Source of the DNA: Mobula hypostoma
Taxonomy: Eukaryota
Length of the DNA: 64,000 nucleotides
Assembly: GCF_963921235.1 (NCBI RefSeq)
Contig: NC_086097.1
Span: 58,344,001-58,408,000, forward strand
Direction: 5' to 3'
Positions within the stretch are counted from its first letter, which is position 1, and every line of letters starts with the position of its first letter. The translations under genes were made by a program, and so were the position numbers. Below, in pieces: positions 1-64,000 of this stretch. Below the pieces are notes generated by a model. The model ran no database searches, was not told where the DNA came from, and was given only the letters and a program-made list of their open reading frames with translations.

Positions 1-1270
1 CCTCCAGTTAGCGCAAACGGTGCATTACAGCGGCAGTATTTTTGGCTAAATCGACTTAAAATATGCAAACTTACAGAATGCAGGCAAAGTTCAGGGTTAT
101 ATATTCGTATAAAGTTGCTCACTTGCCAAAATCAACAGCCTCGCTTTCACCGAAGTGCCGATGTCAGCCATGATGGAAACCGTGACTTGACAGTACGACG
201 CATGCGCACGGCCAGCCTCAGAAGCAACTCACGATGCTCACGGTAGCGACACCAACCAGAACAAAAGGGCAGGGCAGCTCTATTTCAAGTGGTCACTTTC
301 TGCTCATCACCCTCAGCATGTGCAGGATTGGGACAGATCAAACTGAGACCCATCAATAAGAGATGATTAAATATTACTGTAATGATGTATTTCAAGACAC
401 CCATCAAACCCTTTACTGCAGTCAAAGGACAGCAGTGACTATATCACATCCATTTAGGAGAGCGCCAACCACATCATCAAGAATAATCAGCATCCTGGAG
501 GTTTTCGTGTTACTGCTTCGTATCTTCTATCCAGCATTAGGGTGAAAATATATGGTCAACCTAATTATGCCGCGTGGAAAGAGGAGGGGGACAATATGGT
601 CAAGAGATGACGCCAAGCGATGTTGGGAAGCAGCAAGGAGAGGGAGAGAAGAATTGGATGAGGCCAGGGCCGCATGACTCCAGGATCAAAGAGTCAGGAC
701 AAAAAAGATGAGAGAAGAAGAGACAGAGGAGGAGAGGCATGCACGTCTCCAAAATGACAACAACTGGCATAGAAGGAGAAGAGACGAAGAGACAGAGGAG
801 CTGAGAAATGCACGTCTCCAGGATCAGTGACAAAGAACAAACAGCAGAAGAGATGAAGAGACGGGGGATGAAGGGGTTGCATGTCTCCAGAATGACAAAA
901 ACGGGCACGGGAGGAAGAGACAAAGGAGCAGAGAAATGCATGTCTGCAAGATCAGAGACAAAGAATAAACAGCAGAAGAGATGAAGAAGTGGCAGATGAA
1001 AGGACTGCATGTCTCCAGAATGACAACGAGAGGCGCAAGGGTGGCAGATTAACCAGAAATGATGCCATCAAAAGTGTCCTTCATTAAACGAGGAGGAGCT
1101 ATATTTGCCTTGCTACGGGTCGTTCTTTAATAAACTGAGGTTTTCTTCTTCAATTTCCAAAGCAAAGCGATACGAATAGCATTCAGGAAAATTTAATGTT
1201 CATTCTGGTCACATCAGACTGCACTACCCTTCTCTCAAAGGGTGCCCCAACGGGTCACCCCGTTGTCTAG
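1..1270 (+). mobile_element. Non-autonomous Helitron; 5' end lies upstream of the window
   Basis: GC-rich hairpin gggtgcccc-aac-gggtcaccc (1240-1260) is followed by cgttgtCTAG (ends 1270) and a flanking T, the canonical Helitron 3' terminus. CpG-rich body contrasts with AT-rich DNA after 1270. Contains a decayed RepHel-like N-terminal repeat ORF. Confidence 0.8.
567..1087 (+). pseudogene. Decayed ORF of 23-aa STPR-like repeats (Helitron RepHel N-terminus-like)
   Basis: ATG 567: MPRGKRRGTIWSRDDAKRCWEAARRGREELDEARAA*LQDQRVRTKKMREE/ETEEERHARLQNDNNWHRRRRDE/ETEELRNARLQDQ*QRTNSRRDE/ETGDEGVACLQNDKNGHGRKR, then a frameshift. Repeat anchors at 672, 741, 810, 879, 938 and 1007 give a 69-bp period with one 10-bp deletion. 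Both stops are TGA at Arg-like positions, consistent with CpG decay of CGA. Confidence 0.75.
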
Positions 1271-1806
1271 TTAAGTTATAAAATTATTCAGCTCATGCAG
1301 GAAGCATGGAATTTACTTGTCTTATTGTATGTGCAGGCTGTTGAAATGGTGGTGCAGATTTTTCCAATCAAGAATGCATATAGTTTTTCTATGAAAGTCA
1401 ATTAACGCAATCATACTGGATTCAATTTCTGTCACGTTTTCATCACAAGAAATTCTCTTCATTTCATCCCAGAATTTTTTTTTCCATTACCCTTTTTAAA
1501 ACTGATGCTCTCTAATTACTGATCCTTTGTCAGTGTAAATAGTTTCTACTTGCCAACCCTCTTAATTGTATTAAGTGCACGCTAGAATTCAATAACAGGA
1601 TACGTTGATTTTTTTTTGAATAATGGTAGTATTTACTATTAAGCAGCTTAATTTTTTGTCATATAATGCACCAGTCTTGTTGAAGTCTTGTCTGTCTGTC
1701 TCCATTTTTATTAAGAAATGATTGCAGGTAGCATAGCAGTAAGTTGGAATAATTGCAATGGAGTCGAAAACAATTTTAAAGACAAAATGGCTTCCCTGTT
1801 ACAGAG

Positions 1807-1955
1807 CAACACACGCAAAATGCTGGAGGAACTCTGCAGGACAGACAGCATCTATGGAAAAGCGCAAACATTCAATGTTTTGAGCCGTGACCCTTCATCA
1901 GGATTATGTGTGTTGCTTTAGATTTCCAGCATCTGCAGATTTTCTTGTGTTTGTG
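1807..1955. mobile_element. Short Penelope-like terminal-repeat fold-back remnant with degenerate hammerhead (- strand)
   Basis: caacacacgcaaaatgctggaggaactc...gacccttcatcagga (reverse tail) joined to tgtgtgttgc...tttccagcatctgcag (forward tail). Same motifs as the copies at 26592-27539 and 40440-40575. Confidence 0.7.
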
Positions 1956-2574
1956 ATTCCTTACTACAAGTTAGTTTTGGAGGAAGGGGTAAAAGCTTTT
2001 AGAGCAGGATAGGTTAGGATTTAAGATTGAGAAATCTGGACATACTAGTTGCTATGAATTTTTAATATTTTGGTGTGAATATTCTGTTTTCAGACAATAG
2101 ATACCCTCTCTGGAAGGCCAACTAAAGTCTGGGCTTGATCACCTATTATAATAATCAGCCAAAGTGCAGATCAGATCTATCTTATGGTGGTAGTGATTGT
2201 GGGGTAAAATGATAGTTGATGTACTTTAGTTGTGGAGATCATAACTAATAGCAATTAACAGTTAATTTCAGGAAAGTAGTTCAGGAAATCTTGACAGGTT
2301 GTGAATTGTACCATAAAACACTTGTGCTTGAGTATTTTATAATGTGTATGTTGTAAGGTAAATCTTATTTCTAAAGAAACCTCAGCTGTTCTTAAGTTAC
2401 AAGAAATGTTTAAACAATTTCTTTCTTCACGTGACGCCTGTTTTCCATTTTATAACATGGTGGATCAATTAATTAGTCAATAGTGCTTGATTCTTTCTGT
2501 TGGTGTGATTATGTTAGTAGTTTAATATCTGGTGCTGGAATTTTCTCACTATTGGCATAGAAGTGAATTAAACA

Positions 2575-3393
2575 GTCATAGTCATACTTTATTGATCCCG
2601 GGGGAAATTGGTTTTTGTTACAGTTGCACCATAAATAATAAATAGAACCATAAATAGTTAAATAGTAATATGTAAATTATACCAGTAAATTATGAAGTAA
2701 GTCCAGGACCAGCCTATTGGCTCAGGGTGTCTGACCCTCCAAGGGAGGAGTTGTAAAGTTTGATGGCCGCAGGCAGGAATGACTTCCTATGACGCTCTGT
2801 GTTGCATCTCGGTGGAATGAGTCTCTGGCTGAATGTATTCCTGTGCCCACCCAATACATTATGTAGTGGATGGGAGACATTGTCCAAGATGGCATGTAAC
2901 TTGGACAGCATCCTCTTTTCAGACACCACCGTGAGAGTGTACAGTTCCATCCTCACAACATCACTGGCTTTACGAATGAGTTTGTTGATTCTGTTGGTGT
3001 CTGCTACCCTCAGCCGCTGCCCCAGCACACAACAGCAAACATGATAGCACTGGCCACCACAGACTCGTAGAACATCCTCAGCATCGTCTGGCAGATGTTG
3101 AAGGACCTCTGTCTCCTCAGGAAATAGAGACGGCTCTGACCCTTCTTGTAGACAGCCTCAGTGTTCTTTGACCAGTCCAGTTTATTGTCAATTTGTATCC
3201 CCAGGTATTTGTAATCCTCCACCACGTCCACACTGACCCCCTGAATGGAAACAGGGGTCACCGGTACCTTAGCTCTCCTCAGGTCTACCACCAGCTCCTT
3301 AGTCTTTTTCACATTAAGCTGCAGATAATTCTGCTCACACCATGTGACAAAGTTTCCTACCGTAGTCCTGTACTCAGCCTCATCTCCCTTGCT
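2575..3393 (-). mobile_element. Rex1/Babar-clade LINE, 5'-truncated 3' end
   Basis: ORFs 3010-3312 and 2714-3028 give KTKELVVDLRR...YKYLGIQIDNKLDWSKN...QSRLYFLRR...SHPLH...RKSFLPAAIKLYN. 3' tail (tatgac)n with aataaa near 2575-2592. Confidence 0.88.
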
Positions 3394-4089
3394 GGAAGTT
3401 AAGGAAGTTAACAGATCAGTTAGCTTACATTTTCATTTCTGTTTCCACTTTAGCATGCAGTTACTGGTAACATTCCTTTTTAACTTCATGATATTTTCAA
3501 AATTTTGTTATACCTGTATTGAGTCCAAAATCATCTCGTCCTTTACATAATTTGATTATTTGATTGTAAGCTGTTGCTGGAACTCCTTTTGATTACACAA
3601 GAATAAGTATCTAATAATAACACATGAAGGATTAAAAAGTCAATAATGTTGACACAATTCCTTCATATTAATTTTTACAGAAGTGATATGAATTTCTACT
3701 GCTTTTGAATTGTGTTGAATTTATGTGACCAGAAGGCCTGAGAGGCAGACCAGTAGTGAGGAAGTAAAACAGTATTTAAGTCCAGCTACTTATACTAGTC
3801 CTTTTCAAGGCAAAATGCTCCAAGTTGGTTCATGGTATTCATTGTTCAGGTGACCTAAAAATTGAAAAAAGTCGTTTCATGATGTATCTAAAGGTGGGAA
3901 GAAGATTAAAGTTGATGATGATTGTGGCCAGAATTTGGTGTTTGTAGGTATTTTGTTAGATTAAAGGGGTGGAGTAGATTAGAAAAAAGCCACACAATCT
4001 TTTGTAAAAGAGGTTCAGAATTTTTAAAACCTGACATTGTTTAACCAGGAGCCAATATGGATCAGTCGGCAGTAGTGATGGGTGAATGG

Positions 4090-4290
4090 AAGATGAAATA
4101 ATTCAGAAAGAGGAGCAGACAATTATGTCATGAAGAGTAGAATATCTGAGGATGGTCAAGAACTCATTGCAGTAATTGAGGCCAGAGGAAAATAAAGGCA
4201 TTGATAATGGCTTATTAATGGGTGAGCTGAGGCAGAGGAAGTCATTAATGGTTATAGAATGGAACAATCCAATTTGGCTCAACTCATAAC
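4090..4290 (-). mobile_element. Ancient L2-like LINE fragment
   Basis: Minus-strand SSGLNYCNEFL resembles the L2 RT C-terminal motif SRLDYCNSLL. Highly diverged. Confidence 0.45.
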
Positions 4291-4294
4291 TTTC

Positions 4295-5960
4295 CATATT
4301 AAACCTATTGCTGAACGCTTGATCTCTTGTCCTCAACATTGAAATGATTCAAATATTCACGTAGACATTTCCTAAGTGTTATCAATGACCCGACTTCAAC
4401 CATTCTCTCAGGCAATAGTACATTCTTGCCTCTCTCAGTGTGATGAAGATCCCACCCCCACGCCCCTATATCACCTCTGAATCTATCCCTGCTTGCCCTA
4501 AGCATGTATCCTCTAGTTTTATCTATCTTTTATATGGTTGGGGGTGGAAGAAGTTTCCTACAGTCTACCCTGACTATACCCTCATGGTCTTGTATATTAC
4601 AGTTCTGTCTTCTCTTAACCTTTTCTGGAGAACAGCCCTAAATAGACTCTGCTCATAACTGAACTGTTCCATCCCTGGCAACATTCTGCCAAATCCTCTC
4701 TTTATCCTGTCCAGCACAATACCATCTTTCCTATTTGCATTGTGACCACAACTACAAGTTTTGACCACGGTTTCATAATATTGGCGCATACCCTCTCTAT
4801 TTCTGTATTTAATAACTGAGTATTGCATGTGTCTTCCTACCCATATCATTTTCTTATGTTGTCACCTTCAAGGATCTTTGGACTTGTACTTCAAATCAAA
4901 ACTCCTGCTCTTTAAACACCTTAAGATTGTACCTTCATGGTAAATTTCCCAGCCTCATTGGTGCTACCTTGCATTTTCTGAATTAAGCTCCATCTACAAT
5001 TTCTCAGCTTATTTCATGAAAACATTATTATCTCTCTGAAGCCTAAGAATGCACTTCAAAATCAATAATTCTTACAATTTTAATGGCAACTGCCTCCCAC
5101 TTCTATACTCAAGGCAACAAGGGTCCCAGCATCCATCCTTCTGGAACACCACTAAAAAGGCTTCACTAAAGTCCAGGTAAGTCTCGTGTACTACCCTGCC
5201 CTCTGATACACTTTACTGTCTCTTCAAAGAATTTAATTAGGAGACAAATTGGTCAGGTAGGATCAGCTCAAGACTAAATTCTTTTGGTTATCTCCAATTT
5301 GCCCATGCCTTCCAAGTGATAATTAATTCTCTCCTTCAGATTAATTTCTCTATTATGTTCCTTACTATTGGAATTGGGCTCACAGATACACAGATGGTTA
5401 CCAGGCTTTGCCAGGTTTGTCCTGCTGCCTTTCTGGAAAAAGGGAACCATGTGTTTGCTCTCCTTCAGTCATCTTTAAGATGGCGCTGGTGAATCTCAGC
5501 GACTTCTGGCTAGTGGCTAATCTGGTTCAACGTTTGTGTCCAACGAAGATTTAAAAATCTCAGAGCCCCAGCAATTTCTTCCCTTGCCTCCTGTGGCAGC
5601 CTAGGATAAATCCCATTCAATCCTGGGACTTTATGCCTTTAAGCCTGCCTAAGCATCAGTTGCCGCCTCCTATTAGTGGAGATCTATATTAGGCTTTTAC
5701 CTATCCCTTCAATGAATTCTCCAGTGACAAAGGCCGCTTGTGAATACCAGTGAAATGTATTAATATATGACCTCGCCTACACCTTCTGGATCCTACACAC
5801 ATTGCCCTGACTTTGATGGGCCCTATATTTTCCCTGGTTGTTCTTTGGTATTATAGTTACAGAGCACTTTTTAGATTTACTTTAATCCTGTCTGTCAGTG
5901 ATTTCTCATGACTCCACTTTGTCTTTTTAATTTCCTATTTAATGCCTCCGTACACTTTTT
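4295..5960 (-). mobile_element. Old, heavily degraded CR1 LINE
   Basis: Fragments such as RGFGRMLPGMEQFSYEQ and LREDRTVIYKTMR (ORF 4574-4849) match the CR1 ORF2 C-terminus in the better-preserved copy at 57190-57612. Confidence 0.7.
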
Positions 5961-6419
5961 ACCTTTTGGCAGGCTCGTCATTAGCAACAAGTAATCTGCT
6001 GGAGGAACTTGGTGCATCAGGCAGGTGTGTGTGTGTACGTTGGAAGGAAAGAATCACCAACGTTTTCTTGGCCCCACCCCATATATAAATGCTGCTTCAC
6101 TTACAAAGATCTTCCAACGACTGTTGTCCCAAATTTTGGCACCTGCAGGCTTTCATTGATTTTTTTTTTGTGCTTCTTTGTATTTACTGTGATTGCCCAC
6201 AAGAAAATGAATCCCAGGTTAGTATATGTTGATAATAAATTCACCTTGAACTTTTATTTTTTTTAAAAGATTAGCTTTATTTTGTAATATGTACATCGAA
6301 GCATACAGTGAAATTATCATATGTGTCAGCCCAACACAGTCCGAGGATGTGCTGGGGGCAGCCTACAAGTGTTGCCGTGCTTTCAGTGCCAATATACTGG
6401 AGCATGCCTTAAACTTACT

Positions 6420-6568
6420 AACTGTAACTGGTATGTCTTTGGAATATGGGAGGAAACCCATGCAGTCATGGTAGAACATACAAAATCCTTACAGACAGTG
6501 GCAGGAATTGAACTCTGATTGCTGGTGCTATAAAGTGTAACGCTAGCCATTACGCTACTCTGTTGCCG
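6420..6568 (-). mobile_element. tRNA-derived SINE (V-SINE/HE1-like)
   Basis: Reverse complement has an A-box-like tagcgtaatggctagc, a B-box-like gttcaattcc and a core ctgtaagga...tgcatgggtttcctcc. Confidence 0.7.
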
Positions 6569-7913
6569 CTTTGCTTTCCTTGAAATGCTTCCCTCTTTAC
6601 AAATGTAGACTTGCCTGCAAGTAGATGCTCCCAGTCAACCTTTACCAGGTATTTTCTTATGTTAATGAAATTGACCTTGCTCCAATTCAAGACCTCTTAT
6701 GTTGTAGAGGTGGAAATGTGTGGGCTTCATAATGGAGAAAAATGTGATCCAAATTTCATCTTGAGGTCAAATTGACAAGATTTTGAATTTTTCCATTTCA
6801 GGGAGTTGCTGCAGTGAAAGGGATCTTATCTTGATTCATCTATCTGATTCCTGGAATGGTAGGTTTGTTGTACAAGGGCAGATTCAGCAGACAGTGGAGG
6901 AAATGAGGTGGGTAGAAAATCAGGTTATGTGCATGCTGCATTGCCTCATGTTTTGAACCACTATTGTATTTTCATTTCTGAATGATATTTATTGGGAGGA
7001 AATTTCTCAGTTATTTCTGTAAGCTAGATGTGCACCAGAGATAGCAGATTAGATGGTCTCAGTGAACTTGACGTGGGTGAGGGGAAGAGGGGTTTAGGAA
7101 GAATGTGTCCAGCAGGGAAAAGAAACTGGAAGTTAATTTGTATTCCGTGCTAATTCCTGGAATTGTAAGCAGTTTTGACAGATGAGTGTCTAGCTCAGCA
7201 ACGTTATGTGCTCCAACCAAATATGGCAGTTAATTGTTAATCTTGTTGTCCCCCATTCAATCTTTATTTAATTCTTTATCTTATTTAAAGGAGCAGTGAA
7301 TATGGTTTTTCAAGTGACAAGCTTAGACAAGAATAAGAGGAAAGCTGTTGATGGGTCCAACTTATCAAATGTAGGGATAAAGGAGATATTAAACACATCA
7401 GTAGCTGTGGAAATAAGAGACTGAATTAAAGACAGAAAACTTGGAAGTACTGAATGATGGCCCTGTCTGTGGGTGGGAACAGGGGAACACTGAGAAATTG
7501 GAATGTGAAGTCAAGGGTGTGACTGTGGATGTAGGCTGAAGAATCTTGATATGATGGACAATACAAGGGCAATGTACAGAAATGAAGTTTTTTGTCAACT
7601 TGCTTAGAGGTGAAAATACATTAAGGAATAGTGGCTCAAAACATGAAACAATGCGGCATGCATGAAACCTTATTTTCTGTGCATCTTATTTCCTCGAGCA
7701 GGGTGGATAGCGCTAGATAAATTGGAGCCCCCAATGGTTTCCTTGGCTTCTTTCATTATTTACTGGATATTAAGGAAACACAAATTGCAAAAAGTTCAGG
7801 CGTTTTAGTACCTTGACTCAGTTAAAGATGAGCATGTGACTCAGTCAAAGTGGCAAAGAAAGGATAAATTAATGTGGATTATAGGAGGGAAGTAAACTGA
7901 TATTGCTCTAGAA

Positions 7914-9841
7914 CAGGGGTTTTTAACCTTTTATATGCCATGGACCCCTTCGGCAGTCTGGTGAATCCTGTGGCTCGCCGCTCAGAATAATGTGTTTAAA
8001 TATATAAAATAAAAGAAACCAACTATATGGAAATAGTTATCAAAATATTTAAACAAACATTTGTGATATAGTAATATATGTGTTTCTTTTCATTTAAAAT
8101 ATATGGAAGTTAACATTAAATTTTATTTTTTAAAGACCTATCTGTGAGAAGGTTGTTGTTGCTTAGCTTGAACAAATCATTAGCTCACTTTACAAGGCAG
8201 CGATAGGCCTCTCTCAAGGAACACCAGGATTGTCCAAGTCTTTTTGAGTTAAAACACCAGTTGTTGTAAGTCCTAAGATCAATGCGTTTATCTTTGGCTA
8301 TATTAACGTTGTCAATATGTTTATATCAGAAAGAAAAGGATTGCGGATCCATGGTTGAACTTTAATGCCATCAAGATGGGAATAACTTTAGAAAGATTTC
8401 TAAGCTGTTTCCAGGTATTCACAGATATCTCTCTTCAAAGAAACTGACAGAGAATTTTGTTTCTCATCTCCATTTTGGTAAAGCACTTCTCTTCCAGCAT
8501 TTGAAAGTTTGCAAAGTGTTGGCCTCTACTCTCTTCTTCCATATTGGCAGCTAGACAAGAAAGATTGTAATTTGTCAGTAGCATCGATAATAGTGACTTC
8601 AGGAGGACCTAGAATTGAAAAAATTATTTCATTCATGTAGTTGAAAATATCTGCCAGGTAAGCCAACTGATGGATACAATCCCTTTTTTCCCAAACTGTT
8701 TCAAAAATAGGCTCTTTTTTCAGAAAAAAGTGAAACTTTTGTCCTTAGTTAAAGTAAGTGCTTCAAGACTTGTCCTTTTGAAATCCAGTGAACTTCTGTG
8801 TGGTAGAGAATTACTTCATATTCTGCACCCATTTCTTGACAAAGTTGGTTAAAAATTATTATTCAGAGTCCTGCTTCTAATAAAGTTGATGACTTTTATG
8901 ACTGTTGACAAAACTTCCTTCAGGGTTGTTGGAAGAGTCTTTGTTGCCAGTGCATATCTGAATAAAAAAACAATGAGTGACGACGACACGAGGGGCTTCC
9001 TTTTTTACTGAAGTAGCAAAACCAGATGTATTACTAAACATCGCAGGAACTCCATCTGTGCAGAGAGTATGAAGTTTTTCTTTCCAGTCAAAGTTTTGTT
9101 TGGCAAAAAAAACTTATTACCATTTCCAAAGCGTTGTTGGCCTTTGTAGTTTCCAAAAGGGACTCACAAAATTAGAATTCTTCTTTGATGGCGTCAGCAT
9201 ACACATAACGAACAAAAACAAGGAGCTGACTACATTGAGAGATGTCTGTAATTTCTTCCAGTTGCATACTGAATGGGAACTGTGAGACTGCCAATTGCTC
9301 AATGACCTGCTTCAAAATGTTAAAAGAAGTATCAACTGTTTTAGAGCATATCACATTATTTGATAAAGGAACCGCTTCCAGTTCTTTCCTCTGTTTCAGT
9401 CCACGACACAGCTCGACCATTTCCAGTGCACATGGCTTTATTAAGGTCCAGTGTGGGGCTTCTCTTTATTGGCAATCTGGTAAGCAACTTTATAGGATGC
9501 CTCTAGGAAAGCTTATTGTGAAATGGTAAATCTAAGTTTTGGAAATGTCCCAGCTTTTTCGAATTGAGCTTTCTTTGCGAGACAAAACCAGCATCTTTAG
9601 ATGCATTTTCAGGATGGGCAGGCATACTGTGCTCTTTCAGTTTTGCTGGCTTCATACTTCCATTGGCAATAATTTTCCGTACAAGGAACACTGTGGATTT
9701 TGTGTCCTGTCATGTCCATCAATGCAAGTGAAACCTTAGTTTTCATCATGCTTCCTTTTCTATAACATTTCAACTTAAATTGCAACTGCAAAAAATATAA
9801 AATAAAGCTAAAATAAAATATTTGAGATGGCTTAAGCTACT
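7914..9841 (-). mobile_element. hAT (Buster/Charlie-type) DNA transposon with decayed transposase; one terminus missing
   Basis: TIR caggggtt at 7914 follows a Charlie-type target ctctagaa. Minus-strand remnants: BED-finger region ANGSMKPAKLKEH, LSNNVI...FSMQLEEITDISQCSQLLVFVRY, LCTDGVPAM (~9040-9066) and VTHCF. Confidence 0.88.
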
Positions 9842-10282
9842 AAAGTGTTACATCTGGTCAATCTTGCTGTATGCTTCTGCAACATGGACTATAACACCAG
9901 AACTCCAAAGAAACTTAGAAGCAACATAAATGTGGTTTCTTAGAAGAATGCTGAAAATGTTATGTAGAGATAGGGTAACTAATGAGACAGTACTCCAGTG
10001 TGCCCATACAAAAAGATCTTTAATGAGAACATTAAATGAGAGGAAACTTAAATTCCTGGGCCATGTCATCAGAAAGGGAGAAATAGAATGCCTTACTTTT
10101 CAAGGCCGTATGCCTGGGAAATGCGTAAGAGGAAGGCAAAGAAGAAAATATATGGACACTTTGAAAGAACTAACAGATCTAAATGTGCAAGATATCATTG
10201 ACACTGTGTGGGATTGTTTGATGTGGAGAGCCATGATCACCCAAGCCTGTAACGCGCAAGGCACATGAAGAAGAAGAAGAAG
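9842..10282 (+). mobile_element. RTE-clade LINE 3' fragment
   Basis: KCYIWSILLYASATWT...EATxMWFLRRMLK...DRVTNETVL...RKLKFLGHVIRK...GKCVRGRQRRKYMD, followed by a (gaa)n tail at 10267-10282. Confidence 0.85.
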
Positions 10283-11295
10283 TTGTTGTAATTGTACAAG
10301 GTGCTGGTGAGGCTGCATCAGGAATATTTTGTTCAGTTTGTGTCATTCTGTACGAATGATGCCATTAAGCTGGAAAATGCGGAGGTGATTTACGAGGATA
10401 TTGAGTGAGTTTTAGAGAAAGGTTGAGTAGGCTGGAACTTTCTTCATTGGAACATGGGGAAATGAGGGTTGATTATTTTGAGGTGTATAAGATTATGGGT
10501 TCCATAAGACATAGAAGCAGAATTGGGCCGATCAGCTGATCGAGTCTGCTCCACCATTCCATTGTGGCTGACCCTGGATCACACTCAATTCCAGACACCT
10601 GCCTTCCCACCATAACTTTTGATGCCCTCACCAATCAGGAAAATATCAATTTTCTGTTTAAGTATACCCATGGAGTTGTCCTCCACAGCTGTCTGTGGCA
10701 GAGCATTCCACAGACAGCTTAAAAAAAACTCCAGGCTTAAAAAATTTCTCCTTACTACTTTTCTAAAGGGTCACCCCTCAATTCTGAGGCTGTGCCCTCT
10801 AGTTCTGGACACACCTACCATAGGAATCATCCTCTCCACATCCACACGATCTAGTCCTTTCAACATTCAGTAGGTTTCAATGAGATCCCCCATCATTCTC
10901 CTGAATTCCAGTGTGTACAGGTCATAGGATGAGAGTACACAGTTGTTTTTTAGGGTTGGTAAATCAAGAACTCGAGGACACTGGTTTAAGGTGAGAGGGG
11001 GAGATTTGCTAGGGAACTGAGGAACAACTTTTTCACCCAGAGGTTAATGGGTAAATGGAATGAGCTGCCAGAGGAAGTGGATGAGGCAGGGACAGGTACA
11101 GTAACAGCATTTAAAAGACACATGAATAGAAATGGTTTAGAACAGGGGTTCCCAACCTTTTTTTACACCATGGACCCCAGGTTGGGAGCCCTTGTTTTAG
11201 AGGGACGTGATCCAAATACAGGCAAATGGGACTAACTCGAGTGGGAATATTGGTCAGTATGGATCAAAGGGTCAAAGTATGGATTCCACACTCTG
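10283..11295 (+). mobile_element. CR1 3' fragment interrupted by an opposite-strand CR1 3' end (~10503-10920) and a 52-bp MITE
   Basis: ttgtacaaggtgctggtgaggctgc..., ggacactggtttaaggtgagaggg, WNELPEEV. The inner piece begins ccataagacatagaagcagaattgggcc, the reverse complement of a CR1 tail. Confidence 0.75.
11143..11194. mobile_element. 52-bp hAT-type MITE
   Basis: TIRs caggggttcccaacc / ggttgggagcccttg. Flanks gtttagaa / ttttagag are consistent with a decayed 8-bp TSD. The left part resembles the end of the hAT at 7914. Confidence 0.8.
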
Positions 11296-12390
11296 ACTTT
11301 AAAAGCCATTTAGCCTAGTGTCCATGGCATTTACATAAATTGGTTTTGAATGGTGAACATATTGGCACTTGGAAGTGTTTCAAATTCAATGTAGCCTTTT
11401 TCTTCCACACTACCAAAAAAAACATCTGTGAGATTGATTTCTAGGATGAGTGGGCTGTGAAAGATTGGTGTTTAAGGAAAGAGAAAGCAGACTTGGGCTA
11501 TGATCTTTTGAGTTTGGGAGATGAGGTGATCTTATTAAAACAAAAAGAATAATCGGGCTTGATTACGGGATCTCATAAGTTGGAAGCATTGATGATGCTT
11601 TCCCTGACTGATGTTTCCTGAGCCAAATGTTGCCGTTACAAAATGTGAGGTTTGTGGGTTGGAGTTGGCTGTTATGATAAGAAGAAACTTCTGGCTAGTG
11701 TATCTTTTGAATTCTCAACCACCAAGTGCCTGTGGTGGTTCAGTTGCTGAGTACATGCAAGACTGAGATGGATAGATTGTTAGGTAGAGGGAATCAACTG
11801 GAAGTGCAGGAAAGCAGAGCTGAGAGAAAAGACCAGGCATAATCTTATTAAAATTTGCAGCTGCTCTATTCTTACTGCCGCTGCCTTGTTCTTTTGTCCT
11901 TGTCCCTGTACCAGTCTGTCTGATTCTTGAACATAATGACAAAGGGAAATAATGACTTGCATTTAGTTAGAACATGCTTTATGCTGAAAAGTTTCCAATT
12001 GGCAGAGATGACAGTCAGCTGTGACATTCCTCATTGAAACTAGACATAAGGAACTGTTTGGGCATAAGAACAGAAAGAGTAGTTCTAAAGATCTCCGCCG
12101 CTTGTAAGCCAGAATTATTTTTAGTCATGGATACTTGACGATAAAGTGGTTAATTATATTATGTACTCTAAACCCCATCTTGTACGACTTCGATATGGTC
12201 TTAATTAGGCAGATGTTTCTTGGAATACTTTGCTGCCCAGCCTGGATAAGGACCAATTAACCATTATTTATCTGTCAACAGAATTTCCTTCAGATGTGCT
12301 AATTCACTACTGTATTCTCCATTTAATTCAGGCGAACAGGCAGATGCTTATTTCTTTAAAAAGCAATTCTGGTAACTATCTACTGCGAAG

Positions 12391-12620
12391 TTACGGTAGT
12401 GTAGCGGTTAGTGTAATGCTATTAGAGTGACAGTGATCTGCGTTCAGTTCCACTGCTCTGTGTAAGGAGTTAATATGTTCTCCTCATGACTCTGTGGGTT
12501 TCCTCCCACGTTCCAAAGATGTGTGGGTAAGGAGGCTAATATGGTCACTGGTGAAATTGGGCAGCACAGGTGCGTTGAGTCAGATGGGCCTGTTACAGTG
12601 CTGTATGTCTAATTAAGTAA
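12391..12620 (+). mobile_element. tRNA-derived SINE (V-SINE/HE1-like)
   Basis: ggtagtgtagcggttagtg (A box), gttcagttcc (B box), tgtaaggagtt...tgggtttcctcccac...ccaaaga core and a LINE-like 3' tail gggcctgttacagtgctgtat. Confidence 0.78.
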
Positions 12621-13504
12621 ACTAAAAAATAGTAATTCTTTAATGTTATATTTTTGGCCTTTCCTCCTCCGTACAGTTACCCAACATATTATGTCTTACA
12701 TTTATGAAGGAATAAAATTGTGTGTATCCTGTCATGTTGCTACTTGGCTTATCATTTCAAGATAGATAATGAGCAAATTGTTCAAAATATTATGGTATCA
12801 AAATGTCCTTTTGAGTTTGCTAGTTAAATTCATAGCAGGAAGAAGTAATAGATGTTGTAGGTTGTGCTATGGCAGTGCTCTAAAGCAAAGTTCAGTGGAT
12901 AATCATCAGTACATTAGAATGCAGCAATGAGGCATTCTACTCAAACAATTCCCCTGCCTTCCTGGCACAAAACTTCCTCATTTTTGGCAGTGTTCTTCTG
13001 CTTTAATTGTTGAGTGCATTAGGCATAGCATGACAGCATTAATGTGAAAATGCAGAAATTGCGTGACATTATTGCCATTTTATTTTGGTTTTCAATGTCT
13101 CTCTTGGGAAGGATAGTTCGTTGCCCAAAGTCAAATGTGTCCCACTTAAAGCACTACGAAGTAGCACAAATTTGCACAGAATTTATACAATAAGAACATC
13201 TTTGTGCGGAATCAAAAATTACCGATTCTACTGGAACATTTATCAAGAAAATAAAGAGGAGGTGATGGTTTACCCTGGCCTGCACATGTCGAAGCAGGAT
13301 TAATTAGGACCTATATCATTGCTGCTGGATTTCAGCATGTTGAGAACTGTGCCCCCTAGTTCTCATAATCCAAATGTGTCAAGTTCTGGTGCTGTAAAGG
13401 ACAGAAAAAGAGAGCGGGTCAAAAGCAAAGTATTGGTGATGACACTGGTAGTTAGATGAAGATCTGGGCAAGGTCACGAGTATCTTGTCCTTCTTATTGT
13501 GACT

Positions 13505-14570
13505 TAAGTTCAAGTTCAAAGTAAACTTATTGTCGAAGTACATGCATGTCACCATATAAACCCTGACATTCATTTTCTTGTGGGCATACTCAATAAATGA
13601 TAAACATAACAGAATCAGAGACTGCACCAACCTGTGCATTGAAAGTGAATCCATTTGTTGTGGGAGCATTTAAATGCCGTGGTGAGTGAAGTTATCCCCT
13701 GTGGTTCAAGAACCTGATGGCTGAGGGGTAGCAACTGTTTCTGACCCTGATGGTGTCTGTCCTGAGGCTCCTGTAGCTTCTTCCTGATGGCAGCGGCGAG
13801 AAGGGAGCATGACTTGGGTGGTGGGGGTCCCTGATGACAGATGCTGCTTTCCTGTGACAGTGTTTTGTGTAGATGTGCTCAGTGGTGGGGAGGGCTTTAC
13901 GTGTGATGAACTGGGCCATATCCATACTTCTTGTGGGATGTTCCATTCACGGGTTTCTAATACCAGGCTGTGATGCAACCGGTCAATATACTCTCCAGTA
14001 CACATCTTTGGCAGTTTCACAAAGTCTTAGATGTCCTGCTGAATCTTTGCAAACTCCTAAGAAAGCAGAGGCGCTACTGTGCTTTCGTTGTAATTACATT
14101 TGGGTGCTGGGCCCAGGACACGTTCTCCAAAATAATAACAATGAGAAATTTACAGTTGCCAACCCTCTCCGCTTCTCATCCTCCGATAAGGATGTGGTTC
14201 TCCAATTTCCTCCTCCAGAAATCAATAATCAGCACCTTGGTTTTACTGACATTGAGTAAGAGTATGTTGTTATGGCATCACTCAGGCAAATTTTCAATCT
14301 CCCTCCTATATGCTGATTGATCACCACCTTTGCTTCGGCCTAAGGCACTGGTGTCATCAGCAAACTTGAATGTGGCATTGGAGCTGTGCTTATCCGCACA
14401 ATTGTAAGTGTAAAGCAAGTAGAGCAGGGGGCCAAGCACACAGGCTCGTGGTGCACTCGTGCTGATAGGAAATATGGAGGAGATGTTGGTGCCATTCCGA
14501 ATTGACTGGGGTTTGCAAGTGAGGAAATCTGGGATTCATTTGCACAAGGAGGTATTGAGGCCAAGATCTT
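13505..14570 (-). mobile_element. Rex1/Babar-clade LINE 3' part
   Basis: ORF 13692-13946 ALPTTEHIYTKHCHRKAASVIRDPHHPSHAPFSPLPSGRSYRSL...YPSAIRFLN. KFADDT motif near 14350-14366. (ttgaac)n tail near 13505. Confidence 0.85.
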
Positions 14571-14769
14571 GAAGTAATTGTCTGGATTTTGAAATGAAAA
14601 TCGTAGCTTGTCACTGAATGTAATGCTTTTACAATCATCTTTCATGTTTTATTTAAGTATGTGTTGTACTCATAAAATATAAACATGAAATATAAACCAG
14701 CTGTTTGTTTTCATTAAGCTTACTTTTTTCAAAGCTCAGATTGTTTCTGAAAGATGATCAAATTGGTTG

Positions 14770-16690
14770 TGGAGTCTATGGATTTTAGTAAGGTTTCCCT
14801 TGGTAGGTTCATTCAGAAAGTCAAGAGGCATGGGATGCAGGGAAACTTGGCTTCTTGGTGACCTTTATTCAGTCAGGCTCATGAAGCATGACCTGCCTCT
14901 GCACAAAGTATTGCTGATTAGCCCTAATCAGATGATGCTTCTCCAAATGCTCATAAACTGTGTCTCTAAGGATCGTCTGAAATAGTTTGCCCACCACTGA
15001 TGTAATACTCAGTGGTTTATGATTACTGTATTATTCCTATAACTTGAACAAACAAATAACATTTGCAGTCCTCCAATCTTCAATCCTCTGGTACAACTCC
15101 TATGGTTAGTGATGATGCAAAGATCATAGTCAAAGTTGCAGCAGTCTCCTCGTCCTCTTCCCATGGTAATCTTGTATATATCAAGTCTGACCCTGGTAAC
15201 TTATCTATCCTAATGTTTTTCAAAAGTTCCATCACATCCATGTGGACATGTCCCAGTGTATTAGCCTGTTCTGCACTAACCTCACATTCGACTGTCACTA
15301 GTGAATACTGAAACGAAGTGTTCATTAAGGACCTTCTCTGTTTCTGCCGACTCCAGGGATATGTTTCCTCTTGTACCATGATCAGTTCTACCCTTGTTCT
15401 AGTCAGCTTCCTGTTTCTCACCTACGTCTAGAATGCCTTGGGGTTTTCTGTAATCTTACTCACTGTGGCCTTGTCGTGTTTTGTTCTAGCTCTCCCAAGT
15501 CCCTTCTTAAGCCCCTTGTTCCTTCTTAAGATCCTTAAGGTCAGGGAATCATGGCCACTGTCTCTGAAATGTTCACCCATTGAGAGGTCTGTTACATGAC
15601 CAGGTTCATTGCCGAGTACTGGATCCAGTATGGCCTCTGCTGTAGTCGGCTTGTCTATGTTGTAATCCTCCCTGAACTTTGCTAACAAAATTGCCCCATC
15701 TAAACCTTCTCCACTAATGAGGTGCCGATCAATATTAGGGAAGTTGAAGTCACCCATGACAACAACGCTGTTATTTTTTACACACTTTCAACATCTGCCT
15801 CACGATCTGTTCCATAGTGTCTTGCTATTTGTTTGTGTGGGGGGGGGGTGTCTATGGAATATTGATTGCTTCCTTCCTGTTTCTGACTTTCACACCTTCC
15901 TTCCTGTTTCTGACTTTCACACCACACCACATACTCGCTTTCTACAGCCACTCCCCCACCTCTTTCACCTCCATCTGAAACCCGGAATACTTAGCAGCCA
16001 TTCCTGCCCATGTGACAGCCAAGTCTCCTGTAATAGTCACAACATTGTAATTCCATGTCCTGATCCATGTTCTCCAACCCATCCAAGTAACTGAAATTAA
16101 GTTACTGCCTATCCTTCCTCACAGTCTCTCTACATGTTGCATCTACCTTTACACCAACTGCCCCATCCTGTGACCTATCATGCTGGTTCCCATCCCCTGC
16201 CAACCTTGTTTAAACCCTCCCCACCTGCTCTATGTGCCCCGTCCCTTTTGCCCAGGTTGTACATGACCCAGAAGAAATCCCAATGATCCACAAATTTGAA
16301 ACCCTGCGCTCTGCACCAAATCTTCAGGCACATATTCATCTGCCATGCCATCTGAGTATTCCTCTGACTATTGTTTGGCACAGGCAGCAATCCAGCTGCT
16401 TTCCTAGCTGCCTGTATTCTCTCCTCAGGACTTTATCGCCTTTCTTACCTGTGTTGCTGGTACCTGTATGCACCATGAGCTCTGGCTGCTTACTCTTCCC
16501 CCTTTAGAACGCTGTGGGCCTGACCCTGCCTCCTGGGAGTCTCCTTCATGTCCCCAGTATCTCTTGTCTGTTCCACTAACTATTGAATCCTCTATCCTCA
16601 CTGCTGTCCTCTTCTCACCACTTCCCTCAGTTGGAGCCAGACTTAGTGCCAGAGACTTTTTTTTTGTTCCCTCGTAGGTCGTTCCCCCAG
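14770..16690 (-). mobile_element. Degraded CR1 LINE (RT, APE endonuclease and ORF1 esterase-like remnants)
   Basis: ORFs GDFNFPNID...AILDPVLGNEPG...GEHFRDSGHD (15428-15757), DKLPGSDLIYTRL (15080-15421) and WCRAQGFKFVDHWD (16178-16390). Confidence 0.82.
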
Positions 16691-16799
16691 TAGGACTGGC
16701 AGATGATTTGATAGAGATAGATAGAAAGAAGTAGAAATTGTTGGAACAGCCCACCACTGGGAAGATTACCTAAATTGGAAAAGCTCAGTGCTCATGCCA

Positions 16800-17120
16800 C
16801 AGTGCAGGAAAGATTCATAAGGATGCTATCAAGACTGTGGGGTTGGGCTCAACTTAAAGGGGAGATTGAATAGGCTGTGGCTTTTTCCCCTTGGTTGAGG
16901 GATGACCTTGTAGAGATGTATAAAATCATGTGGGGCATAGATAAGATGAATGATCACAACAGTCTTTTTTCCCATGTTAAGGGGAGTCTAAAACTAGAGG
17001 TAGAGGTTTAAGGTGAGGGGAAGGTTTAAATGGCCCTGAGGGGCAATTTTATTGCACTTTGTGTAGTGGGTATGTGGGACAAACTGCCAGAGGAAGTGAT
17101 GGAGGTAGGCACCATCTGCT
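16800..17120 (+). mobile_element. CR1 3' fragment, split by the Tigger insertion and resuming at ~18648
   Basis: gtgcaggaaagattcataaggatgct, ggtttaaggtgagggg and aaactgccagaggaagtg are CR1 3' motifs. Confidence 0.7.
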
Positions 17121-17122
17121 TA

Positions 17123-18645
17123 CAGGATTCCCCTGCCATCCGAAGGTAGAGCGTTCCTATGAAACGGTTTGTAAACCGGAATGTCGTAAAGCAAAGAAGC
17201 AATTACCATTTATTTATATGGGATAAATTTGTGAGCGTTGGCAGACCCAAAAATAACCTACCAAATCATGCTAAATAACACATAAAACCTAAAATAACAG
17301 TAACATATAGTAAAAGCAGGAATGATATGATGAATACACAGCCTATATAAAGTAGAAATGCTTTTCCACAATCATTGCGCACTGTTCTCTGTAGCGAAAA
17401 TCTCACGCAAGCGCTCTCGGCAAAAACACGGCGCAAGCGCTCTCCAGTAACCTTTAAGCTATGAAGCTGCCAAATCATATCAAATAATACGTAAAAATAC
17501 ACAGCCGATATAAAGTAGAAATAACGTATGTACAGTGTAGTATCATTTACTGGAATTGGGAAGACAGCGCCGAGCACACTGATGATGATACCGATCCGCG
17601 AAGAATGCAGGGGTCCACCGGTGGCCGGGACGCTCCCAGCACATCTTTAAGAAAAAAGCCGAAATAAACAAGCTAATTAATTAGGTGCCGCCCGGCATGT
17701 AAATGTCGGCCCAGATCAGAGGCAACGCAATTGGCAATCGTCTCTGATCTGAGCCAACATTTATGTGTCGGGTGTCACCTAATTAATTAGCTTGTTTATT
17801 TTGGCTTTTTTTCTTAAAGATGTGCCGGTGCCTCCCGGCTACTGCTGCATTCTCCGCGAATTGGTATCTGTCCACGGCCCGGGGGTTAGGGTGGTGGGAC
17901 ACTGGGATGTCATCTCGTCGTCTGTTTCCATGAGGGTAGGCAGGTCATCTTTTTCTATGTCTGCCTGCCGCAATGTCGAAGGTCGAGGTTCGTTGTCTGC
18001 TGTGGCTGATGTGGAAGGCTTGCTTGACTGCTTAGTCTCGCGCATTTTTAGATCATACCATTCTTTGTAAGCACTCAAACCATCCTGCAAATATGCCCTA
18101 AACCAACGTACCCTTTCAAAATTAAAGTCGTACTTTATCATTTCAGCAAAAATTTCACGTAATTGCCTCACGTTCAGTTCCTGGACGACTTCACTTTTGC
18201 TACTGCATTCGGTTTTGATTGTTATCCTTTCCTCTTACAATTGCATCAGCTCTTCATCTATCAGTTCTTGGTCATGGGATGCCAAAACCTCTTCAACATC
18301 ATCTTCGTCAACTTCCACAAGTCAAACTCACTTTGTCCTTACTTCATTCACTACGATCGAAATGCTTAATTATGTCTAGTTTTACGCTAGGTGTAACACC
18401 CTTACGAGCTCTTTTAGGCTTTTCCGATACCTTAGAACTCATCTTGCTAATGGCTGTTCACAGGCACGTGTTTTAGCAATGCTGGCGAGAATGCAATTCC
18501 CAGGGAGAGCAGCTGCTCGGGGCGCGCGCTGCTTTTTTTCGTAACAGTGAAAACACCTTCTGTTAGCGAAAACAGGGAACTAATGTAGGTCTTTCGTAAC
18601 AGTGAGGTTTCGTAAAGCGAACGTTCGAAAAGCAGGGGACACCTG
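17123..18645 (-). mobile_element. Internally deleted Tigger/pogo (TcMar) transposon
   Basis: TA flanks at 17121-17122 and 18646-18647. Imperfect TIRs caggattcccctgc / gcaggggacacctg. Minus-strand ATG 18442 starts MSSKVSEKPKRARKGVTPSVKLDIIKHFD (CENP-B-type HTH start), fused to a TIGD-like C-terminus FVEVDEDDVEEVLASHDQELIDEEL...LSAYKEWYDLK. Confidence 0.88.
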
Positions 18646-21449
18646 TACATTTGGGTAGATGCATGGATAGGAAGTGTTTCTTTATTTATTTAGAGGTATA
18701 GCATGATTACAGGCCCTTCAGGCCTAATGAGTCTGCACTGCCCAATTACACCCATACTTGGTGGAATGTGGGAGGATATTGGAGCAACCTGAGGAGCAGG
18801 AGGAACACTCCGGCAAATGAAACGAGTAGGGCAGGAAGCCACCCTGGTTGGCATGGATTAGCAGGGCCAAAGAGTCCTATACAATTTGTTATACAATTCT
18901 GATTCTTCTTGCTTGCATTCTGGAACCCAAAGTTCCAATTTATTGGATGGAAGTCATTGAGCAACTTGGTTGGATGCGTTGGATGTAAAAAGATTTTAAT
19001 CAAGTATGTGGAACAGAACTGTGGCAAATGGATGTAATGGTTGGCAAATGTGAAGTCATGTTCTCTGGATCATAAGAAAGAGCTAAGCGTTGTAAATGGT
19101 GGAAAGCATAAAAGCAACAGAGGCCCAAAGAGACTTGCGGGCTAGATTTATATAGATCATTTAAACAGTAATGGAAGGTTCAGAAAGTTGAATTGAATTT
19201 AAAAGTAATCAAAAAGTTTAAGTGCCTTAAGAACCAGAGAGTTGGATAATCTTGGAGTGTGGGACAAGGGTCTGGGGATATGCAGCTAAAAGTCTCTGGG
19301 TTTTGTTTCCTACTCCCTTTTAATCTCACTGGGCTTGCTGAAATAATCATTGTACCAATATATAACTTCAAAAACCTGAAATTGTGTTAGGATAATTAAT
19401 AGCAATAATATCCACCCGTCTAGAAGGGGGTGTGGAAGTGGAAGGCTTGTAAGACGATGGTGTGGTAGAAGAGATAAATTGGTTTAGGAAGGACTTTAGC
19501 TTCAGGCTTTTTGACAAAATAAGTTGAAAGAAAGAACTTCCCATTTTGAAGTGGAGGTGCATGTTGATGCACTAGAGTGGAGGAGATTGCATAGATTGTG
19601 GGTCCTAGTATATATAGTTAGTACATTTTTAATCTTTATAATGCTTCGTTTTTTTTATTATTCATTGGAAAAACTAAATGGAGTGAAATGTTTGTTCAGA
19701 AAATTGTACAAACTAATTAAACTTTGGTTGCTCTTAAACTTTTTTTAATGTCCACATATTATGCCATGCCATGTGTGGTTACCCAAAAGGGAATTTAAAT
19801 ATAGATCCAAAGTGACTGCTGAATTAAATCATTATCATTATTTTTCTTAATATGTATAGCTTATGTAATTCTTAAAAACTTAATATTAGAATGGTGATTT
19901 AGCACTTTAATGTATTAAATGTTTTGAGAGCAAATTAAGGCAGTTTACTCCTAATGTTATTTAAAATAGGTTGATCCTAAAAGATGACTGGTTTAGTTTT
20001 AAGCAAAGTGAGTTTTTTTTTTGGAGTAATGTTAACTGATTCATCAGAGTCACCTTGATAATGAATACCATGGATCAAATGGCCTCCCTTCTGTGCGCTA
20101 AATTACTGTGATTGATTGTGACTGCTTTACGGAGATGATAATGGACTACACCCTGGTATTTTAGGCAATTTCTTATTAATGCATGGAATGTTGTAATTTT
20201 GTTTTATGAATTGACAAAAACAATAAATGATGGATGAGGGGAGGTACATTGAATACAGTGATTTATGCACGTTGTGGTCAAGTATCACCTTGAGTTGTTA
20301 AGCCTAAAATCTAAAATGGAAGATCTTACAGAATGATGTCTGTTTGGATATGTGTGTGTAGTTGTTTCTGACTGATATTTTAGGCCACTAAACTGATGAT
20401 TCATATTTGTATTGTAAAATTGATTGCTTACCTGGTTAGAAAGATAAAGATCTTGGAGGAAGTTCATGTGGTCATTGGGAGATAAACTGCAATTGCTGGC
20501 GCTGCTATAAAGTGTTACCCTCGCCATTATGCTACCATTCCACCCTGATTATTGGCCTGTGCATATTACTTATTGATAATTCTGCATTACAGGGTTCAAA
20601 ATGACTTATAACCTCCATGTGCTTTCTTTATTTAAAAATAAAATATCATTTGAGTGGGCCAGTTTACGATTGGCTCATCAGATATTTCTATTGGGGAAGG
20701 AATAGTGATAATTACTCACAGAAGGACGATATTGTTTGAGATGCTCAACAGCATCTAACTTAAAAAGAATGAAGTCTGGATCATTCAGAATTGTGGATGT
20801 CTTCTAAGTCAAGCCACCAACTTGCTGTTTGCTAGCTTTCCCCTTTAGTGTCAGGATTTTTATTGTTTCGTATAATCTCAGTGTATTTATGAGTGGGCAG
20901 ATCTCGGATATTTTTACATTTCACGGCAAAAGTAAACTCTTAACTTTAATATTGCTGTAATTTGCTGTGTTTGGTAAGAGAATAGATTGAAAATGATTGG
21001 AAAAGTAATTTCATGTATTAGATTTCATCAGGGAAATTTCAGTGCTACACAGTCTAAGTACCTGCATTATATCCACCCTGACCAGTCACTGTCCAAACCG
21101 ACAATTACTACTCTTATTACATTGAATAACAAGGTGTTTACAGGTGTTTCTAGGGATTTGCACTATATTCCAACCTTAGTTTATTTATCCATTATCTCTA
21201 TTGTACTGAATTCAGCTTTTGTTTCACAACATACATACATATTTTCTATGAAATTTTATTGTTTCTTAGGAAGGAATTAAAGTTGGCTTTTGATTTATGG
21301 TAAATGAATGCAGGTTACTTTTATTGCAGGAAATTTTAGTTGTTTGGCAGCCTTTTTATTATTTTAGACAGCTGAGCATTTTTATTTATTAAGAAAGTGG
21401 TCAATAATCATTCTCCTTTGCTGCCCCCCTCCTCACCTTCATCTTCAGA

Positions 21450-21770
21450 CCATAAGACGTAGGAACAGAGTTAGGCCATTCAGCCCATCGAGTCTGCTCC
21501 ACCATTCTATCATGGCTGATCCTGGATTCCACTCAACTCCATACACCTACCTTCTTACCATATCCTTCGATGCTCTGACCGATCGGGAAATGATCAACTT
21601 CTGCCTTAAATACATGCACAGACTTGGCCTCCACTGCAGTCTATAGCAGAGCATTCCACAAATTCTCTGCTCTCTGGCTAAAAAAAATCTTCCTTACCTC
21701 CGTTCTCTAAAAGGTCGCCCTTCAGTTTTTGAGGCTGTGCCATGTAGTTCTGGATATCCTCACCATAGGA
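21450..21770 (-). mobile_element. CR1 3' end
   Basis: ccataagacgtaggaacagagttaggccattcagcccatcgagtctgctcc is the same subfamily tail as at 10503. Confidence 0.78.
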
Positions 21771-22274
21771 TCTTCATCCAGTTGTGTTTGCATTTAGTGA
21801 TCTTTAGTTAATTAGCAATTCAGCCTGCCAGTTTCTTGTTAGAACACTTAATGGAAGCAATTGCAACTGAAAATTTACATGCACATTCCCAAAGAAACAA
21901 TTTCAAAGATAATGTCATAGTGGAGATAGGATTACTGGATCATTTGCCTTGTCAACAAATATTTAAAGTAGGTGGTGATTATAGAACTTAAGCTGGAAAA
22001 AATGTTACGACCATTTACTCTTGGAATAATGGACTTTATCACATGCATATAATACGTTAATAAAGTTGGAAAATTTTAAGAAGCCATATATTTGATCAAT
22101 CCTTATTGGTAAAGAAGGAAAACAAGGCAAATCATGTATCATTCCTTGTAATGACGTGGCACAAGACGTGGCACTTGGACCAGTATCACCTTTCTTATTT
22201 TTGTTTACACATGCTAAAACTTATTAAATGAAACATTTAAACTGTAGCAATTCTAGTGGGAGGAGAGGCAGACG

Positions 22275-22465
22275 ATAGTCTTCCCACCTGTAAGGAGTTT
22301 GTAGTTCTCCTTGTGATCGCGTGGGTTTCCTCTGGGTGCCCTGGTTTCCTCCCACAGTCCAAAGGCATACCGGTTGGTAGGTCAATTGGTCATTGTAAAT
22401 TGTCCGATGACTAGGCTAAGGTGAAAGCAGGGGTTGCTGTCCATGTTGTATCTCAATAAATCAAT
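22275..22465 (+). mobile_element. V-SINE/HE1-like SINE fragment
   Basis: ctgtaaggagtttgtagttctcc...gtgggtttcctctgggtgccctggtttcctcccacagtccaaag core. Confidence 0.75.
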
Positions 22466-23835
22466 AAAAATTATGCTGTATCCTTGCACTCAAAAAAAGT
22501 TGGTTTATCTATACTAAAAAGGAGGATGTAATTTTTTCCCCTCCTGGGAACTCAATCAAATTGAATCTTGCAGTCTTGTACTTGTCTGGTCACTTGCACA
22601 AGACTTACTGAAGTACTAAATTTGATTTGGAACAAAGACACCTCCAGGCACCACATCTCATTTTTTTTCAGCTGAAATGTAATAGTTTAGTTGCCACATA
22701 CAAAGCAATGGATATTTGGAACAACTGACATCTTGCTGTGAGGCAATTGTAAAGGTCTAGGGAAAAGTGTTGCAGCTTATCTGTGGAGTGAATATAGAAT
22801 CCCATCTATGCAGTTTCAATTGACCACATGCTATTCACAGGCTGGCAGCAGATGTGCCTTTGTGAAATTCTCTGCAAAAGGACATGGCTGCTAGGATCTC
22901 CATGAAACACTGCATTTTATTAGATTTTAATGTGGTCTGTTTGATGTATACAAAACTTATTTTTCAAGTTGACGTGGTGGGGATGCCAGTATCAGAACAT
23001 AAGACATCTAATAATTTTTAGTCTTGATAACTGGCAGTCTTTATGAAAGTCATATCTGTTTGAGGTAGGTAAACATGGATATTAATGGTAATTGCAATTT
23101 ATTCAGCTAGCCTCTTCCTTGTTTATGTATGATGAAGAGTGAGGATATTAAGTGTAATTATATGAATTTTTAGCTCCTGTGAACTTTACTGATTTGCAAT
23201 AATGTAAATATTTTGCCTCTAAAGCTAGAAGACAATGCTTGTAATTTATTGTAATATACCTGTTCAACTTCATAAATAGTAAGATGATAAACATGAAAAG
23301 ATGATAACTGAGTTGTCCAGGTCTGTTGTAGCAGAAGGGTTTTTCTATGACAGTTTATAATCAATTGCATTGAAAACATTTGAATATGTAACAGTTGTGG
23401 GAAAGAACTATTTAATTTTAAGCAGCAGGAAAGGGACAGCAACAATAAGTTCTGAGTCTAATGTCTTGACATCTAATCATTGTTATCAGGTCTGATTTAC
23501 TACTGAAGTTAAATTTAACCTTAAACATTGTAAGAGCATCTCTTCTTTTTCTGTCTGGCTTTATCTAGTGCTTGTCACTCTGTCTCCCACACTGCTGCTC
23601 CTTTGCACTGCTATATATTGACAGCTTGATACAAAGACATGACATATAACATGGACTTCTATCTGGCTTTTGCCTTCACAGGTCCTGCTTGGTTCTTCTA
23701 GGATTCTGTTCTTTTTGTTTAAAAGCGAAAAAAAAAAATTCTTCTCTCCATAAATTTAATAGTTCTGGAAAAAATTTGTAAATGGAGTCTACATTAAAAA
23801 ATGAGCTTATTTATATATAAAGAAGGAATTCAAGG

Positions 23836-24660
23836 TCTTAAAGCTTATTGATTAATTTCAAGGGGATGATATTATTGAGTGCTGAGCTGTAGTCAATAAA
23901 GAGCAACATCCTGATATATGCATCTTTGCTGTTGAAATGTCCTAGGATTGAGTGAAGAGCCAAAGAAAGGTCATCTGTTGCTGACTTTTTGTGCCGGTAG
24001 GCAAACTGGAGCAGATCCAAGTTGCCTCTCAGGCAAGAGTTGATGTGTTTCATTACCAACTTCTCGAAACTCTTCATCACTGTGGGTGTAAGTGCGACTG
24101 GACAATAGTCTTTGAGGCAGGTTACCAGATTCTTTTTAGACACAGGTATAATTGAAGTCTGTTTGAAGTAGGTGGGTAACTTGGACTGCCTAAGCGAAAG
24201 GTTAAAGATCTCAGTGAACATTCCAGCCAGTTGATCAGCAGTGTTCTTTAGTACTTGACCAAGTACCCAATCTGGGCTGGATGCTTTTTGTGGGTTCATC
24301 CTCCTGAAGGCTGCTCGCATATTGGCGTCAGAGACTGAAGCAACAGGATCATTGGGGCTATGGGAGTTTGTGATGGTCCCTCCATGTTATGGTAGTTCAA
24401 ATGAGCATAGAAGGCATTGAGCTCATCAGGAAGTGAAGCCTTGTCGTCTCCTATGTCACTTGATTTTACTCTAGAAGAGGTGATCGCATCAACATCCTGC
24501 TACAATGTTGAGCATCCTTCATTGATTCAAGTTTAGTCCAGAATTGCTACTTTGCCCGTGAGATGGCTTTCTGGAGATCACACCTGGACCTCTTGTAAAT
24601 TTCTTGGTCACCAGAATTGAATGCCTCTGATCTAGCTCTCAGCAGATTGTGAATCTCATT
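23836..24660 (-). mobile_element. Rex1/Babar-clade LINE internal RT fragment
   Basis: ORF 23838-24320 ...IFNLSL...FKQTSIIPV...DYCPVALTPTVMKSFEKLV...QFAYR...RMLLFIDYSSALN. Confidence 0.85.
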
Positions 24661-26591
24661 GTTAATCTCATGTCATCACTTTGGTTGTTTTTACCATGCT
24701 GCTGAGTTGCTGTCACTTCTACACTGAATACGAACTCTGAAAATTATACCCTGGAGAAAGGTGCGTTGCTGTGGTATATTCTATCTTGTGCATCTTGGGT
24801 ATTTGCCGCCAATTAATATTACAACTTGTTATAATTTAATCAATATCAAGAATATAAATCTTGGAGCAAATAATTTCCAGATCATTAAATCTGGCCTGAT
24901 CTCTTAAATCTTTTGTCTGCTAACCCATTCCAATTTTAAATTTCAGGGGAAAACTAGTGCTTTAAATAATTACTTGTATGGTATTATGGAATTCCTTTGT
25001 CTCATATTGGGATGAATGTTGATCAATATTTCGTTTACTTGACATTAATGGACATTTGATCACTTTTACTGTTTTTATGTTAAGAAGGAAACGATCATAT
25101 TAATTGCATTGGTTCAGCAGCTTCAAACTAGAATGATAGCTCTAGTTCATTTTGTGGAGCTTTGAAAGAAAACCAGTTTAGGCAGACCTTGTGTTCTGAG
25201 CTGTCGTGATGGAGTAATCTTAGGTTGTTAGTCATCCTACACATTTATTTTGATGGTCTTTAAACATATCTTTGGATGCAAAGAGTGCTATTGCTCCAGG
25301 CCAGTAATTTGCTCAAGAATTTTAATTATGTCTGAAATTGCTAACCCTCTTCTCTGCGGTGAGAACTGTTATGCTGTTACTCGCTTATGATGAGATGTCC
25401 TAATCTTTTATCTAATTTTAAGATTAATGTGGCTAATTGAAGTCTTATCATTGGGATTCAGTTCTACCTTAATAAAAGCAGAACAAATTTTTCTGTAATG
25501 GCATTGTGGCAACTAAACTTTTCTAGTTTGCAAACATTTTGGAAGTTACTGAAGATGTTGATAGAAACTGATCCTAGTTTTGAAGGGAAATGTATTTGAC
25601 ATATCATTGGCAATTCACTGAAATCCCCCAAGAAGTTCTGAGGGTTATCAAGCTGTGTTTTTTGTATAAAGTGCAGGAAGGGAGCTTACAGTAGTTTGAA
25701 ATGGTCAGGCCTCAAGGTAACAACTTACTGTTGAAATTTTCAACAGTAGATGACTTGAGGCAGAGAGGATTGGGCACTGAAAGGAGGTCCACAAATGATT
25801 GATTGGAACTGTGTTGGTGTATCAGGCATGGCAGAGCAATGAATGGAGTTAGCAACTACAGAACAAGAGTTTATGGCAGTGGCTGGTTTTAATCAGACAA
25901 GGATTAGTTGGAAGTTGTGTGTTGGTATGTAATGTGACAAATTGGGTACAGAGGACTAGTAAAGAGGTCTTGGTGATGTAGAGCTGAGTGCTGTTCTAGG
26001 AATGTGCACTGTATCATACAGCAGCATTGTGTCAGAAAGGGAGTGCAGCAAAGATTCACTGGACTGTTTTCAGGGGTGATGGGTTTGCTGCATGAGGAGA
26101 GAGAGAGAGGAATGTGGTCTAGGCTTTCTTGGAATCAGAATAATGGGCATCTTGTTGGAACTGAAAGGATTCGATAGGCTAAATGCAGGGAGGATATTCT
26201 ACTGGTTGAAGAGTCTTGGATAAGCAACACCATTTTAGAATTAGTGATTAAACCCATTGTGAGATGGAAATAGATAGTTACTTTATTGATCCTGAAGGAA
26301 ATTACACTGTCACAGTAGCATTACAAGTGCACCAATATTCAATTAGAAGAGAAGTAAGAAGGAATAAAAGATAAGTTACCTCAAACAGTCCAGCAGGAGG
26401 GGGTCATCACTTCTTCAGCTATAGGTTGCCTCATTATAGGGTCTAATAGCTGGGGGCAAGAATGACTTCGTATAGCGCTCTTCGGAACAGTGCAGTTGTT
26501 GTCTTAGTCTTTTACTAAAAGTGTTTCTCTGTTCAGCCAAGGTGGCATGCAGAGGGTGAGAAACATTGTTCAGAATTCCCAAAATTTTCTG

Positions 26592-27539
26592 GCAACACAT
26601 AAAAAATGCTGGTGAATGCAGCAGGCCAGGCCAGTTTATAGTAAGAAGTACAGTCGACGTTTCGGACCCAGACCCTTCGTCAGGACTAACTGAAAGAAGA
26701 GATAGAAAGAGATTTGAGAGGGGGAGGGAGAGATCCGAAATGATATGGGAAGACAGGAGGGGGAGGGATGGAGCTAAGAGCTGGAAGGTTGATTGGCAAA
26801 AAGGATATGAGGCTGGAGAAGGGAGAGGATCATGGGACGGGAGGCCTAGGGAGAAAGAAAGGAAAGGGAGCCCAGAGGATCGGCAAGGAGTTATAGTGAG
26901 AGGGACAGAGGGAGAAAAAAAAGAGAAAAGAAATAAATAAATAAGGGATGGGGTACGAAGGGGGGGTGGGGCATTAACAGAAGTTAGAGAAGTCAATGTT
27001 CATGCCATCAGGTTGGAGGCTACCCAGATGGAATACAAGGTGTTGTTCCTCCAACCTGAGTGTGGCTTCATCTTGACAGTAGAGGAGGCCGTGGATGGAC
27101 ATATCAGAATGGGAATGGGACGTGGAGTGAAAATGTGTGGCCACTGGGAGATTCTGCTTTCTCTGGCGGACAGGGCGTAGGTGTTCAGAGAAACGGTCTC
27201 CCAGACGTCGTTGGGTCCTGCCAATATATAGAAGGCCGCATTGGGACTCCCCTTTCTTTCTCCCTAGGCCTCCTGTCCCATGATCCTCTCATATCCCTTT
27301 TGCCAATCAACTCTTAGCTCCATCCCTCCCCCTCCTGTCTTCTCTTATCATTTTGGATCTCTCCCTCCCTGTCCCAAATCTCTTTCTATCTCTTCTTTCA
27401 GTTAGACCTGACAAAGGGTTTTGGACCAAAACGTTGAGAGTACCTCTTCCTATAGATGCTGCCTGGCCTGCTGCGTTCAGCAGTATTTTTTATGTGTGTT
27501 GCTTGAATCTTCAGCATCTGCAGATTTCCTAATGTTTGC
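26592..27539 (-). mobile_element. Penelope-like element 3' end (GIY-YIG C-terminus, tail and hammerhead) with an inverted partial copy
   Basis: Minus strand 26990-27240 encodes ...LRLEEQHLVFHLGSLQPDGMNIDFSNF (GIY-YIG end). 27246-27539 is a plus-oriented copy of the tail. Bounded by a 17-bp TSD. Confidence 0.88.
26652..26687 (-). ncRNA. Minimal type-I hammerhead ribozyme motif (Penelope-associated)
   Basis: Minus strand agtc-CTGACGA-agggtctgggtcc-GAAA-cGTC-gact: stem I agtc/gact, intact CUGANGA and GAAA core, GUC cleavage triplet. Confidence 0.75.
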
Positions 27540-28483
27540 ATTCCCAAAATTTTCTGTGGGGTCTTTTGTTCTACCACAGCCCCCAGTGGGTCCAGTTTGA
27601 CTCCTATAACAGAGCCAGTCTTTCTAATCAGTTTTTTGAGCCTGTTGGCATCACCCGTATCGAGGCCATTGCCCCATCACACCACCGCATAGAAGATTGT
27701 ACTGGTGACAACAGACTGGTAGAACATGTGAAGAAAGGAGGTGTGCTTTTGGTATTCCCTGCCTTATTTACCTGTGGAGGTGGTGATTTTTGTCGTTCAA
27801 AACACAGATCAGTAGATATCTGGGCAATAATGGAATCAAGGAATAAGAGTAATGTTGGTAAGTAGCACTGAGCAGGAGGATTAGTGATATTTTCAATTAT
27901 GGTGATGCAGATTTGAAGGGCTGGATAGCCTACTTCCACTTACAGTTGCATTGGAATGTGAATGTTTAGAATAATGACTCACAAAGGACACAATGTTAAT
28001 AAGAAGTAGGAGGGATCTGAGATCTTCGGTGGAACGAGACAAGTAAAGGAATAGAGGCAAAAGAGAAAAGAGCAACTCTAGTGACAGCTGGATAGAAGAG
28101 AACACAGGTAGAGAAATACAATCTCTAGTATAATAGTGGATAAGGAGATGATGTACAAGGATAGTGAGGGCAGTGGTTGAATGTATTCCGCTGCCATTGT
28201 GGAAGTTTATTGTGACTTCACAAGTCATTATAATGACAATTCTGAAAATCTGATGGATGGGATTTCAGGATATGGCTTCTAGGAAACGTGAGCATGGATT
28301 TAATCCTACATGGGTTTTAAGTTTTTTTTGTATGTAACATTTGTGTTAACTTGTGAGAAGAAGATCCTTTAAAATAATTTTCAGGATCTCAATATTATTT
28401 TATACACCTTATTCCAATTATGTTTATCGTAACTTTGTTATGTTTATTCTACTTGTGTCACGTTTCTAATTGTTATAAAAATG

Positions 28484-29105
28484 AGCACAAGAGATTCTGC
28501 TGATGCTGGAAATCCAGAGCAACACACTTAAAATGCTGGAGGAATTCAGCAGGTCAGGCAGCATCTTTGAAAGAAAAATGAACTGCCAAGACCCTTCATC
28601 AGGACTAGAAAGGAAGTGGGGGAGATGTCAGAACAAAAAGCTGGGGGGTGGGGAAGGAGGACAGTCTAGGGATAGGTAAGGGCAGATGGGTGGGAAAGGT
28701 AAGGGGCTGAAAAAGGAGGAATCTGATGGGGGTGTGGTGGACCATGGGAAGAAGGAGGGGCACTGGGGTGTGATGGGCAGGTGAGGAGGAGAGGTGGGGG
28801 GGGGAATAGAAGAAGAGGGAAGGGGGAGGGGCAAAGGGAAAAAAGAGAAACATTAAAAAAATTACCGGCAACACACATCAAAGTTGCTGGTGAACGCAGC
28901 GGGCCAGGCAGCATCTCTAGGAAGGGGTACAGTCGACGTTACCTCGACGTCGTTACAGTTAACATCGACTGTACCTCTTCCTAGAGATGCTGCCTGGCCT
29001 GCTGCATTCACCAGCAACTTTGATGTGTGTTGCTTGAATTTCCAGCATCTGCAGAATTCCTGTTGTTTGTGTAAAAAAAAAATTACTGGGGAGTTTTTGT
29101 CGAGA
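28484..29105 (-). mobile_element. Penelope tail fragment with a nested palindromic Penelope-tail insertion (~28868-29071)
   Basis: Outer copy has gatgctggaaatccagagcaacac...gacccttcatcaggact and a purine-rich spacer. Inner ~74-bp inverted arms are flanked by taaaaaaattac(c/t)gg duplicates. Confidence 0.8.
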
Positions 29106-29731
29106 AATAAGTGAAGAGCTTTAAGACCTTCTTTATGGGAGATGGAATAAATAGGGACTGGACATCCATGGTGAAGAGATGGTTAGGGGCAGTGAACTGA
29201 AAGTTGTTGAGGAAATCCAGAGCATGTTACCAAAATGCTCATCTTCTGTTAATGGGAAGCATAATTTCACAATATTTAATAAAGCTTAATAAGAAATACA
29301 CTGAAGCAAGATCAAAAAGCATTGTTAATGACAACAAAAGTAAATCAGTTTGATTTATTCTTTTTAATCTTTCTGTGCTGAACGTTTTTAAAAGAATACA
29401 AGAGTTTTCCTAAATATTACATATCTTAAGCTTTTTTTTTAATAATTGGTTAGTGGTGATTCTTAAAAACTTGTACAGAATGAGTGGGAGGAAAGGATTA
29501 ATACTTACGGTGACACTTTTGCCTGAAATGAATTATTGATGGAAATTGTCGACACTAATTTTTGTACTGTCTTGTTGTTCTCCAGTTACTTATTACATTT
29601 TCATTGCTTAGACTAATCAGGCAGAGGACTGAAGTTCACGGGAGTAGCTTAGTCATTTCTAAATGAGGCATTCTAATTGAAACATTTATAGTTGATCTCT
29701 TTTGGTGTAGAATTAGTTGCAGTGCAAGAGT

Positions 29732-29864
29732 TAGTCCTGACGAAGGGTCTCGGCCTGAAACGTCGACTGCGCCTCTTCCTATAGATGCTGCCTGGCCTGC
29801 TGTGTTCACCAGCAACTTTGATGTATGTTGCTTGAATTTCCAGCATCTGCAGAATTCCTGTTGT
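29732..29864 (+). mobile_element. 133-bp Penelope tail insertion beginning at the hammerhead, with 15-bp TSD
   Basis: ttgcagtgcaagagt is duplicated at 29717-29731 and 29865-29879. The insert is hammerhead plus the tagatgctgcctggcc...tttccagcatctgcag tail. Confidence 0.85.
29733..29768 (+). ncRNA. Minimal type-I hammerhead ribozyme motif
   Basis: agtc-CTGACGA-agggtctcggcct-GAAA-cGTC-gact. Predicted cleavage after 29764. Confidence 0.78.
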
Positions 29865-31807
29865 TTGCAGTGCAAGAGTATTGACTTGGAAGAGGTAGAT
29901 ATTAAGTGGGGTCTTTTCTAGGATGCGATGAAGGTGAAATGACGGAAGATAATTGGTATATTAAAAGATTTTCACAACAAATTTCGTGACAGATGCCAGT
30001 GATATTAAACCTGATTCTGGAGATTGTTGTAAAATATCAGCAACATAATGAATTATCTTGTACTTTGGCACTTGGATTATATGATGTGCAAGTTGCTTGA
30101 ATCGTTTTACTGCCACTAGATTAGTGCTGGTAAATTTAATTTTGTTTGACTTCATATCAGAATTATGATTTTCAACATGTCACCATAACAAGTTAAAACA
30201 ATTGTTTCAGTGGATCAAACATTCATCTGTGTTTGGAAATGGATAATTTTTTTAATGAATCAGTTGTTAAATCGTAATAACACGATGTTTTGACAGAATC
30301 TATGTTTTACATAGTAATATCTGTTTTAGGAAAACCAAAGAAATTTTAGCAAGTTTTTTTTTATTCCCCTCTGCCTAGAAATAACGGGAATTTTGGTGTG
30401 GTACCCAATTGAAAATATTTTAATGTTTAGCATTTTCCTCATTCTGGTGGGGAAACATCTTCATTTGACTAGTATCAAATCCTGAGGTACTTCATCTAAA
30501 GTTGAAAGTACATTTATTATTAAAATATGTATACCATATACAACCTTGAGTTTCATCTACTTGCAGGCAGCCACAAAGCAAAGGAACACAACAGAATTCT
30601 TGAAAACTCCTCCTCTACCACAAACCGTGATACGTCCATATGCGAAAATAATTTGTAATCTATAAACCGCAAATTGTTGTTGAAGTGAACAGAGTTCTTT
30701 CTCCTCCGCTCTTGTATCTTTCTTACTCTTTTGTCATCTTTGAAATGAAATATGGTCAAAGATTAGAAATGAAAGCTTTTTGAATTATACAATGAACTTC
30801 TCATATCTAATGCTAATTTAGTTTATTTCTACCAGTACTTCCCCTTTGTTGTGGTTTGGTGGTTATATAGTTAAGGCATCATTATGAAGCTTCAAATGAT
30901 CTCTTAAATATTTTGATAGTTCTATGAAATCTATATCTGTGGCAATTTAAAGGCCTCTTTTATAAAGTACCCACCATCGTCGCATGAAATGATGTGACTG
31001 ATACATACTGTGCATAGGGGCAAATGCATTGGGGACAGAGATGTAATTAATGCCAACTAGAAGAAATAATTTGAAAGACTCTTTATCTTCTATATAAGCA
31101 CTCTTCTCTGCATCCCTCAATAACCTATTCAATCCAATCTTACTGCCAGTCCTAATTGACATGGTTGAAAAGGCATATCTCAAAAAAAAAGTGCAAGGCT
31201 GAGGAGCAGATGGTATCCCCAATTAAATCCTAAAATTCCAGTGTAGAGCATTGGACACGGATCCATAATGTCATCATACCAGGGAAGAGGAAGATATATT
31301 GGTGGGCTCAAAGTGATGAGATTGGCTGTGAGATCCACAAGAAGTCTGCCAGAGGGAAGATCATCACCAGGGTCATTTTCAACCACTTTCTTACGGTGGA
31401 AGAGCTCCTCCCCAATTACAATGGAGGTATGATGGACATGATCTTCAACAACTTCAAGAGGAGTTCATGAAGGATCAGCAACAGTCTTAATACATGGACT
31501 TTTTCCACCTCACTAATGCCTGGCTAGTGAAATCAGTCAATGAGAACTGTAGAACATATCCCTCAATTTGAAATTCGTCTCTATCTCTCTATCTTGTGCT
31601 TGCTTTATTTATAGCAAGAAAACTTTGATGCTGATTAACAGTTCTACAAAGCTACATCACTGAATACCCCAACACTTTTCTGAATTGTTCTTGCTGTAAC
31701 ATTGCATCATAACCCAGGAGTGGTGCTAATCCTCAAGACTAATGGGAAATTGTTCAATCTTTGTCTGCTGTGTTGCAGAACCTCAGTAGTTGGGTTGCAG
31801 AATGTGA

Positions 31808-32640
31808 ATAGAACGTAGAACACTAGACAGTACAGCACAGGGCAGGCCCTTCAACCTGCAGTGTTGTTCTGAGCCAATTCAATTAGTAATCAAATAGCTA
31901 ACTATAAACTAATCTCTTCTGCCTACACAATGGCCATATCCTTACATTTTCCTCACATTCATTGCCATTATAAAAGTCTCTAATGTTTCTGCCTCTACCA
32001 CCACCCCAGGCAGAACGTTCCAGGTACCCACCACACTGTTTAAAAAAACAAAACAGAACTTGTCCCTCACATCTCCTTTGAAAATACAGCCTCTCACCTT
32101 AAATGCATGTCCTCTAGTAGTAGACATCTTAACCCTTGTAAAAAGATATTGTCTGTTGATTCTATGCCTCTCATAATCATATTAATCTCTATCAGATCTC
32201 CCCTCAGCCTCTGCCGCTCCAGAGGAAACCACCCAAGTTTGTCCAAACTCTCATTATAGCATTCTGGTGAACTACTTCTGCACTCTTACAAAAATATCCT
32301 TACTATTATGGAGTGGCCAGAACTGTATGCAATACTCCAGATGCAGTTTAACTAGAGTTTTATAAAGCTGCAATATAACTTTCTGACTTCTGAGCTCAAT
32401 AACTTGAGTGTTAAAGGCAAGCAAGCCATATGTCTTCTTAACCACCCAGTCAATCTGCATAATCACTTACAGGAAGCAATGGACTTGGACCCCAAGATCC
32501 CTCTGCTCATCAACATTGTTACTATCTCTCCCTTAGCAGTGCACTGATCCTCAGCATTGCACCTATCAAGGCGCAACACTTCACCTTTGTCTGGGTTAAA
32601 CTCCATCTGCCATTTCTCTGCCCATGTCTGCAACTGATGT
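31808..32640 (-). mobile_element. CR1 3' fragment
   Basis: ORFs WAEKWQMEFNPDKGEV (32463-32684), LYKTLVKLHLEYCIQFWP (32272-32466) and TRGHAFKV (31942-32127). (tagaac)-type tail near 31810. Confidence 0.85.
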
Positions 32641-32965
32641 AGATGTTTATTTTGCACATGCTCTTGACCTATATACAGAAACATAGGAAAGAATGGGTCT
32701 GAACCTCAAAACCTGCATATCAAAGCTGTACCAATCTACCACAATCTCCTTGACAATAAAGGTTATGGTGAGGCATTGAGAGACATGAACCATTTGGAGA
32801 TACCTTGCTATAAAGGATGGCGAAATGCACATTTTAGCACAGCCTATTATTGTTTGAGGAAAGGGGTTTGACAGTCAAGGCTCAGACCTGATGTAAAACT
32901 TGTGGCCTCCCAAGCAGCAATACAGATGAGAGTGACATTAGAAATCTGGAGTGATGAAAGCAGAA

Positions 32966-33473
32966 CACGAGAAAATCTGCAGATGCTGGAATTTCAAGCA
33001 ACACACATAAAAGTTGCTGGTGAATACAGCAGGCCAGGCAGCATCTCTGGGAGGAGGTACAATCGACGTTTCGGGCCGAGACCCGAAACATTGGCATGAA
33101 AATTGACTTCTCAAACTTCTGCTAATGGCCCACCTCCCCCTCATACCCCATCCGTTATCTATCTATCTATCTATTTATTTATTTATTTATATACATGCAT
33201 TCTTTTTCTCCCTCTGTCTCTCTCACTATACCCCTTGAGGATGGGCAAGTGGTATAGTGAGAGGGACAGAGGGAGAAAAAGGAGAGAGAGAAAAAGAATG
33301 CGTGTATATAAATAAATAATGGATGGGGTACGAGGGGAAGGTGGGGCATTAGCGGAAGTTTGCGAAGTCAATTTTCATGCCAATGCTTCGGGTCTTGGCC
33401 CGAAATGTCGACTGTAGCTCTTCCTAGAGATGCTGCCTGGCCTACTGAGTTCACTAGCACCTTTTATGTGTGT
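32966..33473. mobile_element. Palindromic Penelope-derived insertion with 14-bp TSD
   Basis: tgatgaaagcagaa is duplicated at 32952-32965 and 33474-33487. Arms ~32999-33231 and ~33250-33475 are inverted copies around an 18-bp spacer. Confidence 0.85.
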
Positions 33474-33669
33474 TGATGAAAGCAGAAGATGGCTTCCTCT
33501 CTGCTCTAAAAGAAACTAAGAGAAAATATAATAGAGGATATTTAAAATGGTTAGAGTAGTTAATTAAATAGGTAAGTTCTGTCCACACTGAAGGGATACA
33601 GGTTTGCATTGTTCGGCAAACAAAATCAGAGACAATGTTGATGAATACCAATGGGTCAGTGAACAATAT

Positions 33670-34300
33670 TCAAAATAAGTCAATGGGTGAATATGTGGCG
33701 GATTGAATATATAATGTGGAAAAATGTGATGTCATCTACTTTGGTACGAAAATAAGTAAATCCTTGATGTAAATAGTTGTGGATTGAAACGTGCTGATAT
33801 TCAAAGGAGCTTGGATGTCCTTGTGTGTGAATCATTGACAATTATAAGCAGTTAGGTAAGCAAACGCTTTGTAAGTAATTGCACAACAACAATGTCCTAA
33901 TAAAATGCTATAATGCTCTGGTGAAATTGAACCTGGAATATTATTCCTACCTGAATAAAGATATATTTACAATAGAAGAATGTAAAGGAGATACATCAGA
34001 CTGATCCCTAAAACAGAAGATTTGTCAGAAGAAGAGAGCTGAAATGAAGGGGGCTGATATTTTCCCTGAACCAGGGGTTGCAATCTCATTCAGGGTTGAG
34101 GGAGAATGTTTCTTCACCAAAAGGGTAGTGAATCTTTGAAATACATCAGCCAAGTTATGATGTTCTAGCCATGGAATAAGCTTAGAGCCGTGGATAGATA
34201 TTTGGATATTAAGGGAATTGAGGGTTATAGCTTTAGTGTTGAAAAATGTCAGAGGTTAAAAAATCAGCCATGATCTATTTGAAAAGCAGATTGTTTGTCA
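33670..34300 (+). mobile_element. Very old CR1 3' fragment
   Basis: aatgtggaaaaatgtgatgtcatctactttgg, ctggtgaaattgaacctggaatatt and ttcaccaaaagggtagtgaatctttg are degenerate CR1 motifs. Confidence 0.55.
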
Positions 34301-34939
34301 GTTCAAGAAAGGAGGAATTTGTTTCCCAGTCACAAGAATCATTGTCTTGGGCATAGTGGTGATTCATGAATACAATAAACAGATCACAGGCCCACTGATA
34401 AAATCCTACACTGTTGAGCTGATCTCTTTGTTGAGTACAAATTGGCCAGTGATGTGTTTTAAAAAAAACAATGAGCTTAAACAAGGGTGCTTTTTCTTAG
34501 CACTTTCTTGGAGTTCCCTTCACTTGTTCTTTCTTTCTTCATACATAGCCGAGCCCATTTTCCAACAATGTCTCTTCACATTTAACTCCCTCCCAATTTT
34601 CTCTCTGCACAACAACACACTCTCCTTAGAACCAGACCCTAATTCCAACTCTTGGAAGAGACCTCATCAACCAACACCATCTCATTACAAGAGAGCCCAC
34701 TCCCTCTTGCAAGCTATTCTCTCTCCACTCAAACTTTACTCTTGCATTGTGCTATGCTCCCCTCACCAGTAAGCCTTCCACTCTTAATGATATTTGGAGC
34801 AATGCAGTATTTCAAAGTAAATAAAAGACTACATCTACTTTAGATTATAATAGCATAACTTAATAATGCAATTAACTGTTTTGCAAGAAAAAAAGTCTTA
34901 ATGCAGTTTTGAAGAACAAGAAGACAATTCACTTATGGT

Positions 34940-35100
34940 AAACACAAGAGGTTCTGTAGATGTTGGAAATCCAGAGCAATGTACGCAAAATGCTGGAGGA
35001 ACTTGGCAGGTCATGCAGCATCTATGGAAATGAATAAACCATTGACATTTCAGGCTGAGACCCTTCTTCAGGACTGGAAAGGAAGGGGAAAGATGCCAGA
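34940..35100 (-). mobile_element. Penelope tail fragment with partly degenerate hammerhead
   Basis: Minus strand cagtc-CTGAAGA-agggtctcagcct-GAAA-tGTC, with the stem I partner mutated. Confidence 0.72.
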
Positions 35101-35404
35101 TGTTAATTTATTGATTGTTCACTTTTATTCTAGTGGGTGCTTGAAGACATTTGGAGGCAGTTTGCAGTACATGGGAATATCTTTAAAATAATGAAGCTCC
35201 ATTTGTATTTATAGTTGGCTACATAAATAGTTGAGTTTGCCTTTGGCAAAGAGATAATAACCTCAAAAACAGCACTTGTCGTCTTTTGTCATATTCTTGT
35301 ATAATTACAACTATTGTGCCGTCTTAGTGTCTCCAAGTGAAGTTTAAAATAACCATCAAAAGGAGTTGTCATTGTAGTGTTTGGAGTTAAACAAAAACTA
35401 TAGC

Positions 35405-35975
35405 ACAAATAAGCTGATAAGCTCTCACTACCTATTAAATGCTCCTGATGGTGTGTGTCTCAAACAACCTCTGACAACCAAGTCTAGCTCCTTGTTGCCT
35501 TGTGCGGCTTAGCTACTAAGCCTAGTGGAACGTTTCTACTGACAGTAGAAGGGCAAAGGCAAGTTACTGGTGCCTTAAAACCTTTTGCTTTGGGCTAATG
35601 GGGCTTGTTAGCCATATTTTGCAGCTCATCTTGGAGAAGGTGAACTCTGATCTCGAACTTGCACTGCCTTGTGGCTATATCCACTCACTGGGAAGGCTTT
35701 GGGAGTAAACCCCAAGGGAAAACTCCAGAGCCAGAGTCCCTAGGGCAGTCCGATATTGAGTTCAGCGCTGACTGGTAACTCCTGCGACGCAGCTGGTGTC
35801 AAACTGTATTGGCCTCTGCCGTTCCTTTTGGTCATCAGCTGCATGGAGAGGGGGAGCCTGCTGCCTGGGCCAACCAGCTTGTTCTCCATATCGTCCTGCC
35901 CTGGCTTGCATATTGAGGTCGACAGCTAGGACGCAACATCCGTGGTCAACTCTGACCAATGGAGGGCCTCCATAG
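35405..35975 (+). mobile_element. RTE 5'UTR-like, non-coding GC-rich retro-element
   Basis: Motifs gccttaaaacc and ggagaaggtgaactctgatctcgaac resemble RTE-clade 5'UTRs as I recall them. No ORF. Sharp compositional boundaries. Confidence 0.45.
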
Positions 35976-36344
35976 CAAAAGTAAACCCTCGAGAGTAACA
36001 GCCTGCAAAAGCACTTGACTAGTCCAAGTGCATACACACTTCCTATCCTAAGACAGCCTCTCTGCATGTTTGGGTACAACCCTGCCCAACTTCTGGATCC
36101 TCATCTGCTCCCTCTTCTAGCCTCCTGACCCCCACCACCACCGCAAAACCTTAGGCAGAGTCCTCAGGATTGAGGCTGATTCTGCACCATGCTTTGATCC
36201 AGTCATGCAAATAGAACATTTATAATTATGTTAGTTATAAATCATTCTCTTGTTTCTCCCTGCCACTGGACAGTAGATATAAAAGCCTGATAGCACATCG
36301 CCAGGCTCAAGGACTACTTCTACCTGCTGTAGTGGAATAGTACC

Positions 36345-37041
36345 CAGACATCCCACCCTGCAAAAACTCATTTCAGGGAGGTAGCACCATCAATTTGCGG
36401 GAGACTTCCAGGAGAAGTGGGATGTCTGCAATAGAGTAGCTCCTTAGCAGCTAGCCAGCTAGTTTAAATAACATTAGCTATGCTAATGAACGAATGACAC
36501 CTGTTAAACTTACATCAACATGTCTTTTACAGCTTTAACCCACCATGGGCAATAGAAAAGTCACTGTTGCAAACAGTGCAGCGTGCAACACTGTCATTAT
36601 TTTTGACCCCTTTTAGTTAGAGGTACACTTTAGTGTAGTCTGGGGTGACATATGTTTTATATATTTTTTGGAACACTGCCATGACGCGCTCTCGCTCGCG
36701 CGCGCGCTCTCTCTCTCGTGGTCACTCGTGTGCTCTCAAGCGCTCTCACTTGCTTTCTGTCTCGCTCGCGCTCTCTCGCTTGCTTTCGCTCTCGCTCGCG
36801 CGCTCTCTCGCTTGCTTTCGCTCTCGCTCGCGCGCTCTCCCTTGCTTTCTCTCTTGCTCGCTCTCTCACGCTCACTTGCTCTCGCTCTCTCTCGTGTGCG
36901 CTCTCGTGCTCTCTCTCGCTTTCTCTCGCTCGCTCTCAAAAAAATTGATTTCCGTGATATTGTATATAAATTGCGGGCATCAGGAAGCCACTATTAATAT
37001 GCGGGATACTCCCGGAACTTGCGGGAGAGGTGGGATGTCTG
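36345..37041. mobile_element. Non-autonomous TIR DNA transposon (superfamily uncertain) inserted in a Rex1 3' end (~36240-36344 and 37042-37290)
   Basis: 13-bp TIR cagacatcccacc / ggtgggatgtctg, subterminal gcgggaga repeats and imperfectly duplicated flanks agtacc / agtgcc. Confidence 0.75.
36686..36938. repeat. Compound (CT)n/(CTCG)n CpG-rich microsatellite
   Basis: cgctctcgctcgcgcgctctct... with a recurring ctcgcttgctttcgctctcgctcgcgcgctct unit. Confidence 0.92.
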
Positions 37042-38569
37042 AGTGCCCAACTACAATAAGGTGGACTCTTGATCTGACAATCTATCTTGCTATGGCCTTG
37101 CTCTTTATTGTCTGCTGCTGCTGCCCTTGCTCTGTCATTGCAACAATTTTCCTGTGTGCTGCTAGTGTTTTCCCTTGCAGTACCTCAAAGCATTATTGTA
37201 ATGGAATGATTTGTATGGATGGCATGCAAAACAGGTTTTCACTCTATCTCAGTATATGTGACAAGAATAAGCCAATGTATCAGTTTACCAGCTTATGTTG
37301 GTTTTGAGTTGGACAGCTATACTCTTTGCTTTTATATGTTCTTGTTGTCAGTAGTGACTGTGAGCAGTGACTGTTAATATTGGTGTTTGATTTTGGTCGA
37401 TTTGAGTGTTGATATTCAATTTGCCTATCATTTGAGTTTTGTAAAAGCAACTTTGGGCAAATGAGGAAGAGGACACAAAACAAACAAGGGTGTGTGGTGG
37501 TGGCAGAAAATGCACATAACTCAGGTAGAAAGCAGCAATGAGCAGTTTCTGAAATTGAGGCATTGATTAGCTGAATATGGTTGCTGAGGGAATACTCTTG
37601 GAATTGGTTATATGTCATTATCGGATATACCTAATCACTGAATGCAGGTGATAAAACCTAGACGGTTTAAAATGTGCTAGTTATAGAGCATTCAGATTGA
37701 TATACTTGATTTCCATCATTGTATTCCATTGCTGGAATTTAAAATTCTTAAGTGCCATATTTGAAAAGCCAAGTTCTGCCTTCTATTACCAGTAAGATTA
37801 TGAAGCATCCATTTTAACACTAAACGCCTCCTGTTTGTCCAACAACCAAACAGTAACGGCTATTGTTTCTAAAGGGATGGTACAATCCTCTACTACTGCA
37901 GCAAATGTATTTGACTGTGATGCAGAGGGATGACGTGGATATCGGGAAGTGTGTCCCAAGATACTTGGGAGAGATATAGAAGACCTGGAAGCAATTGTAG
38001 AAAGAAAGGCATTTGTTTTGTGTCATTTAAGCTCCCATCTTTTGATGTTACAATGGCTTGCAGATATTGCATAGTGGTAGATTGCATTTGGTGGAGGTTT
38101 GAGGCTGGGATATGTGACTTTGGACAAAAGTCAGAGAAATCATGGTTCTTTAAATAGCTATATTGCAGAGTAAACCTTACAAATGAGCTGTGATCCTAAT
38201 GGGAATGATGGATGACTTTGGACGAAAAAATGGGTGGGCAGAATAATATTGTCCAGTATCTCCTGTATGAGAAATAAAGTGCTGCAAAATTGACAAAATA
38301 TGTAGTAATCATTGTTGTTAAGATGTGATACGTGAATATGACTGTTGGCTTAGCTGAATATCTGCATGGGAGATTTGATAGTTATGCAGAACAGTCCTTT
38401 GTGCTTAATGGATGTTGATTCTTTTGATATCAGATGTCCATGTAACAAGTCAAAGAGAGGATGAGCTTGGAAGCAGGTTCTTTGGCAGTGGGATCTGAAC
38501 TGACCATCAAGCACTTTCTAGATTACACTTGTACACATGAATCCTATCCTTCTGTTCTTGCCAGGTTCT

Positions 38570-38750
38570 CCTGCTAGCCATGTGCACTAGGGATTATTTA
38601 CAGGAGTCAACTAACCTACTGAACCACCTGGAACAATCCATATAGCCACAAGCAGAAAGCTCTATATGGACCAGACCAGAGTTTGGAATTGAACCTGGGT
38701 GTCTGGAGCTGTTAGGCAGCAGTGCTTACTGCAGTATCTCTGTGATGCCC
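38570..38750 (-). mobile_element. Degraded tRNA-derived SINE
   Basis: ggaattgaacctgggtgtctggagctgttaggcagcagtgc is a reverse-complement tRNA-like head. Confidence 0.6.
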
Positions 38751-39884
38751 CCTCTTGTAGTGAAGCCTTGAACCTGAAATGAATGTTGCTGGACTTGCTG
38801 AATATTTCCAACTCCCCCCCCCCGGAATATATGATGTGATGTCATTTCCTGTAAAGAAATGTGGGAATGGGGAGGGAGGGATGAAGCAAGGGGAGGTGGT
38901 GAGAGAACATGTTAATAATTTTGTTATTCAATTATTGCCTCACAGCTGTGGAGAATTGGACTCGATCCTGCCTTATTTTAAGCAAGTAAAAAAAAAAATT
39001 TTTTATCTTGTCTGTAGACACTTAGAAGCTAAGTAAGAGTTTTCATGATTTGGTGTTGGGATTTGGCCAGGTAGTATTGGCAAAATAATAACCAAGAGAA
39101 TTGTTTGAGGGCAAAATATACGTTGAACAATATATTTGATTTTGATAGGAATACTAATTATTTAAAGCCTCTGCAATCTAAAGAACGTGCTGCATTATCT
39201 ACTTCCAGATAAGACAACCTGAAACTAAATACATCACAAAGTGCAATACTAAGAGTGATAGCTGAATTTACTTAGAATGCTTTTTTCAAAAAAGCTGGCA
39301 CTCTAAACTCTCAGTTTTAGATGTGCCCTTTTGACATCACATGTGGGAAATATATTCACTTTACATTCTATTGCTGTTAGCACTTTGGTTACTGATTATT
39401 ATTAACTTGCAATGGGATTTTATTTCTTTTAATGACGCAGTTACTGAACTTTGATACAGATGGTTCCTCTATAAGATACCTAGTAGTTATTGTAACTTTC
39501 ACTGTATAAGATGTTGGAGTTGGTCAGTTGTCAGCAGGAAATTCCTTGAGGTTTGTTTCAATTTGTTGTATGTGAAACTAAGGGTGTTATTTTTTTCTCT
39601 CATTTTTATTGTATTGCAGGTTGAGTCATCAGCCCATAATGATAATGAAGTGTTAATAAGAATTCCATTCATTAATAAACTGATGTTTTGTGGTTTAGGA
39701 AGTTCAGTTGAGTACTTGTATACTGGGCTGATGTAATTTTTGTATTTGATTTGTGTTGATTCGCAAACTCAGAATCTGAATCGTAGATCCTGGATGGTAT
39801 TAGTTTATAGCTATGATGTCATTTAGAATTTTGAGCTTATCATGTTTTTGTTAATTCTGAGCTTATGGAACAACTGCCTTGTGG

Positions 39885-40575
39885 TCCACAAACATCACTC
39901 TGCAAGTCATAATCTCCCAGTGGCCACACATTTAAATTCCACATCCCATTCCCATTGTGATATGTCTATCCACGGCCTCCTCTACTGTCAAGATGAAGCC
40001 ACACTCAGGTTGGAGGAACAGCACATTATATTCTGTCTGGGTAGCCTCCAACCTGATGGCATGAACATTGACTTCTCTGACTTCCATTAATACCTCTCCT
40101 CCCCTTCGTACCCCATCATTCATTCATGCATTTATTTATTTATTTATTTATTTTAAATTTGTTTCCCCTTTTTTTTCTCTCTCTCTTTCTTCTCCCCCTG
40201 TCCCTCTCACAATCACTCCTTGCCTGCTCTCCATCCTCTGGGCTGGTTTCCCCTCCCCCTTTCTTTCTCCCTTGGCTTCCCATCCCATGATTCTCTCCCT
40301 TCTCCAGCCTCATATCCCTTTTGCCAATCAACTTTCCAGCTCTTGGCTCCATCCCTCCCACTCCTGTCTTCTCCTATCATTTTGGATCTCCCCCTCCCCC
40401 TCCCACTTTAAAATCTCTTACTATCTGTTCTTTCAGTTAGTCCTGATGAAGGGTCTCGTCCCGAAACGTCGACTGTACCTCTTCCTATAGATGCTGCCTG
40501 GCCTGCTGCATTCCACCAGCATTTTGTGTGTGTTGCTTGAATTTCCAGCATCTGCATATTTCCTCGTGTTTGCGT
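39885..40575 (+). mobile_element. Penelope-like element 3' end (GIY-YIG C-terminus, pyrimidine-rich spacer, hammerhead, tail)
   Basis: ORF 39842-40090 ends LPVATHLNSTSHSHCDMSIHGLLYCQDEATLRLEEQHIIFCLGSLQPDGMNIDFSDF. Confidence 0.88.
40439..40474 (+). ncRNA. Minimal type-I hammerhead ribozyme motif
   Basis: agtc-CTGATGA-a-ggg-tctcgt-ccc-GAAA-cGTC-gact. Palindromic ACGT forms the stem III region. Predicted cleavage after 40470. Confidence 0.8.
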
Positions 40576-40759
40576 TCATAATCTATAGCATTGCTTTCCT
40601 GAACCTTTAGAAGATTTCCCTGGCTGTTGACATTTCTCATGCTCCCCACAGAACAAAAGATCCTGTGGAAATTCCAATGTTTCAGATTACTTCCATTACT
40701 TCATTTTTTCAAAATAATTTCCAGCAACGTAATTATTGAAATGGTCTTCTGGTCAGGGA

Positions 40760-41620
40760 TAGATGCTGGAGGAACTTGGCAAGTTAGACAGCATCAATGG
40801 AGGGGAATGAACAGTTGACATTTTTGAGCCAGGACCTTTCATCGGGATTAGATAGAAAGTTCTATTGCTACGATAAGGCCACACTCAGGTTGGAGGAGTA
40901 ACACCTCCTAGTCCATCTGGGTAGCCTCCAATCTGATGGCTTGAACATCGATTTCTCTAACTTCTGGTAATTGCTTCTCCCCTTGCCCTTCTCTGTCTCT
41001 CTTTTTTTATTTCCCATTCTTGTTTCCCCTCTCTCCCTTTCTCTTTTCCTCCCCGGCCCATGAACACCTGGTGCCTCTCCTCCTTCCATATCTTCCATGG
41101 TCACTATGCTCTCCTATCAGATTCCTCCTTCATCCCTTTGCCTCTTCCACCTTTCAGCCCCTTACTTCATCGATCCGTCCATCTTGGTTTCACTTGCTAT
41201 CTTCCAACTTGTACTACTTCCCCTCTCCCCTCCTCCTTATTTTGCCCTTTTCTTTTCCAGTCTTGATGAAGGATCTTGTCTGGAAACATCAACTGTTTAT
41301 TCCTCTCCACAGATGTTGTCTGATTTGCTGATGTCCTCCAGTGTTTTGAGCGCATGTCTCTGGGTATCCAGCATTGGCAGAATCTCTTATGTTTATGTAG
41401 TGTTGAGGCATTGGCTATAACTAATTAAATTAAAAGTGCTGGTAGCACTCTGCTGGTCAGTCAGTGTCTGAGGAAAGAGAAACAGAGTTAATGTCGGAGT
41501 TTCTTCATCAGAATTGGAAAGGGAAAAAATGAGTTGGGTGAAGGGGGTGGATTTAGCAATAGGGAATATCCCTGATAGAGCGAGGCCGGGGTAGTGACGA
41601 GAGAAACTGTAAAGGTGTAG
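40760..41620. mobile_element. Older Penelope fragments in both orientations with degenerate hammerheads
   Basis: aaggccacactcaggttggaggag...gggtagcctccaatctgatggcttgaacatcg (GIY-YIG end) at ~40875-40965. Degenerate cagtcttgatgaagg...gaaacatcaactg at ~41258-41295. Reverse tails at 40760-40850 and 41430-41520. Confidence 0.7.
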
Positions 41621-42402
41621 ATCTGGTCAATGGGCGCCAATTGTACAGAATGCTTTTCTTTCTTCATAAAAGTATTGGAATGAGGGCAGTTGGAAAGTGA
41701 GAGTTCCAGGAGAAAGCAAGGACAATAGAGAAGCAAATCAAGCTGTGACAGTTCTTCACTTGGAATGCACCTTCCATATTGCTTAAAACTTGCTGAGAAG
41801 TTAGAAGTGAAATCATAATGTAAAAAATCTTGTTGTTCGACCACAATGGAAAGCTGCTGGCATATATATTATTGATGAGCCAACTTTTTGACTGTGCAGC
41901 TGTTCCGATCTGATTACAGGTCCCTTTGTGAACAATTCATCATCCAACTGGCCTGCCAGGATGTGATCATATCCTCTCCCTCAAATTGTCATTTTTCTAA
42001 GTTAAGTTTTGTTTCGTCATGCTGTGCGTTGTGTTGACAGATGGGAACTAGACCAGTCTAGTTTATTTCTGTCAATGATTATTTAAATTGAATTACTTTG
42101 CAGCTGTGCAGTTTACTTGACATGTATGGACACCAGTGTGATTATGTTAAATATATCTCAACTACCTGTAGTGAACAGCGCAAAATTTACTTGAAGATGT
42201 CCGGTTATAATTTTAGTTGAAGTATATAAACTGTCTTAAGATTTTTCTAAGTAAAATGTGCTGAATAGTTAAAATGATTGCATCAAGCACTATATTATGT
42301 GGATCTGGTGAACTATGATTGTCTTTTTTTTACTCATGTTATTGTTTCTGTGGTGTTTTGCAGAACTCATCAGCTGTTGTGAGTAAACAGAGAATCATGA
42401 GC

Positions 42403-42585
42403 ATGGCACCTCGAAAGCGAAGCAGTCGGGGCCTTTCCTTTATATTCTGCTGCTTTCGGGGGAGTGACCACCCAGAGATCACGTACAGGCTGAGGAATGA
42501 CAGCAATTTTGCACTGCAGACGATGGAGCCTGCATTGCCTATGCCTCCACCTGAAGAACTGGATGTTATGTTCTCCGAGCTTGTG
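42403..42585 (+). CDS. DAAM1: First coding exon of Dishevelled-associated activator of morphogenesis 1 (formin), N-terminus and start of the GTPase-binding region. Exon spans 42364-42585 including 5' leader.
   Basis: Translates [61 protein letters not shown], near-identical to the vertebrate DAAM1 N-terminus as I recall it and unlike DAAM2. Pyrimidine-rich acceptor ...gttttgcag ends at 42363 and phase-0 donor GTG|gtatgt starts at 42586. ATG 42403 has a strong Kozak context (agcATGG). A second in-frame ATG lies at 42397. Confidence 0.96.
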
Positions 42586-43234
42586 GTATGTATTTTGAAT
42601 GCAGACAGTCAAATTAACTATTAGCCTTTGGCGATGTACATCATCAGCAAGTGTCAGTTTCTTTGAGCGTTGCAGGCACTTGTGAAATCCTACAACAATG
42701 AAAATAGTAAAGGCTGCAAAATATTTTCTTCCAGTAAGCAAAGAGATACTTGTACAACTGTTTTTCTATTGTTATTAATTCACTAATTATGTTTTCTTTA
42801 ACAATGTTAACATTATCACATGAGGAAAGGTAAAGCTTTTGATATCAGTGCTAGGCTTTGTGTTGAGGTGATTTTGGGTCAGAGCTGGCTCCTTTTGTGA
42901 AAGGCGTTACCGAAGACAAAAGGAAGAAGGTGTCTAAAACTGGGTGGATGATTGAGTTATGAGTAACTTGTGTGCCCATTTTCAGTCATAAAATGTATAT
43001 TAAAAGCTATGCATTTGTCATTTTATGCATGTCTGCATTTAGTATTTAAATAAAACTAGATAAGGTAACATTTTTAAATTGCAATTCTAAAAAATGTAAG
43101 TTTCTCCAAAGAAAAGCTTGTAAATTATCTTTTTACAATGAGCTGTAGAGTTCCGAGGAATTATTATTTAGCTATACAGAGAATAATTGACTGTTAACAT
43201 ATTAAACTAAGTATACTTATTATCTAAGTACATA

Positions 43235-43728
43235 TATGCCACCAGATACAACCCTAAGATTCATTTTCTTGTGGGCATCCACAGTAAATACAAGAAACAG
43301 AATAGAAACAATGAAAGACCACCCCTGACAGGATGGACAACACAATGAACAAACCATGTAAATAAAAAAATAAATAATAATAAATAAATAAATAAGGAAT
43401 AAGTATCAAGAACGTGAGATGAAAAGTCCTTGAAAGCGAGTCCATAGCTTGTGGGAGCAGTTATGGATGAGGCAAGTCAGTTTATCACCTCTGGTTCAAG
43501 AGCCTGATGGTTGAGGGGTAATAACTGTTCCTGAACCTCTGATCTCTCAGTGAGGACTGGTTAATGGACCTCCAGTCTCTTCCTCCTGAAATCAATAATC
43601 ATCTCCCTGGTGTTTTTGACATTGAGTGAGAGGTTGTTGTGGCACCACTCAGCCGGATTTTCAATCTCCCTCCTATATGCTGATTTGTCACCACCTTTGA
43701 TTTGGCCAGTGACAGTGGTGTCGTCAGT
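43235..43728 (-). mobile_element. Rex1/Babar 3' fragment with internal deletion
   Basis: Tail motifs ttcattttcttgtgggcat and ggttcaagagcctgatggttgaggggtaataactgttcc are shared with 13505-14570. Confidence 0.78.
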
Positions 43729-44223
43729 CATAGAATTTAGTTCTCCTTAATTCAACCTAAATTCTATTTTTGAAATAATTGCAGGATTGCTTGTACTCTG
43801 AAAAGTATGTTTGTCAAGTTGGATGATTAAAAGATCTACAATCCTTTGTGCTGTGTTTGAAATTGCTGTCTGGATGAGCTTGCAGTGGAATGCAGAGCCT
43901 CCAGTTGGGTAGCTATTGCTTCAAAACATGAGTGCCATGTTAGTACTGCTGCTTCAGTAAAGTGACTATATAGATTAAAAATAGACATTGTGGTTCTTTT
44001 ATAGTAATCTTCAATGGGGTCAAATCCTATTTGCAAACCTTTCCAACTACTTGTTATTATCGGTCTGCACTGAATTTATGAGTTGTGGTTTTGTGGTAGT
44101 TTCTCTTGAATGAGAGAGCAAAAGAATGCCATGTATGTGAGACTTTTATAGAGTGAAAATTGTTCTGAAGAAAAAATTGTTAATGAAGGCTAAATGTAAT
44201 GGAAAATGATGAAATTAAATTTT

Positions 44224-46565
44224 CAAAGTTCAAAGTAAATTTATTATCAAAGTACATGTATGTCACTGTATACAACCCTGAGATTCACTCTATTGCAAGC
44301 ATGCAATATCTATAACATAATAGAATAATAACCATGATAGAAACAATGAAAGACCGCACCAACTTGGGTGTTCAACAAGTGTGTAAATAAGAGAAGACTG
44401 CAAGTACAAAAAGAAAGAAACAATAATAATAAGTAATAAATATCGAGAACATGAGATGAAGAGTCTTTGAAAGTGAGTCCATAGGTTGTGGGATGATGTC
44501 CATGACGGGCAAGTGAAGTTGAATTAAGCTATCCCCTTTGGTTTGAGAGCCTGATGGTTGAGAAGTAATAACTGTACTTAAACCTGCTGGTGTGAGTCCT
44601 GAGGCCCTTGTACCTTAGCTGATGACGGGATGACCTGAGTGGTGGGGGTCCCTGATGATGGATGCTGCTTTCCTTCGACAACATTTCTTGTAGGTGTGCT
44701 CAATGGTAGCTAGGGATGGACTGGGACATATCCACTACTTTTTGTAGGATTTTCTGTTCAAAGGCATTGCTGTTTCCATACCAGGCTGTGATGCATCCAT
44801 TTAATATACTCTCCACCACACATCTTTAGAAGTTTGTCAAAGATTTAGATGTCATGCTGAATCTTCGCAAGCTCCTAAGGAAGTAGAGGCACTGGCATGC
44901 TTTCTTCGTAGTCGTACTTGTGGGCTGGGCCCAGGACAGGTCCTCTGAAATAACAACACTGAGGAATGGAAGGTTGCTGACCCTTCTCACCTCTGGTCCT
45001 CAGACGAGGACTGGCTCCTGGACCTCTGGTTTCCTCGTCCTGAAGACAATAAACATCCCTGGGGTTTTGCTGCCATTGAGTAAGAGATTATCGTTATGGC
45101 ACCACTTAGCCAGATTTTCAATCCCCCTTTTCTGCAGATTCATTACCACCTTTCATTCAGTCTGTGACGGTATATGACATTGGAGTTGTACTTAGCCACA
45201 CAGTCAGATAACCATATAACAATTACAGCATGGAAACAGGCCATCTCGGCCCTTCTAGCCCATGCCGAACGCTTACTCTCACCTTATTCTCGTAAGTGTA
45301 AAGCAAGTATAGCAGGGAGTTAAGCACACAGTCCTGTGTGCACCTGTACTGAGGGAGATTGTGGAGGAGGTGTTTTTGCCATTTCACGCTGACTGGGGGT
45401 TACATGTGAGGAAGTCGAAGATCCAATTGGTCAAGGAGGTATTGAGGCCAAAGTCTTCAAGCTTATTGATTAGTTTTGTGGGGGTGATAGTATTGAATGC
45501 CAAGCTGTAGTTGATAAGGAGCATCCTGATATATGCATCTCTGCTGTCCAGATGTTCCAGGGTTGAGTGAAGAGTCAATGAGTTAACATCTGCTGTGGCC
45601 CTATTGTGACAGTTGGTACATTGGAACAGATCTAAATCGCTTCTCAGGCAGGAGTTGATGTGTTTTATCACCAGTCTCTCAAAACACTTCACTGTGTATA
45701 CTGGACCATAGTCATTGAAGCAGGTTACCACATTCTTCTTGGGCACTGGTGTAAGTGAAGTCTATTTGAAGCAGATGCGTATCTCAGACTACCAAAGCAA
45801 GGGGTTATAGATCTCAGTGAACGCTCCAGCCAGTTGATCAGCACAGGTCTTTAGCACTTGGCTAGATACCCAATCTGGGCTGGATGCTTTCTATGGGTTT
45901 ACCAACCTGAAGGCTGCTTGAATGTCGGCCTCAAAGACTGAAAATCACAAGATCATTGAGGGCTGTGGTTGCTCATGATGGTTCTTCCATGTTTGAAAGT
46001 CAAAGCTAGCATAGAAAGCATTGAGCTCATCTGGAACGTGAAGCCTTGTTGTCACTTATGTCACTTGATTTTACTTTATAAGAGGTGATAGTATTCAAGC
46101 CCTGCCACAACTGTCGAGCTTTCTTTGTTGATTCAAGTTTAATCCAGAATTGCCACTTTGGTCACCAGACTTGAAAGTCTCTGATCTGGCCCTCAGCAGA
46201 TTGTGGGCCTCATTGTTTATCCAGGGCTTCTGGCTGGAGAAGACGGACTGATTTTGTGGGGACACACTCGTGTTTTAGTAAAGTTGTGACAACCATGGTG
46301 TATTCATTCAGATCTACATATGAGTCTTTGGACACAGCCCAGTACACTGACTCAAAGCAATCTTGTAGCTGCTCCTCTGTCTCTTGTGACCACCTCTTTG
46401 TTGTCGTAATCTTTGGAGATTTGCGCTTTAGTCTCTGCGAATATGCAGGAAGGAGAAGGACAGCCAAGTGATCAGATTTGCAGAAATGCGGCCTGGGCAT
46501 GGAATGGTCTTTAGTGATCTAGTGTGTGGGGACCTCTGGTACAACAAGTTGTATGCTGATGGTAA
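44224..46565 (-). mobile_element. Rex1/Babar LINE, long decayed copy (endonuclease end, RT and 3' tail), containing a short CR1-tail insert at ~45205-45290
   Basis: ORFs PRPHFCKSDHLAVLLLPAY (46210-46500) and KCFERLV...YIRMLLINYSLAFNTI...NWIFDFLT (45384-45746). Confidence 0.87.
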
Positions 46566-46714
46566 TTAAAAAGATAATGAAATAATTCTTCCTAAGCTGC
46601 CTTCTAGGGTTGTAGGTTACTATAATCAGAACTCCTATTTGTTGCAACTTGGAGTATCATCAACTAATTGGCACCTTGTGCTTCAAGTAACAAAAATTCA
46701 TTAATAAATATGAA

Positions 46715-47465
46715 TGTGATTTGTTTTACTTTGGGAGGACAAACCAGGGTAGGACTTACATAGTGAATGGTCGGGCACTGAGTATAGTAGAACAGAGGGA
46801 TCTGGGCATATCACAATTCCTTGTGGTGGTGTCACAGGTAGATAAGGTTGTAAAGAAAGCTTTTGGTACATTTGCTTTCATAAATCAAATTATTGAGTAC
46901 AGAAATTGGGATGTCTGAAGTTGAAGTTGTCGAAGATGTTGGTGAGGCCCAATTTGGAGTATTCTGTGCAGTTCTGTGCTCTTACCTCCAAGAAAGACGT
47001 CAGTAAGATGGAAAATGGACAGAGAAAATTTACAAGGATGTTGCTGGGTCTTGAGGACCCAAGTTATAGGAAAAAGTTGAATGGGTGAGAACTTTATTGC
47101 CTCAGGTGTTGGAGAATGAGGGGAGATTTGATAGGTGTATATCAAATTATGAGTTGTAATTGTATGCAGGCTTTTTCACTGAGGTTGGGTGAGACTAGAT
47201 CTAGAGCTCATGAGATGAGGGTGAAATGTGAAATGTTTAAGGGGAGTATGAGAAGCAACTTCTTCACTCGGTGTGTGGTGATAGTGTGGAGCAAGCTTCC
47301 AATGGAAGTAGTGGATACTGGTTCAGTTTCAACAGTTAAGAAGTTTGGATAAGTACATGGATGTGAAGGCTATAGTGCAGGTAGATAGGATTAGGCAGAA
47401 TAATAGTTTAGCATGGATTGGGTGGGCCAAAGAATTTGTTTTTGTGCTGTAATGTTCTGTGACTC
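46715..47465 (+). mobile_element. CR1 3' fragment
   Basis: YFGRTNQGRTYIVNG, LVRPNLEYSVQF...QRKFTRMLLGL, RGDLIGVYQIM and a tail gtgctgtaatgttctgtgactcta. Confidence 0.83.
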
Positions 47466-48919
47466 TAATAATTGTAGCTCATGCATTGCATATTTCTATA
47501 ACTACAAAAAATTATTTTGAGCAGTCTTCTGTAATAAACCAGTTGAAAGCAGTAGTTCAACACTAGAAAAAGTGCAATAATTGTGACATTGTAGGCACTA
47601 ATAAAAATGCAATAATTTGTGGTTTCTACTGAATGTTTGAAGATCTTTTAAAAAACACAACTAATTATCTGAGTACTTGTAAACAAATATTATAACAAGT
47701 TGGGATAGAGATTTTTCATCACAGTTGTTAAAATTAACACCTTTCTTAAATCTTTGGAATCCATCTGTTTGTTAACCAGGTCCAGATTTTGTTTTGATTT
47801 CAAGTGTACACTTTTATTGGTGAGGCTTCTGTTATAAACATTACCTATTCTTGGTGTGGAATTATCTCTTTCAAGTGGTTTATGATGACAGACTGATCGT
47901 CATAATTTCCTGTAGCTTGCCTCATAGCAGAAATTAGATAATGCTTGATTTGAAATAAGTGATGCTATTTTGCAATTATCCAAACTGCATCAAGTAGGAG
48001 TTTTGTTGAACGTGGTCTTTCATCTTAAGTTTTTTTAAAATGTTGCAGCTAAAGAAGCACTAAAGGTTGCTTCGAACTGTCTTTCTCACTCTGCAGTTTG
48101 TACATGTGTAAATCAGAATTGGCTTGTTGCTGCATGTAAGCTGGACTTTGAAATAATGAGAACGGTCATTTTTGACGTGATTGCGGATTGAAATTTGGCA
48201 GAATAACGGCAAAAAAAAAGTGCTGGAGGTACTCTGGATCGGGCAGCATCTGTGAAAGCAAAGGGATGTTCAGTTTGTTTTGTTAACTTGGAAATTGGGC
48301 TCCAATGGAAGCTCTCAGGAACTGCGAAATGTCTGTCATGATCTTTTGACTTAATTATACTTTTGCATTACATTCAAAAATCCACTGAATAAATAAAAGC
48401 ACATACCTCTTTATAAGCTCCTTTAGTACAGGCTTAGAATGTATAGCTTGCTTTTGACATTGGTTCAGGAGAAGCTTGCTGGGGAGGTATTCTTAATGGC
48501 CAGCTTATCTCTAACCTCTAAATGCTGTTCATTGCTGGATTCAGCACTGCCTCCTCAGTTTTATACTACCCATGAATGGGATACCTGATTGCCCTATGGG
48601 GTTGAAAAGATGAGTGGTGAGAACCTGACCTGGCCTGTTCTTGATCTGTAGTGTTAACTCTGTCCTTTTCCCACAATTGCAACTGGAACAACATAGATAG
48701 ATAGATACTTTATGGATCCCAAAGGAAATTACAGTGCTGCCAACACTTTCATTTTTCTTCAGTGTTTCCAGCAAATGAATTTTCTTTTGCTTCGTATGAA
48801 GCAGAAATCAAAAACTTATTTTCTTTAATTTTTTTTTACATTTAAATCAATTGGATATGTTTCTAATTAAACATTAATTTCTATTGTTTGCTTTTAATTA
48901 TCCAAGTTGATTTTAAATA

Positions 48920-49741
48920 CAGTGCATTCTGTTTAATCGGGCCATTGGTTAAATGGGGTAGCCGCTTATTTGGGTGAACTCTTAAAGAACAACAACTAAT
49001 TGAGAAAATAGCTGGGATTCCCATCATTTATTGGGATGCTATACCACTTTATTGGGACAGGAGATTGTTGCTGAACAGTTTCTAACTAGCATCAGACGTG
49101 TGCACGTGTGGCCGTTAGGCATTACACCATGCTTAGAGTGAAGTTTTTAAATAGCGTTAGTGCATGTGCTTGCATTCAAAAAGGAGTAACTTTTGTCACT
49201 GACAATTGATGAGAAATGAGCTGTAAGACAATTTGGAACTGTTTTGCTCACTGCCGTTTCAAGTACTCAGGCTTGGAGATGCCAGAAATGGCCAGGGGTG
49301 AAAATCAAAATGATTTTACTACTTCAACAAATTAGTAACCACAAAGAATTTGAAGGTACAGACAGTCATCTTGAGTATTACAATGGAAATGAAGATTTGG
49401 AGGATGCAATCGTCAATATGAAAGTACTCAATTAGCTACACGAGGTGTTTGCACTGATTTTGTTCATTTTCAGTCAATCAGAAGAACGCGGCAGATGAAT
49501 TCCTCCGTTCGATAACTATTAGGAACTTGTACACAGCTTTTTAGTACTGTAGTAGTATTGATGATAGAATTTGCTCTATATTTCATTAAATACGCGAGTT
49601 GTTAATTATTTAAATGGCAGTTTGTCTTTTTTAAAAATATCTTTTTAACTATTTCCATGAAACTTTCCCTAATTAGGCCAGCCACTTAATTGGGGCAAAA
49701 TGTACTGGTTCTATTGTGTCCCAATTAACCAGAATGCACTG
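48920..49741. mobile_element. Non-autonomous Tigger/pogo-like (TcMar) element
   Basis: TA flanks at 48918-48919 and 49742-49743. TIR cagtgcattctgtttaatcggg / cccaattaaccagaatgcactg. Transposase-like scraps TIWNCFAH and NEDLEDAIV. Confidence 0.82.
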
Positions 49742-49988
49742 TATCTGATTGCCTTGGACACTCAAAAGGAGTACAATGGTCTTGACAGCAGCAGACTGCT
49801 TAAGTCATCATGGTGATTCAGAAACCTCAGGAATCTGCCACGTGAGGTCTAATCACTGCTTGAGGACGGCTCTGCTTTGTGTGAAGGTTGTAGCAGTGAG
49901 GTGTGGAGCTTGATTAGGCATTTGGGGCCACATAGTATGTAGCTGTGGGAATAGCATAGTTAACAAGTGTGAGTAGTGAGCTGTAAAG

Positions 49989-51303
49989 CTGGGGTCCCCA
50001 GCCTTTGTTGCACTGTGGACCGGTTTAATATTGACAATATTCTTGCAGACCGGCCGACCGGGGGGCGTTGAGTTGCCAACGGACAAGAGTAGCAGTCACG
50101 TACTTTGTGTATACCCCGAAAAGGACTACCATGACCATGACGCCTTGCGTGGGCACCTGTGTGTGCATGCATGACATGTACGTGCCGATTTTTTCTGCAA
50201 ATCATTTTTGGCAATTCTGTTCAGTGAAACTACACTGTACATACATTGTTTCTACTTTATATAGGCTGTGTATTTATCATATCATTCCTGCTTTTACTAT
50301 ATGTTAGTGTTATTTTAGGTTTTATGTGTTATTTAGTATGATTTGGTAGGTTATTTTTTGGGTCTGGGAATGCTCTAAATATTTTTCCCATATAAATGAA
50401 TGGTAATTGCTTTTTCGCTTTACTCCATTTCGGCATGAAAGGTTTCATAGGAACGCTCTACCTTAGCGAAGGAAATACGGGACAAGGGTGGTCCCATATG
50501 GGACAAACCAGCTTAGCCCAATATACGAGATGTCCTGGCTAATACGGGACAGTTGGCAACCCTGGGGAGGTGGGGGTGTTAACCACGTCCGGAATATAAG
50601 TTACTTATAAGTGGCTAATACACTCAATTTCGTTTCTAAAAGGATTTATCTAACAAATTTAGTATTAAAAACACCGTATATTTTCCTCGCATGAATATAG
50701 TGATAAGTCAATTATAAGTCACTTATAAGTCAATAGGATCATAATATTTTAAGTAACGTTTGGATATTAAACACACAGCACATATTTTCCCTGTATGAAC
50801 ATATAAAATCATTGTAACGCATCAATATCGCTGAATCAGTGGGAGCCCTGGCCTTGTTTTCCTGGGGAGACAGCGATACTCGAGGGGGGTTCCTTATGTC
50901 CAGTCTATTCCGCAATTTAGTTTTCGTTGCATTCATTGCAGAAGACCCCGCTTCGCAGAGATATGTTGGAAACGGAAGCAACGTTTTCAGTGCTTTCGTG
51001 GCTGTCTCAGGATATTTAGCCTTGATTTTGATCCAGAATGCCGGCAGAGATGTTATGTCAAACATACTTTTCAGCCCGCCGTCATTTGCAAGCTCGAGGA
51101 GTTGATTTTCTTCCTGTGCTGACATGGATGATGCGTGGGTAATGACCTTGCGTGCGTTCAACAGTGGGCATGACAGGGAATGAGGAAAGGTGCAGCTGAC
51201 TCATATCGTTTCATATCGCCAAATCATATCGTTTCCTCGCGGCCCGGTAGCGCACGCTTTGCGGCCCGGTACCAGTCTGCAGCCGGGTGATTGGGGACCA
51301 CTG
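49989..51303 (-). mobile_element. Non-autonomous hAT (Buster/Charlie-type) element with a nested insertion
   Basis: Perfect 8-bp TSD ctgtaaag (49981-49988 and 51304-51311). TIRs ctggggtcccca / tggggaccactg. hAT dimerisation domain FWIKIKAKYPETATKALKTLLPFPTYLCEAGSSAM...KTKLRNRLD (ORF 50739-51161). Confidence 0.9.
50068..50564. mobile_element. Nested TIR element (gttgccaac ends) carrying a Tigger terminal fragment
   Basis: tgagttgccaac / gttggcaaccct termini with subterminal tacgggac-like repeats. 50245-50465 is the reverse complement of 17143-17358. Confidence 0.68.
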
Positions 51304-52061
51304 CTGTAAAGGAAGGAGCGCAATCATTTGGTGCATGTAGTTGCTCAGTTTTGAATGTTCTACTGATGAACCCAACATGTTTCTTTTTGGACATCTGTGT
51401 ATGCTTTATGGCAACTACATTAGAGATAGAAAATTTATGTGAGCTTTTATATAACATTTAAATAATTCAGACAAAGACTTCTTTGAAGGCTCGTAAATGC
51501 CATTACTACAGCGAGTGCATTTGGACGTTGGTAATGTTAAAATGCGCTCATATTTATTTAAATCAATGTAGTTTCTAATTGCTGCTTTGAGTTATGAAAC
51601 TTCACATTTGCAATTTCAGGACAAAAGATTGTTCTGGATTGGATGTATTTGAGGGCAGGATGTGATAATGCATTGGAACGTGTGGCAAAATATAGTGGAT
51701 TAATTGGTGCATTAATGTACCAATTTATTTTTTTTCTAAAATGACTTGAGAGTGATTGTGAAGTGTCAAAGAAAAATGGAGGTAGACTTCAACAGTGACA
51801 TAATGATTCAATTATTCGTATGAAATAAAATTAATTTAACCCACAGCTACAGTTGTAGAATAATTGTAGTGTTGTAAATATACCTAAAAGATTTGGATCA
51901 TGTTCTGTCTTCATGTTGATCTTTTCATGATTCTCTTCAGCATTTTGATTTTTTTAAAATGCGTATGAATTGCTCGAGGAACTCAGCAGATCAGGTAGCA
52001 TCTATGCAGAGGAATAAACAGTTGATGTTTTGGGCTGAGACTTTATATCAAGCCTGGAAAG

Positions 52062-55000
52062 TGTTAAGTTTTGTAACTCCAAATCATAGAAGTAATTGAA
52101 AGAAAAAGACAGGAGGCACCGAAAATGTGTAGGTTTCATTTTTGTTTTGAGCGAGGGGAGTACTGATGATGTGATGGCGTGATTCACGTACTTTTACATC
52201 TAACTTGTAATGAATTATTTAAACAACAAAGAATGTTTAATCAAACAGTATATTCACACACTCAACGATTCAGGAACAGCTTCTTCCCCTCTGTCATCCG
52301 ATTCCTAAATGAACATTGAACCCTTGGATACTACCTCACTTTTTTAATATATATTATTTCTGTTTTTTGCATGAGTTTTAATCCATACAATATACGTACA
52401 CTCTAATTGATTTACTTACTATTTTATTTTGTTTTTTTTCCTACATTATGTATTGCATTGAACTGCTGCTGCTAAGTTAACAAATTTCATGACACATGAA
52501 ATAAACCTGATTCTGGCAATATTACTTAAATATTATTGAAATGTTAAATACACAAGCTCCTCCCTGTTTAACTATAAATTCCAACTGAATGCATCTCAAC
52601 TTGTATGCACAGAATACTATATGATATAACTACTATACAGACATCTGCAGCATAGTCAATTTTAGCATTCCCATTCAGGCCTGGAGATTAAATTGGTGTG
52701 ATAGATTTCTTACTGTTGTGGGATAACATCTTTCCTTACACGGGGATCATTCTGTAAGACAGGTGAGACTTGTGACTCTCAGGTTCTGGGGCCTCCTCGG
52801 TAGTGGTTGCAGGAGTTGACTCTGGGACTACAGGATGTGGTTCTTGTAGTTGTGGATACCATTCTTCTCTAATAATTGACTGCTCTCCTCAACTGATCGA
52901 TGTGCTGTCTCCAGGTGACATCAGATGCAATCTCCACTATGTAGGAGAGTGGTTTAGTTTTGTCCTTACGCTTTCTGAGTACCCAGTTTGGATCGGCTGT
53001 GTAGTCCCTCGCCAGGACTGCTTGTCCAGGAGTGAAATATCGAACCTCCCTGTTTGATGAGCCCTCAGTTTGTCTCGGCTGTTTGTCCTGCACACTCCTC
53101 CTGAGATTGAGTTTGAAGAGATACAAGAGTGAGTGCAAGGGATGGCCCGGGAACAGCATAGTTAGTGAGTCATTGGTTGTGGAGTGTGCTGCAAGGAGGA
53201 AGTTGGCAAGCTTCTGATTCAGGATCAGTGCGGTGTGTTCTGTTGACAATACTTGCAGTGTCTTCTTTAGACTCTGAACAAACCTTTTTGCCAAGCCATT
53301 TGTAGCTGGCTCGTATGGTGTAGGTGTAATATGTCTTAATCCATTCATTTTCAGGAATGACTGAAATTGTTCTGCAACAAACTGCTGTCCATTGTCACTG
53401 ACTAAATGTTCCGAACACCAGTCATCGAGAAAAGGCTCCCCAGCACATCAAGGCGTCGTAGTGGATGTGCGAGGATGTGGTGGAGGCTGTTGGAAACACT
53501 CTGGGCACCTTGTAGTTACATCCACTACTGCCAACAAATCTATGCCCATGAATGGTCCAGCAAAATCCACAAGAATCCTCTGCCAGAACAATGCAGACCA
53601 TTCTCTGGGATGGAGAGCTGCTGCTCTTCTCATCTTCTGGATGTTTTGGCATCCTGAACAGTGCTGGCAAGCTGCTCGATCTGCTGATCTATCCCAGGTT
53701 ATCAATCAAAGCTTCAAGCCAACACATTAATTTTAATCACACCTAGTGGCCTGCATTTAGCTTCTCTAACACTTTAACTCTTAGCTAAAGTGGCACAACA
53801 ACTCTCAATTCCCAAACAAGGTTACTCCCATCAAGCCCAAGTTCATCCTGGCACTAGTAAAAAGGAGGAACTGGATTTTCTGCTACATATTCCAGCCATT
53901 TTGGGAGGCCATGTAGAACTGAGACAGTGTGGGGTCTTTTCTGGTTTCCCTTTGGATCATCTCTGCTGTAATAGGGAGACTTTCGATTTGTATTAGGGGG
54001 AATAAGTCAAGAGGAGTGACATCTTTTGTAAATTTTTCGGTTATTTCCTTTTCCAAGGGTAAACAGGAGAATCTGCCAGCATTTCCGTGATTAGTTGTCC
54101 TTTTGAATTCAGTCTTCTAAATGTGCCCTACTAGAAACAGAGTCCATCTCTGCATTCATACTGCTGCTAGTGAAACACCCTTCCGTGGATTGAAAATTGG
54201 CATTAGTGGTTGATGATCGGTAATGAGGATAAACTCTCTCCTATACGAGTACTGGTTGAAATATTTTGCACCGAAAACTAGACTCAAGGCTTCTTTGTCA
54301 GTCTGTATGTACTTTTTCTCTGCAGTTGTAAAATAACGTGATGCAAAGACTATGGGGAGTTCAGTTCCATCACTCATACTGTGTGACATGACTGCACCTA
54401 CACCATAAGGTGAGATGTCACACGTAAGATTTCTTGGATGATATTGATAATATTGTGTGAGTACAGTGTCCTACATCACCATTTCCTTTGTCTTTTTGAT
54501 AGGTACCTCACATTTCATACTGATCTATAGTAATGAGTTCAAGGTGTAAGAGCACAGTAGCCAGAATTAGCAGGAACCTGTTATAGTAGTTGACAAATCT
54601 GGGAAAAAAAGGTCTGCAACAGTGACATGTATCTTGGTCTTGGGATACCTACCACCGCTTTAATTTTCTCAGCACACTTGTGTAATTCTTGTGCATGAAT
54701 TGTGTGACCACAGTAAGTAATGCTTGTTTTAAAGAATCCACACTTGTCATGTTGTGCTCTGAGCCCATAATCTTCTAATATTTTTAACACTGTATTGAGA
54801 TTTTGGAGATGTTCCTTGTTATCCTTACCAGTGACAGTGATGTCATCCAGGTAATACTGAGTGCCTGGGCAGCCTTGTAGCACCTGGTCCTTGGCTTTCT
54901 GCCAGAGTGCGGGTGTAGATGCTACTTCAAAAATAAGCCTATTATAGCAATGAAGCCCTTTGTGAGTGTTAATGGTGAGAAACACTTTGGACTATTCTTC

Positions 55001-56248
55001 CATCTCCAACTGTAGAAGAACTTCAGCTAAGTCCACTTTGATGAAGTGTTTCCCTCCAGAAAGGCTTGCAATGATATCCTCTATCTTAAGCATAAGGTAT
55101 TAATTTACTTTCAGAACTGGTTTGATGGTGACCTTAAAGTCGCAACAGATCCTGACCAGACCTATTGTTCTTGGTTACTCAGACCACTGACATTGCCCAT
55201 CGGCTCCACTCAAGCTTGGAAAGAATTCCTTCAGCCTCCATGTGATCTACCTCACTGGCTACTTAACTCTATCTCACCCTTGATATGTTTGAGTTTTCTA
55301 ATGCCATCCTTGAACACTGCTGTAGCATCATCCAGTACCTTACTTAATTCACTGTAATTTGACTGTATTACAGGAGATGTGGCATGCTAATGGTGGATGG
55401 ATCCCAAGTCAAGTTGTTGTCTCAGCCATTCACGTCCCCACGATGCTGACCCTCTGTTTTTACCACATACAATCCCAATGTGGCTTGTTGGTTGTTGTAT
55501 TTCACTGTTATAAATGTCATTCCCATAGGGGTTATCTTTTCTCCAGTATAAGTTCTTAGTTGGATATTTGCAGGCTTCAGTTCAGGATCTTTGAAATGCC
55601 ATTCAAACACATTTTGTGGAATGACTGCAACAGCTGAGCCAGTGTTCAATTCCATTTTAATTAATTTGCTGTTCACTTCTGATGTAAGCCATATTGCTTG
55701 TCTCTTATTAGTTTTCATACTGTAAATCTTAAGGCTACTTATCCTGTGTCTCTCCCATCAACAGCATACAGAATAGTGCAGTTTTTAAAACTGCAACTTG
55801 ACTTTTTATCTTTTTCTCTTCCCCGTGCAGTCCAATTACAGTATTGTCTGCCCAACATGCTCTTTGCATATGTCCTACTTTGTTGCATTTGCAAGTTTTG
55901 TATTTAATCCTATATTGGTCTGGTATATGTGAGCCCCTCCCACAATGGTAGCACAATTTGTTCAGCTAGGCTGGTTTCTATTTAGACATTGTAATTTTGC
56001 TCATGCTCGACTACAACTTCTCTTTCTGCTGTTTCCACTGATACAATGATTTTAACTGCTCTTTTAAATGCAAGTTGTGCTTCAGTTAGCAGCCATTTTT
56101 GAATGCTTTTTTGTAAAATTCCACAAACGTAAATAATCTGAATGCATTATTAAATCCATTACTGAACTGACAATGCTCAGACTCCATTTTAGCCACGTAC
56201 ACTGAAATGGACTTCCCTTCCTTTTGATCCCACTTATGAAACCTAAAG
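52062..56248 (-). mobile_element. Decayed Gypsy LTR retrotransposon (3' LTR ~52062-52554, integrase, RNase H, RT, protease, gag); gag resumes at 60821-60938
   Basis: PPT agggaggag next to a TG...CA LTR. PYEPATNGLAKRFVQ (IN), WQRILVDFAGPF, KEALSLVFGAKYFNQY...TDHQPL (RH), YYLDDI (RT), MELNTGSAVAVI (PR) and CYHCG..H / CKCNKVGHMQRAC knuckles, in Gypsy order. Confidence 0.9.
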
Positions 56249-57835
56249 GTGTTGGAGATGTTAAAATACATTAGGACAGATAAGTCCCCGGGGCCTGATG
56301 GAATATTCCCCAGGCTGCTCCACGAGGCGAGAGAAGAGATTGCTGAGCCTCTGGCTAGGATCTTTATGTCCTTGTTGTCCACGGGAATGGTACCGGAGGA
56401 TTGGAGGGAGGCGAATGTTGTTCCCTTGTTCAAAAAAGGTAGTAGGGATAGTCCGGGTAATTATAGACCAGTGAGCCTTACGTCTGTGGTGGGAAAGCTG
56501 TTGGAAAAGATTCTTAGAGATGGGATCTATAGGCATTTAGAGAATCATGGTCTGATCAGGGACAGTCAGCATGGCTTTGTGAAGGGCAGATCGTGTCTAA
56601 CAAGCCTGATAGAGTTCTTTGAGGAGGTGACCAGGCATATAGATGAGGGTAGTGCAGTGGATGTGATCTATATGGATTTTAGTAAGGCATTTGACAAGGT
56701 TCCACACGGTAGGCTAATTCAGAAAGTTAGAAGGCATGGGATCCAGGGAAGTTTGGCCAGGTGGATTCAGAATTGGCTTGCCTGCAGAAGGCAGAGGGTG
56801 GTGGTGGAGGGAGTACTTTCAGATTGGAGGATTGTGACTAGTGGTGTCCCACAAGGATCTGTTCTGGGACCTCTACTTTTCGTGATTTTTATTAACGACC
56901 TGGATGTTGGGGTAGAAGGGTGGGTTGGCAAGTTTGCAGACGACACAAAGGTTGGTGGTGTTGTAGATAGTGTAGAGGATTGTCAAAGATTGCAGAGAGA
57001 CATTGATAGGACGCAGAAGTGGGCTGAGAAGTGGCAGATGGAGTTCAACCCGGAGAAGTGTGAGGTGGTACACTTTGGAAGGACAAACTCCAAGGCAGAG
57101 TACAAAGTAAATGGCAGGATACTTGGTAGTGTGGAGGAGCAGAGGGATCTCGGGGTACATGTCCACAGATCCTGAAAGTTGCCTCACAGGTGGATAGGGT
57201 AGTTAAGAAAGCTTATGGGGTGTTAGCTTTCATAAGTCGAGGGATAGAGTTTAAGAGTCGCGATGTAATGATGCAGCTCTATAAAACTCTGGTTAGGCCA
57301 CACTTGGAGTATTGTGTCCAGTTCTGGTCACCTCACTATAGGAAGGATGTGGAAGCATTGGAAAAGGTACAGAGGGAATTTACCAGGATGCTGCCTGGTT
57401 TAGAAAGTATGCATTATGATCAGAGATTAAGGGAGCTAGGGCTTTACTCTTTGGAGAGAAGGAGGATGAGAGGAGACATGATAGAGGTGTACAAGATAAT
57501 AAGAGGAATAGATAGAGTGGATAGCCAGCGCCTCTTCCCCACGGCACCACTGCTCAATACAAGAGGACATGGCTTTAAGGTAAGGGGGTGGGAAGTTCAA
57601 GGGGGATATTAGAGGAAGGTTTTTTACTCAGAGAGTGGTTGGTGTGTGGAATGCACTGCCTGAGTCAGTGGTGGAGGCAGATACACTAGTGAAGTTTAAG
57701 AGACTACTAGACAGGTATATGGAGGAATCTAAGGTGGGGGCTTATATGGGAGGCAGGGTTTGAGGGTCGGCACAACATTGTGGGCTGAAGGGCCTGTACT
57801 GTGCTGTACTATTCTATGTTCTATGCTATGTTCTA
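56249..57835 (+). mobile_element. Young 5'-truncated CR1 LINE (RT nearly intact; frameshifts near 57172 and 57590)
   Basis: 308-aa ORF with NYRPVSLTS, SQHGF, YMDFSKAFDKV, GVPQGSVLGP and FADD. Continuation ORF 57190-57612. (ttctatg)n tail. Confidence 0.95.
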
Positions 57836-60820
57836 TTAGAACGTTGAAGTATAGAAAACCTACAGCACATTACAAGCCCTTCGGCCCACAAAGCTGTGCC
57901 GAACATGTCCTTACCTTAGAACTAAGTCATAGGCTTACCCATAGCCCTCTATTTTTCTAAGCTCCATGTACCTATCCAGGAGCCTCTTAAAAGACCCAAT
58001 CATTTCCACCCCCACCACCGCTGCTGGCAGCCCATTCCACGCACTCACCACTCTCTGCGTTTTAAAAAAAGCTTACCCGTGACATTTCCTCTGTACCTAC
58101 TTCCAAGCACCTTAAAACTATGCCCTCTCGTGCAAGCCATTTCAACCCTGGGGAAAAGCCTTTGACTATCCACATGATCAATGCCTCTCATTATGTTGTA
58201 CACCTCTATCAGATCACCTCTCATTCTCCGTCGCTCCAAGGAGAAAAGGCCGAGTTCACTCAACCTATTCTCATAAGGCACGCTCCCCAATCCAGGCAAC
58301 ATCCTTGTAAATCTCTTCTGCACCCTTTCTATGGTTTCCATGTCCTTCCTGTAGTGAGGTGACCAGAATTGAGCAAAGTACTCCAAGTGGGATCTGATCA
58401 GGGTCCTATATAGCTGCAACATTACCTCTTAGCTCTTAAACTCAGTCCCACGGTTGATGAAGGCCAATGCACCGTATGCCTTCTTAACCACACAGTCAAC
58501 CTGTCTAGCAGCTTTGAGTGTCCTATGGACTCAGACCCCAAGATCTCTCTGATCCTCCACACTGCCAAGAGTCTTACCATTAATGCTATATTCTGCCATC
58601 ATATTTGACCTATCAAAATGAACCACCTCACACTTATCTGGGTTGAACTCCATCTGCCACTTCTCAGCCCAGTTTTGCATCCTATCAATGTCCTGCTGCA
58701 ACCTCTGACAGCCCTTCATTCTATCCACAATACCCCCAACCTTTGTGTCATCAGCAAATTTACTAACCCATCCCTCCACTTCCTCTTCCAGGTCATTTAT
58801 AAAAATCGAGAAGAGTAGGGGTCCCAGAACAGATCCCTGAGGCACACCACTGGTCATCGATCTCCATGCAGAATATGACCCATCTACAACCACTCTTTGC
58901 CTTCTGTGACAAGCTAGTTCTGGATCCACAAAGCTATGTTTCCTTGGATCCCATGCCTCCTTACTTTTTCAATAAGCCTTGCATGGGGTACCTTGTCAAA
59001 TGCCTTGCTGAAATCCATATACACTACATCTATGGCTCTACCTTCATCAGTGTGCTTTGTCACATCCTCAAAAAATTCAATCAGGCTCGTAAGGCACAAT
59101 CTGTCTTTAACAAAGCCATGCTGACTATTTCTAATCATATTATGCTTCTCCAAATGTTCATAAATCCTGCCTCTCAAGATCTTCTCCATCAACTTACCAA
59201 CCACTGAAGTAAGACTCACTGACCTATGATTTCCTGGGCTATCTCTACTCCCTTTCTTAAATAAGGGAACAACATCCGCAACCCTCCAATCCTCCAGAAT
59301 CTCTCCTGTCCTCACTGATGATGCAAAGATCATTGCCAGAGGCTCAGCAATCTCCTTCCTTGCTTCCCACAGTAGCCTGGGGTACATCCCATCTGGTCTC
59401 GGTGACCTATCCAACTTGATGCTTTCCAGAAGCTCCAGCATATCCTCTTTCTTAATTTCTACATGCTCAAGCTTTTCAGTCCGCTGCAAGTCATCCCTAC
59501 AATCGCCAAGATCCTTTTCCATAGTGAATACTGAAATAAAGTATTCATTAAGTACCTCTGGTATCTTCTCTGGTTCCACACACGCTTTTCCACTGTCATA
59601 CTTGATTGGTCCTATTCTGTCACATCTTATTCCCTTGCTCCTCATATACTTGTAGAATGCCCTGGGGTTTTCCTTAATCCTGTCCACCAAGGCCTTCTCA
59701 TGGCCCCTTCTGGCTTTCCTAATTTCATTCTTAAGCTCCTTCCTGCTAGCCTTATAATCTTCTAGATCTCTATTATTACCTAGTTTTTGAACCTTTCGTA
59801 AGCTCTTCTTTTTTTCTTGACTAGATTCACAACAGCCTTTGTACACCATGGTTTCTGTACCCTACCATCTTTTCCCTGTCTCATTGGAATTTACCTACGC
59901 AGAACCACATGTAAATATCCCCTGAACATTTGCCACATTTCTGCCATGCATTTCCCTGAGAACATCTGTTTCTAATTTATGCTTCCAAGTTCCTGCCTGA
60001 TAGCCTCATATCTCCCCTTACTCCAATTAAACGTTTCCCTAACTTGTCTGTTCCTATCCCTCTCCAACGGTATGGTAAAGGAGATAGAATTGTGATCACT
60101 ATCGCCAAAATGCTCTCCCACTGAGAGACCTGACACCTGACCAGGTTCATTTCCCAATACCAGATCAAGTACAGCCTCTCCTCTTGTAGGTTTATTTACA
60201 TATTGTGTCAAGAAACCTTCCTGAACACACCTAACAAATTCCACCCCATCCAAACCCCTCACTCTAGGGAGATGCCAATCAATATTTGTGGAAATTAGAA
60301 TCTCCCACCACAACAACCCTTTTTATTATTGCACCTTTGCAGAATCTGTCTCCCTATCTGCTCCTCAATGTGCCTGTTACTATAAAAAACACCCAGCAGA
60401 GTTATTGACCCCTTCCTATTCCTAACTTCCACCCACAGAGACTCCATAGACAACCCCTCCATGACTTCCTCCTTTTTTGTAGGTGTGACTCTATCTCTGA
60501 TCAACAGTGCCACACCCCAACCTCTTTTGTCTCCCTCCCTGTTCTTTCTGAAACATCTAAAGCCTGGCACTTGAAGTAGCCATTCCTGCCCCTGCACCAT
60601 CCAAGTCTCTGTAATTCCCGCAACATCATAGCTCCAAGTGCTGATCCACGCTTTAAGCTCAGCCGCTTTGCTCATAATACTCCTCGCACTAAAATAGACA
60701 CATCTCAAACCTTCAGTCTGAGCGCGTCCCTTTTCTATCAGCTGCCTATCCTCCCTTTCGCACTATCTCTAAGCTTCCCTTTCCTACGTTACACCAGTTC
60801 GGTTCCCACCTCCCAGTTCC
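57836..60820 (-). mobile_element. CR1 LINE, most of ORF2 (APE endonuclease and RT), decayed
   Basis: ORFs 60295-60708 (YDVAGITETW), 59972-60316 (LDLVLGNE...GDSDH), 58914-59849, 58531-58929 (FADD) and 58045-58422. Confidence 0.93.
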
Positions 60821-60938
60821 CATTCTCCAATTGACAATGGCTTCTTTTCTAAATGTTCCTGCATTACTTTCAGCAAAGCTCATTTAGGCTGGCTTGGTTG
60901 GACCAGTCAAACTTCTCAGCAAACTGTACGCCTTACAA
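60821..60938 (-). mobile_element. Continuation of the Gypsy gag
   Basis: Minus strand KAYSLLRSLTGPTKPA...QEHLEKKPLSIGE joins the sequence at 56248 to read ...GECFRFHKWDQKEG. Confidence 0.8.
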
Positions 60939-60939
60939 T

Positions 60940-61035
60940 CCTGTCTGCCTAAATGCTGCCTGACCTGATGAGTTCCTCCAGCAGTTTGTGTGTGTTATTC
61001 TGGACATCAAGCATCTGCAGAATCTCTCATTTTTT
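60940..61035 (+). mobile_element. Penelope tail fragment (probable partner of the reverse tail at 51965-52061)
   Basis: atgctgcctgacctg...gagttcctccagca...tgtgtgtt...gcatctgcagaatctc. Confidence 0.65.
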
Positions 61036-61296
61036 TCTTTTGAGTGTTTTTCTATTAATAGATACTTAGATCTTTATAGATACTTAGTCCTCACTTCTAA
61101 GTAATTCACGGCTGCTTTTATCTAAGTGCTTGGGTGCGGCAGTCTTGTCCCATTCTTGGTCTCCTGACCTGGAACACTTAATGATGTTAACCATTAAGTG
61201 CTAACCATTTCATTTACAGAGGGAGCTCTCTGCTGTGATTCTGACTGCAGTTTACATACTGCCAAAGGCAGATATCAGACAAGCACACAAGTATCC

Positions 61297-64000
61297 TGAA
61301 TTGAATTGAAAATACACATGGACTAAGATGTTAACTGTCCTGTGCTATCCCCAGTGAGATCATCAGTTGATCTGCCACCTGTCTTCAGGAGTTTTGGCCC
61401 GCTTATGATCAAGACTCCCTCAAGGTGGTGGGCCAGCAGTGCTAAAGCACCACCTCCCACTGGTGAGCTTAAAATCTTGGCATCTGCCTCTATCAGAGTT
61501 GTTGGGTCGCTTCTATTCAACAGATAGTCTACTCTTCAGGTGTCTATGCAACTACTGAAGGGTTCGCAAAAGATGTAGACACTGTCCAACTATCTGCCCC
61601 TCTGGGCGTACTTGGCCCACACCCATAATGATCCTGTCTCTGCTGCCTCAGCTACAGCCTGCTAGATGACTTGATCTCTCTCCTAGTGAAGTCAAGATCA
61701 CGCAGCCACTTCTGGAAAGTGAATGCAATAAAGCCACGGCAGCCTACTTCAAATGGATAGCATGAGACCTTCCACCCTCTGTCTGTGCACTCTAATCTTA
61801 ATTCTGCATACCTGGTTAACTTGCGCCCATGGGCTTCATCGATGTTGTCTTCCCAGGGGTCTGTGAGTTCACCAGTAACCACTTCTCTACTGGTGTCAGA
61901 CCATATCATTATATTTGGACGCAATGTTGTGAAAGCTATTTGTTCCGGGAAACTGCCTTTCCCATCCAGGTCGGCCTTGACAAACCAATCATTGGCTGAA
62001 GAAAGTATGCTTGATCGTGGGCTTGCGCTGTGCACCCTTGACTTGGAGCCTTCTTTCACAAATGATATGCGGTGTTCTGTGCAGCATGGGGCATGAGACA
62101 AGTTGTGCTGCAGTACTCTCTGCTGAACCGCTTCTGTTACAACTTTGAGACCATTGTTATGTCTTCACGTGTACATGCTGCTGGAAAGATTGACTCTGCA
62201 TGGACTCAAAATCGGTTGAAGTGTTCCTTTCTCGCCACAAGCAGCACACTTGTCTGTCTTGGCTTCATACCAGGTACTGAGGTTGGCAGGTGTTGGGAGC
62301 AGATCATACGCTGCTCTGCATAGAAAAGAAGTGTGGAGTGGTTCCATCTGCCACAGAACATTCCAAGATAGATGATGTTGTTCAACATTTTCCCACCAGG
62401 TTCCACCCCCTTGTTTGGCCAGGCTAGCTGTTTTAGCTAACCTCTTCTCCTCTTCTTCCTCTCGTTTTCCTTGCATTACAAGCTCATGGCGCTCCTTACC
62501 TATAGAAGATGACCACCACTTGTGGGTTGTCCATCCAAGTCCCTGGCGGCCTAGCTGGGTAGCCCCAACCATCTCTTTGTGCTTCAATCTAGACTTTGCC
62601 TCATCAACTGCTACATGGGCTGACCATTTCCTGCCTGATCTGACATCCGCCTGGGTGTTCTTGATGACAGGGTCTTTTGAGCCTCAAAACATCAAGAATA
62701 ATCTTACCTTGGCTACCTTGACCTCTTTAACAAGGGATTGCACTGGGGTGGTAAGCTTTGTCTGGCTACGGTGGATTGCAACATTGGTGAAGCTGCTCGG
62801 TACTCCAAGCCACTTCTTCACATACTTGTTGATCTTCCGTTCCATTGCCTCAACATGGGACATTGCCACTTCATAGACAGTTAGTGGCCATAGTATCCAT
62901 GGCATCAGTCCGTACTGCAAGCACCACAACTTCAACTTGCCAGGCAAGCCACACTTGTCGACAGACATCGGGCCTCTGCTGATCTGTTCTCCTGTCTCTT
63001 GAACCCTCCTGGTGTCTCTCAGCTCCTCTGTGTACCATCCCCCGAGGCTCATAACTGGTTGGTCCTGAATGGATGGAATCTCCTCTCCACAAAGGGTGAA
63101 ATGAAAGTCAACCTGCTTTCCTCTCCTAAGAACAAGGCTCCTTGACTTCTTGGTCTTGAACTTTATTCTTCCCCATCCATTAGCTCCTTGAGTCTAGATG
63201 GTACACTTTCCACCGCCTCCATGCTAGGACCCAAAAGGGTGAGATCATCCATGAACGCTCGTATTGGTGGTAACTCCCCTCTGCCATCAAGGGCAACACC
63301 TTGTCCCACTGATTCTGCAGCCCTCAAAATGACCTCCATGGCTAACACAAAAAGGATGCGTGAAACTGCACATCCCATTGGGATTCCAACATCCAAGCCC
63401 TGCCATCTAGTTGTAAACTGCTGAGTGGAAAACCTCATCCGGAAATCGTTGTAGTACTGCATAACAAAGTTCCTCACTTTAGCAGGAATCCATAAGAATT
63501 CTATTGCAAACTCAATCAGGGCATGGGAAACAGAACCATATGCATTTGCAAGATCAAGCCAAAATACAGCCAGATTTCTTCTCAACCTTTCCGACCTGGA
63601 TGGTATGCCATATCATCCTAGTATGTTCAAGGCATCCTGGGAAGCCTGGTACTCCTGCCTTCTGCACAGATGTATTTACCAGTCCATTCTCTATCACAAA
63701 TGAAGATATTCTTTCTGCCAGAATGCCAAACATAATCTTCCCCTCTACATTCAGGAGTGAAATTGGTCGGAACTGATTCAATGTAGTAGAATTCTCTTCC
63801 TTTGGGATGTATACTCCTTCAGCCTCACTCCATGACAAAGGAACAATACTTTGTCTCCACACCACCTTTAACAATCTCCACAAGTATTTTCTCAGCTCTT
63901 CACGCTTCTTGAACACATTATACGGCACTCCATTAGGTCCTGGCACTGAACCTGACCTTGCCTTTCTGATGAACCATTCGACTTCTGCCAGTTTGGGTTC
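61297..64000 (-). mobile_element. HERO-like non-LTR retrotransposon with restriction-like endonuclease, decayed; runs past the window edge
   Basis: RT motifs PGPNG, FRPISLLN, WLDLANAYGSV, GIPMGCAVS and FMDD. CCHC remnant CAACGEKGTLQPILSPC. RLE-like RPNIMIW...GELTDPWEDNIDEAHGRKLTRY...PFEVGCRGF. 3' tail (ttcaa)n at ~61297-61311. Confidence 0.85.

What the first reader, a model, noticed from the sequence alone, without database searches (positions are those of the whole stretch)
567..1087. Hidden STPR-like 23-aa repeat ORF inside a Helitron
Seen: a 69-bp tandem repeat alternating two subtypes (ARLQDQRQR / ARLQNDNNR) behind an MPRGKRR start. The ORF track misses it because two TGA stops and a 10-bp deletion break it. 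Known: 23-aa ET-x-EE-R-x-ARL repeats define the DNA-binding STPR domain (silkworm FMBP-1, ZNF821), and similar repeats occur at Helitron RepHel N-termini. Inference: this is a non-autonomous Helitron family that kept only a small, properly stopped (TAA 1085-1087) STPR-like DNA-binding ORF. Intact copies might encode a stand-alone accessory or regulatory protein.
Basis: partly seen in the sequence, partly recalled or inferred. Interest (0 to 1): 0.75.

Follow-up and report, generated by a model that had tools for sequence, protein, structure and literature searches.

The report
Helitron remnant with STPR-repeat transposase stub
This is a decayed copy of a very common rolling-circle transposon (Helitron) that lost its enzyme region and kept only the repeat-rich front end of its transposase gene, which is ordinary, although close relatives of that front end survive intact inside predicted snake genes.

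Summary
Observation confirmed: six 69-bp units in two alternating subtypes behind ATG 567, TGA stops at 675 and 828, a 10-bp deletion near 907, TAA 1085-1087. Bases 1-1270 are a high-copy repeat that ends sharply at hairpin + CTAG|T; its 5' end lies before the window. The repeat is STPR-like: Pfam 15-16 bits, under the cut-off of 27; a close relative's model matches BmSTPR best. A stand-alone accessory gene is not supported. In relatives the same start and 23-aa repeats run in one frame into the RepHel zinc finger, including a full 1,609-aa sponge RepHel. Here homology breaks off inside unit 6, and a stop within 15 codons arises 60% of the time by chance. The family-majority frame is probably open (177 aa), but frameshifted variants are common. 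Best reading: N-terminal transposase stub of an internal-deletion, non-autonomous HLE1, now decaying. Better leads: 63-66% identical open relatives fused to a non-Helitron segment in three snake genera, and phage-like contigs with stand-alone STPR ORFs. The scan's index held no look-alike.

The parts
1..1270 (+). [quoted passage not shown]
   Evidence: Summed contig depth 258-434,921 in the 50-nt bins over 1-1250 against 4-43 beyond 1300 in 4 of 4 runs; bin 1-50 is already high
534..566 (+). Leader upstream of the ATG, homologous to the stretch before the same start in P0002
   Evidence: tblastn of P0002 residues 6-140 aligns from 534
567..650 (+). Start codon and basic N-terminal segment (MPRGKRR...; nuclear-localisation-like by inference); this copy lacks 3 nt near 648
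   Evidence: the same kind of start opens P0001, P0003, P0005, P0006, P0008, L001 and the L008 RepHel
651..1037 (+). Six STPR-like 23-codon units (register starts 651, 720, 789, 858, 917, 986), alternating QDQ and QND types; unit 4 holds the 10-nt deletion; unit 6 is cut after about residue 17
   Evidence: Pfam PF21107 E 0.034 and 0.017, 15-16 bits
675..677 (+). TGA at the conserved Arg9 of unit 1 (C>T at a CpG, inferred)
   Evidence: Arg in the snake relatives; not among the 40 differences shown
828..830 (+). TGA private to this copy; the family reads Arg
   Evidence: The other letter holds 98.3-100% of depth at 828 in 4 of 4 runs
1038..1087 (+). Inferred deletion junction, then a 15-codon non-repeat tail and TAA
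   Evidence: Base identity to unit 2 ends about 30 nt after 1007; no match to the relatives' linker or zinc finger; contigs of organisms A and C run across it; likeness to a RepHel C-terminus inconclusive
1129..1134 (+). AATAAA 42 nt after the stop (possible poly(A) signal; weak)
1240..1270 (+). 3' terminus: 21-nt hairpin 1240-1260 ending 10 nt before the end (alternative hairpin 1248-1265), then CTAG
   Evidence: 1225-1275 folds at z = -5.1, 0 of 200 shuffles as good; 1240-1260 alone z = -2.1, 7 of 200; loose ends at 1271/1272 in all four runs
1271..1271 (+). T of the A|T target site
   Evidence: Copies match through 1271 and then diverge into unrelated AT-rich flanks: 149, 107, 102 and 24 records

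Best explanation
An autonomous Helitron (HLE1) encoded one RepHel protein: basic start, 23-aa STPR-like helices, linker, zinc finger, Rep nuclease, PIF1 helicase. An internal deletion beginning in repeat unit 6 (about 1037) removed the linker, zinc finger, Rep and helicase and joined the stub to the element's 3' region. The ends stayed intact, so the derivative was copied in trans by RepHel from an autonomous partner to hundreds or thousands of places. The founder probably still had an open 177-codon frame, because it came from an active gene and any frame soon meets a stop. Copies then decayed; this one gained two stops and two deletions and cannot make the protein. Shown: anatomy, high copy number, 3' end, shared junction, same-frame repeat plus RepHel in relatives. 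Inferred: the deletion, mobilisation in trans, neutrality, and that the ancestral repeats wrapped the DNA major groove as BmSTPR does.
For: High depth over 1-1270 with a sharp end at CTAG|T in 4 of 4 runs; hairpin. No hit of a full RepHel below E 0.06 anywhere in the window. Same-frame architecture in relatives: P0002 (63% identical to the window over 113 codons) continues into a CxxC motif that aligns with the L008 RepHel zinc finger (pairwise E 3e-7); P0006 matches Helraiser 7LCC residues 23-199 (E 1.9e-5); L008/L009 hold a 1,609-aa ORF with eight motifs 23 aa apart, Helitron_like_N (E 1.6e-58) and PIF1 (E 4e-65), clustering with Corticium candelabrum proteins; P0008 and L001 likewise. Coding ancestry: third-position excess between old units (3/7/15, p = 0.006; 5/5/11, p = 0.056) but not the youngest pair (5/4/4, p = 0.68); 3 of 8 compared pairs tested. 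Decay: of 9 codons where this copy differs from the family majority, 3 are synonymous, 5 change the residue, 1 is a stop (neutral expectation 20-26% synonymous); density 9/521 in the ORF against 17/749 outside, p = 0.55. Frameshift variants in the family: +1 at 700 (20, 27, 1, 29% of depth), -1 at 619 (3, 2.5, 11, 6.5%), -1 at 993 (11, 0, 5, 0%). Stop within 15 codons by chance: 0.60.
Against: The autonomous parent of this family was not found: no RepHel closer than the sponge and invertebrate ones came up, so the deletion is inferred from relatives. HELIANO reports STPRs in ORFs separate from RepHel. The family-majority frame appears open, and depth over the ORF (median about 280-2,200 times flank) shows that many copies keep it. 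The selection tests rest on 9 sites from the 40 best-supported differences (221 not shown) and have little power. The 5' end is unseen. The tail's resemblance to a RepHel C-terminus is not significant.
Confidence: 0.8

Rival explanations
1. The stub is a deletion product but was functional, like the Drosophila KP element: the 177-aa truncated protein bound transposon DNA through its STPR helices and damped RepHel activity, or helped it as in the semi-autonomous Mothra model.
For: Family-majority frame probably open: stop 828 absent in 98-100% of depth, 3 nt near 648 restored in many copies, one contig of organism C with +10/-6 gap letters over 722-1034, and 521+10+3 = 178 codons. Start, leader and an AATAAA are kept. 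KP precedent: PMC5427502 and PMC5800288 passages.
Against: Frameshift variants reach 20-29% of depth in three runs; some contigs delete the start (520-995) or the stop (675-1178). The youngest repeat pair and this copy diverge neutrally. The BmSTPR residue Tyr16 is absent from 6 of 6 units. An open founder frame is expected under the best explanation too.
Confidence: 0.1
2. The repeats were already a separate accessory ORF of an autonomous HLE1, and this family kept that gene whole while losing RepHel.
For: HELIANO counts STPRs among 17 domains encoded in ORFs separate from RepHel, almost only in HLE1 (PMC11417382 section 22). Stand-alone STPR ORFs exist elsewhere (L002).
Against: The closest relative that reads on, P0002, runs from the same start and repeats into the RepHel zinc-finger motif; P0006, P0008, L001 and L008 do too. 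The window's last unit is cut short.
Confidence: 0.07
3. A plain purine-rich minisatellite whose 23-codon reading is accidental.
For: Pfam score under the cut-off; low-complexity charged sequence; no hits among proteins of 64-207 aa (81 candidates).
Against: 63-66% identity to open proteins that share the start and leader; STPRs was the only Pfam family listed for the read-through piece and for 678-827 and is matched by 8 of 9 aligned relatives; third-position excess; best structural match of the P0002 model is BmSTPR.
Confidence: 0.03

Closest known systems
Non-autonomous HLE1 Helitrons (HelibatN1-N3 with Helraiser; PMC4778049, PMC11417382)
   Same: Hairpin 10 nt before a CTAG end (Helraiser: 19-bp palindrome 11 nt upstream), T after the end, no RepHel core, many copies, presumed mobilisation in trans.
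   Different: Keeps about 470 nt of the transposase's own N-terminal repeat region with a probably open frame; no captured host gene seen; 5' end and partner not seen.
STPR domain, Pfam PF21107 (Bombyx FMBP-1, PDB 5d23; PMC4856987)
   Same: Strict 23-residue period; Glu1 in 6 of 6 units, Leu10 6 of 6, Arg6 5 of 6, Thr2 4 of 6; the P0002 model has 21-residue helices with 2-residue linkers and matches 5d23 best (Z 7.4, rmsd 3.2, 64 of 64 residues).
   Different: Under the Pfam cut-off; Arg9 intact in only 2 of 6 units of this copy; Tyr16 and the hydrophobic base-contact positions differ; alternating 46-aa dimer; no binding test.
RepHel N-terminus: Helraiser 7LCC and the Corticium candelabrum 1,609-aa RepHel (XP_062504019.1 cluster)
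   Same: Basic start, then 23-aa repeats, then zinc finger in one frame.
   Different: The window stops inside repeat 6; the sponge repeats differ in sequence and gave no Pfam STPR hit at E 0.1.
KP element of the Drosophila P family (PMC5427502, PMC5800288)
   Same: Internal deletion derivative that keeps a truncated N-terminal transposase frame and becomes abundant.
   Different: KP repression is shown by experiment; here nothing shows expression or function, and the superfamily differs.
Mothra mother element of rice (PMC4683698)
   Same: Helitron with a coding frame but no RepHel.
   Different: Mothra's mother keeps a separate RPA-like gene; here the frame is a piece of RepHel itself by the evidence from relatives.
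HeligloriaB, horizontally transferred Helitrons (PMC2997563)
   Same: Helitron family shared by distant vertebrates, with fragments reported in snakes.
   Different: No sequence comparison was possible (supplement unavailable); this family may or may not be HeligloriaB.
Snake gene models 'RNA-binding protein 25-like' (XP_013920868.1, XP_058029734.1, KAK9405686.1)
   Same: Same start (two of three), same alternating units, 64-66% identity over 113 codons for the two with the start.
   Different: Open, four units, keep the linker, and are joined to a non-Helitron segment just before the zinc finger; the name is an automatic label.

Membership tests
HLE1 Helitron | 3' CTRR end | tested here: met
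   CTAG 1267-1270; family depth ends there
HLE1 Helitron | Short hairpin about 10-12 nt before the 3' end | tested here: met
   1240-1260 (z -2.1) ends 10 nt before the end; whole terminus z -5.1; a competing hairpin 1248-1265 is slightly more stable
HLE1 Helitron | Insertion between A and T | tested here: inconclusive
   3' T shared across copies; the 5' A lies outside the window
HLE1 Helitron | 5' TC end | not testable with these tools
   Element begins before base 1; no genome held
HLE1 Helitron | Dispersed multi-copy repeat with unrelated flanks | tested here: met
   Loose ends at 1271/1272 with consensus agreement 0.42-0.50 in 4 of 4 runs
Autonomous Helitron | Rep (HUH) and PIF1 helicase domains | tested here: not met
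   No tblastn hit of the L008 RepHel below E 0.06 in the window; only 183 nt lie between the stop and the 3' end; unseen 5' part not tested
STPR domain (PF21107) | Pfam gathering score 27 bits | tested here: not met
   15.0 and 15.9 bits; closest open relatives 14-22 bits; more distant P0006 and P0008 pass with 28.6 and 32.8
STPR domain (PF21107) | Strict 23-residue tandem units, three or more | tested here: met
   Six units at 69-nt spacing apart from one deletion
STPR domain (PF21107) | Glu1, Thr/Ser2, Arg9 in each unit (PMC4856987) | tested here: inconclusive
   This copy: Glu1 6/6, Thr2 4/6, Arg9 2/6, the other four one C>T away; P0001-P0004 have all three in 4 of 4 units
STPR domain (PF21107) | Zig-zag of 21-residue helices with 2-residue linkers | tested here: inconclusive
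   Seen in the model of relative P0002, not of the window; top match 5d23 Z 7.4 against 5.7 next, but under the tool's bar for helical repeats; Foldseek found nothing
STPR domain (PF21107) | Binds the DNA major groove | not testable with these tools
   Needs a binding assay
KP-like truncated-transposase regulator | Open truncated frame in the founder | tested here: inconclusive
   Stop 828 and both gaps look private to this copy; site 675 not among the rows shown
KP-like truncated-transposase regulator | Expressed and represses transposition | not testable with these tools
   Only contigs could be laid
HeligloriaB | Over 80% identity in the terminal 30 bp | not testable with these tools
   Reference sequences not readable

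The most novel reading that the evidence does not exclude
One Helitron family passed horizontally between this host's lineage (probably a cartilaginous fish; recalled, untested) and the ancestor of colubrid and viperid snakes. In snakes its STPR N-terminus was domesticated as a coding exon, spliced just before the zinc finger to a host segment and kept open in Thamnophis, Ahaetulla and Crotalus. That would be a recent, datable case of a host STPR DNA-binding protein born from a Helitron, and it would make a Helitron origin for FMBP-1/ZNF821-type STPR domains testable. In this host the same N-terminus survives as a 177-aa frame in a mass-amplified deletion derivative that could have acted like KP.
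Probability: 0.3. Interest if true: 0.65.

Novelty: new member of a known kind. Interest (0 to 1): 0.32.

Why it matters
As found, it is one more non-autonomous Helitron. It does show plainly that STPR-like repeats sit at the N-terminus of RepHel in the same frame, whereas the one paper found that links STPRs to Helitrons lists them as a captured domain in a separate ORF (PMC11417382; search 'STPR' + 'Helitron' gave this paper and its preprint). If the snake lead holds, it gives a Helitron-derived host gene and a horizontal transfer between distant vertebrates, both testable with public snake genomes and RNA-seq.

Tried and rejected
No genome held, so no BLASTN or true consensus. No other copy of 1-1275 in the window. 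Homolog search at 64-207 aa: none of 81 candidates passed; short word seeds make this weak. No RNA holder listed among 24 runs; X15 is only guessed to be RNA, also covers the single-copy flank, and showed no GT-AG joint among the 15 rows shown, 141 not shown: no evidence either way on expression. Idea that the tail is the RepHel C-terminus fused in frame: spacing matches the L008 end, but scores were reached by 24 to 444 of 1,652 control segments over six query lengths, 89 of 1,652 for the best local segment and 2,561 of 20,000 shuffles; Helraiser's C-terminus could not be displayed; left as inconclusive. DNA pattern from the 3' region: 0 matches in metagenome contigs. Viral contigs: no relatives in three scans. 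ESM Atlas: all hits under 0.9, leads only. Foldseek: no match. Rfam: none. Exact look-up of 9 window ORFs to learn the host taxon: 0 of 9 found. The sigma-70 scan does not apply to a eukaryote. Unit-length skips (69, 138 nt) are in frame by construction and were not counted as evidence of selection. Earlier-findings searches: three blank, one unrelated note. Literature searches for a described snake Helitron fusion or a ray-snake transfer showed nothing specific in the listings; subscription papers and Repbase were not searchable.

Full report
Observation. ATG 567 opens MPRGKRR; TGA stops lie at 675-677 and 828-830; the span is 521 nt, and the second frame ends in TAA 1085-1087. Six units are anchored at 672, 741, 810, 879, 938 and 1007; the one 59-nt step is a 10-nt deletion just after 906. 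Units 1/3/5 and 2/4/6 form two subtypes, 67-88% and 69-79% alike within type and 55-62% between. TRF and self-BLAST (E 7e-46) rule out chance.

The element. No genome is held, so I laid contigs of four public runs, 4 of 24 listed, from organisms A, B, C and A, on 1-1500. Summed depth over 1-1250 is 258-434,921 per bin against 4-43 beyond 1300. The tool warns that this is no copy number; it still means hundreds to thousands of copies (ORF bins: median about 1,950, 2,200, 280 and 360 times flank). Copies match through T 1271 and then run into unrelated AT-rich flanks (149, 107, 102 and 24 records at 1271). Upstream lie CTAG 1267-1270 and a hairpin at 1240-1260 ending 10 nt before the end; the terminus folds at z = -5.1. 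This is the HLE1 3' end as described in PMC11417382 and PMC4778049 (passages read). Depth is already high at 1-50, so the 5' end lies before the window. One contig of organism B bridges this 3' junction (1234-1500, 4 other letters), so the insertion is shared with B; A's contig has only 26 letters on the element side. The rest of the window is repeat-rich vertebrate-type DNA with broken LINE frames. That the host is a cartilaginous fish is my recall from flanking repeats and was not tested (one search found 0 of 9 ORFs). As context only, HELIANO's supplement lists 1,651 and 4,818 HLE1 in two ray genomes.

What the repeat is. Pfam STPRs was the only family listed for the read-through piece and for 678-827, at E 0.034 and 0.017 (15-16 bits, cut-off 27); the other three pieces gave an unrelated weak hit or none. 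In the register of PMC4856987 (passages), Glu1 is present in 6 of 6 units, Leu10 in 6, Arg6 in 5, Thr2 in 4, Arg20 in 3 and Arg9 in 2; the four lost Arg9 codons are TGA or TGT, one C>T from Arg. Tyr16 is absent from all six. A model of the close relative P0002 shows helices at 48-68, 71-91, 94-114 and 117-144, and its best match among 48,161 chains is BmSTPR 5d23 (Z 7.4, rmsd 3.2 over 64 of 64 residues; next 5.7). That Z is under the tool's bar for helical repeats and Foldseek found nothing, but phmmer also ranks FMBP-1 first for P0002 (E 0.0064). So it is built like an STPR array; formal membership fails the Pfam cut-off, and DNA binding is inferred.

Where it comes from. The searches returned 2 proteins among 1,522 longer candidates and 7 among 1.84 billion representatives. 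P0002 (unnamed, Logan) shares the leader from 534, the start and the alternating units, then goes on through a linker into a CxxC motif that aligns with a RepHel zinc finger. P0006 has the same plan and matches Helraiser residues 23-199 (E 1.9e-5); P0008 and L001 do too. L008 and L009 hold a complete 1,609-aa frame: basic start, eight motifs 23 aa apart, zinc finger, Helitron_like_N, PIF1; it clusters with proteins of the sponge Corticium candelabrum. In the window, likeness to the repeat ends about 30 nt into unit 6, near 1037, and nothing matches the relatives' linker, zinc finger, Rep or helicase. Contigs of organisms A (938-1075) and C (921-1217) cross that point, so it is a family trait. 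The simplest account is an internal deletion of an autonomous element. Against it: the family's own autonomous parent was not found, and HELIANO (section 22 read whole; supplement rows; its figures were not visible) counts STPRs among domains in ORFs separate from RepHel.

Is the frame open and selected? The family lacks the stop at 828 (98-100% of depth), often has 3 more bases near 648 (16-63%), and one contig of organism C has +10/-6 gap letters over 722-1034; filling both gaps gives 178 codons with the stop. Site 675 is not among the 40 differences shown (221 hidden). Differences between old units favour third codon positions (p = 0.006 and 0.056) while the youngest pair does not (p = 0.68); I tested 3 of the 8 pairs compared. 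This copy differs from the majority at 9 ORF codons, 3 synonymous, as neutral change would give (20-26% expected), with low power. Frameshift variants are common: +1 at 700 in 20, 27, 1 and 29% of depth, -1 at 619 in 2.5-11%, -1 at 993 in 0-11%. Before seeing L008 I guessed that the tail might be the RepHel C-terminus; the spacing fits, but the scores were not significant, so this stays open.

Mechanism. Best (0.8): a non-autonomous HLE1 whose ends are recognised by RepHel made elsewhere, the hairpin acting as terminator as in Helraiser; the ORF is a passenger. Rivals: a KP-like truncated regulator (0.1; KP described in PMC5427502 and PMC5800288, passages), a separate accessory gene as in the Mothra model (0.07; PMC4683698, abstract and section 14), a minisatellite (0.03).

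The snake lead. The closest named proteins are gene models from Thamnophis sirtalis, Ahaetulla prasina and Crotalus adamanteus. Identity to this decayed copy over 113 codons is 66% and 64% for the first two and 63% for P0002. All are open over four units and the linker and then join the same non-Helitron segment where P0002 enters the zinc-finger motif. The Helitron part is 80-85% identical among the three snakes, the following segment 70-83%. A shared junction points to one old insertion kept as an exon. Caveats: these are predicted genes, a protein search finds only open copies, no DNA was available for dN/dS, the joined segment has no Pfam family, and the host of the window is not established. 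Helitron transfer among vertebrates, snakes included, is already reported (PMC2997563, passages); its supplement could not be read, so this may be HeligloriaB. Four literature searches showed no report of the fusion in their listings.

Verdict. A real feature and a new member of a known kind: a non-autonomous Helitron with an STPR-like transposase stub. Interest 0.32, most of it from the snake and phage-like leads. The scan's index held no similar finding.

Noticed in passing
P0001, P0003/P0009, P0004 (snake gene models); homologous to window 567-920: Three snake genera carry an open copy of this Helitron N-terminus joined to the same non-Helitron segment just before the zinc finger; possible domesticated exon and horizontal transfer.
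   Followed up: partly
L002:7500-10288 + (also L003-L006): Phage-like metagenome contigs (Thy1, dCMP deaminase and deoxynucleoside kinase genes nearby) hold a run of five stand-alone charged repeat ORFs; two pass the Pfam STPR cut-off (89.3 and 43.6 bits), one with an exact 23-aa period; 0 of 6 ORFs hit PHROGs. PMC4856987 describes STPR as animal plus one moss; a search 'STPR' + 'phage' listed 6 unrelated papers. Viral nature not proven.
   Followed up: partly
L007-L010: Contigs filed in a Dehalococcoidia MAG carry intact Helitrons whose RepHel clusters with sponge (Corticium candelabrum) proteins: host contamination in a GTDB genome.
   Followed up: partly
P0008 (GBP33268.1): Named 'Zinc finger protein 821' in Eumeta japonica, but its repeats run into a RepHel-type zinc finger: probably a Helitron fragment joined to a Sushi-domain gene model.
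   Followed up: no
window 700: A one-base insertion in the A-run is common in organisms A and B (20-29% of depth) and rare in C (1%): may mark a frameshifted subfamily that kept spreading.
   Followed up: no
window 1225-1245: A second hairpin (1226-1243) lies just upstream of the terminal one and overlaps it.
   Followed up: no
window 1802-1955, 26592-27543, 28486-29072, 29729-29869, 32954-33475, 34943-35100, 39908-41052, 60950-61040: A repeat family occurs many times in the window at about 70-94% identity; Penelope- or SINE-like by recall, not identified.
   Followed up: no
window 2717-3432, 23831-24554, 45449-46160, 56240-60762, 61655-64000: Broken LINE frames; 56240-57172 hits RVT_1 (E 5e-35) and 3013-3432 hits ALKBH8_N.
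   Followed up: no
window 36742-36937: Pyrimidine-rich 30-bp tandem array whose minus strand gives spurious matches to the charged repeats.
   Followed up: no
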